Part shown: piece after piece, positions 1-64,000 of the stretch | Numbering within the stretch: the stretch's first letter is position 1 | Layout: each line of letters begins with the position of its first letter | Assembly (NCBI GenBank): GCA_910578285.1 | Contig: CAJTQL010000002.1 | Span: 30,951 to 94,950, forward strand | Direction of reading: 5' to 3' | Length of the DNA stretch: 64,000 nt | Source of the DNA: an uncultured Helicobacteraceae bacterium | GTDB lineage: Bacteria > Campylobacterota > Campylobacteria > Campylobacterales > Helicobacteraceae | The notes under the pieces: generated by a model | The model's database searches: none | Told to the model about the DNA's origin: nothing | Seen by the model: only the letters and a program-made list of their open reading frames with translations | Made by a program: the position numbers and the translations under genes

Positions 1-999
1 AATTTTTATACTCGCAATACACATTGCTGCTAATGGAAAGCTGATTGCCCACCATGAAATTCGAAATGGACAACATTTTCTAATTTGAATAATTTGAGGC
101 AATAATGCTAACAATAAAAAGAAACCAAATAAAAAGAGGATATAGGGCATAGAATTAATTAAAAAAATATTAGAATCAACGCTCATCATAGATGCTTGCA
201 TAGAAATGAATACTGCATGCGTGCTCACGCCAGCGCCAAAGGGCGCAAGTAAAACAACCAAAGTGGGCATGAGTTTATCGGGGAGTTTGGCAAAAAAGAC
301 AATACGCGCAAAAATAAGTGTGTAAAGCACGATTGTAAAAGAAAAGCCCACAGCCATGCAAAATATGGTGATAAAAAAACCTAAGTCTGGCATTGTTTGA
401 ATTTGTGAAAAAAGGGGCAATGCAAGAGGCAAATCGAGCAAACCCACAACAGGAATAATCCACGCGGGCGTAATATGCGCGAGTTCAAATTTATGGCAAA
501 TCCAAAATTGAACAATATGCACGCTAAAAATAAACATTAATATAGCGCCAAAAATCCACACAGCAAAATTGATTGTTTCAGGGATTCCAACCCGCTGGAG
601 TGCAAAGGGTAACAGGAGTAAAGAAATGCAGATTGTAGCAAAGAAAGGACGCGTTACTGGTGAAAGAAATTCTTGTTGGCAGCTCTCAAAATCTGTTATG
701 GTTTTTAGGCTATATGTTACGCCCAATGCCACAAAAGCCGCAATGGCAAAGGCAGCAAAAATGAGCGACAGCATATCAGCAAAGGGCGCAAAAGAAGACG
801 GGACAATGCAGGTCGTATTTTGTTGCGGCTCTGTGGCACAAAGCAAGCTTAGTTGCGCCATTGCATGCCATGCAGCGCACATTGCACTTAGTCCCATACA
901 CGCGCCAAAAAAACTCACGGGCAAATAGCCCAAAATGCCCTTTCTATCGCGAGATTCTTGCTTCTCTATATTTCCTTGAATGACTTGTTCTTGTAGCAT
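1..999 (-). CDS. TDT/TehA (SLAC1-like) family anion or C4-dicarboxylate transporter; 3' end runs off the window
   Basis: Reverse frame is open from the ATG at 999 to position 1. It is absent from the ORF track because no stop lies inside the window. Translation MLQEQVIQGNIEKQESRDRKGILGYLPVSFFGACMGLSAMCAAWHAM... is polytopic and contains ITPAWIIPVVG, as in TehA/Mae1-type transporters. Confidence 0.55.
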   Translation of the reverse strand, partial: MLQEQVIQGNIEKQESRDRKGILGYLPVSFFGACMGLSAMCAAWHAMAQLSLLCATEPQQNTTCIVPSSFAPFADMLSLIFAAFAIAAFVALGVTYSLKTITDFESCQQEFLSPVTRPFFATICISLLLLPFALQRVGIPETINFAVWIFGAILMFIFSVHIVQFWICHKFELAHITPAWIIPVVGLLDLPLALPLFSQIQTMPDLGFFITIFCMAVGFSFTIVLYTLIFARIVFFAKLPDKLMPTLVVLLAPFGAGVSTHAVFISMQASMMSVDSNIFLINSMPYILFLFGFFLLLALLPQIIQIRKCCPFRISWWAISFPLAAMCIASIKI

Positions 1000-1100
1000 T
1001 AGGATTCCTTTGATTCCTAAGTTTAGATACTATGTGTCGTTTTTCTCAACAACTATTATAATGCAAATCGTTAAATATAGTATAAATATTAGATAAATAT

Positions 1101-2567
1101 TTACCTTATTTGTCGTTTCAGTAGAACCCAAACAGCAAAGCTTAAGAGAAGACTTAGGATTCCTAAGATTCCAATGACAATGAAAAACGTTTGGAGATAC
1201 AAATGCAAAGCCTCACTTTGTAACTCAAGATTCTCAATCAAGCCTAGATTTCCACTTGCAATGATAGAAACATAAGAATGCAGAGAACTGCTACTGTTTG
1301 CAGCGATGAATGCTTGCATAAGAGCGCCATAGAGTGCAACACCCAAAGCTTCAGAACCTAACCGAAATGAGTTAAGTACACCTGCTGCAAATCCAGATTT
1401 TTCTATATCAACACTGCTTAGCGCGAGCCTATCGATTGCCCCTGCATGCAACCCCATACCACAACCAATGATAAAAAGCGCTGATAGAATCGATAGAATT
1501 TGTATCATGCCACTTAAAAAATATAAAACAATTAAAAGCAAAAATAATCCCAAACTCATCATCAAAGATACAATTAACGCAAAAAGTTTAGGGTTCATTT
1601 CTTTGTTTAAAAACCTTGTTGCTAGGATTGGACAAAAGAGCATAGGTGCAGTGAGCGCAAGCATAAAAACTCCAGTCCATGAAGCAGATAAGCCAAACAC
1701 AGCAGAAAGAAAAACTGGAAAGTATGTGAGTAAAACCACAAAACTAAAACCAGCAATCATTGTAACGAGCGTGAAGCCAACAAAAGTTGGATTATTCAAA
1801 ACCGCAATATCTAAAAATGGCATTTTATCATGATGATAACGTCTTCTTTGATGTTGCACAAAAACAACACCTATTATAACATAAAAAACAAAAAACGTGA
1901 GCATGGAAACTTGATGATAATCATTGAGATTTATAATAAAAAACATCAAGCTTGATATGAGTATAAGAAATAAAATCGCACCGATAATATCAAAATGAAA
2001 AGCTTGTTGTTTCTGTTGATATTGAGGCAATAAACATACGAGCACAAAAACAAGAGCAAGGATTAAAAAATGAAATATAAAAATTGCTTGATAAGAGAAG
2101 ATATCAACCAAAAAACCACTCATTGTGGGTCCAAGCGTGATTCCGAGCCCAGCTGTTGTACCAAAAGCTGCAAATACTTTGGCATGGTCTTTCGCGCTAA
2201 AAGCATGCATTAACAGCGTGCTACCGCACGCAAAAACGCTTGCCCCGCCAATGCCCGCACACGCGCGAGCAATATCGAGCCACAAAAGCGTGGGCGCAAA
2301 GGCAGAAAGCAACGAGGCGATGAGATAGAGCGTCACGCCTGTAAGCAAACAATGTTTTGCACCCCATTTATCGCTGATTGCGCCCCAAATCAATGTAAAG
2401 CACGCAAAAAAGAGGTTGAAACTATTTACGACCCATTGCAGCAGCACGGAATCGCTCCCAAGTTTTTGAGCGATATAGGGCAGGGCAATGGCTGTGCCAG
2501 AAATCGAACTTGGCACGACAAACACAGCACTAAACACAGCACTGCAAAGAACGAGCTTTTGAGACAT
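1101..2567 (-). CDS. MFS efflux transporter, DHA2 (EmrB/QacA-like, 14-TM type)
   Basis: 488-aa highly hydrophobic ORF. It has an MFS motif-A-like GAISDKWGAKHCLL after TM2, and its length fits the 14-TM drug:H+ antiporter class. Confidence 0.85.
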   Translation of the reverse strand: MSQKLVLCSAVFSAVFVVPSSISGTAIALPYIAQKLGSDSVLLQWVVNSFNLFFACFTLIWGAISDKWGAKHCLLTGVTLYLIASLLSAFAPTLLWLDIARACAGIGGASVFACGSTLLMHAFSAKDHAKVFAAFGTTAGLGITLGPTMSGFLVDIFSYQAIFIFHFLILALVFVLVCLLPQYQQKQQAFHFDIIGAILFLILISSLMFFIINLNDYHQVSMLTFFVFYVIIGVVFVQHQRRRYHHDKMPFLDIAVLNNPTFVGFTLVTMIAGFSFVVLLTYFPVFLSAVFGLSASWTGVFMLALTAPMLFCPILATRFLNKEMNPKLFALIVSLMMSLGLFLLLIVLYFLSGMIQILSILSALFIIGCGMGLHAGAIDRLALSSVDIEKSGFAAGVLNSFRLGSEALGVALYGALMQAFIAANSSSSLHSYVSIIASGNLGLIENLELQSEALHLYLQTFFIVIGILGILSLLLSFAVWVLLKRQIR

Positions 2568-2593
2568 TGTAACTCCTTTGATTCTGTGAATAG

Positions 2594-2660
2594 CTTGTTA
2601 TAATGTAATATATTATACTATAACAAGAATGTAGCAAGTGTAGCAAATTTTTGTTATAAT
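2594..2660. promoter_or_regulatory. Divergent MFS/Rrf2 control region with an inverted repeat and two extended -10 boxes
   Basis: Inverted repeat CTTGTTATA (2594-2602) / TATAACAAG (2619-2627). TGTTATAAT (TGnTATAAT type) occurs twice on the + strand (2597-2605 and about 2652-2660), the second about 52 bp upstream of the Rrf2 ATG. Confidence 0.35.
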
Positions 2661-2711
2661 GTCAAGTGTAACAACGGAGCAATGATTATAAATATTAAAT
2701 GAAGGAATACC

Positions 2712-3188
2712 ATGCAAATCCCCACACGTTTTAGCATTGCAGTCCATATTTGCCTATGTTTAGAATTTTTTGATGCAGATTCAGAAACGAATCATGATTG
2801 CGACAAAGTGCATTGCAAAAAAATGACAAGCGAGGTTTTGGCAGATTCTGTGGGCGTGAATAGCGTTATTGTCCGCAATATCCTTGCCCAGCTTAAAATG
2901 GCAAATATCGTGAGTGTATCACGTGGAAGTGGCGGGAGCAAACTCGCGAAGAATCCGCAAAAGATTAGTTTGCTTGATATTTTCAATGCGGTCGATTCGA
3001 TGGGCGAGGATGGGCTTTTTCGATTCCATACAAACTCTAGCAAACTTTGCCCTTTGGGCAAAAATATCCATTTTCTTTTAGATACCCATTTTGAACAAGC
3101 CCAAAAAGCCTTGGAAAGCTATCTTGAAAATATTAAATTGATTGATTTGCTCAAAATTTTGCAAAATTCAAATAAGAGATTCGCTTGA
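2712..3188 (+). CDS. Rrf2/BadM family transcriptional regulator
   Basis: 158 aa. The N-terminal MQIPTRFSIAVHICLCL... and the wHTH segment MTSEVLADSVGVNSVIVRNILAQLKMANIVSVSRGSGG are typical of Rrf2. It is divergent from the MFS pump. Confidence 0.8.
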   Translation: MQIPTRFSIAVHICLCLEFFDADSETNHDCDKVHCKKMTSEVLADSVGVNSVIVRNILAQLKMANIVSVSRGSGGSKLAKNPQKISLLDIFNAVDSMGEDGLFRFHTNSSKLCPLGKNIHFLLDTHFEQAQKALESYLENIKLIDLLKILQNSNKRFA

Positions 3189-3628
3189 TTCTCGCACAGG
3201 AATGCAGAGAATTGTTTTGAGTTTTTGTGGAGCAATTTTGTTGCGATTGCCCAAATAAATTTCAATTACATGCCCATTCAAAGATTTCTTGAATGATAAA
3301 GTTCTGCTTGGGCAATCATTGCCTGCCATTGAAAATTATCTTTGTCTTTAAAATCTCCGTTACCCCACCATAGCGATTCTAGAGGAGGTACGACATAATC
3401 AAAATGCCCCTGAATGTTTTTGCTCTTGTCCATTTTTATGGCGTATGAAAGGGCATATAAAACCTTCAAAGCCTCTTGGTATGCACCGCCGCTATCGTTT
3501 GGGTTGCCTTCTCCCCGCACGGCAATAAACGACATCTTGGGCACAAACACACGCTCGGGAGTTTGTTTTGGTGTGTATAGTTCTTTAAAGGCTTTTTTAA
3601 AATCAAATTTTTGCATTGTTGGGCTCAT
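3168..3628 (-). pseudogene. GyrI-like (SbmC/AraC effector-binding fold) small-molecule-binding protein, internally deleted or frameshifted
   Basis: ORF 3278..3628 (MSPTMQKFDFKKAFKELYTPK...GEGNPNDSGGAYQEALKVLYALSY...PPLESLWWG) stops early at ...AELYHSRNL*. The expected C-terminus (GHVIEIYLGNRNKIAPQKLKTILCIPVRE) is readable in another frame at 3168-3275, and the middle of the domain is missing. Confidence 0.55.
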
Positions 3629-4088
3629 TCTTTTTCCTTTTAGTGAATTTTTCCTTTGCAAATTCATAAGATTCTCGTATCATGATTTTAAATTCTCCAA
3701 AAGTTGTATTAGAGGGATTTAAGACACATACCCAACCCATCCACGCATAGACAGGGTGAGGGATAATGGTATCTAAAATGGTAAAGTCATAATCCATTTT
3801 TACAATATTTCCGGCAGATGGACGTTCGGGGATATGCCCAAAACGTTCAATAAAAGTCTGCTTTCTTAGCCCAACATTGACACGATAGACATTATCACGA
3901 TTCAGCAAAGAAGCTTTATCATTGTCGCCATCTTTTTCTTTGATAGTCAAAACATAGACGCCTCGCTTCAAAACGCCGTTTGGATTATAGAAAATACCTT
4001 TTTCGCCCCAACTCTCCACTAGCGTAGTATCCCTTAAATTAGATAGACAATAAGAAAGAATATCATTAGTCGTCATTGCTTCTTTCAT
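3603..4088 (-). CDS. DUF6194-like protein
   Basis: Start taken at MKEAMTTND (ATG 4088), directly after the upstream stop. The motif block FYNPNGVLKRGVYVLTIKEKDGDNDKASLLNRDNVYRVNVG...HPVYAWMGWVCVLNP matches my recollection of DUF6194. Confidence 0.5.
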   Translation of the reverse strand: MKEAMTTNDILSYCLSNLRDTTLVESWGEKGIFYNPNGVLKRGVYVLTIKEKDGDNDKASLLNRDNVYRVNVGLRKQTFIERFGHIPERPSAGNIVKMDYDFTILDTIIPHPVYAWMGWVCVLNPSNTTFGEFKIMIRESYEFAKEKFTKRKKNEPNNAKI

Positions 4089-4089
4089 T

Positions 4090-4461
4090 TTATGATTCTT
4101 CTCCTTTACGCTTGCCTTTTGCTTTTTTGGGTTGAGGAGTAGGCAAAACTGGAGCAAGAGCAAGAACGACATCTCGCAGAGTTTGTGGCGAATCCACGTC
4201 AAGAATGTAGGATTCTTTAGCGCTGGGATAAGGGAAGCCTTTGGGCGTAGATTTTAAAAGTGTCGCTAGAATCGTATGTTGCTTGACATAGAGCGTCTCA
4301 TCGCAAAGCAAAAAAATCGGCTTTGGCACGGCGCAGGAATCGGACACATAGATACAATACTCGCCAAACATTTTCTTGGCACTGAAACGATATGGCTCGC
4401 CTTGCAACGCGCTATCGAGCGTCTCGAGCACAAAATCCTTGAAGCTTTCACTAGTCGCCAT
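4090..4461 (-). CDS. TfoX/Sxy N-terminal-domain protein
   Basis: 123 aa. FKDFVLETL...KKMFGEYCIYV...LCDETLYVK is typical of the TfoX_N fold. It has a lysine-rich tail. Confidence 0.55.
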   Translation of the reverse strand: MATSESFKDFVLETLDSALQGEPYRFSAKKMFGEYCIYVSDSCAVPKPIFLLCDETLYVKQHTILATLLKSTPKGFPYPSAKESYILDVDSPQTLRDVVLALAPVLPTPQPKKAKGKRKGEES

Positions 4462-4541
4462 GTCTTATGTCCCCGTCCTAATGGAATGTGATATGATAGC
4501 ACAAAAAACGCATTAAAAAATAAATTTATGCGCTGCTCCTA

Positions 4542-4880
4542 TCATTTCTTTGCCTTTAAATATTTTTTAATTAGCTTTATCGCCCAATCATAATGGCTTG
4601 AAGTCGCGCTCACGCAATAGTTTCCGAGACTCGTTGTACCACACCATGGATAATGCTTTTTGATAAAAAGTTCCTTATCTGGTAAGTGTTGTATCATCTC
4701 CATACAAGCGGCATGGCTCTTGTGCAACATAGATTTTGCCTCACTCAAGGGCGTATTTTGGTGCTTTTGCCATAGCTCTTGATTCATTTTTGGATAGGTT
4801 TTGAAATTATAGGGTGCGGGCAAAAAGGGCACGAAAGCATTGGTTTTGCTAAGATTTGTTTGCACAAAAAGAATTTGCAA
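4542..4880 (-). pseudogene. ClbS/DfsB (DUF1706) family four-helix-bundle protein, N-terminally truncated
   Basis: Only about the C-terminal 100 aa is present (…NQELWQKHQNTPLSEAKSMLHKSHAACMEMIQHLPDKELF…WCGTTSLGNYCVSATSSHYDWAIKLIKKY), against about 170 aa for the family. The 5' end abuts the ATPase/TOPRIM cassette. Confidence 0.45.
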
Positions 4881-4918
4881 TTTTTATTGGGGCGAATTGT
4901 TGTAGCTATTTTGCTGCT

Positions 4919-5440
4919 TTACTCATTCTTTAGCCCCAAAAGAAAATCTTTTAATGGTTCTAAAAATTTATGTTCAATATCAAAACATTTTTCAAAATCT
5001 TCCGCCTTCATTTCTTTAGGGTTACATTGTAGAATTTCCTTATACGAAAAAAGTTTTCTTTTAGAATCTGGTGGTTCATACCCCAATCTATTTATGCATT
5101 CTATAAAAGAATTAAAACACTGAATAATATTTTGATGACGTACAATCTTTTCTAAAATTGTTTCAAGGTTTCCACAATCTTGATTATTTGGGAACAAAAA
5201 TATTTTTACTTCGTTGAATTTCTCTTTAATAATATTATTAAAACTTTCTTCAAAATTGTCATCGCAATCAAAAATAATGGCAACTCTATGATGATTGTAT
5301 TCCTCTATTTTTTCACGCACTAAATCAAAATTTTTGTTGCCACCTACTTCTTCAATTTTATATCCTAGCTTTAATTTTTGAGTATAAAATTTTAAAAATT
5401 CTTTATCCTCTTTTCCTTCAACAATCAGCAGTATCTCCAT
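4919..5440 (-). CDS. Small TOPRIM-like protein (DUF3226/DUF4435/DUF4276-type), partner of the upstream ATPase
   Basis: 173 aa. It has N-terminal LLIVEGKEDKEFL (conserved Glu-Gly) and VAIIFDCDDNFEE (DxD), then LFPNNQDCGNLETILE. Its start overlaps the ATPase stop by 1 nt. The gene is very AT-rich. Confidence 0.6.
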   Translation of the reverse strand: MEILLIVEGKEDKEFLKFYTQKLKLGYKIEEVGGNKNFDLVREKIEEYNHHRVAIIFDCDDNFEESFNNIIKEKFNEVKIFLFPNNQDCGNLETILEKIVRHQNIIQCFNSFIECINRLGYEPPDSKRKLFSYKEILQCNPKEMKAEDFEKCFDIEHKFLEPLKDFLLGLKNE

Positions 5441-6456
5441 TATCGCACCTCGATTCCTTCTGCCAACATTTCTTGTACTATATCAACAGAACGCACAAAT
5501 ACTTTAATTTTTTGATCTTGATTCCTTATGAACTTTAACAATGTAAATTCATTACGTAAGGCTTGTGATTCGGAAAGTAAGATATTAATATTTTCTAATA
5601 CTTCTTTGCTGTGTGTTGTAATAAATAATTGAAATTGCTTTTGCCTTGATATTTCAAATAAAGATTGCAATAGTGCCTTAAGTCGTTTATGATAAATGCC
5701 ATTTTCGATTTCATCGATAAAAATACACTTTATATTTTCATCTAACACAGCTGTGACGATATTGAAATATCGCTCAAAACCTTTTCCTAATAGCTTTATA
5801 TCTAATTTTTCTTTAATATTTCTAACTTTTACATGTGGTGCTTCAGGTAGCAATGCAATATCTTCAATGTTGGGGTCAATAATTTGTAATAATTTGACTA
5901 ACTCTTTTTCTTTAGAGTTCTTAATGATTATTGAAAGATTCTCTAAAAATACATTCACAACATCTGCAGGCAGAAAACATCCAACACCAAGAGGTTGGAG
6001 AGGTTGAAAGTGTTCCGAAAAAATATTTCCATTAAGATAATCAAAAAAATATCTTTTCTGCTTTGGGTCTAATAAGTTTTTATAACAAAAGATTTTTTCA
6101 TTTAAATTGATATTTTGGCGAATTATGCCATACTCTTTTTGAAGTTCGTTTTCGCTCTCCAAAGAGATTTCAAAATCATAAGCTTGTTTAGCATATTGAA
6201 ACTCAAAACGTATGGGTTTTTCATAAAAGTTATGAAAAATATTTCCTACATTCATGGAGTTTAAGGGTATTTTGCGTAAATCATAGATATTTTTTAAAAT
6301 CGCCGGATTAAAGGGAGAAAGGGCAATAAATAGGGCTTCCAAAAGTGTTGTTTTTGCCGTATTATTATCGCCCACAATCACATTGATACGACTAAATGAA
6401 TCAATAGAACAATCTTGTAGTGCTCTAAAATTGTGAATATGAATTTTTTCGAACAT
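5440..6456 (-). CDS. ABC/OLD-type (AAA_15/AAA_21-like) ATPase
   Basis: 338 aa. N-terminal MFEKIHIHNFRALQD...INVIVGDNNTAKTTLLEAL is a Walker A with Ala in place of the second Gly. Walker B is CIFIDEIENGIYH, followed by FITTHS (H-loop). Confidence 0.7.
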   Translation of the reverse strand: MFEKIHIHNFRALQDCSIDSFSRINVIVGDNNTAKTTLLEALFIALSPFNPAILKNIYDLRKIPLNSMNVGNIFHNFYEKPIRFEFQYAKQAYDFEISLESENELQKEYGIIRQNINLNEKIFCYKNLLDPKQKRYFFDYLNGNIFSEHFQPLQPLGVGCFLPADVVNVFLENLSIIIKNSKEKELVKLLQIIDPNIEDIALLPEAPHVKVRNIKEKLDIKLLGKGFERYFNIVTAVLDENIKCIFIDEIENGIYHKRLKALLQSLFEISRQKQFQLFITTHSKEVLENINILLSESQALRNEFTLLKFIRNQDQKIKVFVRSVDIVQEMLAEGIEVR

Positions 6457-6507
6457 AATGTGGTATCCTTATTGAGTCCTATAATGCTTTATTGATGCGC
6501 AGCATCC

Positions 6508-6540
6508 AACAAGTCTTTACCATAGCGATAAAGACTTGTT
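6508..6540. terminator. 12-bp stem hairpin downstream of icd
   Basis: AACAAGTCTTTA (6508-6519), 9-nt loop, TAAAGACTTGTT (6529-6540), lying 37 nt past the icd stop. There is no clear U-run on the icd strand. Confidence 0.35.
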
Positions 6541-6576
6541 AAAATACAATAACAATGACACTATTGCAGGCCGCTT

Positions 6577-8781
6577 CTACCCCGCAATCTTACCAAGAAT
6601 CGCGTTAAAAGTCGTGCTTGGGCGCATGATTTTTTCGGTTTTGGGGTCATCAAACTTATAATATCCGCCCAAATCAACCTTCACGCCCTGCGCGTCCAAA
6701 AATTCCTTGTGAATCTTTGCCTCGTTGTCGGCAAGCTCTTTGGCAATCGGCGCGAAAAATCCAGCAATTGCAGAATCATCGTCCTGCGCGGCGAGCGCCT
6801 GTGCGAAATACATTGCGAGATAAAAATGGCTTGTGCGGTTGTCGTCCTCGCCAACCTTGCGTGAAGGCGCTTTGTTTGCTTCGAGCCATTTGCCAATCGC
6901 ACCATCGAGCGCGCTCGCGAGCACTTTTGCTTTGTTGTTGTTTTTCTTTTGTGCATAAAATTCGAGGCTTGCTTGCAATGCGAGAAATTCGCCCAAGCTG
7001 TCCCAACGCAAATGGTTCTCATTCACGAGTTGTTCGACTTGTTTGGGTGCGCTTCCGCCAGCACCTGTCTCGAACATCGCCCCGCCATTTAACATAGGCA
7101 CGACTGATAGCATCTTCGCACTTGTGCCGAGCTCAAGAATTGGGAAAAGATCGGTGAGATAGTCGCGCAACACATTCCCGGTGATAGAAATCACGTCTTT
7201 GCCCTCGCGAATGAGCTTGAGCGAGAGTTGGCAAGCCTCTTTGGGGGCGAGAATCTCCATGTCTTTGCCCTTTTCTTTCAATCGCGCACGCACCAAATCA
7301 ATCATAATCTTGTTACTCGCGCGCTTAGAATCAAGCCAGAAAATCGCCTTGCTGCCTGTGAGCTCGGCGCGTTCAATACCTAGATCAATCCAATTTTGCA
7401 CCGCGTCAAACTTCGCTTGGTTGGCGCGATAAATGTCATTTTGATGTACCTTGTGTGAAAGCAAAACCTTACCGCTTTCATCGACAATGCGAAACTCGCC
7501 ATCGCTTGGCGCAAAAAATGTTTTGTCATGTGAGCCATATTCTTGCGCCTTGCGTGCCATAAGCCCGACATTCGCCACGCTGCCGAGTGTCGCGGGGTTG
7601 AGCGCGCCGTTTTGCTTCATGTCGTCCAAGACGGCTTCGTAGATTGTCGCATACGTTTTGTCGGGAATCACGGCGTTGGTGTCGCATTCTTTGCCGTCTT
7701 TGTCCCACAACCGCGCGCCGTTTTTGAGCATTGCGGGCATAGACGCATCGACAATCACATCGCTAGGGACATGCAAATTGGTGATTCCTTTGTCGGAATT
7801 AACCATCGAAATCTTGGCGCTTTTGTTTAGAATCTCTTGATATTTCGCGAGAATCTCGGATTTTTTGGGGCTTTGTTCAATCTTGCTAAGCAGCTCTGAA
7901 ACGCCGTTGTTGGGATTGATGCCGAGTTTTTGCAGCTCGTCTGCGAAAGTGTCGAAGAGTTCTTTGAAATAGGTTTTGACAGCATAGCCGAAAATCACGG
8001 GATCACTGACTTTCATCATCGTTGCCTTGAGGTGGAGCGAAAACAGGATATTCTCTTTTTTGCAAAGCGCAATTTGCTCATCATAGAATCGGCAAAGCGC
8101 GGCGACATCGAGAAATGTTGCATCAAGAATCTCATTTTTTTCAAGCTTGAGCCCGTCTTTGCAGACATTCACCTTGCCATTGTTATCGACAAATTCAATC
8201 CGCGCTGTGGTGGGCGATTCGAGCAATATCGCTTTTTCATTCTCAAAGAAATCACCAGCTCCCATATACGAAACGCATGATTTAGATGCTTTGTCAAAAG
8301 CCGCAACGCGATAGGGATTTTTCTTGGCATATTCTTTAACGGCTTTTGTGCAGCGGCGGTCGGAGTTGCCCTCGCGAAGCACAGGATTCACGGCAGAACC
8401 AAGCACTTTTTGGTATTTTGCCTTAATCGCCTTTTGCTCGTCATTTTGGGGCTCGTCAGGAAACTCGGGCAACGCATAGCCTTTTGCTTGCAATTCTTTG
8501 ATGGTGGCTTTGAGTTGTGGAATTGAAGCGGAGATGTTGGGTGTTTTGATGAGATTTGCCTCGGGGCGCTTGACAAGCTCACCAAGCTGGGCGAGTGAAT
8601 CTTGTACACGTTGCTCGGGCTTGAGAATCTCGGGAAATTGCGCAATCACGCGGGCAGAGAGCGAAATATCAGATGTGGCGACTTCGACATTTGCATGCTT
8701 CAAAAAGGCTTGGACAATCGGCAAAAACGAATAAGTCGCAAGCGCTGGGGATTCATCAGTGAGAGTATAGGTGATTTTCAT
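6577..8781 (-). CDS. icd: Isocitrate dehydrogenase (NADP), monomeric type
   Basis: 734 aa, the size class of monomeric IDH. The N-terminus [23 protein letters not shown] is typical. Confidence 0.93.
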
Positions 8782-8812
8782 AAACGTTCCTTTGGGTTGG
8801 TATGTGTTGCAT

Positions 8813-8821
8813 ATTATAGCA
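8813..8821 (-). promoter_or_regulatory. Extended -10 (TGCTATAAT) for icd
   Basis: The reverse complement of 8813-8821 is TGCTATAAT, about 32 nt upstream of the icd ATG. Confidence 0.45.
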
Positions 8822-8979
8822 AAATTCCTTTATCCTTCATTTTTATGTGAACTTGTGAAAAAATCTTGTATAATGCAGCCGCTCTAATGGAAAGAGAATC
8901 TTGCCAGTCGTTGGGTTTGGCATTCTTTTCTTTCGTTCCTCTGTGCCGCTTTGGGGCTTCCCTTTCCCTTAGAGTGTGC

Positions 8980-8990
8980 GGGGGGGGGGG
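8980..8990 (+). repeat. Homopolymeric G11 tract (intergenic, icd/fliI)
   Basis: GTGC-G11-CGGAAT read directly. It lies about 200 bp upstream of the icd start and 157 bp downstream of the fliI stop. Confidence 0.95.
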
Positions 8991-9146
8991 CGGAATTGCA
9001 GTAGAAGTGGGTGCCAAAAACTCTATCGTCTCCGTTTGGTTTGTGGTTTTTGGCAACTGCTGTTTCGCGCGTTTTGTTTCGTTTAGTAACAAACTATCCA
9101 TTTGTTTGGAATTGCCTTGATTCTGCGCGCGTTTTAGATACGTTGA

Positions 9147-10505
9147 TTAGCCCATCAACACGACAAGCGCTTCGATGCTTTGTTCAAAATCCCAGCTCTC
9201 TTCGATTCCTTGTTTCAGAAAGTTTTCCATTGCTTCTTTTTTGTCTATCGCTTCATCAAGTTCTTTGTCTCTGCCCTTTTGATACGCACCAATGCGAATG
9301 AGCACCTCATTTTCGCGCAATAGCGAATACAGCCGCCGAAATTTACGCGCCGCGAGGATATGCGCTTCGGAACACAAATCGTTCATAAGACGCGAAGCTG
9401 AATTGAGAATGTTGATGGGTGGGTAGATTCCAAAGTCTGTGAGCTCACGGCTTAGGACGATGTGCCCGTCCAAAATACTGCGGCTTTGGTCGCCAATGGG
9501 GTCGTTCATGTCGTCTCCCTCGACAAGCACTGTAAAAAACGCCGTGATTGAGCCGCGCCCTTCTTCTTTGCCGGCGCGTTCCATGAGTTGTGGCAAGAGC
9601 GTGAGCACCGATGGTGGATAGCCCTTACTTGTTGGTGGCTCGCCGAGTGCTAGCCCAATCTCGCGCTGCGCCATTGCAAAACGTGTTACAGAATCCATCA
9701 TAAACAAGACATCATGCCCTTGGTCCTTGAAAAACTCTGCCACACTCATTGCCGAAAATGCCCCATATTTACGCATAAGCGGCGAATCATCGCTCGTTGC
9801 GACAACGAGCACTGTGCCGCTTAAATCGCCGCCGAGATTCTTTTCGACAAACTCGGGCACTTCGCGCCCGCGCTCGCCCACAAGCGCGATAATCTTAATC
9901 GGCGCATCGACACCTTTGACAATCATTCCCATAAGCGTGCTTTTGCCCACACCGCTTCCAGCGAAGATGCCGAGCTTTTGTCCCTTGCCACATGTTAGCA
10001 AACCATCAATTGTCTTGATGCCCACATTAAACACTTCGTCAATCATTCCGCGCTTCATTGCGACAATCGGCGGGCGGATAATCGGCGCGCTCTCTGTCGC
10101 GAGAATCTCGCCCTTGCCGTCAATGGGTTGCCCAAGTGGATTGATGACGCGCCCAAGTAATGCCTCGCCAACGGGGATTTGCAAACCTTTGTTGTTGATG
10201 AAGATTCTATCGCCCACACGATTGCCTTCGACAAAAGAGAATGGCGAAATGCTAAAGGTTTGCGTGTCTACAACCGTAACCATTCCCATGCTTTCGTGTC
10301 CGTCCTCATGCCGCACGATTTTGACAATATCGCCCACGCTAGGCTTGAGCCCTGTGGCGACAATGCTATTGGACATCACTTTTGTGATTGTGCCAAAGGC
10401 AGGGGAGAGGGTTGAGACTTCGAGTTTTTTGCGCAGTTGTTCTAGTGCCACGATTCTTCCTTCGTTTGAAAAATCAAGCATAGCACGCTTTTGCTTGTAT
10501 TGCAT
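9147..10505 (-). CDS. fliI: Flagellum-specific (T3SS) ATPase FliI
   Basis: Walker A GSGVGKST and F1/T3SS ATPase core. Start set at MQYKQKR (ATG 10505); the longer ORF to 10610 is probably an upstream extension. Confidence 0.9.
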   Translation of the reverse strand: MQYKQKRAMLDFSNEGRIVALEQLRKKLEVSTLSPAFGTITKVMSNSIVATGLKPSVGDIVKIVRHEDGHESMGMVTVVDTQTFSISPFSFVEGNRVGDRIFINNKGLQIPVGEALLGRVINPLGQPIDGKGEILATESAPIIRPPIVAMKRGMIDEVFNVGIKTIDGLLTCGKGQKLGIFAGSGVGKSTLMGMIVKGVDAPIKIIALVGERGREVPEFVEKNLGGDLSGTVLVVATSDDSPLMRKYGAFSAMSVAEFFKDQGHDVLFMMDSVTRFAMAQREIGLALGEPPTSKGYPPSVLTLLPQLMERAGKEEGRGSITAFFTVLVEGDDMNDPIGDQSRSILDGHIVLSRELTDFGIYPPINILNSASRLMNDLCSEAHILAARKFRRLYSLLRENEVLIRIGAYQKGRDKELDEAIDKKEAMENFLKQGIEESWDFEQSIEALVVLMG

Positions 10506-10612
10506 TAAAGAAACGACTCGCAATAACCAAAAATAAAGTTTTTGTCTGCTAGAATCGCATACCAAAGTTATCGATGAATAGTCGCATAACGTCAAAATAT
10601 CTAGGGGCATTT

Positions 10613-11911
10613 ATGAATATCCAAACAACCAAAAATGACGCAGCAAATGCGCTTGCAAGTGGAGTTATCGAGCAAAAAACGCTTGATTCGAAGACAGCAT
10701 CGCTCACACAAAAGGCAGCAAAAACATTGCATATCGATGGTTTTCGCAAGGGCAAAGTGCCTGTGAGCATTGTGCGCGCACGTTATGGCAAACAGATTGC
10801 CGAGGATGCTGAACAAGAGGCAATCAAGGATTTCATCAGCACTGCATTCAAAGAGTTGGGCGTGAAAGAAGAGGACACACTCGGTAGCCCGATGTTTTTG
10901 AAGTTTGATAGAAACGAGAATGGAATCGAGGTTGAAGTGCGCTTTGCGTTGCGCCCAGAGTTTGATATTGCGCCCGCGAAAGCCGCTGTACCAAGCTTTG
11001 AAGTACCTGATGTGAATGAATCAGAAATAGACGAACAGCTCGCAAAATTTGCTAAAAATTATGGTGAGTTGCACGATATTGAGAATAGAGCAGTACAAGA
11101 AAATGATATTGTGCAAATCGATTTTGAGGGCTTTGTTGATGACAAAGCTTTTGAGGGTGGCAAAGCAGAGGGGTATAATCTCGAGATTGGCAGCAAGGCG
11201 TTTATCCCCGGATTTGAGGAGCAGCTTGTGGGCATGCAGATTGGTGATTCTAAAGATATTTTTGTCACGTTTCCCAAAGACTATGGCGCGCAGAATCTCG
11301 CGGGCAAAGATGCACGTTTTGCTATCAAATTGCACAGCATTAAAGAGCGTATTCCCGCTCCAATCGATGATGATCTTGCCAAAAAACTTTTGCCCAAAGA
11401 TGAGGATGCGATCTTGCAAAAGCTCAAAGAGCGCGTAAAAGAACAGATTGCAAGCGATAAAAAAGCAAAGCTTTACAACGAAACGCTCAAGGAGAAATTT
11501 ATCGAAAATTTGCTGCAGACTTTTTCGTTTGATTTGCCCGAGAATATCATCGAACAAGAAATGGATATGTTGTTTCGAGGCGAGGTCGATTCGATGGAGC
11601 GCGAAGAGCTTGAATCACTGCAAGGCAAGCGCGAAGAAATCAAAGAGCGACGTGAAAAGCATAAAGAAAAGGCGCAGCGCAATGTCAAGCTCACGTTGAT
11701 TGTCGATGCGCTCGCGCGTGAAAATAAGCTTGGAATCAGCGAGCAGGAGCTATTCATGCGTCTCTATAATGAGGCGATGTTCTTGCGCCAAGACCCTAAA
11801 ACATTGCTCGAATATTACCAGCAAGGTGGCTTTTTGCCCGCATTGCAAATGGCGATGCTCGAAGACAAGGTTTTGACATTTTTGCTTGAAAAGAGTATCG
11901 ACAAGGAGTAA
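10613..11911 (+). CDS. tig: Trigger factor
   Basis: GFRKGKVP signature, central FKBP-type domain, and tig-clpP-def synteny. Start set at MNIQTTKND. Confidence 0.92.
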
Positions 11912-11916
11912 CGACT

Positions 11917-12516
11917 ATGAACTATATCCCTTATGTCATCGAAAAAACGGGGCGTGGCGAGCGCAGCTATGACATCTATTCGCGCCTACTGAAGGATAGA
12001 ATTGTCATGCTTTGTGGCGAAATCCATGATGATCTCGCTGCGTCTATTGTGGCACAGCTTTTGTTTCTTGAGGCAGAGGACCCCGAAAAAGATATTTATC
12101 TTTATATCAATTCGCCCGGTGGTGTTGTTACAAGTGGATTGAGCATTTATGACACGATGAACTACATCAAGCCCGATATTTGCACGATTTGCATCGGGCA
12201 GGCAGCGAGCATGGGGGCATTTTTGTTGAGTTGTGGCTCAAGCGGCAAGCGACACTCTTTGCCGCATAGCCGAATCATGATTCATCAACCGCTCGGTGGT
12301 GCGCGAGGGCAGGCGAGCGATATTGAGATTCAGGCGAAGGAAATCTTGCGCCAAAAGAAGATTCTCAATGAAATCCTTGCACGCAACACGCAACAACCGC
12401 TCGAGAAAATCGCACTTGATACCGATAGGGACTTTTTTATGAGTGCCTTTGAGGCAAAAGAATATGGATTGATTGATAGCGTTTTGGAGAAGAGTTTCAA
12501 GGAAAATTTACAATAA
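11917..12516 (+). CDS. clpP: ATP-dependent Clp protease proteolytic subunit
   Basis: 199 aa with GQAASMGA (catalytic Ser) and IMIHQPLGG (His). Confidence 0.95.
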
Positions 12517-12531
12517 GGCAGGAAACAGTTA

Positions 12532-13554
12532 ATGGATATGCAACGATTACGTATTGGAGATGCGATCCAATCTGAAGCATTTGAAGAAGAGGCAGTGAAT
12601 GGTGCTCTCGAGAAGGAATTGCGTGAGCTTTGCAATGAGGTTGTGGATAAGGTTAAGGACGATGGCATTCTTGCCACTCCTTTAAATTTTCAAATCTATT
12701 TCGAGCGCTCGCTCGCTGACAAAAGCGAAGAGCTCAAAGAAATGGCGCTCAAGATGTTAAGCCATGGGCAGCAGGTGGGATATGATGATTACATCGACCT
12801 CGAGCGGCATTTGCGCAGCAGTTTTCGGAGTATTAAACAGGTTTTTGATATTGTTGCTGTGATTTATCGCAATCAAGCATTGCTTTATGAGATACTTGAC
12901 AAACGCCTTGCCGAGCTCAAATCGGTTGATAATCCCGTGATATCATGCAATATCGTAACTGATATGGCTATAGAAATCAATCGGCTCAAAGACATCACGC
13001 GCAAGCAGAGCGACCAGCTCAAAATCCTCTACCAGCAAAGTGCAAAAGTGATTAATAGTGCTGACAGCAGCACTGTCTTTGATGCACAATATGGAATCTA
13101 CAATAAGCATTTTATCCTAACAAGTTTAGAAAAAGAAATCACAATGCTAGGACCAAATTATAATGCATCGTTGCTTATTTTGCGGCTTGCTGATAGTATT
13201 GCGAAAGAGATTGGTAATGTGAATGTGCTCAACGTTTTGCAAAACAATATCGCCGAAATCTTGCTCAAAGCATCGCGCAGAAGCGATGTTGTTTCGCATT
13301 ATGAAAATGGTATTTTTGCCATTTTGTTGCGGCATTCAAGCCTTGAAAATGCCCAAGCTGTCTGCAAACGTCTTTTTTCGTTTGTCAAAGGTAGTAGCAC
13401 TTTTATCGACAGCAAGCGTATTACACTCGAAATTAATATTGCAGCTGTGTCCTTGCGTCGTGATAGCGAACCCGAATCTATCATTGCAAGCGGCATTGCT
13501 GCACTCAAGGAATTAAGCACCCAAACATCAGCATTTAAGGTTGTGGGAGGCTAG
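12532..13554 (+). CDS. Coiled-coil protein with a degenerate GGDEF-like C-terminal domain
   Basis: The C-terminal about 160 aa follows the GGDEF topology (DAQYGIYNKHF..., ASLLILRLAD..., RRSDVVSHYENGIFAILLRHSSLENAQAVCKRL..., LEINIAAVSL). The GG[DE]EF signature itself reads YENGIF. Confidence 0.45.
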   Translation: MDMQRLRIGDAIQSEAFEEEAVNGALEKELRELCNEVVDKVKDDGILATPLNFQIYFERSLADKSEELKEMALKMLSHGQQVGYDDYIDLERHLRSSFRSIKQVFDIVAVIYRNQALLYEILDKRLAELKSVDNPVISCNIVTDMAIEINRLKDITRKQSDQLKILYQQSAKVINSADSSTVFDAQYGIYNKHFILTSLEKEITMLGPNYNASLLILRLADSIAKEIGNVNVLNVLQNNIAEILLKASRRSDVVSHYENGIFAILLRHSSLENAQAVCKRLFSFVKGSSTFIDSKRITLEINIAAVSLRRDSEPESIIASGIAALKELSTQTSAFKVVGG

Positions 13555-13556
13555 AG

Positions 13557-14069
13557 ATGTTGGACATTGTATATTATTCTGATAGCTTTTTGCGCAAAAA
13601 GGCGCAGACTGTGCAGAGTTTTGATGAGAATCTCCATGCATTGCTCGATGAAATGTATATCTTGATGATTGAACGCAATGGAGTAGGGCTCGCTGCACCG
13701 CAAGTGCGCCATAGTTTGCGTGCGCTTGTTATCAATTTGCCCGATGAGGAGGGTGAGCAGCACAAAGAGAATCTGCTCGAGGTGCTCAACCCCGAAATTA
13801 TCGAGCATAGTGGGAAGATTCTGTTCAACGAGGGTTGTTTGAGTGTACCTGATTATTATGACGACATCGAACGTAGCGAAAAGATTACCGTTTCTTTTCA
13901 GGATCGATTTGGCAATGCGCACACTCTTGATGCTGAAGGCTATCTCGCTGTGGCACTCCAGCATGAAATCGACCATCTGAACGGAATCTTATTTGTCGAC
14001 CGCTTGCCACTGCTCAAACGCAAACGATTTGAAAAGGCATTCAAGAAACAGCAACGTTGCTCTGCATAG
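13557..14069 (+). CDS. def: Peptide deformylase
   Basis: Motifs GVGLAAPQ, EGCLS and QHEIDHLNG. Confidence 0.95.
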   Translation: MLDIVYYSDSFLRKKAQTVQSFDENLHALLDEMYILMIERNGVGLAAPQVRHSLRALVINLPDEEGEQHKENLLEVLNPEIIEHSGKILFNEGCLSVPDYYDDIERSEKITVSFQDRFGNAHTLDAEGYLAVALQHEIDHLNGILFVDRLPLLKRKRFEKAFKKQQRCSA

Positions 14070-14077
14070 GCGCAAGA

Positions 14078-15598
14078 ATGGGGATTAGCAAGCTTCAGAG
14101 TGCCACAATTTTTGGCTTTGAAGCAAAGATTGTGGATATTGAAGTTGCATTTGTGCGCGGGTTGCCCGCATTTCATATTAGCGGGCTTGCAAATCAATCT
14201 GTTCAAGAAGCCAAACACCGCTCGAGCTCGGCGCTTGCGGCGATTGGATTCCAATTCCCGCCCTTGCGTGTGAATATCAACCTTTCCCCGTCCGACCTTC
14301 CTAAACAAGGTAGCCATTTTGATTTTGGAATCGCTCTGCTCATCGCGCTGCATAGTCTTGAGATTCCGCCATTTTTGCAAGAGACCTATTTCGCGCTTGG
14401 TGAGCTTGGGCTTGATGGCAAAATCAAGGCAACGGAGAGCTGTTATCCCATCTTGCTTGATTTGAGCGCACATCACTACCCGCATATTATTTTTGTTCCC
14501 AAAGAGAATCTCGCGCTTTATCAGCAGATTCCGCATCTAAGGCTCATTGGGCTTGAGAGTCTGCAAGAGGCGCTCGACCTTTTTGCATCTAAAAGCCCGC
14601 TTGATGTCGCCTTGTATCACAATCAGCTCCCATTTGAAACAATCGCTATCAATGGGCAAACATATTATTTTATGCGCGATTTTAAGGAGGATTTTCGCGA
14701 CATCATCGGGCAGAGTGTTGCTAAACGTGCTGCGCTGATTGCCGCAAGCGGATTTCACAATATTCTTTTTGAGGGCAGCCCGGGCTGCGGCAAGAGCATG
14801 ATTGCGCATCGCATGCGCTATATCCTGCCACCGCTTTCTGAAGAGGAGATTTTGAAAAACGCAAAAATGCGCCTTTATGAAAGCGGCAATTTGCAATATT
14901 CGCCATTGCGCTCGTTTCGTTCGCCGCATGCGTCCTCCTCGCGCGCCGCGCTGCTTGGGAGCAGCATTGGCAATGAGTTCAAGCCGGGCGAAATTGCGCT
15001 CGCGACACAGGGGATTTTGTTTCTCGATGAGCTCGCACATTTTCCAACGTCTCTGCTCGAATCACTTCGCGAGCCGCTCGAGAATCATCGATTCACGCTT
15101 TCACGCGCACATCTTAAGATTGAATACGACACCGCCTTTCTGCTTGTTTGCGCGCAAAACCCTTGCCCATGTGGAAATCTGATGAGCAGCGTCCATGAGT
15201 GTCGTTGTTCCGACACAATGTTGTCGCGCTACAAAAATAAACTCTCCGAACCTTTTTGGGATAGAATCGATTTGTATGTGCCCATGCAAGAGATCTCACA
15301 AGAACATCGCGTGGATTCCAAGACATTGTTTGAGCAGGTTTTGCAGGCTTTTTGCTTGCAAAAACAGCGCGATCAGGTGCGGCTCAATGGACATTTGCGC
15401 GATAGCGAGGTCGAGCAATTCTGTGTGCTTGACGAGGAAGCAAGCAACATTCTCACCCAAGCGACACAACGATTCGGGCTCTCGCACCGCGCGAATATCA
15501 AGATTAAAAAAATCGCGCGCACAATTGCTGATTTGGAAGGTTGTGATATTATCACAAAGCTGCATGTGTTCGAGGCACTGTCATATCGGCATCGGTGA
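14078..15598 (+). CDS. comM: ComM/YifB Mg-chelatase-like ATPase
   Basis: Lon-like N-domain, Walker A GSPGCGKS, and a C-terminal ChlI-like region. Confidence 0.88.
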   Translation: MGISKLQSATIFGFEAKIVDIEVAFVRGLPAFHISGLANQSVQEAKHRSSSALAAIGFQFPPLRVNINLSPSDLPKQGSHFDFGIALLIALHSLEIPPFLQETYFALGELGLDGKIKATESCYPILLDLSAHHYPHIIFVPKENLALYQQIPHLRLIGLESLQEALDLFASKSPLDVALYHNQLPFETIAINGQTYYFMRDFKEDFRDIIGQSVAKRAALIAASGFHNILFEGSPGCGKSMIAHRMRYILPPLSEEEILKNAKMRLYESGNLQYSPLRSFRSPHASSSRAALLGSSIGNEFKPGEIALATQGILFLDELAHFPTSLLESLREPLENHRFTLSRAHLKIEYDTAFLLVCAQNPCPCGNLMSSVHECRCSDTMLSRYKNKLSEPFWDRIDLYVPMQEISQEHRVDSKTLFEQVLQAFCLQKQRDQVRLNGHLRDSEVEQFCVLDEEASNILTQATQRFGLSHRANIKIKKIARTIADLEGCDIITKLHVFEALSYRHR

Positions 15599-15614
15599 GG
15601 AATGAGAAACGTCA

Positions 15615-16326
15615 ATGACGCAAAAAGATGATGTAATTAAAGCATTACGTGCCAATGATGGTATGGCGACATTGAGTCAACTCTATGCACTTACGGATAT
15701 TTCGCAATGGAAAACAAAAACACCATATGCTTCTATTCGCCGCATTGTGCAGACAAACGAGGAATTTTTCAGGATTCAACCCGGTCTTTGGGGGCTTGTT
15801 GCACAACAAAAAGAGATTCTCGAAAAAATGCACATTTTAGATAACGGGATTGTACAAGATAATGAATGTACGCATGCGTATTATCAGGGTATTGTGGTAG
15901 AGATTGGGAATGCGCGTGGGTTTGAAACATATATTCCACCACAAGATAAAAATAGATTGTTTGTTCATCAAAAATTGAGTGATATTGCCTCGCTACAAAC
16001 AATGCATACGTTCTCATATCAACATATTGTTGCTAAAGCAAAATATATAGATATAGTTTGGTTTAATGAACGTAAAATGCCTTATGCTTTTTTTTGAGGT
16101 GGAACATTCGACAGATTTTAGAAATTCTCTTAATAAATTTTTCGAGCTTCAAGATTTTAGGGCAAAGTTTGTTATTATCGCTAAGCAGGAGAGATTTGGG
16201 CAATTTCAGAAGATTATTGGGGATTCTATCTATCGCCCTATTCAGAATTTGGTGTCGTTTGCAGATTATGAGAGCATTGTAAAACAATATGAAAAGGAGA
16301 CAATGCGCTATGAAATGGGAATCTAA
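15615..16326 (+). pseudogene. Winged-helix (Mrr_N-like) + PD-(D/E)xK-like nuclease protein, frameshifted at a T8 tract (T7 would give an intact protein of about 236 aa)
   Basis: ORF 15615..16097 ends ...ERKMPYAFF*. ORF 16066..16326 continues ...FFEVEHSTDFRNSL in another frame. Deleting one T from T8 (16088-16095) joins them as ...PYAFFEVEHSTD.... The C-terminal module is paralogous to ORF 16744..17679. Confidence 0.7.
16088..16095 (+). repeat. Homopolymeric T8 tract inside the coding sequence
   Basis: Read directly: GC-TTTTTTTT-GAGG. It sits immediately 5' of the EVEHST motif codons. Confidence 0.95.
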
Positions 16327-16409
16327 AAACTTGGATAATATTATGAAGCCCCACAGAAAAAACTATGCAAGAAGGAGTGAAATTATTGAGCTTTTGATAA
16401 GGGGGGATT

Positions 16410-16727
16410 ATGAGTAAAAATAATCAGCAACAAGATGTAAGCAATAAAAAACATTTAGTTTTAGAAACTTTGCTAGAACGATGCCAGAAACGAAATAATC
16501 TTATTTTTGATAATGATTTAGTCAAAGAGATTTGCAGGGAATATTATTTCGGTAATCCATTTGATGTAACAAAGCTTGATTCTAAGGATAAATTGCCGCT
16601 TTCTTTTTTGACAAAAGATATTTGTTTGTTATATTCAGGCAAAGGTCGCCATCGGTTTGTTCATGGTGTTGATAAGCTCTATCATACCTTTGGACACATA
16701 CAAGATACTATTGAACAAATGTATTAG
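16410..16727 (+). CDS. Hypothetical 105-aa protein
   Basis: ORF preceded by AAGGGGGGATTATG. No confidently recognised domain. AT-rich. Confidence 0.4.
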   Translation: MSKNNQQQDVSNKKHLVLETLLERCQKRNNLIFDNDLVKEICREYYFGNPFDVTKLDSKDKLPLSFLTKDICLLYSGKGRHRFVHGVDKLYHTFGHIQDTIEQMY

Positions 16728-16743
16728 GGGGGATTATTGAATA

Positions 16744-17679
16744 ATGGCAAATCCTTATAAAGAACGAGTATTACATTTATTACAGCAAAAATATGGAACA
16801 ATCAAAAGTCTACCCAAAACACAATCCTTATTTGTTGTTGAATCTTTGAACATTGTTCTCTATTTTCGTTATTCCAAAGTATTTCAACATGGAAAAAATG
16901 GATATAAAACATTTTATGGATTAAGGTTTGAAGATTTACAATTTTTGCAAGGCAAACAAGCGTATATTATTTTTCTAAGTGATATGAATAATAAAAGTCT
17001 CGTTATGCCTTTCAGCCATATTGAACATATTCTGACAGAAACAACCCCGTCTTCAGATTCGCAATATAAAACTTTAATATTTTTTAAAAATACAGGAACA
17101 GAGATTTATATTCCTCAATTTGTAAAATTTAATGCCGAAAGTTATTTGGGACTAGAGTCGCTATTAGAATTTAAAAATAAAAACCTTATTGTTCCAGAAA
17201 TCTCACATACACAGGCACAAATATTTATTGGTGCAATTGGGATCTATAAGGGATTTGATATATTTTATCCAGCGAGTGATAGAATAAAAATTGATTTAGA
17301 TATTATAGACAAAAGAAAAATGAGAAATAATCTACCTTATTTTCATAAAGATGTCCAACATATCATGGAAGAAATAGATTGTATTTGGTTAGATTCTACA
17401 AAGATTATATCACTTTTTGAGATTGAACATTCAACTCCTATCTATTCTGGGTTGTTACGCTTTAATGATGTCAATTTAACTATTGCAAATGTCAATAATT
17501 TTAATATTATTGCAAACAGTGAGAGAGAAAATAAATTTCATAAAGAAATTAATCGTCCTACTTTTAAGCAAAATAATTTAATAGAAAAAGTTTCTTTTAT
17601 GACATATTCCAATTTATACTATTGGTATATGAATTTTAAAAATACAGGAGTAAAGCATGATATATTGTCCAAATTGTAG
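16744..17679 (+). CDS. Hypothetical protein with a C-terminal PD-(D/E)xK-like nuclease module (FEIEHST motif)
   Basis: 311 aa. The C-terminal about 150 aa aligns with gene 15615..16326: HTQAQIFIGAIGIYKGFDIFYPASDR / HAYYQGIVVEIGNARGFETYIPPQDK; IDCIWLD..LFEIEHST / IDIVWFN..FFEVEHST; FNIIANSER..F / FVIIAKQER..F. Confidence 0.55.
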   Translation: MANPYKERVLHLLQQKYGTIKSLPKTQSLFVVESLNIVLYFRYSKVFQHGKNGYKTFYGLRFEDLQFLQGKQAYIIFLSDMNNKSLVMPFSHIEHILTETTPSSDSQYKTLIFFKNTGTEIYIPQFVKFNAESYLGLESLLEFKNKNLIVPEISHTQAQIFIGAIGIYKGFDIFYPASDRIKIDLDIIDKRKMRNNLPYFHKDVQHIMEEIDCIWLDSTKIISLFEIEHSTPIYSGLLRFNDVNLTIANVNNFNIIANSERENKFHKEINRPTFKQNNLIEKVSFMTYSNLYYWYMNFKNTGVKHDILSKL

Positions 17680-17863
17680 GAGCAAAGAATTTATTTCAGA
17701 ACTCAATCAATATAATATACTCGAATTTATAGATGGTGATTTTCGCATTATAAGAACCGAATCTGTTGAGGAATATCGCATCTTTTGTAGAGAATGTGGC
17801 AGGGAATTGAGCAATAAAAATGGGCAAATTATTATTAAAGAGCAAAAATCATACAAAGACTAG
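17657..17863 (+). CDS. Small zinc-ribbon protein (CPNC...CREC)
   Basis: 68 aa with two CxxC pairs (CPNC at 4-7, CREC near 45). Its start overlaps the upstream gene by 23 nt. Confidence 0.4.
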   Translation: MIYCPNCRSKEFISELNQYNILEFIDGDFRIIRTESVEEYRIFCRECGRELSNKNGQIIIKEQKSYKD

Positions 17864-17883
17864 CAGAGGGGCATAAGGGCAGA

Positions 17884-18213
17884 ATGCCTTATTCATGGTT
17901 TTATTTCGATTTGGTCAAAAATGTGAGCAAGGATAAAACATTTCATTCATGCCAGATTCCATTGAAACTTGTCGAAATGCTCATCAAGTCTTGCACAAAT
18001 GAGGGAGATTCTGTGTTTATTCTCTTTGGTGGTAGCGGGGGTGAGATTGTATTATGCGAACAACTCAAGCGGCAATGGATAAGCTGTGAGCTGCATAAGC
18101 CCTATTATGAAATGATACTCGATAGATTGAATAATAAGGGCAGAATCAAAGAAGAATTTAGGATAAGTGCCAGAGAGAAAGGCACAGAGAGGCAGGAGAT
18201 GTTTTTATTATAA
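17884..18213 (+). pseudogene. C-terminal fragment of a beta-class (DPPY-first) N4/N6 DNA methyltransferase
   Basis: HSCQIPLKLVEMLIKSCTNEGDSVFILFGGSGGEIVLCEQLKRQWISCELHKPYYEMILDRL corresponds to the H-P-T-x-K-P...FxGSG(T/S)...E...Y block. The DPPY (motif IV) half is absent upstream. Confidence 0.6.
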
Positions 18214-18304
18214 AAATTTTCTTAGGAAATACTATTTTTATTTTGCACCATCGATTCGGCGCGAAAACCCGCAAAATATCCCATTTTTTCAGCAAATATT
18301 CAGC

Positions 18305-18321
18305 GGGGGGGGGGGTAGAAT
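18305..18321 (+). promoter_or_regulatory. G11 tract abutting a -10-like TAGAAT, upstream of the YaaW-flavodoxin gene
   Basis: CAGC-G11-TAGAAT (G11 at 18305-18315, TAGAAT at 18316-18321). The AAGGAG RBS and the ATG at 18352 follow about 30 nt downstream. Confidence 0.45.
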
Positions 18322-18351
18322 GTTTTCTTGTTTTTGCAATAAGGAGACAAC

Positions 18352-19605
18352 ATGGCGTATCAAAACGATACTGGTTTGGACTTTTTAAGTCAATGTGACA
18401 ATGAGCTCTTGGGCGTGCTCGTGGAGATTCTGACAAAGGATAAGGGCGAGGAACGATTCACAGAAACATTAACATTGTCTAATGGATACAAAACGTACCA
18501 CCCAGACCATGTAAAATATTGGCGCGACATCGCGGAAAGCTACCAACGATTTGGCGGCAATACGTTTGTCAATATGGTGCGCGGCGGTGGCGTTTTGTAT
18601 CGGGAGATTCTGTGCGATGTGTGCGACAAGCTCAAGGTGAATTACAATAGAGATGCTTCAATAGATTTTATCGAAATTAATCTATTAAGCAAAATTTTAA
18701 CAGATTCTCTTGCGAAAATGACGACAGAACAACTTAAAGAAATAAGCAATGACTTAGGGCTTAAAAATGTTACAAGTTTTACCCCACAAGCAGTAACAAT
18801 TGCAATACAGGGCGCGATGAAGCTTTCTGGATTTATGGTTTATCAAACGGCTGTGATTATTGCAAATATGATTGCTAGGGCTGTTTTGGGGCATGGCTTA
18901 TCTCTTGCTACCAATGCTGCCCTAACAAGAGTCATAGGAGTCTTTTTGGGACCCATAGGCTGGATTATTACAGCACTTTGGACGGCTTTAGATATTGCTG
19001 GACCGGCATATCGCGTTACGATTCCTGCCACAATCCAAATTGCTTGCATGCGGCAGATAATGAATGCGCCAAAAGAGGAAGTGCCCAATGATGTTTGCAA
19101 AAAGCCCATTGGAATCTTCTATGGCAGCGATGGTGGCGACACGGAAAAAGTTGTCGAACAAATTGCAGAAGAATTGAGGGAATATGTCGATGTCAAGATT
19201 TTTAATGTCGCGCAAGCAAGCAAGAATGATTTGCGCCGATATGAGAATCTCATCTTTGCTTCACCAACCTATGGCGAGGGCGATTTGCAGAGTGATTGGG
19301 AAGATTTTCTACCCAAACTTAGCGCCAGCGATGTTGCGGGCAAAACCATTGCCTTTGTCGGGCTTGGCGACCAAGACAGCTATGGCGAAACGTTTTGCGA
19401 AGGCGTTTCACACATCTATGCTAAACTCGCCTCTAGCGCAAAAGTGATTGGGCAAACCAGCACTGATGGCTACAATTTTGAAAGCAGCAAATCTGTTGTA
19501 CGTGGCAAATTCATTGGGCTGATGATTGACGAAGTTAACCAAGACGACCAAACAGAAAAAAGAATCGCCGCATGGGTCGAAGATGTTGTCTATAAGTTTA
19601 ACTAG
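18352..19605 (+). CDS. Fusion protein: DUF3944/YaaW (UPF0174)-like N-terminal region + long-chain flavodoxin
   Basis: The N-terminal about 250 aa (LDFLSQCDNELLGVLVEILTKDK...WRDIAESYQRFGGNTFVNMVRGGGVLYREILCDVCDKLKV...) is followed by hydrophobic helices. The C-terminal about 165 aa (IGIFYGSDGGDTEKV...FASPTYGEGDLQSDWEDF...FVGLGDQDSYGETFCEG...) is flavodoxin. Confidence 0.7.
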   Translation: MAYQNDTGLDFLSQCDNELLGVLVEILTKDKGEERFTETLTLSNGYKTYHPDHVKYWRDIAESYQRFGGNTFVNMVRGGGVLYREILCDVCDKLKVNYNRDASIDFIEINLLSKILTDSLAKMTTEQLKEISNDLGLKNVTSFTPQAVTIAIQGAMKLSGFMVYQTAVIIANMIARAVLGHGLSLATNAALTRVIGVFLGPIGWIITALWTALDIAGPAYRVTIPATIQIACMRQIMNAPKEEVPNDVCKKPIGIFYGSDGGDTEKVVEQIAEELREYVDVKIFNVAQASKNDLRRYENLIFASPTYGEGDLQSDWEDFLPKLSASDVAGKTIAFVGLGDQDSYGETFCEGVSHIYAKLASSAKVIGQTSTDGYNFESSKSVVRGKFIGLMIDEVNQDDQTEKRIAAWVEDVVYKFN

Positions 19606-19637
19606 ACAACATTTTTGCTGCAATAACGACTAAAGTT

Positions 19638-19669
19638 GCACCTCCGCTGTGTGTCCTTTGTGGAGGTGC
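19638..19669. terminator. Hairpin between convergent genes (candidate bidirectional terminator)
   Basis: GCACCTCC (19638-19645), 16-nt loop, GGAGGTGC (19662-19669). Confidence 0.4.
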
Positions 19670-19736
19670 GTCTTTAGTTGTAGACATTAATAGTATATGC
19701 CCATCAGTTTTTTGTGTGGACATATTATTAGTATTA

Positions 19737-21608
19737 TTAATTTTCCATGTTTTCAATCATCATCTGAACATGTGTTTGATACCATTGATTTCCCCAAAGT
19801 TCTTTGCTAGAAAGTATTTCTTGGAATTTTGGAAAAATATCTTTATATTTTACATGAGATTTGAGGATTCTAATGATATCTTCTGTACTAAGGGGTAAGA
19901 TTTTCATTCCTTTAATATATGTTGTATCATTTTCAAAATAGCAATGGATTCGACTTCTAAAATCATTAATGACATTTTTATCTAAGTATGGCGCAATGAA
20001 TATGCCATAAGTCTTCTCTTGCATTACAGAATTTAGGCTCAATAATAGATTGCCCAAATGTCGTGAAACGCTTTCCATCTCCGCTCTTCTTTGATTGGTT
20101 TTTTCAGTAAGCGTTACTTCAATCATTAGGCTATGGTTATAATAAGAATATACAAAATCAGTATTCCCACCTACTGCATGAGATTTTGGCAAGAGTTGCG
20201 AATCGAGACTTAATCCCGATTCTAAAATCCGTTCGATTTTATTTTCATCAATATAGCACCAAGCAATCGCAATGATATATTCAAAAATGGTAGGAATCGT
20301 TGCTTCAGTTGTCGTTTTTTCATGGATTTTAGAATCATTGTTTCTATCACTAAAGAGTTCTAGTATTTCAATGATATGCTCTCTTGTAAAACGTGTTTGT
20401 AGGAGTTTTTGAAGTTTTTCCTTATCTCTATATTGTTTATAGCTTCTTATGTCTTGTAGATGAGTAATGCCCAATTCTCTAAAGTATTGTTTCATCTCTT
20501 TATCATCAAATAATTCATCTAAAAGATTTTGAGAAACATTACTTTGTGCAATTTGTTTCAAAATTTCTTGATAATTGGAATGTTTTAATATTGTCGAAAA
20601 GATAATATTTAAATCTACTCTGTCTTTGTGAAATTCAAAGATACCAGTGAGATTCAAATATCTACGATTTAAATCCAAATAGTCATTCAAGTTTGCTTGG
20701 ATTCGTGATTCAAAAATAAACCGAAAAAATCTTTTTCCAAATTCTTCTAATGTTCCATCGCAAAAGGCAATCAATTCATTTATTTTTTCTTCCCTCTTGC
20801 TCTTTTTTATTAAATATGGCAAATATAATGTTTTAAAACTTGAATATGCATGTGGGGTGAATAAGTTATGAAAAAACTCAATATTTCTAGTCTTTATAAA
20901 CGGCAAAAATATATTATGGAGAACCTTGACGATTTCTATAGCCGTTTTTTCTCCTTTTGCTGTTTTAAAATATTCTGTCTTTACTGTGTCATTGTATAAG
21001 TCATTTAAAAAATATTCTAACTCTAAATAATGTGGAGTGTTGTGAAGAACGCTCGACATTAATGTATTGTTTTGAATAGCCTCAATGAAATCCTGTGTGT
21101 TTCTAAAGTTGTTTATGAGCGGTAATAATCGAAAAATTTCAATACTTAATTGTCCATTAAAATACCTGAAGGCTTCCAGATATTTAACTAGCAAAGAAGA
21201 ATTATGGTTAAAATTTAATGTGGCTTTGAGAAAAAATAAAGATATTAAATCAATTTGTAAGAATTCATTATTGATTCTATGGCTTTGTGTTTTTATGAGA
21301 TTTAGTAATTCGTAGCCTTGTTGGGTAATGTGTTTTTGTTGGCGATTGATGAGGTTATAGTCTTCTAGCGGAGCAGATTTGACTCTCGCATCTTTTGTGC
21401 CTAAGTCCGCAGTTTTGTTTTTTGATTCTAAGAGATTATGTTGCTCTAAAAGTTCCAAGTATTTTATCTGCAAATCAGAATTGCTACTCCATTTGTCTTT
21501 TTCGTCAGCATTATTGAATAGCTCCTCAAATAAAATCAATTGTGTTTCAAAATTATAGAGTAGATTCTTAACTCTTAAACTCGTGTTCCCAAAATAATCG
21601 TATCCCAT
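19737..21608 (-). CDS. Type IIS restriction endonuclease, AlwI/MlyI/PleI/Nt.BstNBI family
   Basis: 623 aa. The C-terminal block FEYIIAIAW...PKSHAVGGNTDFVYSYYNHSLMIEVTLTEKTNQRRAEMESVSRHLG...GIFIAPYLDKNVINDF...ILPLS parallels the catalytic region of BstNBI-type enzymes as I recall it. It follows two methylase genes. Confidence 0.7.
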   Translation of the reverse strand: MGYDYFGNTSLRVKNLLYNFETQLILFEELFNNADEKDKWSSNSDLQIKYLELLEQHNLLESKNKTADLGTKDARVKSAPLEDYNLINRQQKHITQQGYELLNLIKTQSHRINNEFLQIDLISLFFLKATLNFNHNSSLLVKYLEAFRYFNGQLSIEIFRLLPLINNFRNTQDFIEAIQNNTLMSSVLHNTPHYLELEYFLNDLYNDTVKTEYFKTAKGEKTAIEIVKVLHNIFLPFIKTRNIEFFHNLFTPHAYSSFKTLYLPYLIKKSKREEKINELIAFCDGTLEEFGKRFFRFIFESRIQANLNDYLDLNRRYLNLTGIFEFHKDRVDLNIIFSTILKHSNYQEILKQIAQSNVSQNLLDELFDDKEMKQYFRELGITHLQDIRSYKQYRDKEKLQKLLQTRFTREHIIEILELFSDRNNDSKIHEKTTTEATIPTIFEYIIAIAWCYIDENKIERILESGLSLDSQLLPKSHAVGGNTDFVYSYYNHSLMIEVTLTEKTNQRRAEMESVSRHLGNLLLSLNSVMQEKTYGIFIAPYLDKNVINDFRSRIHCYFENDTTYIKGMKILPLSTEDIIRILKSHVKYKDIFPKFQEILSSKELWGNQWYQTHVQMMIENMEN

Positions 21609-21617
21609 ATAAACTCC

Positions 21618-22547
21618 TTAATAGTTAGTAATTAAGACCTCTGTTGATTCTGTCCTTTTTGTTTGATAGTTGCAATTTTTATAGTTAAATTCTAAAAAAA
21701 ATGTTTTAAAATTTGTGTTTTTCTCGAGCCATTTTTTTAAGACTATATGTTCTTTGCCTTTATGGCAAATAACATTTGAGAGTCCAAAGCGAATTTTTTT
21801 AGAATCTAATATCCTTAAAAATTCAAGCAAATCTAACTCATCTTGCAAGCTCCAAGCTTGATTTTCGTTATATGTCGCAGTTGCTAAAAAATAGGGTGGG
21901 TCAATATAAACAAAACTTTGAGAATCTAAAATGGGGACATCAAACTCCCGAAAATCATTATTGAATATTTCTATATTCTTTTTCTGCAAAGCTATTATAA
22001 AATGTTTGAGTTTTTCTTGCATGTTTGTATTAAAATCTCTTTTGCCACATGGCAGATTAAAATGACCTCTTGCATTGAAACGAATTTGATTGTTGAAGGC
22101 GAAAATAATGAGCACAAATAAATCCAAAGCATTTTTGTGGATATTGTAGCGATTCCTTAATTGTAAAAATTTATCTTTATTAAAGCTTGATAGTCCATTT
22201 TGGCTATTGCATTGATAAAATTCATAGCCCATTTTTGCACTATTAGAAAGCTCAAAAGTAACGATAATATCCCAAATTTCTTCAAAAATCTTTTGCAAAC
22301 TTTGTTTTTGCAATGTTTGATAGATTTGGGTGAGCTGTGTTAAAGAATCGTTTAGGATAATATTGTTGGCTTTTATGTTAATACCTACATTTGCCCCGCC
22401 ACAGAATAAATCCACAGCCGTAGAAATATCTTGTGGGAAAAGTGGCATGATTTGTGGCAAGAGTCTATATTTTCCTCCAGTATAATTTAGAGGGCTTGAA
22501 ATAAAATTTCCTTGCATTTTTAAAGTCAATTCACTTATATTTGGCAT
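21618..22547 (-). CDS. D12-class (Dam-like) N6-adenine DNA methyltransferase, M2
   Basis: PLNYTGGKYRLLPQI, DLFCGGANVG (motif I) and YIDPPY (motif IV). Confidence 0.85.
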   Translation of the reverse strand: MPNISELTLKMQGNFISSPLNYTGGKYRLLPQIMPLFPQDISTAVDLFCGGANVGINIKANNIILNDSLTQLTQIYQTLQKQSLQKIFEEIWDIIVTFELSNSAKMGYEFYQCNSQNGLSSFNKDKFLQLRNRYNIHKNALDLFVLIIFAFNNQIRFNARGHFNLPCGKRDFNTNMQEKLKHFIIALQKKNIEIFNNDFREFDVPILDSQSFVYIDPPYFLATATYNENQAWSLQDELDLLEFLRILDSKKIRFGLSNVICHKGKEHIVLKKWLEKNTNFKTFFLEFNYKNCNYQTKRTESTEVLITNY

Positions 22548-23575
22548 ACAAAAACCCTCTCTTTATGGTCTTTGAATGAAGATTTTCCACTACTGAAAGC
22601 CTTATAATCAAATTCAGCAACGTGTATTGTGCCAACAGAATCTAAAATTTGTTTGATTTCATTTTCTTTTAATCGTGCGTTACTTCTTCCGTTTGCGGTA
22701 TATGTATTATTATATGTCACAACCAAGACCCTGCTCATTTTTGCAAGATTGTCTATCAAATCTCTAAAACTTTGCCTTGCCTCTACCTTGCAATACTTGC
22801 TGATATTTTCTGGCTTTGGTTTGAGTGCCACTCCATATAAATGTGGCTTATCATTTTTGGTAAGCGTTTCGAGTAAATGATAGAATCTTGAATATTGCCT
22901 TGAATTATATGGAGGGTCGATAAAGGCTATGTCAATATGCCGTCTGTGTTCGACGAGCTCTTGGCTTAACATGTTGGAATCTTTTTTGTAAATCTCTATT
23001 TTTGCGTTGCTTTTTATCGGTTCGATGAGTTCAAAGACAAATTTATCCTGCAAGGTAATATTCTTGCGATAGGCATCGTAGTGTCCCACGGTGTTTGCGA
23101 TTCTATCGACACTATAAAGGAGGCTTGCCAAAAGAATCATAAATTCTTGTGGGCAAATTGCGTTTGATTCTAATAATTTATCAAGCTCATCTCTAATAAA
23201 ACCTATCAATCTAGAATCGTTCTCACTAAAAAACTTGCCGCCAAAATGCTTGGAATAATAGTTCGATTCCAAATCTCGTGCTTCTATGCCCCGAAATAGA
23301 GATTGAATCGCCTCTATTTTCTGCCAATCAAACGTTTCTTGAGGAAAGAATGCCTGATAAATGGTAGAGTTGGAATGCAAAAAATCATTCAAGATAAAAT
23401 GCCCAAATTGTGGTTTTTGCATAAAATATGCGCTCACAACACCTGTGCCAGCAAAAACATCAAAAAAGCAAAGATTTTGATATTTAGTATAATCAAAAAC
23501 AGATAATAACGTTTCGTCAATTCTTTCCAATAATTTTGTTTTTGCTCCCGTATAGCGGCGATTGGCAAGTTTCAA
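22535..23575 (-). CDS. D12-class N6-adenine DNA methyltransferase, M1
   Basis: RRYTGAKTKLL, DVFAGTGVV (motif I) and FIDPPYNSRQY (motif IV). TTG start 7 nt after AGGAG. It overlaps M2 by 13 nt. Confidence 0.85.
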   Translation of the reverse strand: MKLANRRYTGAKTKLLERIDETLLSVFDYTKYQNLCFFDVFAGTGVVSAYFMQKPQFGHFILNDFLHSNSTIYQAFFPQETFDWQKIEAIQSLFRGIEARDLESNYYSKHFGGKFFSENDSRLIGFIRDELDKLLESNAICPQEFMILLASLLYSVDRIANTVGHYDAYRKNITLQDKFVFELIEPIKSNAKIEIYKKDSNMLSQELVEHRRHIDIAFIDPPYNSRQYSRFYHLLETLTKNDKPHLYGVALKPKPENISKYCKVEARQSFRDLIDNLAKMSRVLVVTYNNTYTANGRSNARLKENEIKQILDSVGTIHVAEFDYKAFSSGKSSFKDHKERVFVCQI

Positions 23576-23594
23576 ATGATGACTCCTCTAATGC

Positions 23595-25040
23595 CTACTC
23601 CACCAAATAATGCGCACCCAGCGATTCTTCGCGCAAAAGCGCGCTTTCGATGATATTTTTCGCGGTGAGCAGCCGCAGGCGCAAAAGTCGCCCAATGTGG
23701 CTTTGGAGCATGACCTCCACACCGCCAAGCGCCTCGAGTAGTGCGCTTTTTTTGCGGATAATGCCGACCTTGTTCCACATGAGCTTGCGCAGAATCTGCT
23801 TGAGATTGCCGTCATATTCGCATTCCAAGATGTCGTTGCGAGGCTGAAACTCGCGCATTTTCCATGTTGGATCTTCTTTGCCCAAAATCTCGAACGTGGC
23901 GCGCCGTGCAAAAACGAGCGCCTCGAGCAGTGAATTGCTCGCGAGGCGATTTGCGCCATGCACGCCTGTGTGCGCTGCTTCCCCAATCGCATAGAGATTG
24001 TCCATTCCCAAAATCTTACCATTTGTATCCGTTGCGATTCCGCCCATACAATAGTGAAATGCAGGAGAAATCGGAATCGGGTCATAGCAGCTATACCCAA
24101 ACCCATGCAATGTGCGTGCGATGTTGGGGAAGCGCTTCTCAAAGAAATGTTCGCGAAACATGGACAAATCCAAAAAAACTTCAGCGTTGTATTTTTGTTG
24201 GTAGTCATAAATAGCGCGTGCAACAGTATCGCGCGGGGCAAGCTCACCGCGCGAATCATAATCAAACAAAAATCGCCGCTTGTCTTTGTCAACAATCTGT
24301 GCGCCTTCGCCGCGCAACGCTTCGCTAAGGAGCGGTTTGCGCGCACGGCTGGTTTGGACAAAGACTGTCGGGTGGAATTGCAACATCTCCATATCGCAAA
24401 GATTGAGCCCATTTTCCAAAATCATGCCATGCAGCTCGCCTGCAACGGTGTGCGCGTTGGTGTGCATTTCAAATAGCCCGCCGACACCTCCGCTCGCGAT
24501 GATGACATCACGTGCGTACAGGTTATAGTTACCACGTTTGGTGAGCACATTCACGCCATAGCAGCGGTTTTCGTGGATAAGCAGTTCGGTTACGGTGGCA
24601 TTTTTCCAAAGCGTGTGTGGAATTTGTGTAATCAAATGGCTATGCAGCACCCTGCCTGTGCAATCCCCTCCGGCGTGGATAATGCGGTTTGTCGAATGCG
24701 CGGCTTCTTTGGTGAAGAGTAGATTGCCTGTTTCGTCTTTGTCAAATGGCACACCGCGGGCAATCAAGTCATCGAGCACTTCGAGGCTTTGAGTGCTCAT
24801 AATCTCAACATTTTCTCTATCACACATTCCCGCACCCGCGTTGAGCGTGTCTCGGATATGTAAGAGAATATCGTCTTTGTTTTTTGCAATAGCGATTCCG
24901 CCTTGTGCATAGAATGTGTTGCAATCCCAAGGTTGCGCTTTGCAAAGAATCAAAACTTTTTTGTGGCGATTGATTTGCAATGCTGCATACAATCCCGCGA
25001 CACCAGCGCCAATAATAATTACATCATAATGATATGTCAT
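23595..25040 (-). CDS. nadB: L-aspartate oxidase
   Basis: FAD-binding fold DVIIIGAGVAGLYAAL, with HYCMGGI and ANRLASNSLLE. Start set at MTYHYD. Confidence 0.9.
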   Translation of the reverse strand: MTYHYDVIIIGAGVAGLYAALQINRHKKVLILCKAQPWDCNTFYAQGGIAIAKNKDDILLHIRDTLNAGAGMCDRENVEIMSTQSLEVLDDLIARGVPFDKDETGNLLFTKEAAHSTNRIIHAGGDCTGRVLHSHLITQIPHTLWKNATVTELLIHENRCYGVNVLTKRGNYNLYARDVIIASGGVGGLFEMHTNAHTVAGELHGMILENGLNLCDMEMLQFHPTVFVQTSRARKPLLSEALRGEGAQIVDKDKRRFLFDYDSRGELAPRDTVARAIYDYQQKYNAEVFLDLSMFREHFFEKRFPNIARTLHGFGYSCYDPIPISPAFHYCMGGIATDTNGKILGMDNLYAIGEAAHTGVHGANRLASNSLLEALVFARRATFEILGKEDPTWKMREFQPRNDILECEYDGNLKQILRKLMWNKVGIIRKKSALLEALGGVEVMLQSHIGRLLRLRLLTAKNIIESALLREESLGAHYLVE

Positions 25041-25248
25041 TGTCTTCTCGTGTTTTAGGTTTGAGTGTGTCCTCATCTAGGAGCGGCACGCCCGGCACTC
25101 TTTGAATCCCCGTTCCATTGCTTGGCAAGCGGAACAGCTCATGCGGACCTTCGGGCGGAGTTTTGTAATAGGGATTTTGCTTGATACCACAACCAAGCAC
25201 AAAAAGGCTCAAATAGGCTATAATACCAATATGAAAACAGCATATCAT
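25024..25248 (-). CDS. Small lipoprotein, LptM/YifL-like
   Basis: MICCFHIGIIAYLSLFVLGC-GIKQNPYYKTPPEG has a lipobox followed by the GCG-x-K-x-P-x-Y motif typical of YifL/LptM. Its 5' end overlaps the divergent ORF start at 25231, so one of the two starts is uncertain. Confidence 0.4.
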   Translation of the reverse strand: MICCFHIGIIAYLSLFVLGCGIKQNPYYKTPPEGPHELFRLPSNGTGIQRVPGVPLLDEDTLKPKTREDNDISL

Positions 25249-25728
25249 CTTATCCAGCATTTATATCAATCCCCTTCGTTGCGCAAATTGCGGGAACATC
25301 ATCTACTCAAGCTTTTGTTTGAACGTTTTTTTCCGTCTCTTGCACCCAAAGTCTTTTGTTTCAAGCTCGAACCCCCGGTGCTCAAAATCGCAGTGCGCCA
25401 CCCTGCCTATATCAAAGAATTTAAATACCATGAGAATACAATAAAAAAGGCTTTAAAAGCAATTAAAACCGAAGAACTTTCGTTTGCAAACAGAATCGAA
25501 AAGCTAATTGTTTTTGATAGTCGTTATGTTCCAAGCCGCAATAATGCCGAGCATCATAGCGATTCGGATTTTCGCTATTGTGAGAATGCCGACGGTGTGT
25601 TTGAAAATCTCGCGACAGATTCTGACATCGCGCGCTTGTTTGAGGAATGGCGCGCAATCGTGTTGCGCCACCACCGCCTCGAGCTGCTCGATGGCGAGGA
25701 CGATTTCTATCGTAGAATCAACGAGTGA
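25231..25728 (+). CDS. DUF721 (DciA-like) protein
   Basis: 165 aa from MKTAYHLIQ. The pattern ...LKIAVRHPAYIKEFKYHENTI... resembles the DUF721 core. It sits immediately upstream of uvrC. Confidence 0.45.
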   Translation: MKTAYHLIQHLYQSPSLRKLREHHLLKLLFERFFPSLAPKVFCFKLEPPVLKIAVRHPAYIKEFKYHENTIKKALKAIKTEELSFANRIEKLIVFDSRYVPSRNNAEHHSDSDFRYCENADGVFENLATDSDIARLFEEWRAIVLRHHRLELLDGEDDFYRRINE

Positions 25729-25731
25729 GCA

Positions 25732-27534
25732 ATGAGCCTCGAAAGCCTTTTGCGCGAGATTCCGACAACAAGTGGCGTCTATGAATTTTTTGATGAATCG
25801 CAGAGACTCCTGTATGTTGGCAAAGCGAAAAATCTCAAAAAACGTGTGCATAGCTATTTTCGGCAAAATCCGCTGCTCCCCGCGCCCAATCTCTCGTCGC
25901 GAATCCACAAGATGATAAGCGAGACAAAAACATTGCATTATCTACTGACAAACACTGAACATGACGCGCTTTTGCTTGAAAATTCGTTGATTAAACAGCT
26001 CAAACCCAAATATAATATTTTATTACGTGATGACAAGACATATCCCTACATCTATTACAATGACAATGATGCTTTCCCGCGACTTGAAATTACGCGCAAG
26101 ATTCTCAAAGCTAAGGGTGTGCGCTATTTTGGTCCTTACACAAAAGGGGCAAACGATTTGCTCAAATCACTCTATGAGCTGTTGCCACTTGCGCAAAGCA
26201 AGAGCTGTTTGCGCGGCAAAAAGGCATGTTTGTTTGCCCAGCTGCAAAAATGTTCCGCGCCATGCGAGGGCAGAATCGAATCACATGCATATCGCAAATA
26301 TCTCGAACAAGCGCTTGTATGGTTGCAAAATCCTTCACTGCTGTTGCCTCATCTGCAATCGAAGATGTTTGCGTACTCCGAGCAGGAACGTTTTGAGGAG
26401 GCGCGTGAGTTGCGCGATAGAATCCGCGTGTTGCAAAGTCTTGAGATTCACTCGCAAATTGACCTTGCAAAATTGCATGATATTGACATTCTCAATGTCG
26501 CTAAAGATGGCAATCAATGCTTGCTTGTGTGGCTTTTTATGCGCAATGGGCGCATTGTTTCGAGCGCACAAGAGAGTTTGCGCGGCGAGTTTGAGCTAGA
26601 AGAGCTGTTTGTGCATGCAATCTTGAATCGATATAGCGCGCCGCTGCCGCTTGCACCCAAAAGCATTCTCGTGCCTATCGAGTTGCAAGACAAGGAGATA
26701 TTGCAAAATCATATCCACGAACATTGCGGCAAGATTACCTTAACCACCGCGCGCGCGGGCTATCAGAAAGAATTGCTTGCGCTGTGTGCGGCAAACGCGC
26801 TAGAAAATTTACGTCTGCTTGCGACACATAATGACGATTCTGTTCTCGAGGGGCTTTGTGCTTTTGGGCTTGAGAATGTGCCGCTTCGAATCGAATGTTT
26901 CGATGTGAGTCATTTTCAAAAACAAGCCGCTGTGGGGAGCATGATTGTGAGCAATCGAATGGAATTTGATAAGGAATCCTATCGCCGCTATGAGCTGCAC
27001 CATTTTGATGAATATGCCAATATGCGCGAAATGTTGAGCCGCCGTGCGCAAAATTTTGAGACGGAGCCGCCCCCTGATTTGTGGCTGCTTGATGGCGGCA
27101 AGGCGCAAGTGAGCATTGCGCTTGAAATTTTGCAGAGTTTTTGCGCACATGTCGAGGTGCTTGGAATTGCTAAAGAAAAGCTTGATAGCAAGGCGCATAG
27201 GGCAAAAGGAGCAAGCTTTGATGTGATTTATGCACAAAAAGAGGATTTTCGTCTTGCTCCATCTGATAAACGATTGCAATTCTTGCAAAAATTACGAGAC
27301 GAAGCCCATCGATTTGCTATTAGCTATCATCGCAACAAAAAGCGCAAACAAGATTTGCAGCTTGATGTGTTGCAGATTCATGGGATAGGCAAGGCAAAAA
27401 TGAAGCGGTTGCTCGATTTTTTTGGCAATTTCGAAGCGATTGCGCAGGCAAGCCTCGAAGAGCTCGGAGAAGTTTTGGATACGCGCAGCGCGCACCAAGT
27501 CTATGAGGCGTTGCAAGCACAAAACAAGAGCTAG
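25732..27534 (+). CDS. uvrC: Excinuclease ABC subunit C
   Basis: GIY-YIG N-terminus (GVYEFFDESQRLLYVGKAKNLKKRV), UVR domain, and a C-terminal (HhH)2. Confidence 0.93.
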   Translation: MSLESLLREIPTTSGVYEFFDESQRLLYVGKAKNLKKRVHSYFRQNPLLPAPNLSSRIHKMISETKTLHYLLTNTEHDALLLENSLIKQLKPKYNILLRDDKTYPYIYYNDNDAFPRLEITRKILKAKGVRYFGPYTKGANDLLKSLYELLPLAQSKSCLRGKKACLFAQLQKCSAPCEGRIESHAYRKYLEQALVWLQNPSLLLPHLQSKMFAYSEQERFEEARELRDRIRVLQSLEIHSQIDLAKLHDIDILNVAKDGNQCLLVWLFMRNGRIVSSAQESLRGEFELEELFVHAILNRYSAPLPLAPKSILVPIELQDKEILQNHIHEHCGKITLTTARAGYQKELLALCAANALENLRLLATHNDDSVLEGLCAFGLENVPLRIECFDVSHFQKQAAVGSMIVSNRMEFDKESYRRYELHHFDEYANMREMLSRRAQNFETEPPPDLWLLDGGKAQVSIALEILQSFCAHVEVLGIAKEKLDSKAHRAKGASFDVIYAQKEDFRLAPSDKRLQFLQKLRDEAHRFAISYHRNKKRKQDLQLDVLQIHGIGKAKMKRLLDFFGNFEAIAQASLEELGEVLDTRSAHQVYEALQAQNKS

Positions 27535-27597
27535 GGTGTATCTATTTCACAATGCCATGCTGTTTAAAGCCGAATCATTTGAGTTTGGGATTTCAAG

Positions 27598-28272
27598 TTA
27601 TTTTGGAACATTTTCCATAGACCACCATGCCTCGCAACCTTGTGGGTCGCCCAATTGGCATGATTTGCCATAAAATTTTTTTGCCATTGCAAAATCGGCT
27701 TTGACACCTTGCCCAATGCGGTAGAGTGTTGCGAGCTTGAAGCACGAAGGCGCGCGCGAAGATTCGCAGCTTTTGCGATAGAAATTTGCTGCTTGCGCGT
27801 AGTCTTGTTGAGGCATGATGTCCCTGTTGGCATTCGCATAGAAATTGCCCATTGCATCGCATGCATCTGCATCGCCCAATTCACATGCGCGCGCGAAGAA
27901 TCCTCGAGCCGAGCCATAATTCTGTTGCACACCTTGCCCATTTGCATGGAAAACACCGAGATAAAAGCATGCTGCTGCAATGCGTCCTTCACATGCTTTG
28001 AAATAGGCATGTGCGGCTTTTTGGAGGTCTTTAAAATTGCGCATTGCATCAAGTTCGCTTGAATAGAGATTGCCCAATGCTCCGCATGCAATGCTGTTGC
28101 CCTGATTGCAGCCAAGCTCGGCGAGCGCGATGGATTCGGCATAATTATGGTTTCTGTATGAATCGCCAATTTTTTTAAGCAATGTTTCTGTAGGGATTTC
28201 GGTTGGTTGAGTAGAATCTTGAGCCATGAGCGGGAGCATGATAAAGAGAGCAAAGAAAGCGAAAAACTTCAT
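27598..28272 (-). CDS. Sel1-like-repeat cysteine-rich secreted protein (Hcp family)
   Basis: Signal peptide MKFFAFFALFIMLPLMA. Repeated about 36-aa units each carry a Cys pair (CNQGNSIACGALGNLY, CEGRIAAACFYLGVFH, CELGDADACDAMGNFY, CESSRAPSCFKLATLY, CQLGDPQGCEAW). Confidence 0.85.
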   Translation of the reverse strand: MKFFAFFALFIMLPLMAQDSTQPTEIPTETLLKKIGDSYRNHNYAESIALAELGCNQGNSIACGALGNLYSSELDAMRNFKDLQKAAHAYFKACEGRIAAACFYLGVFHANGQGVQQNYGSARGFFARACELGDADACDAMGNFYANANRDIMPQQDYAQAANFYRKSCESSRAPSCFKLATLYRIGQGVKADFAMAKKFYGKSCQLGDPQGCEAWWSMENVPK

Positions 28273-29738
28273 TATGGCACTCTCCGTACATTTTTGAGTA
28301 CAACAGCAGCATCAATCTCTTCAATTTTTGCGTTTGCATTATTCTTAAAACCTTGGATCTCTTTGAGCACATCTTCGTTGCTTGCCCAATCAAGGTCTTT
28401 GTCGATATAGATTGTTGCGAAGTTAAAATCGCGCAATAGGCTTTGCAGGTTAATCCGTTTGGGTGCGTGTTTGACAACAAGATATTTCTTGCGTGCAAGG
28501 ATATTCACCTTGACTTCAGTCGTCAGATCAATATTGTTTGAAACAATCAGTGCATAGGTGCGCTGCTGCTTTTGGAATGCGTTGCAATATTGCCATAGGT
28601 CTTGGTCGGCGTTATGCAACATACTCTTGTTGAGTCGATTGAGATATTGCAATGCAAAATTCACAGCACAATAGTTCTCTTCGCCACCACCTTTGAAGTG
28701 ATTCTTAAGCGAGCTAGAGCTTGCTGACAAGCGCCAAATCTGGTCATCAAGGAGTGAGCCGCAATGGTCGAGCCCGTTTTTGATTTTCTTGAAAAATCGA
28801 TTAAATGCTGTTTGGAAAATCACTTGGAATGCGGTAAGGTGGTTGTCATAGAAATTTTTGCGAATCGCTTCAAGCCGCGCAAGATTCTCGCCCACGCGCT
28901 CACGTTCTTTGATGCTTGCTTGCAATTGCACTTGAATTTTTGCGAGTTTTTCTTTATTAGCCTCAACATTGCCCATATTGCTTTGAATGCGATTGAGCAA
29001 TGTGTTCACCTGAAATGCGTAACCCTTTTCTTGTTTTTTTGCAAGTGTGAGGCGGTCTTTGTGGTTTTCAATCGCCGAGCAAAACGCTTGGTAGTGGAAT
29101 TGAAATCGGATAAACGATTGCTCGAAGATGTTCTCGATATTAAGATTTTGGTATTTGACCATTGATTCGTAAGAATTTTCAAGTCGTGTGAGAATGGCAA
29201 AAAATTCCGAGAATTTATCGCGCTGTATGGTTTTGTCAGAAAAAAGCAACGTTTCTAGAGCTTTGTTGATAAAGCGTTTGAGTTGGATATAGTCGATGAT
29301 AATCATATGGTCGTCATGCGCAAGGTCGTCAATCGCTGCAACAGACGAACTCTCGGCGAAGAAATATCCTTTGACAGCGTCAGCAACGGTCATGAGTGAG
29401 ATAATTTCTTCAATAGTATCATAGTCTGTCTTTTTATAAATGCTTTCGACGTATTCAAATTTTTTCGTTTCTTCGAGTGTCTCGAGCTCTTCATCGCTGT
29501 CGGTATGCCAAAAGTCATATTCACTCACAACAGTGCGTTCGTCAAAGATTTGGAATTTTGAGGCATGCGCATCGCTCACGAAGCTGGTTTCAGCGCGAAA
29601 TTCAACAAACATGCCAATCGCTGGAATCACGCGTTTATCATGCCATGCAGTTTTGTTGAATTCGAAGAGCTTTTTTGCTAATGTTGTGATGACGCCTCTA
29701 CCCGTTGAACCTTGATAGCTTACGATTTTGCCGTGCAT
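28272..29738 (-). CDS. Hypothetical protein: small N-terminal beta-rich domain + long coiled-coil (paralog 1)
   Basis: 488 aa, starting MHGKIVSYQGSTGRGVITT...WHD. About 40-50% identical in the N-terminus to ORF 30144..31397. Its stop overlaps the hcp-like start by 1 nt. Confidence 0.6.
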   Translation of the reverse strand: MHGKIVSYQGSTGRGVITTLAKKLFEFNKTAWHDKRVIPAIGMFVEFRAETSFVSDAHASKFQIFDERTVVSEYDFWHTDSDEELETLEETKKFEYVESIYKKTDYDTIEEIISLMTVADAVKGYFFAESSSVAAIDDLAHDDHMIIIDYIQLKRFINKALETLLFSDKTIQRDKFSEFFAILTRLENSYESMVKYQNLNIENIFEQSFIRFQFHYQAFCSAIENHKDRLTLAKKQEKGYAFQVNTLLNRIQSNMGNVEANKEKLAKIQVQLQASIKERERVGENLARLEAIRKNFYDNHLTAFQVIFQTAFNRFFKKIKNGLDHCGSLLDDQIWRLSASSSSLKNHFKGGGEENYCAVNFALQYLNRLNKSMLHNADQDLWQYCNAFQKQQRTYALIVSNNIDLTTEVKVNILARKKYLVVKHAPKRINLQSLLRDFNFATIYIDKDLDWASNEDVLKEIQGFKNNANAKIEEIDAAVVLKNVRRVP

Positions 29739-29800
29739 ATTGCCCTCATTCCAATTTTATATATAAAAACTTTGGTAATGTAAATTATATCTCAAAAATC

Positions 29801-31397
29801 TTAAGAATTGCTTGAATCATCTGTTATTTGCGAAAAATCCGAGATTTCATGCTTGTCTTCGGGAATCTGCTCCCAAAGTTCTTCGGCTTTTGCAAGCGTT
29901 GTTGTGGGCAGATTGAATGTGATTTCGTTATTGTCCAATTCGATTTTGAGTGGAAAGAAATTCTTATCATGCATGAATGTAACTTTAATATCTGTATTTT
30001 TGTTTTTTGGAAATTCGGCGATGGTTGCAATAATCTCATTTGTGGAGAGCCATTTTGTGTTTTTGTCAATGATGATTTGTGTGAATGCAATATCGCGCAA
30101 AAGGCTATGTAGCACGATGACTTTTTCGGCTTGTTTGCATTGATTAAATTTTTGCTTGTGTTAGAATCTGCAATTTAACATTTGTAATAAAATCAAGATT
30201 ATCGGAAACAATCAAGAAATATTTTTGTGAAGTTTTGCGAATCTTCTTGCAATAATTCTCGAGCTCGTAGTTTATGCCTTGCAACATTTTGGTATCGAGA
30301 TGGTGTAAATAGAATTTGGCAAAACTATATGTACAGATATTTTCTTCGCCGCCGTTGCGAAAAAATTGAACCTTAATTGAACTTGAGTTTACAGAGAGTT
30401 TCCATATCTCATCATCAAGCAAAGTTGAGGAGATATTGAGCCCATTTTTGAGCTTGCGCAAAAGCCGCTCATATGAAGTATTGAGTACAAGCTTAAAGGT
30501 CTCGAGATTGCGTTGATAGAAATCATCACGTAGCTCTTCGAGTTTTTTAATCTGTGTTTGGGCTTTGGCAATCTGCTTTTGCTGCTCGTTCAAATTGTTG
30601 CTGAGCTCTTTGATTCGTTCGAGTGTATTTGGTTTTGCTTGTTTTGTGTCGATTTGTCTTTGCAAAAATTTGATTTCTCGTGTTGCGCCCTGCTTTTGAC
30701 GTTCAAGCATTGTGTGCCCTTCGCGGCTACTTGTAATAGCCGAACAGAGAGCCTGATAATGGACTTGGTAGCGCAAGAAAAACTCCTCAAAAATGGGCAC
30801 GACATTGAAATTATTGATTCGCGCTAGGATTCGATAGGAATTTTCGAGCCGCATAATGGTTGTGGTGTAGCGCAAAAAATAATCGCGTGTGCGTGTGCGG
30901 TCCATGAAAAGCAATGTGTCAAGTGCGCGCAACAAGAATCGTTTGAGCAGTAGATAATCGAGCATGTGCTCAATGTCTTGGGGCAGCTCGTCAATCATTG
31001 CAATTGCGGCGTTTTCGAGCACAAAATAATTTTTGACAGCTTGCGCAATTGGCAATGACACAGGCACATTGTTGAGTGTGGCATAATCGGTTGATTTATA
31101 GACGTCGTTGATTTTGGCAAAACGTTTTTTTTCTTCTTTGTCCGCAAGCTCATCATCTGTTTCGGTTTGCCAAAATTCATGTTCGCTGACAAGTGAATCA
31201 CTGAAGTCTTGATAGCGTGAGGCATGAATATCCAAGATTTGGTCATTGTCTGCTCGATACTCGACAAGCAAGCCTTTGGTGGGCAATGCTTTTGGGTCAT
31301 GCCATGTTGCACGACTGAAGCTAAAGAGCTTTTTGAAATGATTAATGACCACTCCTTTCCCGGTGGCATCTTGAAACGTTACGATTTTCCCATGCAC
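29801..31397 (-). pseudogene. Paralog 2 of the coiled-coil protein, split by a frameshift near 30143-30152
   Basis: ORF 30144..31397 ends ...VKLQILTQAKI*. The next frame reads ...NQCKQAEKVIVLHSLLRDIAFTQIIIDKN (29801..30160). This matches paralog 1 ...NILARKKYLVVKHAPKRINLQSLLRDFNFATIYIDKD. The shift lies at an A3T5 run. Confidence 0.6.
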
Positions 31398-31475
31398 AAG
31401 CGATTCCTTATGTTTGCAATTATAAAAAAGAGCATTATATAAACAGCAAACATAAATATTTCTTAATATATTAAT

Positions 31476-31970
31476 TTATAGAGATAAAGCTTTATGGAGA
31501 ATTTTTTCTGTTGTCTCCCATGGGCGCTCACCCACAATGCGTGCCCGAATGATTCCTTGCTCATCAAGGAGAATCAATGTGGGCGTTACAGCGACACCAT
31601 AACGTTTTGATGTGATGGCAAGCTCATCTTTGAGCACAATCATACTATCCCAACCAAAGCGCTTTGCCATATCAGCAATGACTTCTTTTGTGTCAAGTGC
31701 ATTGATAGCGAGCACAACAAGTTTGTCGGGCTGTTCTTTTGCCATTGTGTTCAGTTTTGGCAAATCTTTGATACATGACGCGCAGCCATTTTTAAAAAAT
31801 GCAAGCACAACGGCTTTATCTTGCATAAGATTCGAGGCAAACGCGTTTCCATCGAGTTGTTTGGCAGAAATTTTGGGTGCATTTTGCCCGATTTCAGCAC
31901 TTATTTTTTCGCCGCAGCCTGTAAAGCTAAGCGCAAACAAAGCGCCTAGAATCTGAAGTATTTCTTTCAT
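31476..31970 (-). CDS. TlpA/thioredoxin-like lipoprotein (Cj1664/1665-like)
   Basis: Lipobox LSFTGC and redox motif GCASC. Confidence 0.8.
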   Translation of the reverse strand: MKEILQILGALFALSFTGCGEKISAEIGQNAPKISAKQLDGNAFASNLMQDKAVVLAFFKNGCASCIKDLPKLNTMAKEQPDKLVVLAINALDTKEVIADMAKRFGWDSMIVLKDELAITSKRYGVAVTPTLILLDEQGIIRARIVGERPWETTEKILHKALSL

Positions 31971-32608
31971 TGCATTTCTCCATGTTTTAAGAGTAGTTTT
32001 TTATCCCCATAGCTTCCAAGCTCGGGATTGTGGGTGATGAGAACAAGGCTTTTGCCCTCTTGCTTGAAAGATTGCAAGAGCTCGAGTACACGCGCCTCAT
32101 TTTCGCTATCGAGATTTCCTGTGGGTTCATCAGCAAGCAGAATCTCGGGATTGTTTATCATCGCACGTGCGATGCATAGCCGCTGTTGCTCGCCACCACT
32201 GAGTTCGCTTGGAAGGTGGCGCACACGATGAGAAAGCCCGACTTTTTCGAGCATTGCCAGCGCATCTTCTTTATCAATGCTTGAATGATAGTATTGCGCG
32301 AGCATGACATTTTCAACAGCACTAAGATAAGGAATTAGATAGAATTGTTGGAAAATCAGCCCAATTTTTTCACGGCGAATAAGAACCTTCTCGTCTTCAT
32401 TTAAATGTGTCATGTCTTTATCAAAAAAGGTATATGTCCCACTTGTCGGTGAATCAAGCAGCGAGATGATATTGAGCAAAGTCGATTTACCCGAGCCACT
32501 TGGTCCCATAATCGTCAGCCATTCGCCCTTATCAAGCGTGCAGCTGACATTATGCAGCGCGCACACATCGCCAAAACGTTTACTAATCTGATGTAGATTG
32601 AATATCAT
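31967..32608 (-). CDS. ABC transporter ATP-binding protein (MacB/LolD-like, Cj1663-like)
   Basis: GPSGSGKST, LSGGEQQR and LLADEPTGNLD. Confidence 0.92.
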   Translation of the reverse strand: MIFNLHQISKRFGDVCALHNVSCTLDKGEWLTIMGPSGSGKSTLLNIISLLDSPTSGTYTFFDKDMTHLNEDEKVLIRREKIGLIFQQFYLIPYLSAVENVMLAQYYHSSIDKEDALAMLEKVGLSHRVRHLPSELSGGEQQRLCIARAMINNPEILLADEPTGNLDSENEARVLELLQSFKQEGKSLVLITHNPELGSYGDKKLLLKHGEMQ

Positions 32609-32610
32609 AT

Positions 32611-33738
32611 TTATTCTCCTTTGAGATTCGTTATAATATTAATATTGAGTGCTTTTTTCAGTGGATAATAAGCACTGACGAAACTAAAGAATAGAGCAAT
32701 ACCAATTGCCAACACAAAAGGCAAGAATCGAAAAGAGACACTCGAATCAAAAAGTACCCAACCTAAGATATTTGCTAGCCCAAAGCCACAAATTGCGCCC
32801 AAAATAATTGCAACGAGACACATCACCGCCACTTCTGTGCCAAGCATAGACAAAATATCACGTTTTGTTGCACCAAGGCTTAGGTGCAGCGCAATTTGTT
32901 TTTTGCGTGCAAAAATCATTGCGCTTAGAGTGTTGTTCACACTCAATGAGGCAATCAGCAAGACAACAAGGCAGATGAGCAACATCAGCGATTGCATTTT
33001 GCTAAGAATCGCCCCTTCGCTTGATGCGACTTGCATCATCGGCTTTGCAGTCATCGTCTCATCGCTTAGGTTTGTCGCGATTGCCTGAATCGATTCAAAG
33101 TCGCCATACAATACGGCTTGTACATAATGTAGATTCTGCGTTTCAAGCAGTTGTTGCATTGCAGAAATCGCAATGAGCGCCATGTTGTCAAACACATCTC
33201 CGCTGCTGATGATTCCTTGTACGATAAACGTTTGTGTCTTGAGGCTTTTGGGGTCAGTGATTGTGAGCTTTTGCAATGGTTTGAGCTCAAGCGTTTTGGC
33301 GAGCTGCTGTCCGACAAAAACAGAATCTTCTGCAAAGACGCTTTGCCCAAAGTGCCCCGCGCTTGCCTGTAAAAAAGGCTGAATCACCCTAAGAGAATCG
33401 AGATCAACTCCCGCAACAAGTGCGCTATTACTCTCCAAGCTTAGGCTTGCGAACAAAAAAGGCGAGGCAGCCTTGAGAGATTCTTTTGGAATCTTTGCAA
33501 GCGCGGTTTGATATTGTTCTGTCGTTAGCGGCGCATTGTTGGGGACGATGACAAAATTTGCGCCATAGACTTTGAGCTCTCGGTGGAGTTTGCCCGTGAT
33601 GTCAAACGAGAGATTGAGAAAAGCGGCGCTCACAGCCGAACCGATGAAGAGCGCAAAAATAATCACAAGTACCTTATTCCATGAAAAACATAAAGCTTGC
33701 ATAATGCAGCGGTAAAAAAAGGATTTGTTAGCGTCCAT
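32611..33738 (-). CDS. ABC transporter permease, FtsX/MacB-type (Cj1662-like)
   Basis: N-terminal TM, large periplasmic domain, and a C-terminal FtsX-like 3-TM bundle. Start set at MDANKS (ATG 33738). Confidence 0.8.
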   Translation of the reverse strand: MDANKSFFYRCIMQALCFSWNKVLVIIFALFIGSAVSAAFLNLSFDITGKLHRELKVYGANFVIVPNNAPLTTEQYQTALAKIPKESLKAASPFLFASLSLESNSALVAGVDLDSLRVIQPFLQASAGHFGQSVFAEDSVFVGQQLAKTLELKPLQKLTITDPKSLKTQTFIVQGIISSGDVFDNMALIAISAMQQLLETQNLHYVQAVLYGDFESIQAIATNLSDETMTAKPMMQVASSEGAILSKMQSLMLLICLVVLLIASLSVNNTLSAMIFARKKQIALHLSLGATKRDILSMLGTEVAVMCLVAIILGAICGFGLANILGWVLFDSSVSFRFLPFVLAIGIALFFSFVSAYYPLKKALNINIITNLKGE

Positions 33739-35020
33739 AGAGTACCTTTGCAGGGGGGAGGTCGGAGATTCCAGAAACGAGGAATAATGAAGCAAAAATA
33801 GCAATCAATGCAGCAAAAATGAGACACAGCGGCAGCGCAATCCATGACATCGGCAGGAAACGCCCAAAGATGAGCCACGCAATGCCTTCGCCAATGCCTT
33901 GTCCAAGCAAGAAGCCGATTGTTGCACCGATGATTCCGACAAAAAGCGCCTCGAGAGCAAACAAGAGATAGATTTGCAAGAGTGTTGCTCCCAAAACTTT
34001 GTGGAGCGCAATCTCGGCGCGCCTCCGCTCCATTTCGGCGACAAGTAGGCTTGCAATGCTCGCTGTTGCGGCAAGGAGTGCGATAAAGATTGCAAGTGTC
34101 ATAAGGCTTTGGATTTTTTTGACAATCGTGCTTTCGGCATCGCTGACTGAAAGCTGGGGTTTAGCGCTTGTGCCTTTGAAATCTTCTTCGATTTGATATG
34201 CAATGCTGCTCACAAATGCGCTGCAATACCATGAATCAAACTCGACTTGCGAGAGTGAATCGATGTCGTTGCGCGCCTTTTGCGAGAGCGTGTTTTCGGG
34301 GATTGTCAGCGCGGAGACTTCGGCTTTGAAGAATTGATTAGGCTTGTTGTCGAGCCATTGCGCGAGAGCAAGCGAAGTGATGATTTTGTTCTCAAATGCG
34401 CCACTATGCGAGGCGATTGCGCTAATGTGCACCTCGCGCGTTTTGTGATTGTGGGATAGAATCAGGTTATCGCCAATGTTGAGATTCTGTGCTTTGGCAA
34501 GCTCGCTGCCTACCATAATAGAATCAAGGCTATCATCGAGTGCCCATTGCCCTTCAACCTGCCAAATTGGGTAGAGATTCTTCAGTCCCGTGTGGAAGTC
34601 GGGCTCGTCTTTGAGGTCGAGATTTTTGTCAAAATAGCTTCCGCTAAGTAGCACATCAAAATGCACGCCACTTTGTGTTGTGGCTGTGGCTTGAAACTCC
34701 AAAAACGGCGCAAATGCAATGATACTATTGCGCCAAAAGATTTCTTTTATCGTCTTGAGCTTGCTTTCGTCAAGAAAGCTTTGTGAGGCGAGCGGCGTAT
34801 AGAGTGTGTTGCCAACCTCGATACTTAGGCTCGCACCTTTGGGCAAAACGATAATATTGCTACCAAAACTCCGCAATTCTTTTGCAATTTCATTGCCGAT
34901 TCCGAGCGTAATATTGAGCATTGCACTCAAAAGCATTGTGCTCAAAACAAATGTGAGGAGCATGAGCGATTTTTGGAATCGATTATTCATGAGTGAAGCG
35001 ATGATAAGACGAAAATTCAT
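33728..35020 (-). CDS. ABC transporter permease, FtsX/MacB-type (Cj1661-like)
   Basis: Same architecture as the neighbouring permease. Contains HKVLGAT in the FtsX domain. Confidence 0.8.
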   Translation of the reverse strand: MNFRLIIASLMNNRFQKSLMLLTFVLSTMLLSAMLNITLGIGNEIAKELRSFGSNIIVLPKGASLSIEVGNTLYTPLASQSFLDESKLKTIKEIFWRNSIIAFAPFLEFQATATTQSGVHFDVLLSGSYFDKNLDLKDEPDFHTGLKNLYPIWQVEGQWALDDSLDSIMVGSELAKAQNLNIGDNLILSHNHKTREVHISAIASHSGAFENKIITSLALAQWLDNKPNQFFKAEVSALTIPENTLSQKARNDIDSLSQVEFDSWYCSAFVSSIAYQIEEDFKGTSAKPQLSVSDAESTIVKKIQSLMTLAIFIALLAATASIASLLVAEMERRRAEIALHKVLGATLLQIYLLFALEALFVGIIGATIGFLLGQGIGEGIAWLIFGRFLPMSWIALPLCLIFAALIAIFASLFLVSGISDLPPAKVLYGR

Positions 35021-36384
35021 TGGACTAGCCTTTGGATTCTATATGGGATTTGTGCACCATCATCGACATATTTTTCGGGCGATTCGATGAATTGTTTTTG
35101 ATTTTGTTCATTTGCAAAATAATATGTGATTCCCTTGAAGCTATATTGAAACGGCGCATCAAAATTAATGAGTTTCTCGCCACTTATGGGGTCACTGACT
35201 TCTTTTTGTTGAGTTTGGCTAAAGAAATTGCTGCCCTCAAGCACGTCTGTAACGTTGATGAAAATCAAATCGCCCTCGATTTTGTGCGCAAGAGGAATCG
35301 GGTTGCAGCCACCCATTTTGCCCACGCTGGGCAGAAAGATTCGCACATTGCATGCAATGCAAATGAGCTCATCACCTCGCTTGACATAACCCATATCTCC
35401 GCATAGCGCGCATGCGTCAAAGACAACGCCCGGCGAGCGGCGATTCGCAAAGCGATTGAGCAAGAAAAAGCGCACGACTTTGCCTTCGTTGGTGACGTAC
35501 GCATAGCGATGCAGCTTGTTATCATCGAGCATTTTTGCGTCAAACACAAAAACTCCATGCTCGGGCTCCACGATTGTGGGCGCGTCAATGACGATTGGGC
35601 GCGAAGCGACAAGGTCGAAATAGAGCAAACATGATGTGCCTAAGAGCATGAGCGCAATGCTGCTAACTGCGCGTTGCGACAGTGAATGTCGTGCGGCAGT
35701 TTGTAGGCGATAGGCTGAATCAAGAAAATGTTGTTTGATTGGTTGTGGTGGTAATTTAAAAAGGAGCGAGATTCCAAGAATACCTAAGATTCCCAAAAGA
35801 ATATAGGGAATGAGGAATCCATAATGGATTGTTTTTGCAACATAACTTAGTAAAAGTGTGTGTGTTTCGATGATAGAATCTTGCATGAGTTTGAGCAAGA
35901 TTTCACCCGCAAGAGCATTGAACATGAGGAGCATAACAAGGATTCCAATCCATTGGATTGCGAATATGCGCAAAAGTGCAAAAGCCGCACAACAGATGAG
36001 GATTCCAAGCGCAATGAGCCCCATAGAGCTTATGGCGAGTGTTTCGAGGAAATCGGTCGTAAAGAGTGGATAGAGACGGCTGATGTAGCAATAACGTGCC
36101 ATATAGAGAAAAATGAGAACAAAAAAGAGAATCGCATGCCAGCCTTTGAGGCGTACAAAAGCTGCACTAAGTGTGAGGAATAATCCCACTACAAGGGCGC
36201 AATTGATAACAAAATAGAAATTTTCGGCATTTGTGCGGAAGACAAAAAATGCCATCCAGCCCAAAACAACGCCCGCAATGCCCCAAATCACGGCTTTGCG
36301 CCATTCTAGCAAAGGCATGAGCAATGCGGCGATAAAAACAAAGGGCAAAAAAGCCTGCAAAAGTTGCACAAGATAAATCGACAT
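35017..36384 (-). CDS. Membrane protein with a DUF2318 Cys-rich domain and a C-terminal YHS/TRASH-like domain (Cj1660-like)
   Basis: About 7 TM segments, then CALCGDMGY...CIACNVRIF...GGCNP, then the tail PFQYSFKGITYYFANEQNQKQF. Confidence 0.7.
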   Translation of the reverse strand: MSIYLVQLLQAFLPFVFIAALLMPLLEWRKAVIWGIAGVVLGWMAFFVFRTNAENFYFVINCALVVGLFLTLSAAFVRLKGWHAILFFVLIFLYMARYCYISRLYPLFTTDFLETLAISSMGLIALGILICCAAFALLRIFAIQWIGILVMLLMFNALAGEILLKLMQDSIIETHTLLLSYVAKTIHYGFLIPYILLGILGILGISLLFKLPPQPIKQHFLDSAYRLQTAARHSLSQRAVSSIALMLLGTSCLLYFDLVASRPIVIDAPTIVEPEHGVFVFDAKMLDDNKLHRYAYVTNEGKVVRFFLLNRFANRRSPGVVFDACALCGDMGYVKRGDELICIACNVRIFLPSVGKMGGCNPIPLAHKIEGDLIFINVTDVLEGSNFFSQTQQKEVSDPISGEKLINFDAPFQYSFKGITYYFANEQNQKQFIESPEKYVDDGAQIPYRIQRLVQ

Positions 36385-36394
36385 AGACTCTCCT

Positions 36395-36416
36395 CAGCAG
36401 AGAAGATTCTCTGCTG
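36395..36416. other. Perfect 9-bp/4-nt-loop intercistronic hairpin between p19 and the downstream membrane gene
   Basis: CAGCAGAGA-AGAT-TCTCTGCTG. There is no U-run; on the coding strand the AGGAG RBS of the next gene follows immediately. Confidence 0.5.
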
Positions 36417-36424
36417 TTGTGGGA

Positions 36425-36955
36425 TTATTTGGGCGCGCCCGTGTATTTGAAGTTGTATTTCACCGTGAAGGGTTCAAACCACTTGCCCACGCCCGTTTCT
36501 GCATCGACATGACGACCAAAGCCTTGTCGTTCGGGGTTTTCAATCGCAAAAATCAGCTCATAGTTTCCAGGACCAAAGCCGTCTTTTTCCATTGCGATAT
36601 TCGCGCCATAGTGCGCACCATCATCGGCGACCATCGGCATGAATTTGCCACTTTTTGTTTTTTTGGTGTCGAGATTCGTAATCTTATATCCCACCGTGAG
36701 ATAGGGAATCCACGCACCTTCGGCAAAACCATTCTTATTGCCTTTTGTGGCTGAAATGTCTGCCTCGAGATGAATGTCTGCCAAAGACGCTGCCAAATCG
36801 ACACCACGTGGCTCCATTTCAATGGGTTGCAAATACACAGCCGCAATCTCCATACCGTTGCGCTCAACACTATCGCCAATAGGCACTTCTGCTGCAAATG
36901 CAGCGCCGCCAAGGATTGCGCCCGCCAAAAGCGGAGAAACCAAAACTTTTTTCAT
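36425..36955 (-). CDS. p19: Periplasmic iron/copper-binding protein P19
   Basis: 176 aa. EVPIGD...NGMEIAAVYLQPIEMEPRG.DLAASLADIHLEADI...PMVADDGAHYGANIAMEK...GFGRHVDAETGVGKWFEPF.VKYNFKYTG is nearly colinear with C. jejuni P19 as I recall it. Confidence 0.92.
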   Translation of the reverse strand: MKKVLVSPLLAGAILGGAAFAAEVPIGDSVERNGMEIAAVYLQPIEMEPRGVDLAASLADIHLEADISATKGNKNGFAEGAWIPYLTVGYKITNLDTKKTKSGKFMPMVADDGAHYGANIAMEKDGFGPGNYELIFAIENPERQGFGRHVDAETGVGKWFEPFTVKYNFKYTGAPK

Positions 36956-36991
36956 AAGAAACTCCTAAAATAAAATTTCATTCACAACAAA

Positions 36992-39079
36992 TTATGCGTG
37001 TTGCCTCCTTTGTCGTGAGATGAGGCGATGTGTGAGCAATAAGCCCACAACAATCACGCATAAAACGGCGATTTGTGGAATCAACGTTTCATAATAGGGA
37101 TAGATTCCAAGCCAAGTAATGGGCTCAAAGCTAAAAGGCACAAATGTTGGCAAAATGAGCTTGCCCTCGATGAGCTCCGCAACGGCTTTGCCCGCAAAGA
37201 TGAAGCAAAGAACAAAGATGAGGTAGGAGGTGAGGGAGAAAAAGAGCCGCACAGGAAAGCGGACAGCGCCAGCTTTGAGCACAAAATAGAGCACAAGTAG
37301 AATCGCACAACCCATACAAAGCCCGCCAATGACAGCCCAAAAGCCGGTAGAATCGTTAGCGCTAAAGAATAGGGATTGATAGAAAAGCACCGTTTCTGCA
37401 CCCTCGCGATAGACGGCAAGAAATACCGTCCACCATAGCACGCGCGCACTACCTTTGTTAATTGCTTCTTGCGCTTGGGATTGGATATAGCTTGTCCATT
37501 TATACGACTTGGAAAGAAGCCAAAATCCGACATAGAGCAGCAAAAATAGTGCGATAATCATCGTGATGCCCTCGAGCAGCTCGCGGAATTGCCCCGCGAA
37601 TGATGCAAAGAGATAATAGACGGCAAATGCCGTTACAAAGCTTAGGAAAATGCCCACACCAAGCGCGGAATAGACAATTCCCGTTTGTTTTGCATTGCCT
37701 GATTGAACGAGATAAGCTGTGATGGCAAGCACAATGAGCATGGCTTCTAAGCCTTCACGCAAGATGATAACGAGTGCAGCAATCCATAAAGCGGTGGGCG
37801 AGAGATCTTGGATTTTCTCAACCGAGCTCGCAATCAATGTATAGAGCGCATCGAAATGATTGCGCAGCTCATCTTTTGGTGCATTTGCCTTCATCAGCGC
37901 CACGCCTTGTGTGAAATGGGATTCGATAGAAAGCTTCAGATTGCTATCGATTGCACCAATTTTATTTTCCATTTGGCTCGCCTCAAAAAGGTCTAAATAG
38001 ACGCTTTGCAAAACTTCAATCGATGATTGCATGGGGATTTGTTGGTATTTATCCAAAATCGCATCGAGTGCTAGATGAATCTCGTTTGCCACATTTGTAT
38101 AGTCTGTGCTTGCGACTTCTTGCACAAAACCCTCGACAGAGACAATCTCGATTGCCTCGCTTGGAACGAGCAACAAAAGTTCAAAGAGCTTGTCTGAAAG
38201 TGCGGCGAGCTCGGTGCGCAATTCTTTTTCGTCAATGGCGCTATCCTTGAGCTTGCGCACAATTTCTCGAATCTTTGCCTGCCATTTTTGCCCTTCGTTT
38301 GCCGCAGTGTGTTGGTTGATTGCAATCTCAAGCTTGGTGTTGCGATAATCATCGAATAGCACACCTTTTTCGAGCAGATTTGCCGCCTCAAATGGCTGAT
38401 TTTTTTGTAGGCGCAATGCAACAATGTCGAATTTTCCATTGATTTGCTCATAGAGAAAATACAGCTTTGGATTGAGCCTTGTTGCTGTCTCAAATTGCCG
38501 CATTGCCTTGCTATCGCGGCTGTTGCCTTGTGTGGCGCTCATTGTTGTTATAGTTGTTGATTCTGTCTCTGCGTCATTGTCGCTCGTTTCGCCCAAAAGA
38601 CGCGCGAACATCTCTTCTGCCTCTTGGGCACGTTGTTGTTCTGCTGCAATCGATGCTGCCTCTGCCGCTGCTTTGTCATAGTTCTCATCACTAGCTTCAG
38701 CAACAAGCTTCATCGAAGGGTCGAGCAGCGGCAAAACAAGGTCGAGCTCGAAGATAAGCCCCCCAATCAGAGCTTCGATTCGCTCCATATCCGCACCATT
38801 TTTATAGAGATTGCGCAACAAATTGAATTTTTTTTCAATGAGATAGGCTTGCGCGCCAATATTGCGCGCAATCGTGCCTTCGATATTCTCAAAATGTTGA
38901 AAATAGGCTGTCTCGGCGAGTTTTTTTGCCAAAGCAGCATCACCATTTTGATAGCTCTCAAAGCTTTGGGTAAGCACACGTTTGATTTGTTCGCCTTCGA
39001 GCTGGTAATCATCAGTTTTTGCAAACAGCAACGTATGGCAGAGAGCAATGACAAAAAAGAGCAAACAAAACTTTTGCAC
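36992..39079 (-). CDS. ftr1: FTR1-family iron permease with a large N-terminal periplasmic domain (cFtr1-like)
   Basis: 695 aa with two REXXE motifs (ILREGLEAML, VYREGAETVL) in the C-terminal 7-TM half. GTG start after AAGGAG. Confidence 0.88.
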   Translation of the reverse strand: MQKFCLLFFVIALCHTLLFAKTDDYQLEGEQIKRVLTQSFESYQNGDAALAKKLAETAYFQHFENIEGTIARNIGAQAYLIEKKFNLLRNLYKNGADMERIEALIGGLIFELDLVLPLLDPSMKLVAEASDENYDKAAAEAASIAAEQQRAQEAEEMFARLLGETSDNDAETESTTITTMSATQGNSRDSKAMRQFETATRLNPKLYFLYEQINGKFDIVALRLQKNQPFEAANLLEKGVLFDDYRNTKLEIAINQHTAANEGQKWQAKIREIVRKLKDSAIDEKELRTELAALSDKLFELLLLVPSEAIEIVSVEGFVQEVASTDYTNVANEIHLALDAILDKYQQIPMQSSIEVLQSVYLDLFEASQMENKIGAIDSNLKLSIESHFTQGVALMKANAPKDELRNHFDALYTLIASSVEKIQDLSPTALWIAALVIILREGLEAMLIVLAITAYLVQSGNAKQTGIVYSALGVGIFLSFVTAFAVYYLFASFAGQFRELLEGITMIIALFLLLYVGFWLLSKSYKWTSYIQSQAQEAINKGSARVLWWTVFLAVYREGAETVLFYQSLFFSANDSTGFWAVIGGLCMGCAILLVLYFVLKAGAVRFPVRLFFSLTSYLIFVLCFIFAGKAVAELIEGKLILPTFVPFSFEPITWLGIYPYYETLIPQIAVLCVIVVGLLLTHRLISRQRRQHA

Positions 39080-39102
39080 TTGTTCTCCTTGTATTTTATT
39101 AG

Positions 39103-39123
39103 AAATAGAAATTGTTTCTATTT
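39103..39123. promoter_or_regulatory. Perfect 9-3-9 palindrome overlapping the ftr1 promoter (candidate Fur or other metalloregulator operator)
   Basis: AAATAGAAA-TTG-TTTCTATTT, 24-44 nt upstream of the ftr1 GTG. A TAAAAT -10-like hexamer lies between it and the RBS. An additional Fur-box-like TTATGATTATCTTAAT sits near 39146-39162. Confidence 0.4.
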
Positions 39124-39400
39124 TTGAGAATATAAAATAGTTTTGCTTATGATTATCTTAATATTTTTAAGAATCGGAGAATCTGCCTCACAAGTGCGAG
39201 TGGAATCCCGCGAGAGATTTTTATCTGTTGCGGGCTGAAGCGAAATTCTAGCCCCTAGTTAGATACAACCCAATATCCAAAAGATATATTTAGCTGCTCC
39301 TTGTCTCAAAAATATTTCACGATTTTAATAAAAAATTTTAGAACCCACGATTCCAAATTGTTTGCCAAACATTGCGTATAATCCCGAGCAAAGGAGTCGC

Positions 39401-39904
39401 ATGCAGAACAACACAGCACAACAGCTCGAGGCGGAGATGCTCGCGCATATCGGCGCATGCTGTCTCGAATCGCCGCAGAGTGCGTTTGTGGATTATCCCA
39501 ATGCGCGGATTCCACACGAACTCGCCAAACATGGAATCGCCCTCGCAGAAGCGCAGGATTCTACATGGCTCCTCACCACAACCACGCCGAGCGTGCAGCT
39601 GCGCGAGGATTCCGTGCTGCTCCTGCCGCTTGTAGACCCTTTTGTTGCGCTCGATTCCGTCAGGAGCGCGCTCCAAGGGCTTGGTGAACGTTTCAGTATC
39701 CTCATGCCCTTCGCGCTTTGGAATCTCCCACAGCCGCGCTGGTTCGTCTTCGCTTCATGCTCTGTGCATCCGCTTGCGAGCCTCCGCTTGCAATGCGCCG
39801 AATTGCTCGATGGGCTTGATTGGTACTCGGCTTCCATGCACCAAGCCGCGTTTGTGTTGCCACCCAAGCTTGCTCGCGAGCTGCACGGCTTTGCAAGGAA
39901 TTGA
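39401..39904 (+). CDS. Hypothetical protein (GC-richer than its surroundings)
   Basis: AAGGAG RBS 4 nt before the ATG at 39401. The stop is 1 nt before coaE. No recognised domain. Confidence 0.45.
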   Translation: MQNNTAQQLEAEMLAHIGACCLESPQSAFVDYPNARIPHELAKHGIALAEAQDSTWLLTTTTPSVQLREDSVLLLPLVDPFVALDSVRSALQGLGERFSILMPFALWNLPQPRWFVFASCSVHPLASLRLQCAELLDGLDWYSASMHQAAFVLPPKLARELHGFARN

Positions 39905-39905
39905 G

Positions 39906-40523
39906 ATGTTTTGTGCTGGCGATGTGAAATTCTCCATCGCTCTCACAGGTGGAATCGCCACAGGCAAGAGCACTGTTGCCTCAATGTTGAAGCTTTTGGG
40001 TTATGCAATCATCGATGCCGACACAATTGCACATGATGTATTGACGCAGCATTCTGCACGCGTCATCGAGGCGTTTGGGCGCGAGATTTGCAATGCGGAT
40101 TCCAATATCGACCGCAAAAAACTCGGCGCAATCGTCTTTGCAGACCCCGAAAAATTGCGCATTCTCGAATCGATTGTGCACCCCATTATCGCGCAGACAA
40201 TCTATGAGAAAGCCGTTGTATTGGAGCAGCGCAAATTGCCTTTCTTTATTGATATTCCCATTTTTTTTGAAAAGCGTGAGCTTTTCGCGTTTATCTCAAA
40301 ATCTGTGCTTGTGTATGCGCCGCCAGATGTGCAATTGGCGCGTTTGCAAGCGCGCAACAATCTCTCGCTAGAGGAGGCAAAACAGCGTATTGCCGCGCAG
40401 ATTCCAATTGATGTCAAAAAACAGCAAGCAGACGACATCATTGACAACAGCGGCGATGTGCAGGTATTGCAGATTCATGTTGAACGCTATTTGGAGCGCC
40501 TAAGGAGCGAATATGGTCTGTGA
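39906..40523 (+). CDS. coaE: Dephospho-CoA kinase
   Basis: P-loop LTGGIATGKST, about 205 aa. The longer ORF from 39642 is an upstream extension. Confidence 0.88.
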   Translation: MFCAGDVKFSIALTGGIATGKSTVASMLKLLGYAIIDADTIAHDVLTQHSARVIEAFGREICNADSNIDRKKLGAIVFADPEKLRILESIVHPIIAQTIYEKAVVLEQRKLPFFIDIPIFFEKRELFAFISKSVLVYAPPDVQLARLQARNNLSLEEAKQRIAAQIPIDVKKQQADDIIDNSGDVQVLQIHVERYLERLRSEYGL

Positions 40524-41286
40524 AAAATATGTTGCAAGTGGCAATGATTTCTTGATTTTCCATACCTTTTGTGCGCACAACCGCAGCGCTCTTGCGCAAA
40601 AGCTTTGCGACAGGCACAATGGAATCGGTGCTGATGGTTTGATTGCATTGTTGCCCAAAGGCAAATATGGCGATTGCGATTTTGTTTGGGAGTTTTACAA
40701 CAGCGATGGCAGCGTTGCGACAATGTGCGGCAACGGCAGCCGCGCAGCCGCGCTCTATGCGTTCAAACATGGCTTGTGTGGGCGCGAGCTCGCGTTCCAA
40801 ACGGGCGCGGGGAGAATCTGTGCGCAGGTGCTTGAGAATGAGCATATCGCCGTGCAATTTCCGTTTGTGCGGATTTTGCAAGACAATCTCCAAGAATGCG
40901 CCATGCCCGCATTTTTGCTCGATACGGGTGTGCCACATCTCGTGCTATGTGCGCATGATGATGTGGAATTGGTGCGTCCAACAAGTGAAGAATTGCGTGC
41001 ATTGCGTGTGCGTTATGATGCAAATGTTGATGTCATGTGTGTCGCACAAAACACCGTGCATGTGCGCACATTCGAGCGCGGGGTCGAAGCCGAGACGCTC
41101 GCATGCGGCACGGGAATGGCGGCTTGCTTTGTTGTCGCGCATCATAATGGACAACTTGGCGATGAAGGAATCGTGATTCCCGCAAGCGATGAGAAATTGC
41201 ATTTTTATTTTGCACATGATTTTTTGTGGTTTTCAGGCAAAGTGCAACATGTTGCGACATGCAAGACTGATATGCTTTCTTTCTAG
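40513..41286 (+). CDS. dapF: Diaminopimelate epimerase
   Basis: SGNDFLIF plus catalytic Cys motifs MCGNGSR and LACGTG. Confidence 0.9.
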   Translation: MVCEKYVASGNDFLIFHTFCAHNRSALAQKLCDRHNGIGADGLIALLPKGKYGDCDFVWEFYNSDGSVATMCGNGSRAAALYAFKHGLCGRELAFQTGAGRICAQVLENEHIAVQFPFVRILQDNLQECAMPAFLLDTGVPHLVLCAHDDVELVRPTSEELRALRVRYDANVDVMCVAQNTVHVRTFERGVEAETLACGTGMAACFVVAHHNGQLGDEGIVIPASDEKLHFYFAHDFLWFSGKVQHVATCKTDMLSF

Positions 41287-42058
41287 CGCAGCTCTTTTGA
41301 GCTGCTTGCTCGCAAGCGAGGTCGAGTTCTCGGACGATTTCCATACCCTGCCGCTTGGAGAAGCGCGCAAAGCCGAGTTTATTGCATTGCTGCTTCCTTT
41401 GCTCGAAAAGGAGAATCGCACCATTCTTCGCGATAGGCAGATTGTGCTTGATTTTTTTGATAATTTTTTATGGAATCTACATGACAAATTGCAGAGCGAG
41501 GATTTTCAAAAAATTGTCGCGTTTGCACGTGCCTATAAGATTGGTCAGCTCTTTTGCCGTGACGCATATCTGCTGCGAATCGACATTGTCCCCATCTCGC
41601 TCGCACTCGCCCAAGCCGCGCTTGAGAGTGGCTGGGGGAGCAGCTCATATAGCCGCAAATACAACAATTTCTTTGGTGAATATACAACACTTTCGTCTGT
41701 TCCAAGCCATAGGATTGCGGGTAGTCGCAAACGGATTCGCGTTTTTGAGAGTATCGAAGATGCTGTGCGCGCATATATGTGGAATCTGAACACACATTAT
41801 GCTTATGCCGAGTTTCGTAAGGAGCGGCTGCTGGCGCATAGTAAAGGTGAAGGCTATACGGGCACAGAGGCGATTGAATTCTTGCTCGCTTATTCTGAAG
41901 TGCGCGAGCAATATGCACATCGTGTGGCGACTCTGATGGCGCGCAATCTTTTCGAGCGGCTCGATTGGGAATTTTATCGCAAGAATCAGCGCCCAATGAG
42001 CAAACAGCAGAGACTTTTGCAGATTCTTCCTGTTTCGTTTCGTGCCTTTGCAGAGTGA
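41249..42058 (+). CDS. Glucosaminidase-domain (Bax/FlgJ-like) peptidoglycan hydrolase
   Basis: LAQAALESGWGSSSYSRKYNNFFG motif and an N-terminal signal-like segment. The start is uncertain (41189 or 41249). Confidence 0.75.
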   Translation: MLRHARLICFLSSAALLSCLLASEVEFSDDFHTLPLGEARKAEFIALLLPLLEKENRTILRDRQIVLDFFDNFLWNLHDKLQSEDFQKIVAFARAYKIGQLFCRDAYLLRIDIVPISLALAQAALESGWGSSSYSRKYNNFFGEYTTLSSVPSHRIAGSRKRIRVFESIEDAVRAYMWNLNTHYAYAEFRKERLLAHSKGEGYTGTEAIEFLLAYSEVREQYAHRVATLMARNLFERLDWEFYRKNQRPMSKQQRLLQILPVSFRAFAE

Positions 42059-42145
42059 ATGCGCAATTTTTTGTGTCGGTTGTGCTAGTTTTAAGGTGAA
42101 ACGGAATAAAATCAAAGTATTCATGAAAGACTAACTTGGAAAGGG

Positions 42146-42658
42146 GTGCTAATGTCAGAAAATGTGAATAGGCGGGATTTCCTTGGAATGGCGCTTGGTG
42201 GTGTGGCTCTTGTTGGAGCTGGCGCAACACTTGCTGCTGTGAAAAGGACTTGGGATCCGCTACCTAGCGTCATTGCGGCAGGGTTTACGACGGTTGACCT
42301 AAGCCCAATGGTAGAGGGAGAATTGCGAGTTGTAGAATGGCGCGGAAAACCTGTGTATATTCTCAAGAAAACTGCAGCGATGAGCGCATGCGATACACGC
42401 GATGTGAATATCGGAGGTGCAGCATATTCTGTTGGAATCCAAATCTGTACGCATTTGGGTTGTATTCCTGCTTATGATTCGGGCAAAGCGATGTTCAAAT
42501 GCGCATGCCATGGTGGCGAGTTTGATGCTTGCGGACGTAATACTTTTGGACCTCCGCCTACACCTATGGAGATTCCGCCTTTTAAGATTGACGGCAATAC
42601 TTTGGTGCTTGGCGAAGAGGGACCAGAGTTCTTGAAGCTCAAAGAAGCGAACGCATAA
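42146..42658 (+). CDS. petA: Ubiquinol-cytochrome c reductase Rieske Fe-S subunit
   Basis: Tat-like RRDFLGMA and Rieske boxes CTHLGC and CACHGG. Confidence 0.93.
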   Translation: MLMSENVNRRDFLGMALGGVALVGAGATLAAVKRTWDPLPSVIAAGFTTVDLSPMVEGELRVVEWRGKPVYILKKTAAMSACDTRDVNIGGAAYSVGIQICTHLGCIPAYDSGKAMFKCACHGGEFDACGRNTFGPPPTPMEIPPFKIDGNTLVLGEEGPEFLKLKEANA

Positions 42659-42669
42659 GGAGGAACTAG

Positions 42670-43905
42670 ATGGCAGAATTTAAAGAAGCAACGGGCGTTG
42701 TTGATTGGCTCGACCAACGTTTGGCAGTCAAAAAATTTATCAAGGTCATGATGACGGAATATTGGATTCCTAAAAACATCAATTTCTTGTGGGCAATGGG
42801 GGTTACACTCCTCATTTTATTCCTTGTTCTTTTCTTTTCGGGGCTCATGCTGCTTATGTACTACAAACCTGATACGCAGCTTGCATTTGATAGCGTGAAT
42901 CAGACGATTATGCAAGAAGTCGCCTATGGTTGGCTATGGCGGCATGTCCATGCTGTGGCGGCGTCTGTGATTTTCTTGGTGATTTATATTCACATGTTTG
43001 TTGGAATTTATTATGGTTCGTTCAAACGTGGTCGTGAGATGATTTGGGTAAGCGGAATGCTGCTGTTTATGATTTTTTCAGCTGAAGCATTTAGTGGCTA
43101 TATGCTTCCTTGGGGGCAGATGAGCTTTTGGGCTGCTGCGGTGATTACGAATCTCTTTGGCGGAATCCCTTTGATTGGACCTGATTTGGTGATTTGGATT
43201 CGTGGGAATTTTATCCCGGCTGATGCGACTTTGACGCGGTTTTTTATGCTCCATGTTGTGTTGCTGCCTGTGGTGATTCTCTCGCTCATTGCGCTGCATT
43301 TCTATACCTTACGTTTTCCACATGTCAATAACGAAACAGGTGAGGTGATTGATTTTGATAAAGAAGCCGAGAAATACAAAGCAGGCAACCGCAAAGAAGC
43401 AAAAGTCGTTGCGTTTTGGCCAGATTTCCTTTCTAAAGATATTTTTGTAGTCTGTGTCTTTATGATTGGATTTTTCTATTTGGTATGTTTCCATTACAAT
43501 TTCGCGATGGACCCCATCAATTTCGACCCTGCCGATTCGCTCAAAACGCCGCCACACATCTACCCTGAATGGTATTTCTTGTGGAGTTATGAAGTATTGC
43601 GCGGCTTCTTCTTTAGCTCGGATTTGGGGCTTGTAGCATTCGGCATTGCAAACGTGATTTTCTTGCTCATGCCATTGCTTGACAGAAGCAAGGTTGTTGC
43701 GCCTGCGCACAAACGCCCAGCCTTTTTTGTGTGGTTTTGGTTGCTCGTTGCTGATTTGATTGTGCTCACGATTTATGGCAAGCTTCCTCCAACGGGTGTC
43801 AATGCTTATATTGGCTTTGTTGCGTCCATCACATTCCTTGGCTTGTTTGTGCTGTTGCCTATTATCACAGCATTTGAAAACAAAAAGGCAGGAGGTCATT
43901 CATGA
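42670..43905 (+). CDS. petB: Cytochrome b
   Basis: 411-aa polytopic protein with conserved His-containing helices. Lies between petA and petC. Confidence 0.93.
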   Translation: MAEFKEATGVVDWLDQRLAVKKFIKVMMTEYWIPKNINFLWAMGVTLLILFLVLFFSGLMLLMYYKPDTQLAFDSVNQTIMQEVAYGWLWRHVHAVAASVIFLVIYIHMFVGIYYGSFKRGREMIWVSGMLLFMIFSAEAFSGYMLPWGQMSFWAAAVITNLFGGIPLIGPDLVIWIRGNFIPADATLTRFFMLHVVLLPVVILSLIALHFYTLRFPHVNNETGEVIDFDKEAEKYKAGNRKEAKVVAFWPDFLSKDIFVVCVFMIGFFYLVCFHYNFAMDPINFDPADSLKTPPHIYPEWYFLWSYEVLRGFFFSSDLGLVAFGIANVIFLLMPLLDRSKVVAPAHKRPAFFVWFWLLVADLIVLTIYGKLPPTGVNAYIGFVASITFLGLFVLLPIITAFENKKAGGHS

Positions 43906-44864
43906 AAGAGCTCAAAATTCTTGGTTTGCTTGTCATTATTACAGGTGTGATTTATTGGGGTGTCGAGCCGCTTGCACATAGCGTCATGAATCCCCATGTT
44001 GCACCTGCAGATTATACATTCAAAGACTCTGTGAAACCCGCGCCCATTCTTGGCGATAACGAAGCAGAATATCAGCAACAGCTTGCCGCTTGGCAGAAAG
44101 AAATCGATGAGATTTTTCCTGTTTTGAGCCAGCGCATTGCAAATGGCAACGCTGCTAAAGGGCAAGAGATTGTAACAAGCAATTGTGTTGCTTGCCACAG
44201 CATGGAATCACAGGGCTTCCCAGCGGTTATGGATAATGCAACTTTATCGAGCAGCTATGGTGTTGTGCCTCCAGATATTTCAAACATCGGGTATTTGTAT
44301 GATTCGTATTATCTCTTCAATTTCATCAAAGATCCTGCTGTTGCTGCAAAAGTCAGCCACAAATTCCCACCTGATGGGAACAAGGTGCATCCAATGATTG
44401 CCTATAAAGACATCAGCAGCGATGATGAAATCGCTGATATGGTTGCCTATTTCAACAGCATTGCTCCTAGTAGCATGGATGATAAAGCTGTGTTTATCGA
44501 GGCTTGTTCGCGTTGCCATTCTGTGAAATATGACCATCTTGCCGCTCAAAGCACCACTGATGACGTGAATACTTATATGGGCGTGCGTGCGATTCCGGAT
44601 TTGTCGATGATTATCCGTGCGCGCAGTTTGGAGTATCTCCATACATTTATCAATGACCCACAAAAGCAACTACCCGGGACATCGATGCCACGTGTGGGCT
44701 TGAAAGAAAATACCGAAAAGCAAGTGATTGCCTATCTTGAAAGCGTGGGCGATAGCAAAAAAGATGAGCGCCAATCTCTTGGTGTTGGACTTATGATTTT
44801 CTTTGCAATCATGGCTGTTCTTGCTTATCTATGGAAATGCAATGTTTGGAGTCGGTTGCACTGA
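43902..44864 (+). CDS. petC: Dihaem cytochrome c1 subunit
   Basis: Two CxxCH motifs (CVACH, CSRCH) and a C-terminal TM anchor. Confidence 0.9.
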   Translation: MKELKILGLLVIITGVIYWGVEPLAHSVMNPHVAPADYTFKDSVKPAPILGDNEAEYQQQLAAWQKEIDEIFPVLSQRIANGNAAKGQEIVTSNCVACHSMESQGFPAVMDNATLSSSYGVVPPDISNIGYLYDSYYLFNFIKDPAVAAKVSHKFPPDGNKVHPMIAYKDISSDDEIADMVAYFNSIAPSSMDDKAVFIEACSRCHSVKYDHLAAQSTTDDVNTYMGVRAIPDLSMIIRARSLEYLHTFINDPQKQLPGTSMPRVGLKENTEKQVIAYLESVGDSKKDERQSLGVGLMIFFAIMAVLAYLWKCNVWSRLH

Positions 44865-44978
44865 TTCTTCTTTTGGCTTTCTCCACTTCTAGCGCCTTGC
44901 AGCTGCTCGAGTGTTCGGGCAGTTCGTTGGCGCTTTTGCGTTATAATCCTCGTTTTAATCATGCATTGAGGGGCTATT

Positions 44979-46265
44979 TTGAGAGTATGGGTTGTCTTAT
45001 TTCTTTGTGTGGGGGTTTTGCTAGCAGAGTTGCAAATTATCAAAAAAGAAGCCTCGCCTGAACAAAAAGTCTTTTTATTATTAAGTGGAATCCAAGGTGA
45101 TGAGCCGGGCGGATTCAATGCAGCAGCTCTGATAGCAAGTCGGCATTATACCATCACTAAAGGCAATGTGTGGGTTGTTGCCAACCTCAACCAACATAGC
45201 ATATTTGAAAATCATCGCGGAATCTATGGCGATATGAATCGCAAGTTTGCTACCCTGCGTGATAATGACCCTGAAAAAAAGATTGTCGAAGAGATTAAAG
45301 AGCTCATCAAAAATGACCGCGTAGAAATTGTGTTGCATCTACATGATGGCAGCGGATTCTACCATGATAGCTACATCAGTAGTTTGCGCAATCCTAAACG
45401 TTGGGGGCAGAGTTCGATTATCGACCAAGAACAGCTTGACAATGTCCCGCATGGCGATTTGAATGGCATTAGCCAGCGTATCATTACTGAAATCAATGAG
45501 AATCTCTTAAATGATTTGCATCGCTATCGCGTACGCAATACCAACACGGCTGTTCAAGACAAAGAGCAGCAACTCTCACTCACATTTTTTACAATCAATC
45601 AAGGCAAGGCTGCCTTTGCGAATGAAGCAAGCAAGAATCTGCCCTTGCGCGAACGTGTCTATTATCATCTGCTTGCGATTGAGGCGATGATGCACTATCT
45701 TGGGATTGAGTTTAACCGCAACTTCACGCTCGACCCGCAAACAGTGCAAGCAGCACTTGATGACCCGAGCATTACGATTGCATTTGCCAATAAAATCTCT
45801 TTGCCTATTAATCGAATCAAGAATCATATCACCTATTTCCCGATGCCAAAAAAATCGCTCGCATACCATTCAACCAATCCGCTTGTGCATCTATATCAAA
45901 AAAAGGGTACCTATTCTATTAAATATGGCAATAAAACAATGGCATGGCTCATTCCTGACTATTTTGAGACAGATGAAACACTCGAATCTGTGCAGATGAT
46001 TCTCGATAATTCCTCACAGCAGGTTGCGCTCGGTAGCATTGTGCGTGCACACCAGTCGTTTAGCGTCCCCAAAGTCGCTGATGATGTGCGCGTCAATATC
46101 ATCGGTTTCTCGCGCCGCAACCTCGTGAGCGAGCATGACATTACAATCCACAAAGACCAAATCGAATCAAAATTTACACTTGATAGAAACGGCACGCTCG
46201 TACGTGTTGAGTTTTATCGTGGGCAAAAATTTAGTGGCATGGTGATTGTTGATTTTGAGCAATGA
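44979..46265 (+). CDS. Csd4/Pgp1-type (M14/M99) peptidoglycan DL-carboxypeptidase
   Basis: Signal peptide, then LLSGIQGDEPGGFNAAALIA...VVANLN. 428 aa, similar in size to H. pylori Csd4. TTG start. Confidence 0.8.
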   Translation: MRVWVVLFLCVGVLLAELQIIKKEASPEQKVFLLLSGIQGDEPGGFNAAALIASRHYTITKGNVWVVANLNQHSIFENHRGIYGDMNRKFATLRDNDPEKKIVEEIKELIKNDRVEIVLHLHDGSGFYHDSYISSLRNPKRWGQSSIIDQEQLDNVPHGDLNGISQRIITEINENLLNDLHRYRVRNTNTAVQDKEQQLSLTFFTINQGKAAFANEASKNLPLRERVYYHLLAIEAMMHYLGIEFNRNFTLDPQTVQAALDDPSITIAFANKISLPINRIKNHITYFPMPKKSLAYHSTNPLVHLYQKKGTYSIKYGNKTMAWLIPDYFETDETLESVQMILDNSSQQVALGSIVRAHQSFSVPKVADDVRVNIIGFSRRNLVSEHDITIHKDQIESKFTLDRNGTLVRVEFYRGQKFSGMVIVDFEQ

Positions 46266-46310
46266 ATCAGCAAGATTATGGCAGAATCAGAGAAAGAAAA
46301 AAGGGGAATC

Positions 46311-47720
46311 ATGGTTGCAGTGATTTTGTGTGGAGGCATTGGTTCGCGGTTGTGGCCGATTAGTCGCGAGCTGTTGCCCAAGCAGTTTTTGACGCTTTTT
46401 GCGGGCAAATCGCTGTTCCAAAAAACGCTTGCACGCAATGCGCAGCTCGCTGATTCCTTGCTTATCGTTACACATAATGATCACTATTTCATGGCATATA
46501 GCCAGCTCCAAGAAGAGCTTGGAGAGGAGGCGCGAATCGCTTTTTTGCTCGAATCCGAGCAAAAAAATACCGCGCTCGCGCTCGCGCTGTCTGCCATGAG
46601 TATGCAGCCAGATGACATCATTCTCGCTGTTCCCTCCGACCATCTCATCACCAATGAAAATGCCTACAAACAAGCTGTGAGCGAGGCTGTGCAACAAGCA
46701 CAGGCTGATTCTATCGTGCTATTTGGAATCAAGCCCACCTATCCCGAAACAGGTTTTGGCTATATCCATGCACGTGGACAGGAGATTCTCTCGTTTGTCG
46801 AGAAGCCCTCGCTTGAGATTGCACAACAATTTTGCACAATGCCAAATTATTTTTGGAATAGCGGCATGTTTTGCTTCAAAGTGCGACATTTCTTGTCGGA
46901 GTTGCGCCACTATGCGCCTGATGTTTTTGAGGCAGCACACATTGCTTTTGCCAACAAAAGCACACAACAAGCGCCATTACAATTCTTGATTCCTTCTGTT
47001 TCTTGCGCTGCACAAAGTATTGATGAGGCACTCATGCAAAAGGCGCAGAATCTCAAAGTGATAGAGGCTAATATCGGTTGGAGTGATATGGGTAGCTTCG
47101 AGGCATTGAGTGATGTCTTGCCGCGCGATTCGCATGGCAACACACAGACGACAGCCGCAACCATCAATTCCAAAGCCCTCCCACCCATCTTGCAGGATAG
47201 CCGCAACAATCTACTCATCACAGCCAATCGGCAGATTGCGCTGATTGATGTCGAGGATTTGATGATTATCGACACTGCCGATGCGCTGCTCATCGCCAAA
47301 AAGGGTAGCGGACAAAAGGTCAAGAATATCGTAACCGCGCTGAATAAACGCAAGACAAGCCTACATAGCATGCATGTGCGTGTCTATCGTCCATGGGGAC
47401 ATTATGCCATACTCGAAGAGGGCGATACATATAAAATAAAACGAATCGAGGTTTTACCCAATCGCCGTCTTTCGCTCCAAAAACATTTTCATCGTAGCGA
47501 ACATTGGATTGTTGTGAGCGGCACAGCGATTGTGCAGCAGATGGAGCAGGAAATCACATTGCGTGCAAATGAAAGCGCTTATATCCCGATAGGTAATGTG
47601 CATCGCTTGAGCAATCCGGGCAAGCTTCCGCTTGTGCTTATTGAAGTGCAAATCGGCGATTATCTGGGCGAAGATGATATTGTGCGCCTTGATGATGATT
47701 ATGGCCGCAAAGGCTATTAG
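46311..47720 (+). CDS. manC: Mannose-1-phosphate guanylyltransferase / mannose-6-phosphate isomerase
   Basis: VAVILCGGIGSRLWPISR N-terminus and a C-terminal cupin (RPWGHY..., HRSEHWIVVSG). Confidence 0.9.
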   Translation: MVAVILCGGIGSRLWPISRELLPKQFLTLFAGKSLFQKTLARNAQLADSLLIVTHNDHYFMAYSQLQEELGEEARIAFLLESEQKNTALALALSAMSMQPDDIILAVPSDHLITNENAYKQAVSEAVQQAQADSIVLFGIKPTYPETGFGYIHARGQEILSFVEKPSLEIAQQFCTMPNYFWNSGMFCFKVRHFLSELRHYAPDVFEAAHIAFANKSTQQAPLQFLIPSVSCAAQSIDEALMQKAQNLKVIEANIGWSDMGSFEALSDVLPRDSHGNTQTTAATINSKALPPILQDSRNNLLITANRQIALIDVEDLMIIDTADALLIAKKGSGQKVKNIVTALNKRKTSLHSMHVRVYRPWGHYAILEEGDTYKIKRIEVLPNRRLSLQKHFHRSEHWIVVSGTAIVQQMEQEITLRANESAYIPIGNVHRLSNPGKLPLVLIEVQIGDYLGEDDIVRLDDDYGRKGY

Positions 47721-47751
47721 CTATTGATATACATGAGAATGGAGAGAAGAC

Positions 47752-49284
47752 GTGATAGACAAAGGCATTAGTGCAATACTCTTTGATTGCAGTACATTGT
47801 TACGTTGGAATCGCCCCGTAACAGGCATTGTGCGCGCACAGCTTGAAGTCGCAAAATATCTTTTGCATTGTCCCTATAAGACAATATTTGTCGCTTTTTC
47901 TCCCGATAAGCAAGCTCTTTTGCAGGTTTCAAAAGAAACATTGCAAAATAAAATTGATTTTTTCATGCATGGTTCTCCTCCTCAAAAGCCCTTTAACCCA
48001 CTTAAACGTCTAAGTGCTGTGCCAAGGCGGCTCAAGAAATTTGCCGATTCGATGCAGCATTCCAAGATTTTGCGCTTTGTTGAACGTATTCAATTTAAGT
48101 CTAGCCAGCTCAAAAGCTATGCCGATGGCATTAATAGCGAGATTTCCCCTTTGTTTTTGCCTCCCATTGCGCGAAGCACTCGTGCTTTGTTCAACAAAGA
48201 AACCCTTTTTATCACGATGGGCTTAGACTGGGAAGATAGCAATTATGCGCTGCTCTATCAGCTCAAACATGAGCTTCGATTCCGTGTTGTAGGAATGTTT
48301 TGTGATGCGTTTATTCTCAAGAATCCACAATGGGCAGCGAGCAAGGAGATTGTGGCTTCGTTTATGCTGCATTTCTATCATTTGTCCTATCTCTGCGATT
48401 CTATCGCAAGCATTTCTGACTATTCCAAAGATGAATTCCATGCCCTGCTTGCTGCGCATAGAATCGCGGCAAATCCCCTTGTTTATGTTTTGTCTTTGGG
48501 CAATTGCGACAAACCCAAAGCCACGACAGATATTGCTGTATCCACCCAGCCTGCGCCCACTCCTGCATCGCGGACACAAGCGCCATTGCCTGTCGTTGTA
48601 ACGCCGACAATCACTCTGCATCGCGACCCAATTAGCGGCGAGCTCATCGGCGATGATTCGCCCGAGCCAGCACCCGCACTTTCGCCAAAGCGAAAGGAAT
48701 CTGTGCGACAGAAACTACCGCGCAAAAACGTGCGCGCACATAGCAGCTCTTTTGTGCTCTATGTCAGCACGATTGAACCGCGCAAAAATCATCTCTTGCT
48801 GCTTGATGTGTGGGAACGTTTGTTGCAATCCAATCTTTGTTTTCCTGATTTGGTTCTTGTTGGAATGCGTGGTTGGGGTGCAGACGCATTTTGGGAGCGG
48901 TTCAAAAATGAGACATTGCGGCGGCATGTTTTTTGGTATGATGATGTTGGCGATTCCGAGCTGCAAACTTTCTATGAACGTGCACAATTTTGCGTTTTTC
49001 CAAGCTTTGACGAGGGGCTTGGGCTTGGCGCGGCAGAATCTTTAGCACGTGGCAAGCCCGTGCTTGTGAGCACTTCGCGCGGGCTGTGCGAAGCCACACA
49101 GAATCTCATGCCCACTTTGAGCCCAAACGACCCAGAGGTGTGGGCAGAATGGATTTTGCGCCTAAGCAATGATTCGGCAGAATTGCAGAATCTCACGCAA
49201 AAAACGCAACAATTCACGCGCCGCAGCTGGCATGATTTTGCGCATGATTTCATTGAGTTTGCGCTTGAGAAAAAGGAGCCGTAG
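47752..49284 (+). CDS. GT4-family glycosyltransferase with a Pro/Thr-rich interdomain insert
   Basis: C-terminal FPSFDEGLGLGAAESLARGKPV (E-x7-E). GTG start. The insert is about 70 aa (…STQPAPTPASRTQAPLPVVVTPT…SPEPAPALSPKRK…). Confidence 0.8.
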   Translation: MIDKGISAILFDCSTLLRWNRPVTGIVRAQLEVAKYLLHCPYKTIFVAFSPDKQALLQVSKETLQNKIDFFMHGSPPQKPFNPLKRLSAVPRRLKKFADSMQHSKILRFVERIQFKSSQLKSYADGINSEISPLFLPPIARSTRALFNKETLFITMGLDWEDSNYALLYQLKHELRFRVVGMFCDAFILKNPQWAASKEIVASFMLHFYHLSYLCDSIASISDYSKDEFHALLAAHRIAANPLVYVLSLGNCDKPKATTDIAVSTQPAPTPASRTQAPLPVVVTPTITLHRDPISGELIGDDSPEPAPALSPKRKESVRQKLPRKNVRAHSSSFVLYVSTIEPRKNHLLLLDVWERLLQSNLCFPDLVLVGMRGWGADAFWERFKNETLRRHVFWYDDVGDSELQTFYERAQFCVFPSFDEGLGLGAAESLARGKPVLVSTSRGLCEATQNLMPTLSPNDPEVWAEWILRLSNDSAELQNLTQKTQQFTRRSWHDFAHDFIEFALEKKEP

Positions 49285-50552
49285 TGAAAATCGCCCAACT
49301 CACAACCTATCCGACAATCGCGCCACGTCATGGTGGGCAGATTCGTGCCTTTTTTCTTGCGCATGCCCTACGTTATGCGGGACATGATGTGCGCCATTTT
49401 GCGCTTTGTGAGCCCACGCACACGCAAGCTGCTCGTGATGATGTGATTTTGAGCAAGCGCGATTTATCCGCTCTGCATTTTTCGCCCATGCTTGCCGATT
49501 ATGCGACATCGTTGCTTGCTCTCAAAGAACCCTATTTCGAGCGTCTCGCCCAACATTTGCGTGCATTTTTGCCTGATGCTATTTTGCTCGAGCAGCCGTG
49601 GCTCTTTCCGTTTGTGCGCAAACTTTATCCAAATCAAATACCGCTATTGCTTTATTCGGCGCATAATATCGAACACACAATGAAAGCGGCGATGCTTCAA
49701 AGCGTTGGGCAAAGCGACATGAACGCGATAGCTGCGATTGAATCGCTCGAATCTGAAGTTTGCGCGTATGCAAGCGCGACAATCGCTTGCACGCAGCATG
49801 ATAGTGAGATTCTTGCTTCAATGGGCGCAAAGAATTGTATCGTTTGCTCAAATGGCGTGGATTCGTTACGATATAAGGCAGATATTGAGCAGATTCTGCG
49901 AAAATCCCTTGCTTCGCGCAGTTTTGCGCTTTTTGTGGGTTCAGCGCATGTTCCTAATGCGCTTGGTTTTTGGGATATGTTATCGAGCGATCTCTCCTAT
50001 CTCCGCCCTGAACAGCTGATTGTTGTTGTCGGCTCTGTGGGCAGAATCTTGCATCAATATGCGCCTAAAAAGGACAGCATTTTGCATCTCCTCAATGAGC
50101 AAAAAATCAAGATTTTGGGTGAGGTCAGCCGCGATGTCCTAACCGCACTACTCGTGAATGCAAACGTGATTCTCCTGCCTCTGACGCTCGGCGGCGGCAG
50201 CAACCTCAAAACCGCCGAGGCGATTGTCGCCAACCGCCCTGTTGTCGCAACAAGTCTTGCCATTCGAGGATTTGAGTTTGCGCGCAATTTCACGAATTTC
50301 GCAATTGCTGACACACAAGAGCAGTTCATCACCGCCTTGCAAGCTGCATTTGCGCAAACACAGCCGCCATTGCAAAAAGAGGAACAAAACATGCGCCACA
50401 ATCTCTATTGGGGGCTCACACTCGCGCCGCTCGCGCCGCTTGTTGCTTCGCTCGAGCTTCCGAGCGAACCCGCACAGCCCGTGCCACCGACTGCTACCAA
50501 GAAACCTTTAAGCCTCTCACATCGCACCGATTCTGCACAGCCACAGACATAA
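49284..50552 (+). CDS. GT-B fold glycosyltransferase (GT4-like)
   Basis: N-terminus MKIAQLTTYPTIAPRHGGQIR and C-terminal GGGSNLKTAEAI. The GTG start overlaps the previous stop. Confidence 0.7.
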   Translation: MKIAQLTTYPTIAPRHGGQIRAFFLAHALRYAGHDVRHFALCEPTHTQAARDDVILSKRDLSALHFSPMLADYATSLLALKEPYFERLAQHLRAFLPDAILLEQPWLFPFVRKLYPNQIPLLLYSAHNIEHTMKAAMLQSVGQSDMNAIAAIESLESEVCAYASATIACTQHDSEILASMGAKNCIVCSNGVDSLRYKADIEQILRKSLASRSFALFVGSAHVPNALGFWDMLSSDLSYLRPEQLIVVVGSVGRILHQYAPKKDSILHLLNEQKIKILGEVSRDVLTALLVNANVILLPLTLGGGSNLKTAEAIVANRPVVATSLAIRGFEFARNFTNFAIADTQEQFITALQAAFAQTQPPLQKEEQNMRHNLYWGLTLAPLAPLVASLELPSEPAQPVPPTATKKPLSLSHRTDSAQPQT

Positions 50553-50556
50553 GACA

Positions 50557-51513
50557 ATGAGCAAAAAAATCGGGCTGATTGCCACAGGTGGAACGATTGC
50601 AGGTGTGCAAGCACCCGATATGCAATCCTACACAGCCGGAATCATGCCGATTAGCTCATTGCTTTCTGTTTTGCCATTTGACGCGGCGCACATCGTGCCG
50701 ATTCAGCTTGCAAACATCGACAGCTGTGATATGGACGCGGATTTGTGGTTCGCGCTTGTGCGTGCAGTCGATGCCGCGCTTGTCGATATGGACGGCATTG
50801 TCATCACGCACGGCACAGACACGCTTGAGGAGAGCGCATTTTTGTTACAGCTTTTGGTGCGGACGCACAAGCCGGTCGTGCTCACGGGCGCAAATCGCCC
50901 GAGCAACGCGCTTGGCGCGGACGGATTGCGCAACCTTTACAATGCGCTTTGCATTGCATGCAGCGAGCGCGCGCATGGTGTGCTTGTTACGATGAATGAT
51001 GCCATCTTTGCGCCGACAGATTGCTATAAAGCGACAACACTTGGCGCAGATTGCTTTGCGGCGCGCAACGGCGCTTTGGGCTATGTGCAGCAGGGCGATG
51101 TGCATTTTTTGCGCATAGAATCGCGCAAGCTGCCACATTTTTCGGCGTGTTCGCCCGAAAGCTTCGCGCGAGTCGAGATTCTGCTTTCGTATGCACACAA
51201 TGGACTTGGGGCGATTCTGCACGCGCTCAAAGAGGACGGCGTGCGCGGTGTTGTCATCGCCGGGAGCGGGGCGGGGAACGTGCACTCCGCACTCAAACGC
51301 GCACTTTGTGCCTACCAGCCAGACGAGCTTACGGTCGTGTGCGCCTCGCGCCTCGCGCGTTCATTTATCGCACCCGCAATGTTGCAAGCGCCACAATGGA
51401 TTGCCGCAGGTTACCTTAGCCCATTCTCCGCGCGGATTTTGCTTGCGCTTTTGCTTGGCAGCGGCGCAACGCATGACGCAATCGTACGGACGTTTCGTCA
51501 GTTTGGGGATTAA
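50557..51513 (+). CDS. ansA: L-asparaginase (cytoplasmic type)
   Basis: IATGGTIAG and ITHGTDTLEESA motifs, with no signal peptide. Confidence 0.88.
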   Translation: MSKKIGLIATGGTIAGVQAPDMQSYTAGIMPISSLLSVLPFDAAHIVPIQLANIDSCDMDADLWFALVRAVDAALVDMDGIVITHGTDTLEESAFLLQLLVRTHKPVVLTGANRPSNALGADGLRNLYNALCIACSERAHGVLVTMNDAIFAPTDCYKATTLGADCFAARNGALGYVQQGDVHFLRIESRKLPHFSACSPESFARVEILLSYAHNGLGAILHALKEDGVRGVVIAGSGAGNVHSALKRALCAYQPDELTVVCASRLARSFIAPAMLQAPQWIAAGYLSPFSARILLALLLGSGATHDAIVRTFRQFGD

Positions 51514-51540
51514 AGGTGCAAAAGATTCTATCTCGTCATT

Positions 51541-51580
51541 GCGAGAGGTGTTAGCCTTGTGGTAATCGCCAAGCAAAGAA
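51541..51580 (+). repeat. REP/MITE-like element copy (CGTCATTGCGAG...AATCGCC)
   Basis: CTCGTCATTGCGAGAGGTGTTAGCCTTGTGGTAATCGCC. An imperfect palindrome follows at 51610-51653. Confidence 0.7.
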
Positions 51581-51731
51581 TCTTAAACGTCCTCGATTCC
51601 TCATTTGTCTTTCTTCAGCCTAAAGGCTTCAGAATGACAAATCATTAGATTTGTTTGAGATTCTAAATGTGGTGATTTTCTAAAGGGGACTTGCCAAAGC
51701 AAACACAACATGGTTGTGTTTCTTATGATAA

Positions 51732-51927
51732 TTATCCCCCTTATAATCCCCAAACCCCTGCACGCTTTTTAAATGTGTGCTCTGCACGGATTATGTCAAT
51801 GCCCACAGCACAACGTCTCCATTATCCCTTTGGCATGAATAAATACTGCACGCTGTGGCTGGGGATTCTAGAATTGATGAGCAATGGCGAACAAAACGTC
51901 ATTGCAAGCTTATGCGAAGCAATCAAC
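51732..51927 (+). repeat. Left copy of an about 200-bp inverted repeat (IR-L); its end contains a REP-like unit (51897-51927)
   Basis: TTATCCCCCTTATAATCCCCAAACC..CTGCACGCTTTTTA...GATTATGTCAATGCCCACAGCACAACGTCTCCATTATCCCTTTGGCATGAAT...CTGTGGCTGGGGATTCTAGAATTGATGAGCAATGGCGAACAAAACGTCATTGC... recurs reverse-complemented at 54742-54942. About 90% or more of positions match by eye. Confidence 0.85.
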
Positions 51928-52063
51928 ATACAAAAAATCCCAATTCCATTTCTATTCCTCTAAAATAAACATTTTTTTTTGCTTTCCCTAGTAATTTAAA
52001 ATTTATCTAAGAATAAAAAGGTATCATTGTATTACATTATAATTTTCTACAAATGGAGTCGCT

Positions 52064-52210
52064 ATGACTAAGTTTTTCTCAACTCTCATGATTTGCGGAG
52101 CTCTCTCCGTTGCATCTCTCTTTGCTGCAGAGCACAAGCAAGATATTGCACCAAATGTGCCAAGCATAATGTTTGGGCATAAACCTCAAACACAAGATTT
52201 GCTGTTATGA
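52064..52210 (+). CDS. 48-aa secreted peptide (below the ORF-track cut-off)
   Basis: [33 protein letters not shown]... is a signal peptide. Its stop overlaps the next ATG (ATGA). Confidence 0.4.
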   Translation: MTKFFSTLMICGALSVASLFAAEHKQDIAPNVPSIMFGHKPQTQDLLL

Positions 52211-52464
52211 GAATCTTGTTGCTTGTTGGTACGATGTTTATCGTATCCTTTTTCAATGCTTGTAGTTTTCAACGGCAAATCAGTGCTGTTGAGATGGGTT
52301 GCAAGAAAGAAAACGTTGCTTTCCCACAAGGCGAGATTTCTTGGTATGAATTTATGCCTCAATATTGGGAAGCAAATTGTGGCAATAAAAAATATGTTTG
52401 CCAACCATCGGGAATAGCGATATTTCAAGCACCTAGTGCAAAATGCAAGGAAATTATTCCATAA
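52207..52464 (+). CDS. Small Cys-containing lipoprotein (paralog A)
   Basis: MRILLLVGTMFIVSFFNAC has a lipobox. The mature part shares GC..E...FP.G......W(E)A.C..K.Y.CQ with ORF 52537..52782. Confidence 0.55.
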   Translation: MRILLLVGTMFIVSFFNACSFQRQISAVEMGCKKENVAFPQGEISWYEFMPQYWEANCGNKKYVCQPSGIAIFQAPSAKCKEIIP

Positions 52465-52536
52465 TTGTATTTTGCTTGCCCTTGTCGCCACTTATGGCGA
52501 TAGGGCAATTCTTGTATCTTTGATAAGGACAAACGT

Positions 52537-52782
52537 ATGCGCATTTTCTTGCTAGTGAGTGTCTGTATTCTTTTTGTGGGCTGCTATCAAGAAAGAATGA
52601 CGGCTGCTAGAACCGGCTGTTTGCCCGAAGAGCTTGATTTCCCTGACGGAAAACATTGGATAACACCAACACATTGGGAGGCGCTTTGCCATGGCAAACG
52701 ATATGCTTGCCAAACTAAGCCCAAAAATTTTTTGTTTTGGGGTTGGCAAGATACAGAGTGCGTACCAATCTCGACACAATAA
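52537..52782 (+). CDS. Small Cys-containing lipoprotein (paralog B)
   Basis: MRIFLLVSVCILFVGC has a lipobox. Paralogous to 52207..52464. Confidence 0.55.
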   Translation: MRIFLLVSVCILFVGCYQERMTAARTGCLPEELDFPDGKHWITPTHWEALCHGKRYACQTKPKNFLFWGWQDTECVPISTQ

Positions 52783-52836
52783 GAGAAATTGATTGTTGAA
52801 CAAGTCCATGTGATGATGATAAGCATAGAATCTTCG

Positions 52837-52892
52837 GAGGTGCGAAATCGAGCGCACACAATAAAACATGCGCGCAGACTTAGTCGCACCTC
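52837..52892. terminator. Long imperfect hairpin between convergent ORFs
   Basis: Outer stem GAGGTGCGA (52837-52845) / TCGCACCTC (52884-52892), with an inner GCGCA/TGCGC pairing. Confidence 0.4.
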
Positions 52893-52923
52893 TAATTTGA
52901 CGACATTACACAACAAATCTACA

Positions 52924-53151
52924 TTAACGTGTCGCCGCCTTGCCCGCTTTCATCAAGTCTCGCAATAGCGAATCATCATTCTTGGGTTTCTTTGCTCGGC
53001 TCAACACGTTTTCGCGGTTGATTTCTTCGTCCATAATGCTCGCATAGTTTTTTCGTTTCTCTACTCCTAAATCAAGCAATGTTTCGGTTTCATCATCAAT
53101 GGCAATATTTTTCATATTTTCCGCAAATGTTCTCATGGCTTCTGCAAACAT
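52924..53151 (-). CDS. Hypothetical 75-aa acidic/basic protein
   Basis: ORF only; no recognised domain. Upstream (53203-53440, - strand) lies a startless reading frame ...RRAIEEGNEEALMLAVHTADLEIVSELRIFHD...INYYQNN*, i.e. a gene remnant. Confidence 0.3.
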   Translation of the reverse strand: MFAEAMRTFAENMKNIAIDDETETLLDLGVEKRKNYASIMDEEINRENVLSRAKKPKNDDSLLRDLMKAGKAATR

Positions 53152-53581
53152 AAATTGTATTAATGGGTCAAAGCCCTTAAGGCAAAGTCATTGTTTCAAT
53201 TGTTTTGGTAATAATTGATAAGCACATCTTTTGCATTGGCAATTTGTTTCTGCTGCTCGGGGCTTAAATATTGCGCAAGTTGAATGCTAATATCATGAAA
53301 GATTCTAAGCTCACTTACAATCTCTAAATCGGCAGTATGCACAGCTAACATCAAAGCTTCCTCGTTGCCTTCCTCAATCGCTCTACGCGTATAGCCATTA
53401 TCGTCAAAAGAAACTTTTTGCCATCTATGGAATGAAATACGCTTATTTGAATGTCATATTCAGGCTTATAATAGCGTTCTATCAATGTTTGTCTAGCTCA
53501 TAGTCTTTGCAAGATTCCAAGCAATTTTTGTTCTATTTTTTGGAATCGCCCGACAGATTTCAAGTTTTACATTATCTTAAA

Positions 53582-53617
53582 CATCATTGCGAGGGCTTGC
53601 CCGAATCAATCAACGAT
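53582..53617 (+). repeat. REP/MITE-like element copy
   Basis: CATCATTGCGAGGGCTTGCCCGAATCAATCAACGAT. Confidence 0.7.
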
Positions 53618-53777
53618 TCTTGATAACACAACAAACAGCCTCTGTTGCATCAGTCGTAACATCTTTGGGAGAATCTCCTCCACACGCGGTAAAAAATATT
53701 GCCAACAAACCTAAGCCAAATGCTAAAATCCACTTTTCCGTATATCCATCACTCCTTTTATGTTGATTTGCCTATTC

Positions 53778-54524
53778 CTAATCAGCTTTGCGAATCTCGC
53801 TCAATCGATTCCATGCCATGACTTCGAGGATAAGTGCAGCAAGGAAAAACAAAAATCCAATCAATATAATTGTAGTTGCAATGCCGATAATGACCGCAAA
53901 AAAGGCATAAAGAAAATAGGGCTGATTAGTGATTGTCGCAAGCTCTTTCGCATATTGATATTTAAAATAAACAGCTACCACAAACATAACAATGGAAATA
54001 ATCGTGCCGATTCCAAAAGATGATAGGAGCATATCAATATTAAGAGACCCCGAAAAGCCAAAAACTATGCTAGTAAAAGTGGCAAACCCTATAGACAATG
54101 CCATGATAGTGCCCGCTATGACATAAAGGAGCAATGGAATGATAAAATTTCTCAACAAAGTCGTGCTTCCACTGACCTTCTGAATCGACGAAACAACCAA
54201 AATGCTCGCAATCGCACCCAAAATGGCAAGAATCTGCCCCAAGACAGGAATCTCCCATAAATAAACCATGAGCGAACAATAACCCTTGATTCGAATCCCC
54301 TGAACGCTATTATCACTAATGAGTTCGCCGACATTGCCCACGCCGGTTTTCTGCGCAAGAAAAATAGACTTTGCCATGTTTTCTTGAATTTGAAAATCAA
54401 CCTCTCTTCCAACAATGTTTTGCATACTTTCACCCTTCAGATTTTCCACATCTGAAATATCGAACTTGTAGCGGTTACCATCGTTCCCGCTAATCAGATT
54501 TTCTGCTAGAATCTTGCCCTGCAT
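53778..54524 (-). CDS. Polytopic membrane protein with a small N-terminal soluble domain
   Basis: Start set at MQGKILAENLISGNDGNRYKF (ATG 54524). About 5 TM segments follow. No family recognised. Confidence 0.55.
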   Translation of the reverse strand: MQGKILAENLISGNDGNRYKFDISDVENLKGESMQNIVGREVDFQIQENMAKSIFLAQKTGVGNVGELISDNSVQGIRIKGYCSLMVYLWEIPVLGQILAILGAIASILVVSSIQKVSGSTTLLRNFIIPLLLYVIAGTIMALSIGFATFTSIVFGFSGSLNIDMLLSSFGIGTIISIVMFVVAVYFKYQYAKELATITNQPYFLYAFFAVIIGIATTIILIGFLFFLAALILEVMAWNRLSEIRKAD

Positions 54525-54683
54525 TTGTGTTCCTTGATTGATGAGTTGTGATGTGATGATTGTGTCAATATACCAGAAGTAAAATTCTACCCCCACTAAA
54601 AAATAGCTTAAATTTTGAGGGGATAGAGGATTGTTTAGATTTTTATGGAATACTTATGCGTGATTGCGATAGACATTGCTGTA

Positions 54684-54725
54684 CGTCATTGCGAAGATTC
54701 GTTAGAATCCGAAACAATCAACGAC
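54684..54725 (+). repeat. REP/MITE-like element copy (head-to-head with the unit inside IR-R)
   Basis: CGTCATTGCGAAGATTCGTTAGAATCCGAAACAATCAACGAC. Confidence 0.7.
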
Positions 54726-54741
54726 GTTGGGTTCAAAAATC

Positions 54742-54942
54742 GTTGATTGCCGCGCCTGCTTTGCAGCCTCGCAATGACGTTTTGTTCGCCATTGCTCATC
54801 AATTCTAGAATCCCCAGCCACAGCATGCAGTCTTCATTCATGCCAAAGGGATAATGGAGACGTTGTGCTGTGGGCATTGACATAATCCGTGCAGAGCACA
54901 CATAAAAAGCGTGCAGAGGTTTGGGGATTATAAGGGGGATAA
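54742..54942 (-). repeat. Right copy of the about 200-bp inverted repeat (IR-R)
   Basis: Reverse complement of IR-L, including the REP-like unit (54739-54780: ACGTCATTGCGAGGCTGCAAAGCAGGCGCGGCAATCAACGA on the - strand). Confidence 0.85.
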
Positions 54943-55038
54943 GGAGGCTTATTTGCGAAGCAGCCCCTATGACATCTTTAATCGCAAATGCTAAAGCATT
55001 GCTACTCGTTTGTTGCTTTGCGCCAAACGCTGCTTTCA

Positions 55039-55127
55039 CCCCCAAACCCCTGCACGTTTTTAATCGAACATAGACGTTGCGCGCTGTGGTTGGGAGTTTA
55101 GAATTATGAGCAATAGCAAACTAAAAC
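55039..55127 (+). repeat. Third, internally deleted and diverged copy of the IR sequence
   Basis: CCCCCAAACCCCTGCACGTTTTTAAT...GCGCTGTGGTTGGGAGTTTAGAATTATGAGCAATAGCAAACTAAAAC parallels both ends of IR-L. Confidence 0.6.
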
Positions 55128-55147
55128 ATAATATTGTAAATATATCT

Positions 55148-55189
55148 CGTCATTGCGAGAGGCGATAGCCTCTCGTGGCAATCAACGAT
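55148..55189 (+). repeat. REP/MITE-like element copy with a perfect internal hairpin
   Basis: CGTCATTGCGAGAGGCGATAGCCTCTCGTGGCAATCAACGAT (CGAGAGGC-GATA-GCCTCTCG). Confidence 0.75.
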
Positions 55190-55204
55190 ATTGGGTAGTC
55201 ATGA

Positions 55205-55247
55205 ATCGTTAATTGCTTCAGATTCTAAGCAATCCTTGCAATGACGA
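55205..55247 (-). repeat. REP/MITE-like element copy (inverted partner of 55148-55189)
   Basis: - strand: CGTCATTGCAAGGATTGCTTAGAATCTGAAGCAATTAACGAT. Confidence 0.7.
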
Positions 55248-55292
55248 TTGGAATGTTCAATATTTCTCAATCGTCATTATATAAGACACAGC

Positions 55293-56039
55293 TCATGGAG
55301 CCATCATGCTGCTTGCATTATCCTGCGTGCGGGGGGGGGGGGCAGAATGCGTTGTTTTGTTGTCATAGAGCATGACGGCGATGTTGGGCTCGCGCGGCAT
55401 GCGTTCAATGCAATAGACGACTTCAAGCGGCAGCTCAAAGGGCGGCTTGCGCAAGTCAAGCGCACGATATTGCGTGGGCAGAATGTCGGCATTGACATGT
55501 TCGCTAATATCATTTGCAATCAGTGCATAAGTAAACTTAGGGAGAATCGCGATGAAGTCGTGGATTTTTGCATTAGGCAGGTGTTGCAAGACATCTTTGC
55601 AGATGAGTAAATCGGCGGGTTGAATCTGCGCAAAATCACCATTGTAATGCACAAAATTGATGTTTTCTTTTGCATAACGTGCGTTGTTTGCGTTGATAAC
55701 AAAAGACGCGACATCATAGCCTGTATAAGACGCATGTCCCCAATCGATATTCTTTGAAAACTGCCAATCGCCACAGCCGACATCAGCGATTGTGTGAATC
55801 TCGTGTTTGCGCAAAAAGTCTTGCAAAAACATCATATAGCCGCGCAAAAGCCCCTCTTTGCTGCCGCTACCGCTGCCATTGCCCCACATGTTCGTTTCAT
55901 AGACGGTGTCAAAGAGCATGTTCAGATTCTGCGCATTTTGCTTCAAAAGCATGGTTTTGATGAAATCCAGCTTGCTATTTGTTTGCTGCAAGAACATCAC
56001 GAGTTGTTGAAAGAATCGCTCATCAAGTTGCACGGGCAT
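55293..56039 (-). CDS. Class I SAM-dependent methyltransferase
   Basis: Motif I IADVGCGDWQF. Start set at MPVQLDERFF (ATG 56039), overlapping the pseC stop by 17 nt. Confidence 0.75.
   Translation of the reverse strand: MPVQLDERFFQQLVMFLQQTNSKLDFIKTMLLKQNAQNLNMLFDTVYETNMWGNGSGSGSKEGLLRGYMMFLQDFLRKHEIHTIADVGCGDWQFSKNIDWGHASYTGYDVASFVINANNARYAKENINFVHYNGDFAQIQPADLLICKDVLQHLPNAKIHDFIAILPKFTYALIANDISEHVNADILPTQYRALDLRKPPFELPLEVVYCIERMPREPNIAVMLYDNKTTHSAPPPRTQDNASSMMAP
55331..55342 (+). repeat. Homopolymeric G12 tract (C12 on the coding strand) in the 3' end of the methyltransferase gene
   Basis: GTGC-G12-CAGAAT. It encodes ...SAPPPR... 13 codons before the stop. Confidence 0.95.
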
Positions 56040-57144
56040 CGGCGCCTCTTTCCGCACAAAGTGCGTTGAAGGTTTTGGCAATCTCGACTGCTTGATCTTC
56101 TGTCATCTCTTGGTGGCAGGGCAAGGAGAGCTCGGCGAGATAGAAATCATACGCCACAGGAGTTGCAGACGAATCCGCGCCATAGAGCGCATAGGAATTG
56201 ATAGGCTTGTAATGCACTTGCACGCCAATGCCCTTTTCGTGGAGCTGCATAAACAGCGATTCTTTGCTACACCAAAGCGCGCGCGAGAGGAAGATGGGAT
56301 AGAGATGGTGGGTGCTATACAGGCGCGATTCACGTTTGAGTGTGGTGCAATAGGGTGAATTGGCAAAGAGTGAATCATAGAGCTGCACAATCACTTCGCG
56401 CTTTGCGATGAAGCTATCAAGCCGCTTGTATTGTGAGATTCCAAGTGCTGCGCCAAGTTCGTTTAGCCGAAAGTTGAAGCCCAAAAATTCCACTTCGCTA
56501 TTCCATAGCGCCCTTTTTTGCACGCCATGCGAATGTAGTAGCTGCGCCTTTTGGTGTGCTTTTGCGTCTTTGAACACAACCGCGCCGCCCTCTGCTGTGG
56601 TGATGGGCTTAATCGCATGGAAGCTGAAGATGGTCGCATCAGCAAAGCTGCCCACAGGAGAATCGCCCACGCGCGCACCGAATGCATGCGAGCTGTCAGA
56701 AATCCAGAGCAAGCCATGCTTTTTAGCGATGTGCGCAATGGAATCGACTGCAACGGATTGCCCGGCATAATCCACGCTCACAATCGCCTTTGTGCGAGGG
56801 GTGATGAGCGCTTCAATTTTTGATTCATCGATATTGCCATTTTGCTTAATATCGCAAAAAATAGGCTTTGCACCGAGTGCAAGGAGCATATTGGTCGTGG
56901 CGACAAAGCTAATGGGCGTGGTGATGACTTCGTCATCGCAGCCGATTCCAAGTGCAGCGTAGGCACAATACAATGCCGAAGTAGCAGAGTTGAGCGCGAG
57001 CGCATAAGGAGCACCGGCGCGCGCAGCAACGAGGCTTTCAAATTCGCTAACGCGCTGCCCTTGTGTGAGATGCGAGCTAAACAGCGCCTCTTTGAGCGAT
57101 TCTAAATCATCGCTATTCACCGATTGCTTGCTGTATGGAATCAT
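56023..57144 (-). CDS. pseC: UDP-4-amino-4,6-dideoxy-N-acetyl-beta-L-altrosamine transaminase (DegT/DnrJ family)
   Basis: MIPYSKQSVNSDDL...LTQG, FNSATSAL-type block, SFHAIKPITTAEGGAV (PLP Lys), HNFRLNE-type block, and YHLYPI. Closely colinear with H. pylori PseC as I recall it. Confidence 0.88.
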   Translation of the reverse strand: MIPYSKQSVNSDDLESLKEALFSSHLTQGQRVSEFESLVAARAGAPYALALNSATSALYCAYAALGIGCDDEVITTPISFVATTNMLLALGAKPIFCDIKQNGNIDESKIEALITPRTKAIVSVDYAGQSVAVDSIAHIAKKHGLLWISDSSHAFGARVGDSPVGSFADATIFSFHAIKPITTAEGGAVVFKDAKAHQKAQLLHSHGVQKRALWNSEVEFLGFNFRLNELGAALGISQYKRLDSFIAKREVIVQLYDSLFANSPYCTTLKRESRLYSTHHLYPIFLSRALWCSKESLFMQLHEKGIGVQVHYKPINSYALYGADSSATPVAYDFYLAELSLPCHQEMTEDQAVEIAKTFNALCAERGADARAT

Positions 57145-57906
57145 CTAGGCTAGGAGCGTATCGATTTTGCCACGCAAATATTGCGTGTTGTAGACATTCG
57201 CATACAATGCAGCATTTTCTTTCAATTTTGCATGATTAAGTTCGTTATAATTCTCGGCAACATCGTTATTTTGTTGGTTGCTTTCTGCTGCTGTGAGATT
57301 CACGATTGCAACAAGATTGGAATTGATACCATGTTGGATTCCATTCATCACCGAACCGATATTGGCACGTTCCATATTGACATTTGTCATGAAGTCAAGG
57401 ATTGTTTGTTGGTTATTCACATCAACAAGCGAGGTATTGGGTGCATTGATATTGAGCGTAACACTCGTTTCATTGCCTGTAACAAAGGTCATCTCTGACG
57501 CGAAGACATTTTTGCCATTGAATGAAGCCTGCATGACAGAATCGCGCATGCTCGCTTTGAGCGCGTTAGTTTCGCTCTGAATCATCGCACGTTGCTCGGT
57601 TGTGAGCGTATCGTTGCCGAGCTTGACAGAAAGCACATTGATTCTATCCGCCGTAGCTGTCATATTGCCTAGCGTAGAATCCGCAATTTGCAACATTCCA
57701 ATTGCATCGTTTGCATTGCGCACACCTTGTGTGAGCCCAGAGATTTGAGACAAAAGCGAATCTGCAATCATGAGGTTTGCACCATCTGTTCCTTGCAATG
57801 CACGCATTGCCGCGATGTTTTCAAGCGCACTTTTCTCTTCGTTTTTTGCTTTGTTTGCGTTGTTGTTCGCTGTTGCGTTGATAGTCTGACTTTCACCGAT
57901 TTTCAT
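57145..57906 (-). CDS. Short flagellin-family protein (FlaC-like, lacking the central variable domain)
   Basis: 253 aa. It has a flagellin N-terminal helix (NANDAIGMLQIADSTL) and a C-terminal helix (…AESNQQNNDVAENYNELNHAKLKENAALYANVYNTQYL). Confidence 0.75.
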   Translation of the reverse strand: MKIGESQTINATANNNANKAKNEEKSALENIAAMRALQGTDGANLMIADSLLSQISGLTQGVRNANDAIGMLQIADSTLGNMTATADRINVLSVKLGNDTLTTEQRAMIQSETNALKASMRDSVMQASFNGKNVFASEMTFVTGNETSVTLNINAPNTSLVDVNNQQTILDFMTNVNMERANIGSVMNGIQHGINSNLVAIVNLTAAESNQQNNDVAENYNELNHAKLKENAALYANVYNTQYLRGKIDTLLA

Positions 57907-57963
57907 TGTTGACTCCTTGTCGTGTTTGATGAAGAACTATGATGAATCCTTCTGCTTTTACCC

Positions 57964-57980
57964 AAGCAATTATTGTTCCA
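57964..57980 (-). promoter_or_regulatory. Sigma-54 (RpoN) -24/-12 promoter upstream of the short flagellin gene
   Basis: - strand TGGAACAATAATTGCTT has GG and GC at the canonical spacing of TGGCAC-N5-TTGCW. It lies about 58 nt upstream of the ATG at 57906 and overlaps the accC stop. Confidence 0.6.
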
Positions 57981-59304
57981 AATACTTGGTATGAATGCGA
58001 TTTTCTCGAAAATCTTGATTTTGCATCATTTTTTGGTGGAAGGGAATCACTGTGCGCACTCCTTGTATGGTGAATTCATCGAGCGCACGGCTCATGCGCG
58101 CGATTGCCTTTTGCCGCGAATCGCCCCACACAATCAGCTTGCCAATCATTGAATCATAATGGATTGGAATGGTATAGCCCTCATAAGCATGGCTATCAAC
58201 ACGCACAAATGCACCGCCCGGAGCGATGAAACGCACAATCTTGCCGGGGCTTGGAAAGAATCGTTCAGGATCTTCAGCTGTGATGCGGCATTCAATTGCA
58301 TGCCCGCTAAAGTGGACTGATTCTTGCTTGAACAATTCTTCACCTTGTGCGATACGAATCATCCACTCGACAATGTCGATTCCGCTGACCATTTCGCTTA
58401 CGGGGTGTTCGACTTGCAAACGTGTGTTCATTTCCATAAAATAGAAATTCTGTGCCGAATCAAGCAAAAATTCGAATGTCCCTGCACCGACATAATGGAT
58501 TGCACGTGCGACTTCGACAGCTTTGGCGAGCAGCTTTTCACGTGTTTCGGGCAAAAGCGCGATTGCTGGGGATTCTTCAATCAATTTTTGGTGGCGGCGC
58601 TGCATTGAGCAGTCGCGCTCGCCGATGTGTATGACATTGCCATGTTTGTCGGCGAGAATCTGTACTTCGATATGTTTGGGATTGTCGATGAACTTTTCCA
58701 TATAGATAGTACCATCGCCAAATGCACTAATCGCTTCACTTTCAGCAGCGAGGTAGGCATTGATGATATTTTCTTCGTTTTGTACAATGCGCATACCGCG
58801 TCCGCCGCCGCCGCTTGCCGCCTTGAGAATCACAGGATAGCCGATTTTTGCTGCTTCTTCTTTGGCATGCTCATGCCCTTTGAGCGCACCTTCGCTGCCC
58901 GGAATCACGGGCATACCGATTTGTTTCATGACTTCTTTTGCCTTGCTTTTATCGCTCATGAGTGCCATGACTTCAGCATTTGGACCAATGAACTCGATTC
59001 CATGCGCTTGACAGATTTCGACAAAGGCTTGATTTTCGCTCAAGAATCCATAGCCGGGGAAAATGGCATCAGCGCCAAAAAGCTCGGCAGCAGAGATGAT
59101 TGCGGGCATGTTGAGATAGCTTTCATTCGACTTGTCGCCACCCACGCAGACTTTTGCGTCAGCTAAGTCGAGATAATGCGCTTCTTTGTCGGCTGTGGAA
59201 TAGACAGCAATTGAATATTTGCCCATTTCACGAATCGTGCGAATCGCTCGCAGGGCAATCTCGCCACGATTGGCAATCAGAATTTTTTGCAGATTTTTTT
59301 GCAT
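57970..59304 (-). CDS. accC: Acetyl-CoA carboxylase, biotin carboxylase subunit
   Basis: 444 aa. ILIANRGEIALRAIR N-terminus and an ATP-grasp core. Confidence 0.95.
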   Translation of the reverse strand: MQKNLQKILIANRGEIALRAIRTIREMGKYSIAVYSTADKEAHYLDLADAKVCVGGDKSNESYLNMPAIISAAELFGADAIFPGYGFLSENQAFVEICQAHGIEFIGPNAEVMALMSDKSKAKEVMKQIGMPVIPGSEGALKGHEHAKEEAAKIGYPVILKAASGGGGRGMRIVQNEENIINAYLAAESEAISAFGDGTIYMEKFIDNPKHIEVQILADKHGNVIHIGERDCSMQRRHQKLIEESPAIALLPETREKLLAKAVEVARAIHYVGAGTFEFLLDSAQNFYFMEMNTRLQVEHPVSEMVSGIDIVEWMIRIAQGEELFKQESVHFSGHAIECRITAEDPERFFPSPGKIVRFIAPGGAFVRVDSHAYEGYTIPIHYDSMIGKLIVWGDSRQKAIARMSRALDEFTIQGVRTVIPFHQKMMQNQDFRENRIHTKYLEQ

Positions 59305-59744
59305 TAGAGGCGCTCCACAATGAATAAGACTTCGCCATATTCGACTGGTTGCGCATCAGCTGGCACAATCTCGAGAATCTTGCAATCATATTCGGCTTCG
59401 ATTTCGTTCATGATTTTCATCGCCTCGATGATGGCAAGCGTTTGTCCTTTTTTGACTTTGTCGCCAACCTGCACATACGCAGTGCTCCCAGGCGAGGGCG
59501 AGCGGTAGAATGTCCCGACCATAGGCGATGTCAAGGTGTCGCCTTCTTTTTTGGGCAATGGTGTGATGTCGTCATCGTTGTCTTTTTGTACCAAAGGTGC
59601 TTGTACCATGATTGTTTGTGGTTCGACTTTTGTTGCATGCCCTTTTTCGAGTTTTAAGACAAAATCGCCCCGTTGGATATGCAGCTTTGTTGATTGTGTC
59701 GAATCGAACAAAAGAACCAATTCTTTGATTTCCTCAAGCTTCAT
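59304..59744 (-). CDS. accB: Biotin carboxyl carrier protein
   Basis: C-terminal [13 protein letters not shown] biotinylation motif. Confidence 0.93.
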
Positions 59745-59803
59745 TGTTGTCCTTAAAAATTTTGCGTTATAATACCATAAATCTCTTGACTTTAGGAAAC
59801 GTA

Positions 59804-60364
59804 ATGGGGCTCAAAGAGGATAAATGGATTTTGCAAAAAGCATTGCATGAGCAGATGATTGTGCCATTTTGTGAGAATCAGATGAGTAGGGGTGTGATTA
59901 GTTATGGATTGAGTAGCTATGGTTATGATATTCGCGTGAGTGATGAATTTAAGATTTTTACCAATATCAATACCACCGTTGTCGACCCCAAAGATTTTCA
60001 GCTCTCCAATACGATTGATTTTCGTGGTAATGTTTGCATTATTCCACCTAATTCTTTTGCGCTCGCACGCACAATCGAATATTTTAAAATCCCACGCAAT
60101 GTGCTTGCCATTTGTGTCGGGAAAAGCACCTATGCGCGTTGTGGGATTATTGTCAATGTTACACCTTTTGAGCCAGAGTTTGAGGGATATATCACAATTG
60201 AGATTAGCAATACAACGCCCTTGCCCGCCAAAATCTATGCGAATGAGGGCATTGCCCAAGTGTTGTTTTTCGAGGGTGATTGCGATTGCGAGGTGAGCTA
60301 TAAAGACAAAAATGGCAAATACCAAAAGCAGCAAGGAATCACGTTGCCTCGCATTGTGGAGTAG
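59804..60364 (+). CDS. dcd: dCTP deaminase
   Basis: 186 aa from MGLKEDKWI..., with the YGYDIRV and [23 protein letters not shown] blocks. Confidence 0.9.
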
Positions 60365-60368
60365 GAGT

Positions 60369-61697
60369 TTGGGCATAAAAGAAGCATTCATCTATCCCAA
60401 TGGTATCACGGGGCGCATGCTCGGAATCATGATGACTCATCTGTATAATATTCCAATTCACTATATCGATGATAGCTCGCCAGAATCCTCATTACAAGCG
60501 CATGCTAAGACATTACGCGAAAGGCAAATCACCGTTCTTGTGCCGCGAAGCCCCTATAACGAGCAAACGGCAGATGTGCTTTGTGCAAAACTGCAGGCTT
60601 TGCGCATTGCCTACAACGACAAGGCACTCGAAGAATGTGCGTTGCAGACTATTGCGGCAATCGATGCGCTCTTGTGCAAGCGACAAAAACCAACCATTGC
60701 GATTGAGATGACAGGTTTAGCAGACGATAAGCATATTGGTCTCATCGACTTGGATCTTTTGTCGCGCAATGCTGATGTGCAGATTCTCTATCTCTGTGCA
60801 TTGCCCGAAACGTTGGCAAAGGTGCGTGCACAGGTTGAGAATAGGCTAAACTGCCTTGTATTTGCTTTGCCATGTTTTTATTTTCATCGGCTCTCTTCGG
60901 TGCAAGCTCTCATCAAAACATCGATGGTCTATGCAACCAAAAATCCTGATGTGCCGACTTTTTATCTCGGGCATGCTTTAGTCAACTGGACGAACTATAG
61001 CCATGAAAAACTTGATTTATTATATCGGGATTTCCATGATTATGCATGTGTTGCGGGGGAGGATTTTTTGCCCAATTCTTATGAAGATTGCTATCTCCCC
61101 TCTGGCTATCTTGGGTTTGATAGAATTGCACCCGACGTTAGTAGTGAGACATTTGCACCCCGAAAAATTGTCCTTTTTGCCCCCTACAACATGGACGAAA
61201 TGTGGAAAATGTTTGGATTAATCAAAGCTGCATTATCGGAGAGAGAAGGGATTTATGACGTACGCTTGCGTGTGCGCTACCGCAACGTGAGTGAGCCATC
61301 GAGCCATTGGGATAGTGAGGGTATGGCGCAGATTCTTGCGCAACTTTCTCACTATCCCAATTTTTCCATAGACGAAAATGAGCATATTGTGCCGCAATCT
61401 TATAACGAGACATTCTGTTGTGTTTGTGGTGCAACCACAATGTGCTATACCTATCCTCTGCTTGCCTTGCGCCCATCGATTGTGCTTGCTGATGGCGCGC
61501 ATGTGTTGCCGAGTGTGTTTGGAATTGTGCTCGAGACGAGTGCGGAAGCACAATTCATGGAGATTTTAAATGACGTCTATACCAAACAAGAAACATGGCA
61601 TAGCACTCTCTTGCAATATAGAAAGCAGAAAATCTATCATTTTGGTCGCGCTAGCGCATGGCTTGCAGATTTTGTTCTCAAAAAACTAGGGTTGTAG
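60369..61697 (+). CDS. Hypothetical protein (possibly a GT-B/glycerophosphotransferase-like enzyme)
   Basis: Long ORF with no confidently recognised motifs. Start uncertain (TTG 60369 or ATG 60417; the ORF-track start at 60312 lies inside dcd). Confidence 0.5.
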   Translation: MGIKEAFIYPNGITGRMLGIMMTHLYNIPIHYIDDSSPESSLQAHAKTLRERQITVLVPRSPYNEQTADVLCAKLQALRIAYNDKALEECALQTIAAIDALLCKRQKPTIAIEMTGLADDKHIGLIDLDLLSRNADVQILYLCALPETLAKVRAQVENRLNCLVFALPCFYFHRLSSVQALIKTSMVYATKNPDVPTFYLGHALVNWTNYSHEKLDLLYRDFHDYACVAGEDFLPNSYEDCYLPSGYLGFDRIAPDVSSETFAPRKIVLFAPYNMDEMWKMFGLIKAALSEREGIYDVRLRVRYRNVSEPSSHWDSEGMAQILAQLSHYPNFSIDENEHIVPQSYNETFCCVCGATTMCYTYPLLALRPSIVLADGAHVLPSVFGIVLETSAEAQFMEILNDVYTKQETWHSTLLQYRKQKIYHFGRASAWLADFVLKKLGL

Positions 61698-62264
61698 AAT
61701 GCTCGCCTTCAGAATGCGCGGAGTTTCTTGCGGGCGGTTGTTGGAATCTGTTGGAATCGATTCAAGGACATTGAGCACATCAAAGCCATTCTTCACCTCA
61801 CCAAAGATTGTGTGCTTGCCATCAAGCCATGGGGCTTTTGCAGTGGTGATGAAAAATTGCGAACCATTGGTGTTTGCGCCCGCATTTGCCATTGCCAAAA
61901 TACCGCTGCGGTCGAAGGTATAGCCCAAAGCGATTTCATCTTCAAAGGTTTTGTTCCAGATCGATGTCCCTCCACGTCCTGTGCCTGTCGGGTCGCCACC
62001 TTGAATCATAAACCCCTTGATGATTCTATGGAAGCTAATGCCATTATAATAGCCTGTGTCAACGAGCCGCAAGAAGTTCTCAACGGCTTTGGGCGCGACT
62101 TTTGGAAAAAGCTCGAGCGTGATGTCGCCTGCTGTGGTTTGTAGCAATACTTGAGGATTGTTGCCGCTATCAAGAATCGCCGTGATGGTTTTTGCGTCTG
62201 CAAAAGTGGCGCAACAAAGCAATGTGGCAAGAATTTTAATCAAACAACGAATGAACGCTTTCAT
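61686..62264 (-). CDS. Periplasmic cyclophilin-type peptidyl-prolyl isomerase
   Basis: Signal peptide plus [19 protein letters not shown] and GSQFFIT motifs. Confidence 0.92.
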
Positions 62265-63165
62265 TACGATAAATCCTTCGAATCACTTCAGCAAATAGCG
62301 ATGCAACGCTTAGAATTATGATTTTTTTGTGGGGATTGTGAATGGGGATTGTGTCGGTTACAACGACATTATCAATCGCGGGATTTTCAATCCGTTCTCT
62401 TGCTGTGCCGCTAAAGACAGCATGCGTGCCAAATGCGAGCACGGCGCATGCGCCCTGCGCCTTGAGCGCTTCAGCGGCTTTGAGCATCGTGCCTGCTGTA
62501 TCAATCATATCATCAAGCAGAATCACGCTTTTACCTTGCACATCGCCGATGATGTTCATCACCTCGCTCTCATTTGCCTTTTGGCGGCGCTTGTCGATAA
62601 TCGCTAAATCAAGATTGAGTAGCTTCGCAAAATAGCGCGCGCGTGCAACACCCCCGATGTCAGGGCTCGCAACAATGGGATTGACAAGATTGAGCTTTTC
62701 AACATATTCTTTGAACACAATCGAGCCATAGAGATTATCAACAGGAATATCAAAAAAGCCTTGAATTTGCCCTGCGTGGAGGTCCATTGTTACGACACGA
62801 TTCACGCCTGCGCTTTGGAGCAGGTCGGCAACAAGCTTTGCGCTAATCGGTACACGCGGAGCGGCTTTGCGGTCTTGGCGCGCATAGCCAAAATAAGGAA
62901 TCACCGCTGTAATCGAAGCAGCCGAGCTACGTTTCATCGCATCGGCGATAATCAAAAGTTCCATAAGGCTATCGTTTGCTGGAGCACATGTGGGCTGAAT
63001 CACAAAGACATCATATCCACGTACACTTTCAGAGATTCGCACGTTGATTTCGCCATCACTAAAACGCGCAATCTCTGCGGACGAAAGCAAAACCTCAAGG
63101 TTTTTTGCGACATCAGCAGCAAAGCGCGGGTGCGCCGTTCCGCTGAATATTTTGTAGCTTTTCAT
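62236..63165 (-). CDS. prs: Ribose-phosphate pyrophosphokinase
   Basis: [21 protein letters not shown] and [11 protein letters not shown]. Start set at MKSYKIFSG. Confidence 0.93.
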
Positions 63166-63395
63166 GCAACATTGCTCCTGCTTATAAAATCTGCAATCAT
63201 GCAATCGCAATGCGCGCTTGTGCATAAGCTATCCATGAATGCTATTAGGGACAAAGCAAAAAAGCTTTTGCTGTCCGCTTCACAACGACACAGGGGCATG
63301 CGCTGTGTCGCAACTTTAAGGATTGCGGGCAATTCCGCAAACGACAGCAAAAGCTCGCTTTTGTAAGAGCAAAACGATATTTTGCTGATTCTCTG

Positions 63396-63590
63396 CTATT
63401 TGGCTTTTTCTTTTGGAATAGGGCGTACCTCTAAATCCATCGAAAGCACATAAGAAAGGTAATTTGGGTCATTTTCGTCAACATAGACAACCTTTCGTTT
63501 TTTGTTGATTTTATCGAGATGTTCTCGATACCCCTTGATAGTCTTTGGTGGTTCTATTCTACTATTTCTGTTTCCACTACTTCGAATCAT
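63396..63590 (-). CDS. Hypothetical 64-aa basic protein
   Basis: ORF only, lying between mnmA and prs. Confidence 0.3.
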   Translation of the reverse strand: MIRSSGNRNSRIEPPKTIKGYREHLDKINKKRKVVYVDENDPNYLSYVLSMDLEVRPIPKEKAK

Positions 63591-63605
63591 AAACTCCTCC
63601 TTGAC

Positions 63606-64000
63606 TTAAGATGAGGCAATCTCTGAATGCACGATAAACCCGCCGCCAAGAACCAAGTCGCCGTCATATAGCACTAGCGCTTGTCCATTCGCAACGCCAT
63701 AGGCATGCTCTTTGAGATTGGCAATCAGCTGCCCTTGTGCATCGAGATGTACTTTTGCAGGTACTTTGGGGCTGCGGTAGCGAATCTTGACCATGCATTC
63801 ACGTGGCTCGAAATCATGTGGCAATGCAAGTGGATGAGCAAGCACACGATTTTTAGCGAGCTCTTCTTTTGTGCCCACAACAATTTGATTTTCTTTAGGG
63901 TGAATGGCGAGCACATAATGGGGCGTGTGTGCGCCATTGACAAAAAAGCCTTTGCGTTTGCCAATGGTGTATTGCATATAACCCTTGTGTTTGCCGATTT
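63606..64000 (-). CDS. mnmA: tRNA 2-thiouridine(34) synthase MnmA, C-terminal part (5' end outside the window)
   Basis: [10 protein letters not shown]...IRYRS...[16 protein letters not shown]-type C-terminal barrel. The frame stays open to the window edge. Confidence 0.85.

Follow-up and report, generated by a model that had tools for sequence, protein, structure and literature searches.

Two adjacent minus-strand genes in a 64,000-nucleotide stretch of DNA from an uncultured Helicobacteraceae bacterium (the window) form what is probably a self-contained, horizontally acquired two-gene defense module of the OLD-like ABC-ATPase plus TOPRIM class, with a mechanism that we infer from characterized relatives. 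Judged by its protein-model matches, the pair belongs to the catalogued AbiL/PARIS-like class and would not be a new variant of it. Membership of these families by chance is excluded by the match of the first product to the AbiLi model of PADLOC (1.1e-64) and that of the second to the Pfam family DUF3226 (3.3e-15). The original prediction of an OLD-, PARIS- or AbiL-class cassette stands, with a full-length AbiLi match, a DUF3226 protein carrying TOPRIM motifs and the absence of the pair from the closest genomes.

Both genes are intact open reading frames that start with ATG. The first (5440..6456, minus strand) encodes an ATPase of 338 aa and the second (4919..5440, minus strand) a partner of 173 aa. 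The two are joined, as first described, by a stop/start overlap of one nucleotide: direct reading of the sequence gives TAATG at 5438..5442 of the minus strand (CGA TAA / ATG GAG), with 5440 as the shared base. A GAGG Shine-Dalgarno-like motif lies a few bases upstream of this overlap, and together the two elements imply translational coupling of the genes. The relatives of the pair likewise have overlapping or abutting genes. The G+C content is 0.26-0.30 over positions 4900-6400 versus 0.40-0.52 in the flanks, in line with the description of a very AT-rich cassette (about 29% for the two genes versus 40-50% in the flanks). The GC3 values are 0.24 for the ATPase gene and 0.20 for the partner gene, versus 0.55 for icd.

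The cassette is placed, also as described, between icd and a truncated ClbS-like gene. The icd gene (6577..8781) encodes a monomeric IDH (PF03971, E=0). At the left edge of the slot lies a 5'-truncated DUF1706 (ClbS-like) remnant (4542..4880, minus strand; Pfam DUF1706 3.9e-33) that covers only profile positions 72-166 of 166 and has an in-frame stop just upstream. Besides icd and DUF1706, the neighbors of the pair are fliI, TfoX_N, DUF6194, Rrf2 and an MFS transporter. In the upstream leader of the cassette (6457..6570, minus strand), an AAGGA ribosome-binding site precedes the ATG by 9 nt, and there is a perfect hairpin of 12 bp (6508-6519 / 6529-6540; RNA fold -22.4 kcal/mol, z=-5.3). The same hairpin is found, with two compensatory pair changes, in L067, the sole close relative of the cassette. 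A promoter scan retrieved 12 sites versus 9.9 expected from shuffled sequence and, since this is no excess, no promoter is claimed; the scan gave no sigma-70-type match upstream of the ATPase gene on its strand.

The ATPase is a complete Rad50/SMC-type ABC ATPase in which all ABC catalytic motifs are present. It matches Pfam AAA_21 (2e-18; 67.8 bits, cut-off 27) and AAA_15 (1.7e-16; 61.2 bits, cut-off 32.1), and residues 1-338 align with positions 1-340 of the 340 in the AbiLi model PDLC02336. The next best PADLOC models are PDC-M38A, AriA, GajA and PtuA. The motifs quoted in the original prediction of an ABC/OLD-type ATPase are all found: Walker A (G29-K35-T36), a signature-like segment (G224/G226), Walker B (D248-E249) and the H-loop (H282). 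Residues G29, K35, T36, D248, E249, Q276 and H282 do not vary among 41 ATPase sequences, and the C-terminal R338 is likewise invariant. The alanine at Walker A position 34 had been regarded as atypical, and the idea that it marks the ATPase as inactive or special was considered and rejected: across the same 41 sequences this position varies freely (G in 20, C in 14, K in 4, A in 2 and S in 1). The AlphaFold2 model (pLDDT 84) shows an ABC head fold with 328 Foldseek matches in the PDB at E<=1e-3. The top matches, with E-values from 1e-12 to 1e-11, are PtuA, Rad50, cohesin/SMC heads, GajA and OLD; the matches include the Ts OLD structure 6p74 and the GajA structures 8x5i/8sm3. Where AriA carries insertions, the model shows just a pair of short helices (171-190); it contains no long coiled-coil or helical-bundle element.

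The partner is a DUF3226 protein (PF11536) and a presumed nuclease effector. The DUF3226 match reaches 56.9 bits (cut-off 27) over residues 4-170 and profile positions 3-206 of 208, and the same family is matched by all 82 partner relatives. The protein is composed of a four-stranded, TOPRIM-like alpha/beta domain (residues 1-90), with E8, D12 and D58-x-D60 (plus E93), followed by a helical C-terminal domain (92-172) with C108, C115, K127 and Y133. In the AlphaFold2 model (pLDDT 95.4), the core consists of four beta-alpha units (strands 3-7, 28-31, 52-57 and 79-82); E8 directly follows strand 1 and D58-x-D60 directly follows strand 3, as in the TOPRIM layout. The acidic signature that had been read in this protein is strongly conserved among the 82 relatives (E8 in 82, G9 in 81, D58 in 81 and D60 in 73), and so are D12 and E93 (81 each). 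The partner therefore appears, from its sequence, to keep the acidic residues with which TOPRIM domains bind metal.

The relation of the partner to named TOPRIM families is visible mainly at the level of the whole family. The partner of the window scores below the Pfam cut-offs of OLD-like_TOPRIM (19.1 bits, 0.0019; cut-off 23.2) and RloB (PF13707; 14.9 bits, E=0.031; cut-off 31.5), and no Pfam DUF4435 match is obtained at E<=0.1. Among the 82 relatives, OLD-like_TOPRIM is matched in 34 (best 3.4e-7), DUF4435 in 11 (weakly) and Toprim in 8. The profile matches proposed at the outset were therefore found in part: AAA_15, AAA_21 and DUF3226 lie above their cut-offs, whereas OLD-like_TOPRIM lies below and DUF4435 is not matched. 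In PADLOC, the partner is matched by AbiLii (8.5e-9; partial, residues 34-167), which ties with PDC-M38B (8.6e-9). Residues 2-61 are aligned by hhalign with residues 392-456 of P2 Old (E=0.0017, probability 15%), a comparison limited to the single Old sequence since only three fragments were retrieved as homologues of P2 Old residues 385-586. This alignment pairs the VEGKED and DCDD motifs of the partner with VEGKTE and DCDF of P2 Old, and places D12 opposite Old E402, whose mutation gave the catalytically dead OLD (bioRxiv 10.64898/2026.07.10.737580). A tblastn search of plasmids and phages with the P2 Old TOPRIM region retrieved nothing besides P2 itself.

Foldseek comparison of the partner model with the PDB and BFVD gave nothing at E<=1e-3, so the fold is not assignable by structure search alone; the best matches are generic Rossmann and CheY-like folds. 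Beside the latter, the sub-threshold local matches include the TOPRIM domain of the T7 gp4 primase (6n9u_F; probability 0.97, rmsd 3.2 A, 90 columns) and about ten phage TOPRIM or DnaG-type primase entries. Searches of the PDB by sequence retrieved only a designed Rossmann protein (E=0.024), and those with the 82-sequence partner profile only non-significant matches, among them the N-terminus of 2p62 / PH0156.

The genomic setting suggests that the cassette was acquired. In the two closest genomes, L001 and L002, whose icd is 96% identical, DNA homology to the window breaks off at 4623 and starts again 6 nt beyond the icd stop codon, at 6571. This blastn comparison delimits a strain-variable segment at 4624..6570. 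None of the 62 icd loci compared, L001 and L002 included, has the pair, which is thus no universal core element of the locus. In the same slot, L001 carries a type II restriction-modification system (MTase_II, REase_II), a caspase and a ThsB-like (TIR-like) gene, and L002 carries two ThsB genes and PDC-M50A. L067 has the pair in the same slot with 83.6% nucleotide identity. The blastn alignment (L067 1-1714 to window 6619-4899) defines the unit common to both, a minimal conserved module of 4899..6570 that includes the leader. The slot next to icd is thus, by its gene content, a defense hotspot, and a foreign-looking, horizontally acquired cassette is supported by the sequence comparisons.

The truncation of the ClbS-like gene at the cassette boundary had been taken as a sign of insertion. 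The gene is indeed truncated, but in L001 and L002, which are free of the cassette, it is cut back further, to the last ~43 residues. For this reason, the truncation is ascribed to repeated turnover of the hotspot and not to the footprint of this insertion. There is no tRNA anywhere in the window, there are no direct or inverted repeats flanking the variable segment, and the 1.9-kb segment contains no integrase or transposase open reading frame. Insertion by a dedicated mobile element was consequently rejected, and the favored, probable route is homologous recombination between conserved flanks, which would exchange the segment.

The two genes travel together. In nine of nine relatives examined, the ATPase gene is followed by an overlapping DUF3226 gene, and the two form a strict two-gene module. 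The DUF3226 partner family comprises 1,482 clusters at 50% identity. Partners range from 172 to 231 aa and ATPases from 335 to 381 aa, so that the small size of the proteins, which had suggested a minimal or new variant, is normal in a large family and is covered by length-matched PADLOC models. The pair is patchily distributed; in each lineage, it is inserted between housekeeping genes that are unrelated. ColE1-type plasmids of about 4 kb from Klebsiella, E. coli and Salmonella carry the pair as their main annotated cargo, alongside genes for replication and mobilization. The ATPase is matched in 143 plasmid records, with the partner confirmed in both of the two records inspected. A tblastn search of plasmids with the partner gave no match; as the family HMM does detect it on the ATPase-bearing plasmids, the partner must be highly divergent. 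Both genes are under purifying selection, with dN/dS of 0.19 against the L067 orthologues (dS 0.53).

By analogy with PARIS AriA/AriB and P2 OLD, the function of the pair is probably abortive-infection or toxin-antitoxin-like. In the uninfected cell, an oligomer of the ATPase would hold the small TOPRIM nuclease inactive. Upon infection, the ATPase would sense, in an ATP-dependent manner, a phage-derived cue (a protein or aberrant nucleic acid) and the nuclease would be released or opened. The freed nuclease would then cut host nucleic acid and the infection would be aborted. As the target, tRNA would be favored, DNA nicking being the other option. Toxicity is expected of the partner on its own, and the ATPase would restrain it in the manner of an antitoxin. 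The best mechanistic template for such a cycle would be PARIS, in which the ATPase is both scaffold and sensor and the released TOPRIM protein cleaves tRNA (PMC11464382). Cleavage of tRNA is described for AriB and for P2 OLD (PMC11464382; bioRxiv 10.64898/2026.07.10.737580), and, for TOPRIM_OLD toxins, AAA proteins serve as the antitoxins (PMC10440598).

The same properties could be those of an addiction module, in which a TOPRIM toxin and an ATPase antitoxin maintain the DNA or plasmid that carries them and have no dedicated anti-phage role. The carriage of the pair as main cargo of the small ColE1-type plasmids speaks for this explanation, as does the experimental validation by NetFlax of AAA-antitoxin/TOPRIM_OLD-toxin pairs as toxin-antitoxin systems (PMC10440598). 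On the other hand, the slot is filled by bona fide defense systems in sister genomes, a full ABC ATPase would be a costly antitoxin unless it is also the sensor, and AbiL and PARIS are phage defense systems that also behave as toxin-antitoxin pairs (PMC13064643). Since these closest relatives show both roles, the two are not exclusive, and an addiction module devoid of an anti-phage role is considered improbable.

The state of the locus raises the question of whether the region is decaying and the cassette, beside the pseudogenized DUF1706 gene, is no more than an inactive relic. The truncation of that neighbor, the repeated rearrangement of the locus and the lack of a sigma-70-type promoter match upstream of the ATPase gene on its strand are compatible with decay. 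However, both open reading frames are full length relative to their families, all the catalytic residues are intact, neither the ribosome-binding sites nor the coupling overlap has been lost and the dN/dS value is low at the given dS, all of which makes a relic very unlikely. The least probable explanation is a housekeeping role in DNA repair or recombination, like RecF with RecR (TOPRIM) or the Rad50/SbcC complexes: the ATPase has a fold like the Rad50/SMC heads, the partner has a TOPRIM-like core and the ATPase N-terminus matches the NCBIfam models RecF (1.5e-9) and Rad50 (1.2e-6), but these matches are confined to the P-loop region and far below the family cut-offs, and such a role is largely refuted by the distribution of the pair (absence from the 62 icd loci, nearest relatives included; patchy insertion between unrelated genes; carriage on small plasmids) and its foreign base composition.

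A defense module of the ABC-ATPase plus TOPRIM class therefore remains the preferred reading, and it adds such a module to a little-studied enterohepatic Helicobacter lineage. The site just downstream of icd is a hotspot with at least three cargo sets, namely the AbiL-like pair, the type II restriction-modification system with a caspase and a TIR-like gene, and ThsB/PDC-M50, and may be mined for further systems. DUF3226-type pairs are numerous and occur also on small plasmids of clinical Enterobacteriaceae, yet they are apparently unstudied under that name; the literature search retrieved no paper mentioning "DUF3226", and likewise none for PDC-M38. Such compact pairs would be a convenient minimal model for the restraint and release of a TOPRIM nuclease by an ABC ATPase. 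For the class overall, the locus alters nothing fundamental and its interest is modest.

Among the known systems, the OLD family (P2 Old in class 1, GajA in class 2) shares with the window pair the type of ATPase and the VEGKxD/DxD TOPRIM motifs. In OLD and GajA, however, both domains lie in one polypeptide of ~530-590 aa, whereas the window has two separate open reading frames. Gabija further requires the GajB helicase, and there is no helicase gene in the slot. RloA/RloB, from Campylobacter type I restriction-modification loci, likewise consist of an ATPase and a small protein of the TOPRIM clan and come from a related epsilonproteobacterial host (PMC13064643, PMC10440598), but no hsd genes flank the window pair and its partner falls below the RloB cut-off.

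PARIS resembles the pair in having an ATPase and a TOPRIM nuclease encoded as two genes, and the window ATPase matches the AriA models at 1.4e-20, compared with 1.1e-64 for AbiLi. The AriA (~55 kDa) and AriB (~35 kDa) proteins are far larger, and AriB is a DUF4435 protein, whereas the window partner has no DUF4435 match. The hexamer of PARIS is built by the IS1/IS2 helical insertions of AriA (PMC11464382), with no comparable element in the model of the window ATPase, and a PARIS-style architecture may not apply to this pair.

There is some room for the ATPase+DUF3226 pairs to be a distinct, experimentally uncharted branch of the ABC-ATPase/TOPRIM defense superfamily. The effector of such a branch, at about 170-230 aa, would be the smallest known for the class and would have its own helical domain with two near-invariant cysteines; the ATPase would lack the PARIS-assembly helical insertions and end in an invariant arginine. 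This combination, taken as a whole, is possible but rather unlikely to describe a separate branch; if it did, the stoichiometry, the trigger or the nucleic-acid target could differ from those of PARIS, OLD and Gabija.

PADLOC divides the ATPase+DUF3226 pairs between "AbiL" and the candidate system "PDC-M38". For the window ATPase there are matches to five PDC-M38A models, reaching 1e-34; the partner matches PDC-M38B, which is also the best match for the partner in most other pairs examined. PDC-M38 is, however, a computational candidate only, and AbiLi is the better model for the window ATPase and for every family ATPase tested. AbiL and PARIS are grouped together as ABC ATPase plus TOPRIM systems (PMC11464382; PMC13064643), and lactococcal AbiLii has been linked to the RloB family, PF13707 (PMC10440598). 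The window partner differs from AbiL sensu stricto in belonging to PF11536, with RloB below the cut-off, and a tblastn search of 72,556 plasmids (PLSDB) with the window ATPase at E<=1e-5 returned no Lactococcus record. AbiL is bicistronic: the gene for the ABC ATPase precedes that for a small TOPRIM-clan protein, the same order as in the window. The founding AbiLi/AbiLii pair was reportedly described in Lactococcus lactis (pND861) by Deng et al. in 1999. The adjacent window genes match both AbiL models (PDLC02336 for AbiLi and, partially, PDLC02338 for AbiLii), and on these protein-model matches AbiL, overlapping with the candidate PDC-M38, would be the closest catalogued label for the pair.

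The two minus-strand genes of the cassette, which encode a 338-aa ATPase (5440..6456) and its 173-aa partner (4919..5440), share base 5440, and their junction on the coding strand reads CGA-TAA/ATG-GAG (TAATG). A ribosome-binding site (AAGGA) lies 9 nt 5' of the ATPase ATG and a GAGG motif is placed a few bases 5' of the partner start codon. The overlapping junction implies that the translation of the two proteins is coupled. The cassette is bordered on one side by icd, the gene for a monomeric isocitrate dehydrogenase, IDH (6577..8781; PF03971, E=0), and on the other by a DUF1706/ClbS-like fragment (4542..4880) that aligns with no more than positions 72-166 of the 166-position profile and has an in-frame stop just upstream. 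The G+C content is 0.26-0.30 in 4900-6400, against 0.40-0.52 in both flanks, and the GC3 of the ATPase and partner genes (0.24 and 0.20) compares with 0.55 in icd and 0.54 in fliI. The base composition of the cassette is foreign. The two overlapping frames, their AT-richness and their position between icd and a truncated ClbS-like gene are all as the original prediction described them.

A perfect 12-bp hairpin (6508-6540 on the minus strand; RNA fold -22.4 kcal/mol, z=-5.3) occupies part of the interval from the icd stop (6577) to the ATPase start (6456). It is kept at positions 77-107 of L067, the metagenome locus with the only close relative of the cassette, with two compensatory changes from U-A to C-G. 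The hairpin, which no U-tract follows, may terminate icd transcription or regulate the cassette. Beyond the DUF1706 fragment, a DUF6194 ORF (3603-4202, TTG start, 199 aa) and a TfoX_N-like ORF (4090-4461), both on the minus strand, overlap by 113 nt. Since the DUF6194 profile match starts only at residue 43, translation probably begins at an internal Met instead, which would make the overlap spurious.

The ATPase matches AAA_21 (2e-18) and AAA_15 (1.7e-16) in Pfam. In PADLOC, the AbiLi model PDLC02336 aligns residues 1-338 with model positions 1-340 of 340 (E=1.1e-64), followed by much weaker matches to PDC-M38A, AriA, GajA, NsnB and PtuA. The window protein was aligned with 40 relatives (23-32% identity, except one at 80%). 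The invariant positions are G29, K35 and T36 of the Walker A, D248 and E249 of the Walker B, T281 and H282 of the H-loop, as well as G253, Q276 and the last residue, R338, which agrees with the predicted ABC/OLD-type ATPase. The alanine at position 34, regarded in the original prediction as an atypical feature of the Walker A, is uninformative because the position varies across the family (G in 20, C in 14, K in 4, A in 2 and S in 1 of 41). The AlphaFold2 model (pLDDT 84) gives 328 Foldseek matches in the PDB at E<=1e-3, the best being PtuA (Septu, retron-IA), Rad50, cohesin/SMC heads, GajA and Thermus OLD. Beta strands and a pair of short helices (171-190) lie between the two ATPase lobes of the model, which shows neither a long coiled coil nor a helical bundle. 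The chain ends in arginine in 41/41 aligned members (V337 and R338 codons at 5440-5445), with an [ED]-[IV]-R tail and the stop codon directly after it in most of them; in the window this stop codon overlaps the partner start codon, right behind R338. The tail may be functional, for example by touching the partner.

The partner falls in Pfam DUF3226 (56.9 bits, cut-off 27), with sub-threshold Pfam matches to OLD-like_TOPRIM (E=0.0019) and RloB (0.031), and matches AbiLii (8.5e-9), PDC-M38B (8.6e-9) and mad4 (0.005) in PADLOC. A word-indexed search finds only four relatives; an exhaustive HMM search with the profile of those four returns 1,482 clusters at 50% identity (647 at E<=1e-10), and nearly all of the best 150 have 172-231 aa. 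DUF3226 is matched by all 82 aligned family members, OLD-like_TOPRIM by 34 (best 3.4e-7), DUF4435 (the AriB family) by 11, Toprim by 8, and RloB and DUF4276 by 2 each. Within the same alignment E8, P84, G90, C108, L163 and F166 are invariant, G9, D12, D58, E93, C115, K127 and Y133 are at least 90% conserved and D60 is present in 73/82. In the AlphaFold2 model (pLDDT 95.4, pTM 0.89), E8 stands directly after strand 1 and D58-x-D60 directly after strand 3 of a four-stranded beta/alpha core, which is followed by a helical domain (92-172). This is reportedly the classical TOPRIM arrangement, credited to Aravind, Leipe and Koonin in 1998. With hhalign, the family profile places residues 2-61 on residues 392-456 of P2 Old at a probability of 15% against a single-sequence template, pairing VEGKED with VEGKTE, DCDD with DCDF and D12 with E402. 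Old E402 is the residue mutated to obtain catalytically dead OLD (bioRxiv 10.64898/2026.07.10.737580). Foldseek retrieves no match to the partner model in the PDB and BFVD at E<=1e-3; the sub-threshold lists consist mainly of generic Rossmann/CheY-like folds, and among the low-rmsd local matches are the TOPRIM of T7 primase and some ten phage entries of the TOPRIM or DnaG-type primase kind. Membership in the TOPRIM superfamily is well supported by motifs, predicted topology and family-level profile matches, and is not proven by the structure search. The first helix of the C-terminal domain carries C108 and C115 (conserved in 82/82 and 81/82), and no known TOPRIM motif explains these two cysteines; K127 and Y133 are further conserved residues of this domain.

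The pairing of the two genes is obligate. In all nine relatives examined in genomic context (L067, the L063-L066 group, a Fusobacterium-type locus, the further pair loci L070, L073, L074/L075 and L076, and two enterobacterial plasmids), the ATPase gene is followed at once by the DUF3226 gene, usually with an overlap, and unrelated housekeeping genes lie on both sides. The L067 proteins are 80% and 77% identical to those of the window, and the L063-L066 partner is 31% identical. On these four Logan metagenome contigs, the distant pair interrupts a cluster for nucleotide-sugar biosynthesis, with UDP-glucose dehydrogenase on one side and dTDP-sugar isomerase on the other, and no mobility gene accompanies it. 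A tblastn search of plasmids (PLSDB) with the ATPase gives 143 records, 133 of them from Klebsiella. The pair occurs on ~4-kb ColE1-type plasmids of Klebsiella, E. coli and Salmonella, such as NZ_AP026957.1 (3,793 bp) and NZ_OW970520.1 (4,167 bp), whose sole other annotated genes are those for replication/mobilisation and a small unnamed gene (Rop, MobA, HTH protein, small hypothetical). The DUF3226 gene of NZ_OW970520.1 is absent from the PLSDB gene table and is found by HMM at 3672-4166. AbiLi is the best PADLOC model for every family ATPase tested, and the partners are assigned to AbiLii or PDC-M38B, so PADLOC already covers the family under two labels. Both cassette genes have a dN/dS of 0.19 relative to their L067 orthologues at dS 0.53, against 0.04-0.05 for icd at similar dS, which indicates that the cassette genes are under purifying selection and evolve faster than core genes.

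The scan with the IDH protein, one genome per species, gave 62 loci, about 28 from Helicobacter or Helicobacteraceae. Neither cassette gene was found in any of them by tblastn and profile HMMs, including two uncultured Helicobacter metagenome-assembled genomes (L001 and L002) with an IDH 96% identical to that of the window. The DNA homology with these two breaks off at 4623 and returns at 6571, 6 nt past the icd stop. In place of this 1,947-bp segment, L001 has 4.4 kb (2522-6886) coding for a CfrBI-type type II R-M system (methyltransferase 5.8e-165, restriction enzyme 6.4e-121), for a caspase-like and a weak ThsB-like protein, and for a GNAT acetyltransferase. L002 has 2.2 kb (9212-11450) with two ThsB/TIR-like proteins (1.5e-62, 2.3e-59) flanking a membrane protein that matches PDC-M50A/B of PADLOC, and a truncated GNAT gene. 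L067 has the cassette in the same slot: its first 43 nt are the icd end and its alignment reaches window 4899, delimiting a shared unit of 4899-6570. This clade of Helicobacter has a defence hotspot between icd and TfoX. The truncated ClbS-like gene had been taken as a mark of the cassette insertion. However, the remnant is even shorter in the cassette-free L001 and L002, which retain only the last ~43 residues, whereas the window keeps ~85 more (4624-4880); the truncation thus reflects repeated turnover of the slot and does not mark this one insertion. A GNAT gene, truncated in L002, abuts the shorter remnant of L001 and L002, which suggests that the same gene is eroded by successive independent deletion and replacement events. 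A search for marks of a mobile element at the window locus yielded no tRNA, no integrase and no bracketing repeats. The slot cargo was probably swapped by homologous recombination through conserved flanking sequences, as is plausible for a genus with natural competence.

The catalytic motifs are intact in both proteins. The AriA ATPase of PARIS forms a hexamer that holds AriB until binding of a phage trigger frees AriB to cleave tRNA-Lys (PMC11464382). P2 OLD is closed in a tetramer and cleaves tRNA once destabilised (bioRxiv 10.64898/2026.07.10.737580). TOPRIM_OLD toxins are neutralised by AAA proteins in validated TA pairs (PMC10440598), and AbiL of Lactococcus, which requires both of its genes, acts at a stage later than phage transcription (PMC13064643). 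By analogy, the ATPase would sense the trigger and restrain its partner, and the 173-aa TOPRIM protein would be the nuclease effector, whose release would arrest the infected cell; tRNA would be the favoured target, with DNA as the alternative. Helical insertions of the PARIS type are missing from the ATPase, so the pair may have another stoichiometry and another trigger.

No paper in the literature searched mentions DUF3226, and the ATPase+DUF3226 branch as a whole therefore appears experimentally untouched. The interest, which is modest, lies in the icd-adjacent hotspot and in how compact and abundant this unstudied branch is, not in the window locus itself.

Among the known systems, RloAB does not apply, as the window pair has no hsd context and the partner is below the RloB cut-off. 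It is not a member of OLD or Gabija either, since the ATPase and TOPRIM domains are unfused and there is no helicase. PARIS is excluded by the lack of a DUF4435 match, the weak AriA match and the missing AriA insertions. With regard to AbiL in the strict sense, the partner lies outside PF13707, so the assignment fails on that point and the AbiL label is that of the PADLOC models. The original reading as an ATPase+TOPRIM defence-type pair is supported at the level of the class, but not its suggestion of a minimal or new variant, as both sizes are typical of the family (medians of 189 aa for the partner and 353 aa for the ATPase). According to its profile matches, the pair belongs to Pfam DUF3226 and the AbiL/PDC-M38 models of PADLOC, and it would presumably work like PARIS, AbiL or a split OLD.

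Follow-up and report, generated by a model that had tools for sequence, protein, structure and literature searches.

The window, that is, the whole 64,000-nt stretch of DNA analysed here, carries five co-oriented ORFs directly 3' of comM (14057-15598), in a segment whose GC content drops to 25-33%. The locus raises the question of what these genes are to one another: the earlier note, which described the arrangement correctly, allowed that they might be a pair of modification-dependent nucleases or a multi-gene defence system that had replaced an older restriction-modification (R-M) system. The features are listed in Table 1.

Table 1. Features of the locus 3' of comM (positions in the window).
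Feature	Position	Strand	Evidence or remark
Gene A, probable HARE-type winged helix + NmeDI_C	15615..16326	+	PF27126; PADLOC PDLC03534, E=6e-9
T8 homopolymer breaking gene A	16088..16095	+	intact alleles have T7
12-mer AGGGGGGATTAT, copy 1	16400..16411	+	overlaps ribosome-binding site and start codon of ORF105
R' (ORF105), N-terminal stump with DUF6996 only	16410..16727	+	Pfam DUF6996, E=3.8e-11
Candidate sigma-70-like promoter	16608..16635	+	TTGACA-16-TATATT, with TG; 11/12 consensus positions
12-mer AGGGGGGATTAT, copy 2	16726..16737	+	spans R' stop codon, just 5' of ORF311
ORF311 (X), tentative Hjc-like N-terminal fold + C-terminal NmeDI_C	16744..17679	+	PADLOC REase_II (PDLC03534), E=6.7e-13
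Zinc ribbon, 68 aa	17657..17863	+	four cysteines in two CxxC pairs
'M, C-terminal 109 aa of a 276-aa beta-class methylase	17884..18213	+	PF01555 positions 148-219 of 221

Searches with PADLOC typed the window proteins as REase_II or MTase_II; these generic matches were obtained for the components only, and no named multi-gene defence system was recognised. The NCBIfam search gave no match for gene A, ORF105 or ORF311.

Gene A and ORF311 carry paralogous C-terminal modules on different N-terminal domains, as had been proposed: BLASTP aligned them with 29% identity over 149 aa (E=7e-10), and profile-profile comparison gave a probability of 99.1% (E=6.9e-19, 177 columns). The module, which the earlier note could not place in any named family, corresponds to Pfam NmeDI_C (PF27126), found at the C-terminus of the type II enzyme R.NmeDI; precomputed matches to this family were found on the 160-aa piece of gene A, on ORF311 and on all listed homologues. 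Both window nucleases also matched positions 173-323 of the PADLOC profile PDLC03534 (351 positions). The profile searches, which might have pointed to a non-nuclease housekeeping family, thus placed the module in a restriction-enzyme domain. Conservation agrees with the profile matches: D212, E226 and E228 of ORF311 are invariant in 41 relatives, and D146, E161 and E163 of gene A in 25. A conserved D followed by ExE or ExQ is the active site of the BamHI/BglII type, a variant of PD-(D/E)xK, and the E-x-E signature is therefore not exotic. Sequence searches against solved structures, using ORF311, its family profile and the gene A profile, returned nothing meaningful.

Gene A is broken by a +1 frameshift into the pieces 15615-16097 and 16066-16326, as the earlier note had seen. 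In silico deletion of one T from the homopolymer restored a 236-aa product reading ...AFFEVEHST.... The run is T8 in the window and in locus L001 and T7 in L017 and L018, which encode intact 236-aa proteins that are 97% identical. The 160-aa allele is present on 28 public contigs, so the frameshift is genuine and did not arise from sequencing; judged by its sequence, gene A is inactive in this strain owing to a single extra T in the run. The N-terminal winged helix, first taken for Mrr_N-like, is more likely of the HARE type: the HARE-HTH Pfam match is weak (E=0.061, below the Pfam cut-off), and one homologue is named 'HTH HARE-type' in UniRef.

The family of gene A (approximately 1490 homologues counted as cluster representatives, approximately 236 aa) is distinct from that of ORF311 and occurs inside type I and DpnII-type R-M loci. 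In 11 loci a relative is flanked by hsdS and hsdR, and in 6 a relative adjoins DpnII genes; in Helicobacter cinaedi, half of a DpnII restriction gene lies on one side of the relative and a methylase tail of 79 aa on the other. In 12 loci a DpnD-like small ORF follows the gene A relative (DpnD/PcfM-like Pfam match, 1.2e-7). Intact Dam-type methylases directly adjoin gene A relatives in 6 loci, and likewise in L181, and other relatives adjoin an intact DpnII enzyme, so that an ordinary type II role fits at least part of this family. An identity of gene A with hrgA was rejected because Pfam family and length differ; neither gene A nor ORF311 matched PF04373 (HrgA/DUF511) at E<=1. Members of the gene A and ORF311 families are adjacent in a few loci only (L025, L034 and L181). 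These are two separately distributed families, and the proposal that the five ORFs are one system does not hold.

ORF311, hereafter X, belongs to a family of 1121 homologues of approximately 305 aa that carry PF27126. Residues ~152-297 form the NmeDI_C domain with the acidic residues named above, and residues 1-150 a degenerate PD-(D/E)xK-like domain. The N-terminal domain had been called unrecognised. AlphaFold2 models of the protein (pLDDT 88.5) gave no Foldseek match in the PDB at E<=1e-3, either with the full model or with the N-domain, which makes the fold assignment tentative; with the N-domain alone, Hjc was found with a probability of 0.97 and a TM of 0.44-0.57, among matches that were all weak (E>=0.02). 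The models thus tentatively suggest a degenerate Hjc-like nuclease fold, and the domain lacks the canonical acidic triad. It looks like a nuclease and unlike the known readers of modified bases (SRA, EVE, YTH, wH). The gene is under constraint (pN/pS 0.02-0.18). Relatives of X are scattered through many phyla, in 262 of 185,579 GTDB species. The phage search yielded no matches, and plasmid matches were at the level of the domain only, to NmeDI-like 'type II restriction endonucleases' in Acetobacteraceae.

The genes on either side of X and the zinc ribbon proved to be fragments. ORF105, which had been regarded as a partner gene, is the remnant of a displaced restriction enzyme of approximately 273 aa. 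Its full-length relatives (250-285 aa) carry DUF6996 and DUF6997 and match PADLOC REase_II PDLC03513; a two-domain enzyme of this kind (~265-273 aa) is absent from the locus. ORF105 aligns to residues 5-94 of the 273-aa enzyme of L185 and is 50% identical to a 227-aa ORF located 5' of the ORF311 homologue in L021. A word-indexed homologue search found only 3 relatives, and an exhaustive search was needed to recover the full-length family.

At the other end of the cassette, 'M matches positions 165-261 of the 264 of PADLOC MTase_II PDLC03337 and residues 162-267 of an intact 276-aa relative. It is the last ~40% of a beta-class methylase, described in the earlier note as the C-terminal half; motifs X, I, II and III are kept and the catalytic motif IV is missing. 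That the locus has no working methylase is therefore correct.

The ancestral type of operon is intact in L185 and L187, where a restriction gene of 273 aa (R) is followed after 8 bp by a methylase gene of 276 aa (M). By alignment to the intact pair of L185, the window retains R residues 5-94 and M residues 162-267; L021 retains R 6-214 and M 90-255, and Campylobacter vulpis approximately 50 aa of R and M 140-255. These form a nested series of stumps around one R'-X-Zn-'M order. Judged from these alignments, what remains here is a wrecked type II R-M operon. Its ancestor had a DUF6996+DUF6997 enzyme of ~273 aa and a beta-class methylase of ~276 aa some 8 bp downstream, and a two-gene cassette of X and the zinc ribbon now stands in place of R's 3' portion and M's 5' portion. 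The earlier note was right that an older R-M system had been overwritten and wrong about the extent: what was lost is the R/M junction and not the front half.

Within the cassette, the zinc ribbon ORF overlaps the end of ORF311 by 23 nt, an overlap already described, and is therefore probably translationally coupled to it. Zinc-ribbon-like small ORFs follow the ORF311 homologues of C. vulpis, L008, L010, L021, L027 and L181. Its PADLOC match, to PDC-M13A, is weak (0.004). Among the 80 species-level GTDB loci the zinc ribbon HMM matched in 3, all in the closest subclade of ORF311; the zinc ribbon was accordingly rejected as a universal partner of X, and the linkage of module and zinc ribbon for which a neighbourhood survey had been proposed does not extend to the whole family. 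Likewise, an ORF of ~75-83 aa found 3' of X in 7 distant loci was considered as DpnD-like and rejected (hhalign probability 0.2).

The sequence that had been noticed ahead of both ORF105 and ORF311 is the 12-mer AGGGGGGATTAT, of which the window has exactly two copies (expected number 0.07). A candidate promoter, recognised by its consensus match, lies inside the R' stump approximately 110 nt 5' of ORF311. The terminator scan found none after the methylase stump.

Between the window and L017/L018, X shows 0-1 differences in 936 nt and the zinc ribbon 0.5% divergence, whereas the flanks differ by 12-14% (comM) and 24% (jukA-fldA). Between C. vulpis and Campylobacter felis the values are 1.4% for X, 1.3% for the zinc ribbon and 8-14% for the flanks. 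Near-identity of X and the zinc ribbon across lineages whose flanks are 8-24% apart indicates recent horizontal exchange. The trio of X, zinc ribbon and 'M occupies three different chromosomal sites.

In the Campylobacter orthologues, 'M is under purifying selection: the C. vulpis and C. felis copies differ by 12 nonsynonymous and 24 synonymous changes, a pN/pS of 0.12 (binomial p=7e-10), and the comparison with L181 gave 0.18 (p=8e-14). A simple 'scar' model does not predict purifying selection on 'M.

This selection implies that 'M may be a working part of a unit with ORF311 and the zinc ribbon, and to this extent the multi-gene idea survives, in a version reduced from five ORFs to three. 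X, zinc ribbon and 'M could then be one three-gene system with the half-methylase recruited as a non-catalytic subunit, for AdoMet sensing, target finding or the blocking of incoming methylases of the same family. Besides the open frame of 'M and its selection values, this reading accounts for the 26-nt overlap by which 'M joins the zinc ribbon identically in C. vulpis, C. felis and L181, for the movement of the trio as a whole, and for the fate of its neighbour: R' next to the C. vulpis/C. felis cassette shows 14% divergence and a frameshift, a pseudogene-like decay that 'M does not share. It is nevertheless unlikely. The length of 'M varies widely (198, 172, 139, 137, 128, 113 and 109 aa), half of a Rossmann-type fold may not fold alone, and between the window and L017 the changes (4 nonsynonymous and 3 synonymous) give no significant signal of selection. 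Moreover, most members of the X family have no C-terminal methylase piece at all, and in a distant clade it is N-terminal pieces that are found, upstream of X.

A remnant of a beta-class methylase adjoins X in 29 of the 80 loci, and none of the 29 is intact; 51 loci have no adjacent methylase. The most complete X-linked methylase (L064) lacks the last ~50 aa, and that of L092 is frameshifted. Restriction genes flank X as well: those of the BglII family in 10 loci and of the BamHI family in 1. In L030, L037 and L038 an intact BglII-like enzyme adjoins X where the methylase is truncated or absent, and the host must therefore be protected in some other way. The intact cognate methylase that adjoins the nuclease in classical type II systems and in NmeDI is absent both from this locus and from all 29 loci with an X-linked remnant. 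As in type IV systems, X has no cognate methylase in the loci surveyed; the picture is mixed for gene A relatives.

These counts bear on the idea that X is an ordinary type II enzyme that succeeded the displaced one and is held in check by a methylase encoded elsewhere. NmeDI_C does derive from a genuine type II enzyme, PADLOC types both window proteins as REase_II, methylase genes of one class recur beside X, and some gene A relatives have intact Dam-type neighbours. We consider this explanation unlikely all the same, given the lack of intact methylases next to X. Loss of the linked methylase with retention of the nuclease is the reverse of the usual order of R-M decay.

The break-points of the methylases vary widely (HMM positions 59 to 297 for pieces upstream of X, ~72 to 280 for those downstream), and a single defined insertion site, as expected for a homing endonuclease, was not found. 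X and the zinc ribbon would otherwise invite description as a selfish cassette of the homing type, which cleaves R-M genes, is copied into them and brings the host no gain: the pair is nested in R and M genes belonging to three or more R-M types, with sharp boundaries and islands of near-identity across species. With insertion points so scattered, with many copies lying among housekeeping genes without any R-M remnant, and with no intron or intein context, this is very unlikely; recombination followed by later deletions explains the pattern equally.

Many X loci, on the other side, lie among housekeeping genes such as dapA, truB, recO and lipA. Together with the weak Foldseek matches of the N-domain, the best of which are the Hjc and RecU resolvases, and with the very high conservation of the family (mean column identity 63%), this might suggest a housekeeping repair or recombination nuclease, for instance a junction resolvase, associated with R-M genes incidentally. 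The patchy spread, the clear horizontal transfer, the R-M remnants in more than a third of the loci and the missing acidic triad leave this hardly credible.

We therefore favour another reading, to which we give a probability of about 0.5: two solitary, methylase-independent nucleases have replaced a classical R-M system, and they may depend on modification. Target choice would fall to the N-terminal domain and cleavage close by to the NmeDI-type domain, as in R.NmeDI, both nucleases acting without a cognate methylase. Intact copies persist although no methylase protects the host, which makes it most probable that they cut only DNA bearing foreign modification, sparing the host genome by the logic of type IV or type IIM enzymes; modification-dependent, type IV-like action, which the earlier note had raised, is our best guess for both. 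Homologous recombination, with homology provided by the R and M stumps and the sequences beyond them, would carry the cassette of X and zinc ribbon from one species to another, and 'M, with AdoMet-binding motifs X and I-III, would be kept as an accessory protein.

The analysis turns two large sets of 'hypothetical proteins' (more than 1100 and approximately 1490 cluster representatives) into concrete candidates for solitary nucleases with an NmeDI-type domain, which in both sets have overwritten classical R-M systems again and again. If dependent on modification, these enzymes would extend the repertoire of type IV and type IIM enzymes and illustrate the turnover of defence loci by cassette replacement in naturally transformable bacteria such as Helicobacter and Campylobacter. 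A half-methylase kept by purifying selection was not expected, and no function has been described for one. More speculatively, and with a low probability, X, the zinc ribbon and a catalytically dead, AdoMet-binding 'M kept by selection as a subunit would be a new three-part restriction module, of a family that perhaps attacks the marks of the very R-M systems it overwrites. Its targets may then be the N4-methylcytosine or N6-methyladenine marks of BamHI/BglII-type and PDLC03337-type systems; such an 'anti-R-M' restriction enzyme could yield new modification-dependent reagents.

Several known systems share parts of this organisation. R.NmeDI of Neisseria meningitidis, a type II enzyme of 351 aa, cleaves 12/7 nt away on either side of its site, and its gene overlaps the end of the methylase gene nmeDIM (PMC2095814). 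That the cuts lie a fixed distance away to either side points to a cutting module that can be separated from the rest, and the C-terminal domain of R.NmeDI is the part common to both window nucleases; the N-terminal halves are unrelated, and the present locus has no intact methylase in place of the overlapping nmeDIM.

In BamHI and BglII the likeness lies in the D...E-x-E signature and in the recurrence of genes of their families beside X, which itself has no detectable sequence match to the BamHI or BglII Pfam families. The hrgA gene resembles gene A in combining an N-terminal winged helix with a PD-(D/E)xK domain, in replacing a restriction gene within an R-M locus by recombination, for which the H. 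cinaedi relative inside a broken DpnII-type system is a parallel, and in having no consistent methylase partner. It differs in Pfam family (PF04373) and in size (310-320 aa), and it spares the methylase gene; in the present locus R and M are both truncated.

The winged-helix fusion type IV endonucleases are described as solitary proteins with a wH reader and a cutting domain, rarely next to a methylase, and most families cut near but outside their site; HARE-HTH domains, which have an extra helix, may read modification of cytosine and not of adenine (PMC11037411). That study makes no mention of NmeDI, Helicobacter or Campylobacter and does not cover the present family.

A further parallel is the DpnI/DpnII locus. 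In Streptococcus pneumoniae, methylase-less and classical cassettes, DpnI and DpnII, are exchanged at one locus through flanking homology. The DpnD/PcfM-like small ORF often found 3' of gene A relatives adds to the likeness, although in the window neither gene A nor X has such a partner. DpnI differs in domain order and family, and its dependence on methylation is proven, whereas that of the nucleases described here is inferred.

The five-ORF layout described in the earlier note was confirmed: downstream from comM, five ORFs share one orientation in a stretch where GC content falls from about 50% to 25-33%. The first, gene A, is frameshifted, as the note had read it; the break is at a T8 run, and a T7 version encodes a continuous 236-aa protein. 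Gene A is intact, with T7, in the related contigs L017 and L018. The truncated 160-aa form occurs on 28 public contigs, so it is a genuine allele, whether phase-variable or fixed within one lineage. The window comes from an uncultured Helicobacter sp.

Features of the window
Feature	Position	Strand	Remarks
comM	14057-15598		upstream neighbour of the five ORFs
Gene A	15615-16326	+	winged helix and NmeDI_C
T8 run	16088-16095		in gene A
12-bp direct repeat, copy 1	16400-16411		at ORF105 start
ORF105	16410-16727	+	105 aa
12-bp direct repeat, copy 2	16726-16737		spans ORF105 stop
ORF311 (X)	16744-17679	+	N-domain and NmeDI_C
Zn ribbon	17657-17863	+	68 aa
Methylase stump	17884-18213	+	109 aa
Poly-G tract	18305-18315		37 nt 5' of jukA-fldA
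jukA-fldA fusion ORF	18352-19605	+	417 aa; PADLOC JukA 5.5e-71; Pfam DUF3944 and Ubiq_cyt_C_chap; NCBIfam FldA 1e-61
Second R-M island, apparently intact	19737-23575	-	low-GC DNA, 27-34%
340-aa ORF, clpP-def interval	12532-13554	+	weak GGDEF match only, precomputed Pfam annotation of contig L001
Further long runs	8980; 55331; 51972		G11; G12; T9

Gene A and ORF311 (X) are paralogous over their last ~150 aa, as proposed (BLASTP E=7e-10; profile-profile probability 99.1%, E=6.9e-19). The label "unclassified" given to their common module is outdated, and the domain content is now established: the module is Pfam PF27126 (NmeDI_C) and also matches the PADLOC type II restriction enzyme model PDLC03534, whose 351 positions equal the length of R.NmeDI. 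This enzyme has the site RCCGGY and cuts 12/7 nt off on both sides (PMC2095814). A conserved D and the E-x-E that comes after it are invariant in both the gene A and X families. We take this signature to be the BamHI-type variant of PD-(D/E)xK, and it is therefore not exotic.

The N-terminus of gene A looks like a HARE-HTH winged helix on a weak Pfam match (E=0.061), and one homologue carries the UniRef name "HTH HARE-type". For residues 1-150 of X the predicted structure was confident (pLDDT 88.5); the top structural matches were Hjc, RecU, PvuII, NhoI and the SPARDA nuclease domain (probability ≤0.97, TM 0.44-0.57), with none in this search at E≤1e-3, and the canonical acidic triad is absent from the domain. 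We infer a degenerate nuclease fold re-used in DNA binding or dimerisation.

ORF105 is a DUF6996 protein. An exhaustive search showed that its relatives are mostly 250-285 aa long, with an N-terminal DUF6996 followed by DUF6997, and match the PADLOC type II restriction enzyme model PDLC03513. The 109-aa ORF encodes a beta-class methylase reduced to its C-terminal part. Two comparison loci, L185 and L187, contain the intact operon: a restriction gene, R, of 273 aa (DUF6996 and DUF6997), followed after 8 bp by a methylase gene, M, of 276 aa. When compared with this operon, ORF105 aligns with R residues 5-94 and the methylase piece with M residues 162-267; the piece lacks the region of motif IV, which reads "DPDY" in the intact methylase. 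The earlier note was right that only the C-terminal part of the methylase remains. The interval between the two stumps is exactly where X and the Zn ribbon are located. This arrangement (R stump, X, Zn ribbon, M stump) recurs in a Cytophagales genome (L021), which retains R 6-214 and M 90-255, and in two Campylobacter species, C. vulpis and C. felis, where M 140-255 and about 50 aa of R are left. The locus is a wrecked R-M operon whose R/M junction was removed by the cassette; ORF105, matching part of R and lying with the other stump around the cassette, is thus a remnant and not a partner. The idea that an older R-M system had been overwritten holds for the replacement itself, which is established, but it was the R/M junction that was lost, not the front half. 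The repeat noticed 5' of both ORF105 and X proved to be a 12-bp exact direct repeat, AGGGGGGATTAT, flanking the R stump (two matches in the window versus 0.07 expected by chance); either a recombination scar or a shared ribosome-binding module could account for it.

The X family comprises 1121 cluster representatives (~305 aa); 262 of 185,579 species genomes, mostly MAGs and from at least 15 phyla, contain a member. Of 80 loci, 29 have a beta-class methylase remnant directly adjoining X, and in none of these is the methylase intact. In a distant clade an N-terminal methylase piece (motif TSPPYN, PDLC03299/03230 type) lies directly 5' of X, its endpoint variable and its gap to the X start ranging from -59 to +30 nt. 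Ten loci have a BglII-family enzyme 3' of X (Pfam 1.6e-34), one a truncated BamHI-family enzyme 5' of it, and others housekeeping-gene surroundings. X itself shows pN/pS of 0.02-0.18 and invariant catalytic residues; being intact beside a methylase that is always broken, it does not behave as a classical type II enzyme would. The neighbourhood survey did not support the Zn ribbon as a regular partner: it accompanies X in 3/80 loci, all in the closest subclade. A different small ORF follows X in seven distant loci (L029, L035, L036, L039, L045, L055, L074). This cysteine-free ORF of ~75-83 aa overlaps or abuts the X end in the Zn-ribbon position, has the common motif NPDYDETG and gave no detectable family match. 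Immediately 5' of X in L020, L022 and L024 is a conserved protein of ~266 aa that matched nothing in Pfam or PADLOC and may be an undescribed restriction enzyme; L022 and L024 also carry a methylase C-terminal stump 3' of X.

The gene A family (about 1490 representatives, ~236 aa) is found in Campylobacter, Helicobacter, Neisseriaceae and many gut Firmicutes. The H. cinaedi relative is flanked by a DpnII enzyme's N-terminal half and a methylase tail of 79 aa. Among 72 metagenomic loci, the relative had hsdS on one side and hsdR on the other in 11, a DpnD/PcfM-like small ORF 3' in 12, adjoining DpnII genes in six and a Dam-type methylase immediately 5' in six. A gene-A-like protein adjoins X in three loci (L025, L034, L181). 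Gene A and X are separate units with a common habitat and only occasional linkage; the reading as a five-gene system was wrong in detail.

Relative to L017/L018, the window shows a divergence of 12-14% in comM and 24% in jukA-fldA. The five ORFs differ less: at 0-1 of 936 positions in ORF311, and by 0.5% in the Zn ribbon, about 1% (0.9-1.3%) in ORF105, 2.1% in the methylase stump and 3.5% in gene A. When C. vulpis is compared with C. felis, divergence is 8-14% in the flanking genes and 14%, plus a frameshift, in the R stump, but just 1.3-1.4% in X and the Zn ribbon. Such near-identical islands point to recent exchange via homologous recombination, which natural transformation in Campylobacterota makes plausible; the horizontal exchange itself is established. 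A third chromosomal site of the X-Zn ribbon-stump trio lies within a his operon in L181, a metagenome contig (ERZ926288). Next to the trio there come a gene-A-like protein of 249 aa, whose catalytic motif is EVVD and not EVEH, then a Dam-type methylase that is intact (292 aa) and a GmrSD type IV enzyme, forming a compact defence island (2452-7420).

The surprising element of the locus is the methylase stump, which is under purifying selection and not drifting: C. vulpis and C. felis differ by 12 nonsynonymous and 24 synonymous changes (pN/pS 0.12, p=7e-10), and C. vulpis versus L181 gave pN/pS 0.18 (p=8e-14). The junction with the Zn ribbon is the same in all three, so truncation is older than their divergence. 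What the stump retains is the AdoMet-binding half, with motifs X and I-III; it is incapable of methylating, and the locus has no working methylase.

Downstream, jukA-fldA fuses a JukA-like domain to a long-chain flavodoxin FldA in a single ORF; the fusion is also present in L017 and L018, there with an additional acidic linker. The poly-G tract varies in length among otherwise near-identical contigs (G11 in the window and L018, G10 in L001 and L017) and may be a phase-variable promoter or leader. The second R-M island encodes an AlwI-family restriction enzyme (623 aa, Pfam 2.2e-44), then two ORFs of 309 and 346 aa with DPPY motifs, Dam-like by eye. At 19606-20600 the window has no homology with L017/L018 (about 58% mismatches).

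The best-supported reading is that methylase-less nucleases overwrote an R-M system. The N-terminal domain would pick the target and the NmeDI-type domain would cut close by; host DNA would be spared, as attack would be limited to foreign-modified DNA. Against such modification dependence, some gene A relatives adjoin intact Dam-type methylases, intact BglII-like enzymes adjoin X, and a known reader fold is absent from X. The DpnI/DpnII cassettes are among the closest precedents. Two others are hrgA in place of hpyIIIR (PMC3045609) and the winged-helix fusion type IV enzymes (PMC11037411).

Follow-up and report, generated by a model that had tools for sequence, protein, structure and literature searches.

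In the window, by which we mean the whole stretch of 64,000 nucleotides that we analysed, a putative restriction-type nuclease gene is interrupted by one additional T in a homopolymer, and we consider it likely that this is a fixed and recent +1T frameshift, that is, an ordinary gene loss and not a switch. Because the break is common to every public assembly of the lineage, a mouse-gut Helicobacter, it looks like an ordinary recent loss and not like an on/off device. A word of caution follows for the annotation of such loci: a frameshift in a short A/T homopolymer of a Helicobacter restriction-modification (R-M) gene is easily misread as phase variation.

The T8 lesion and the interrupted protein

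The text of the window at the site, read directly, is ...AAA ATG CCT TAT GCT TTT TTT TGA GGT GGA... The T8 homopolymer occupies positions 16088-16095 of the plus strand; it has one T more than the T7 (GCT TTT TTT) of intact alleles, and a TGA stop codon (16095-16097) begins with its last T. This stop closes the plus-strand ORF 15615-16097, of 160 aa, whose product ends in ...PYAFF. On the basis of the ORF, of a structural model, of matches to forkhead domains and of a precomputed PF27126 assignment, this 5′ part would code for a winged helix (residues ~1-72) and for the first half of a nuclease domain of NmeDI_C type. The 3′ part of the gene (16096-16326, plus strand) now lies in the +1 frame and consists of 76 codons and a TAA; it carries the invariant E161-V-E163-H164-S-T and the remainder of the nuclease domain, with no further stops or indels.

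If one T is deleted, the ORF 15615-16097 is joined to the frame 16096-16326 and a protein of 236 aa is obtained (...PYAFFEVEHSTDFRNSL...YEMGI*), whereas the addition of one T (T9) gives an unrelated product of 222 aa. In the alignment of homologues the break falls between F160 and E161, directly before the invariant E161-x-E163-H164 motif. The T8 allele consequently does not encode a complete domain: the invariant D146 and the E161-x-E163-H164 motif are split over two frames, with the stop after F160. The initial annotation had stated that T8 truncates the gene and that T7 restores its full length, and this was confirmed, 236 aa being the standard length of the family, with more than 1,400 full-length homologues colinear with the restored product. 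Its placing of the tract directly 5′ of the putative catalytic motif was likewise correct, as the stop immediately precedes E161-x-E163-H164.

The 236-aa fused sequence gave 1,490 protein matches at E ≤ 0.001, the best of which is also 236 aa in length (E = 1.6e-151, 97% identity), so that we do not regard it as a chance ORF. The best 120 of these 1,490 matches are 214-249 aa in length and all carry PF27126 (NmeDI_C); the assignments to PF27126 are precomputed annotations, also those on the 160-aa stub and on a 311-aa paralogue described below. With PADLOC, residues 82-191 matched the REase_II model PDLC03534 (351 positions; profile positions 173-323) with E = 6.3e-9. In the local Pfam search a HARE-HTH match was obtained only below threshold (14.2 bits against a cut-off of 25.9, E = 0.061), and one homologue is titled 'HTH HARE-type domain-containing protein' by one source. 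No NCBIfam model matched the 236-aa protein or its neighbours.

We aligned 40 homologues from Campylobacterota, Neisseriaceae, Clostridia and other groups, which are 55-65% identical. The invariant positions of this alignment include, among others, D146, W149, F150, N151, R153, P156, F159, E161, E163 and T166. An AlphaFold model computed on the alignment (pLDDT 83.6, pTM 0.83) predicts a winged-helix-like N-terminus, with the topology H-E-H-H-E-E, and an alpha/beta C-terminal domain in which D146 would open one strand and E161 and E163 would lie in the next (156-162). According to the model, the T8 truncation, which the initial annotation had suggested would leave a DNA-binding-only stub, would sever a core beta-strand of the nuclease domain. 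When the model was compared with the PDB by Foldseek, residues ~1-80 matched forkhead winged-helix domains (probability 0.99-1.0, target TM 0.59-0.64, E from 0.02 to 0.1), and the C-terminal domain gave weak matches only, to EcoT38I (E = 0.064, probability 0.75), to YaeQ and to the 'restriction endonuclease-like fold' of 3ijm (probability 0.47); no Foldseek match to the PDB reached E ≤ 0.001. The sequence-profile search of the PDB returned chance matches to S15 only.

From the forkhead fold matches and the NmeDI_C/REase_II family matches we drew the reading of the protein as a winged helix, with support at the level of fold, joined to a restriction-type nuclease, with support at the level of family, which appears reasonable for a protein whose catalysis we infer. 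Precisely, the N-terminus would be a winged helix similar to HARE-HTH and the C-terminus a restriction-endonuclease domain of NmeDI_C type. The identity of a winged-helix nuclease, which had first been proposed from the letters of the DNA, finds support in the forkhead matches (probability 1.0), in NmeDI_C and in the PADLOC REase_II model, the catalytic activity being putative. This uncharacterised winged-helix/NmeDI_C family may itself merit biochemical study, a point that is separate from the frameshift.

The lesion may have arisen when an ordinary T7 run was lengthened to T8, by replication slippage or by any single-base insertion. Translation would now halt at the TGA after F160. Because the truncated product would be without the invariant E161-x-E163-H motif and without the last 76 residues, the nuclease should be dead.

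Length of the tract in relatives and within the lineage

In the intact relatives, all of which code for 236 aa, the site reads GCT TTT TTT GAG (T7; L001, L002 and L094-L096) or GCA TTT TTT GAG (T6; L097-L100). The codons GCT/GCA-TTT-TTT are those of Ala-Phe-Phe and account for the length of the run in these relatives; the difference between T6 and T7 is, judging from the codons, a synonymous change of the Ala codon and not slippage. We also scanned a genome collection, considering the best 80 loci, among which the species of the window is not represented. The T run at the homologous Ala/Ser-Phe-Phe/Tyr-Glu codons was 2-7 nt long, and never longer than 7, in 67 intact homologues that represent many phyla. 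As far as the coding sequences indicate, the run is a by-product of coding Phe-Phe in A+T-rich genomes.

The T7 and T6 alleles used for comparison belong to lineages other than the species-level lineage of the window, and their flanking GGDEF, def and comM genes are 89-91% identical to those of the window. Every intact allele differs from that of the window at no fewer than five residues, and none has its A13, I145 and Q191. The cluster at 90% identity contains ten distinct intact alleles of 236 aa and one allele of 160 aa.

The identical 160-aa stub is present on 28 public contigs (NCBI, ENA and Logan), a number equal to that of the contigs with the exact Def of the clone (28) and near to that of the contigs with its exact ClpP (26). 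All the 20 stub contigs that were read collapse to one layout, 160 aa followed by 80 aa, and one layout also resulted from the 20 contigs that were examined for DUF6996, the neighbouring protein. One stub contig, compared with the window, showed one mismatch in 6,483 bases. The exact T7 product in the background of the clone is absent from a set of ~15 billion proteins, and in the same set there is none of the exact T6, T9 and T10 products. When JGI metagenome contigs were scanned with a pattern allowing a variable number of Ts, AAAATGCCTTATGCTTTTTTN{0,4}GAGGTGGAACATTC, there was no match. The initial annotation had proposed to compare the tract in related isolates; in the assemblies the length is T8 throughout the lineage (28 contigs) and T7 or T6 in the relatives, these lengths being those of consensus assemblies, in which a minority of T7 cells within a sample would not show. 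The 28 contigs may represent one recently spread clone, and in that case they sample little evolutionary time.

Homopolymers are error-prone on some sequencing platforms, and the T8 could for this reason be a sequencing or assembly artefact in a gene that is really intact. We give this explanation hardly any credence: the 160-aa product is called on the 28 contigs, which derive from three independent sources (NCBI, ENA and Logan), and the same collection resolves T7 and T6 in related alleles. The artefact, which the initial annotation had named as an alternative, is thereby effectively refuted.

As a positive control we used a poly-G tract of the same window, the G12 at 55331-55342. It is a poly-C in the coding strand of a gene for a class I SAM-dependent methyltransferase (55293-56081, minus strand), near its 3′ end, and three lengths of it are recorded in a protein that is otherwise identical, C11 in 4 contigs, C12 in 7 contigs and C13 in 2 contigs. 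The C-terminal tail of this methyltransferase is genuinely variable in length, and since all three lengths are recorded, the public collection does expose variation of tract length in this organism. The poly-G varies and the T8 does not in the same public data, and the locus is therefore best annotated as a frameshifted (pseudo)gene of the winged-helix/NmeDI_C family. Helicobacter is not known to possess mismatch repair of MutL/MutH type; in its absence homopolymers would be less stable, which counts against the reading of a fixed frameshift.

The competing explanation is a true contingency locus, in which slipped-strand mispairing would toggle T8 (OFF) and T7 (ON) and so turn the nuclease on and off at a useful rate. 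The lesion does sit in a homopolymer, the loss of a single base restores the gene, the downstream frame is intact, T7 and T8 both occur among related Helicobacter contigs, and R-M genes of H. pylori are often toggled at homopolymers (PMC3936762). On the other hand, no T6, T7, T9 or T10 variant stands against the 28 T8 contigs, whereas the poly-G of the same genome has three lengths; T7 and T8 were never found mixed in one background, the T7 alleles being at least five residues away and their flanks 89-91% identical; and in the 67 homologues the tract is neither extended nor conserved beyond what the codons need. The run is also short. The cut-offs applied to Campylobacter with PhasomeIt are ≥7 for poly-G/C and ≥10 for poly-A/T (PMC6321876), and a methylome study of H. 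pylori considered reactivation likely for repeats '>8 bp' (PMC3936762), both of which exceed T8. We consequently regard a switch of this kind as improbable. The slipped-strand ON/OFF switching that the initial annotation had put forward is not sustained, given the single length in 28 contigs, a run set by codons and a length below the published cut-offs.

The locus shares with the R-M genes of H. pylori and Campylobacter (PMC3936762, PMC6321876) a break in a homopolymer whose correction by one base restores the full length. It differs from the documented switches, which have poly-G/C of at least 7-8 or poly-A/T of at least 10 and vary between isolates, in that its T8 is fixed and determined by coding. 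It resembles, in this respect, the class of the 'authentic frameshift' and not the switching class.

The frequency of A/T runs in the window falls off smoothly, with 335, 134, 30, 5 and 1 runs of 5, 6, 7, 8 and 9 nt, respectively. The four other A8/T8 runs, at 21694, 31125, 38828 and 40261, are inside long intact ORFs. The longest A/T run of the window, a T9 at 51972-51980, is outside any stop-to-stop frame of at least 80 codons.

Two further long poly-G tracts were found in the window. A G11 at 18305-18315 is placed between a -35-like region and a TAGAAT -10 box, ~40 nt upstream of a DUF3944-flavodoxin fusion gene (18352-19605); elsewhere the same tract is G10 in L001 and G11 in L002, L003 and L094. 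This G11 is, as a promoter-spacer tract, a far better candidate for phase variation than the T8. The other, a G11 at 8980-8990, is intergenic, between the minus-strand ORFs 6577-8781 and 9147-10610, and may be another variable tract associated with a promoter.

Age of the frameshift and possible residual expression

We compared the two parts of the broken gene with the nearest T7 alleles. The downstream 76 codons differ from them by 5 synonymous and 1 non-synonymous changes and contain neither another stop nor another indel; in the 160 codons upstream there are twelve synonymous and five non-synonymous changes. Such little damage downstream indicates that the frameshift came late in comparison with the divergence of the alleles or, alternatively, that the downstream frame retains some use. 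A reversible or a leaky state would fit the undamaged downstream frame equally well.

A leaky OFF state would arise if RNA polymerase slipped on the U8/A8 and produced some U7 transcripts, or if tRNA-Phe slipped by +1 at UUU-UGA, in both cases with a little full-length nuclease. The sequence U UUU UUU UGA G offers a perfect site for the re-pairing of tRNA-Phe directly before the stop, runs of eight A allow productive slippage of transcription in certain organisms, with ~10% of full-length product in the case of apoB (PMC1088944), and an undamaged downstream frame would persist if it were still expressed. Selection against slippage, however, typically becomes evident from nine bases (PMC1088944); a direct reading of the segment upstream of the site (AAAATGCCTTATGC) revealed no Shine-Dalgarno-like stimulator; and the combination of T8 and TGA is confined to one clone and absent from diverged homologues. 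We hold leaky expression to be unlikely on these grounds.

Programmed recoding, either as a +1 frameshift of prfB type or as transcriptional slippage, was considered separately and rejected. As T8 followed by TGA is not kept in any diverged homologue, there is no programmed recoding site; the stimulator is lacking and the run does not reach the usual 9.

A wider formulation would be that the T8 allele is 'dimmed' and not dead, a trickle of nuclease being supplied by rare reversion of T8 to T7, by RNA slippage or by +1 re-pairing of tRNA-Phe. We think it rather unlikely. Were it true, the lineage would retain a restriction-type enzyme in an amount small enough to be tolerated, the methyltransferase beside it having been destroyed, and the undamaged downstream frame of 76 codons would be the trace of a continued use.

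Family neighbourhoods and the restriction-modification islet

The 236-aa family is found with 50-65% identity across many phyla, including one archaeal MAG. We considered the immediate neighbours of its members in 80 species. There were 13 DpnII endonuclease genes, 11 of which are fragments of 115-127 aa, six intact D12 adenine methyltransferases, located directly upstream on the same strand, and 7 N6_N4 methyltransferases, together with parts of type I R-M systems and AlwI-family enzymes. Solitary copies of the family gene were found in C. lari, inside the his operon, and in R. bromii, where pckA precedes the gene. The copy of H. cinaedi is flanked by a DpnII fragment on one side and by a methyltransferase fragment of 79 aa on the other, and truncated DpnII and methyltransferase neighbours are also present in the C. 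concisus/showae group. These arrangements are consistent with a mobile gene of restriction type that is associated with m6A systems, and suggest that it displaces or partners those of GATC type.

A type IV reading, that is, a Gm6ATC-dependent enzyme similar to DpnI, had been raised by three features, the winged helix, the occurrence of solitary copies and the remnants of DpnII. We did not adopt it because several homologues are located directly downstream of intact D12 methyltransferases. An operon with this order of methyltransferase and restriction gene would point to a type II enzyme that is sensitive to methylation more than to a type IV enzyme that depends on it.

Among characterised enzymes, R.NmeDI of Neisseria meningitidis is a type II endonuclease of 351 aa, which recognises RCCGGY and cuts 12/7 on both sides (PMC2095814). 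The protein described here shares with it an N-terminal DNA-binding part and a C-terminal cleavage domain, putative in our case and indicated by the NmeDI_C/REase_II matches. It differs from NmeDI in its length (236 against 351 aa) and in its winged-helix N-terminus. Moreover, NmeDI belongs to a C5 cytosine system, whereas the methyltransferases that neighbour the 236-aa family across species are N6-adenine/N4 enzymes, of D12 or N6_N4 class. The combination of a winged-helix reader and a nuclease is also that of the endonucleases with winged-helix/HARE-HTH fusions, such as DpnI and HhiV4I (PMC11037411). A further resemblance is that many members are solitary, with no methyltransferase. The DpnI/HhiV4I group, however, has a different order of domains and a different nuclease family, and several of the 236-aa homologues are in an operon with an intact D12 methyltransferase upstream.

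The gene belongs, in the window, to an R-M islet that is small and variable and is bordered by comM and the DUF3944-flavodoxin gene. Losses of R-M genes are common in such islets of Helicobacter. The islet would be one that decays and is exchanged laterally, and the frameshift an ordinary loss, within it, of a gene of restriction type.

Downstream of the broken gene there are, all on the plus strand, four further ORFs. The first (16410-16727) codes for a DUF6996 protein of 105 aa (PF22515, E = 3.8e-11), probably a remnant of the DUF6996/DUF6997 pair that in related strains adjoins an intact methyltransferase. The second (16744-17679) codes for an intact paralogue of 311 aa with a C-terminal domain of NmeDI_C type (precomputed PF27126), which aligns with residues 84-221 of the 236-aa protein (BLASTP, 29% identity, E = 7e-10) and matches the same PADLOC REase_II model of 351 positions, also over profile positions 173-323 (E = 6.7e-13). 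The correspondence of motifs between the two proteins had been noted in the initial annotation and holds in this alignment, FFEVEHST of the restored protein pairing with LFEIEHST of the paralogue. The third (17657-17863) is an ORF of 68 aa with weak zinc-ribbon matches; it overlaps the end of the 311-aa gene and is always found with it. The fourth (17884-18213) is a remnant, 109 aa long, of an N6/N4 DNA methyltransferase, with matches to positions 148-219 of the 221 of PF01555 and to positions 165-261 of the 264 of MTase_II; it corresponds to the C-terminal ~100 residues of an enzyme of ~264-268 aa, of which an intact version of 268 aa is present in L097 and L098.

The order of genes in L097 and L098 is the 236-aa gene, DUF6996, DUF6997 and the intact 268-aa N6_N4 methyltransferase, the last being two genes away from the 236-aa gene. 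In the window, and in L001, L002, L094 and L095, the 311-aa paralogue and the 68-aa ORF stand in place of DUF6997 and of the 5′ two thirds of the methyltransferase; L100 has the same paralogue cassette, with no DUF6996. The mosaic islet spans 16410-18213 in the window, and its counterpart in L097 and L098 spans 3795-5521. Between the lineage of the window and L001, L002 and L094-L096 the islet is 96.8-100% identical, with flanks, where covered, at ~89%. An identity so far above that of the flanks (89-91%) indicates a recent lateral exchange.

In L097 and L098 the ORFs of DUF6996 (94 aa) and DUF6997 (216-225 aa), at 3795-4713, overlap by 17-44 nt. Possibly a single gene has been divided here by a frameshift, which would make it another damaged restriction gene of the islet.

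The search against Rfam returned no RNA family in the window. On the minus strand, the region 19737-23575 contains an AlwI-family endonuclease gene (623 aa) and, upstream of it, two D12-class adenine methyltransferases (309 and 346 aa; 21618-23575), which together are apparently a complete type IIS R-M system of the AlwI family. The first of these D12 methyltransferase genes has an in-frame T8 (A8 on the plus strand, 21694-21701) and is undisrupted.
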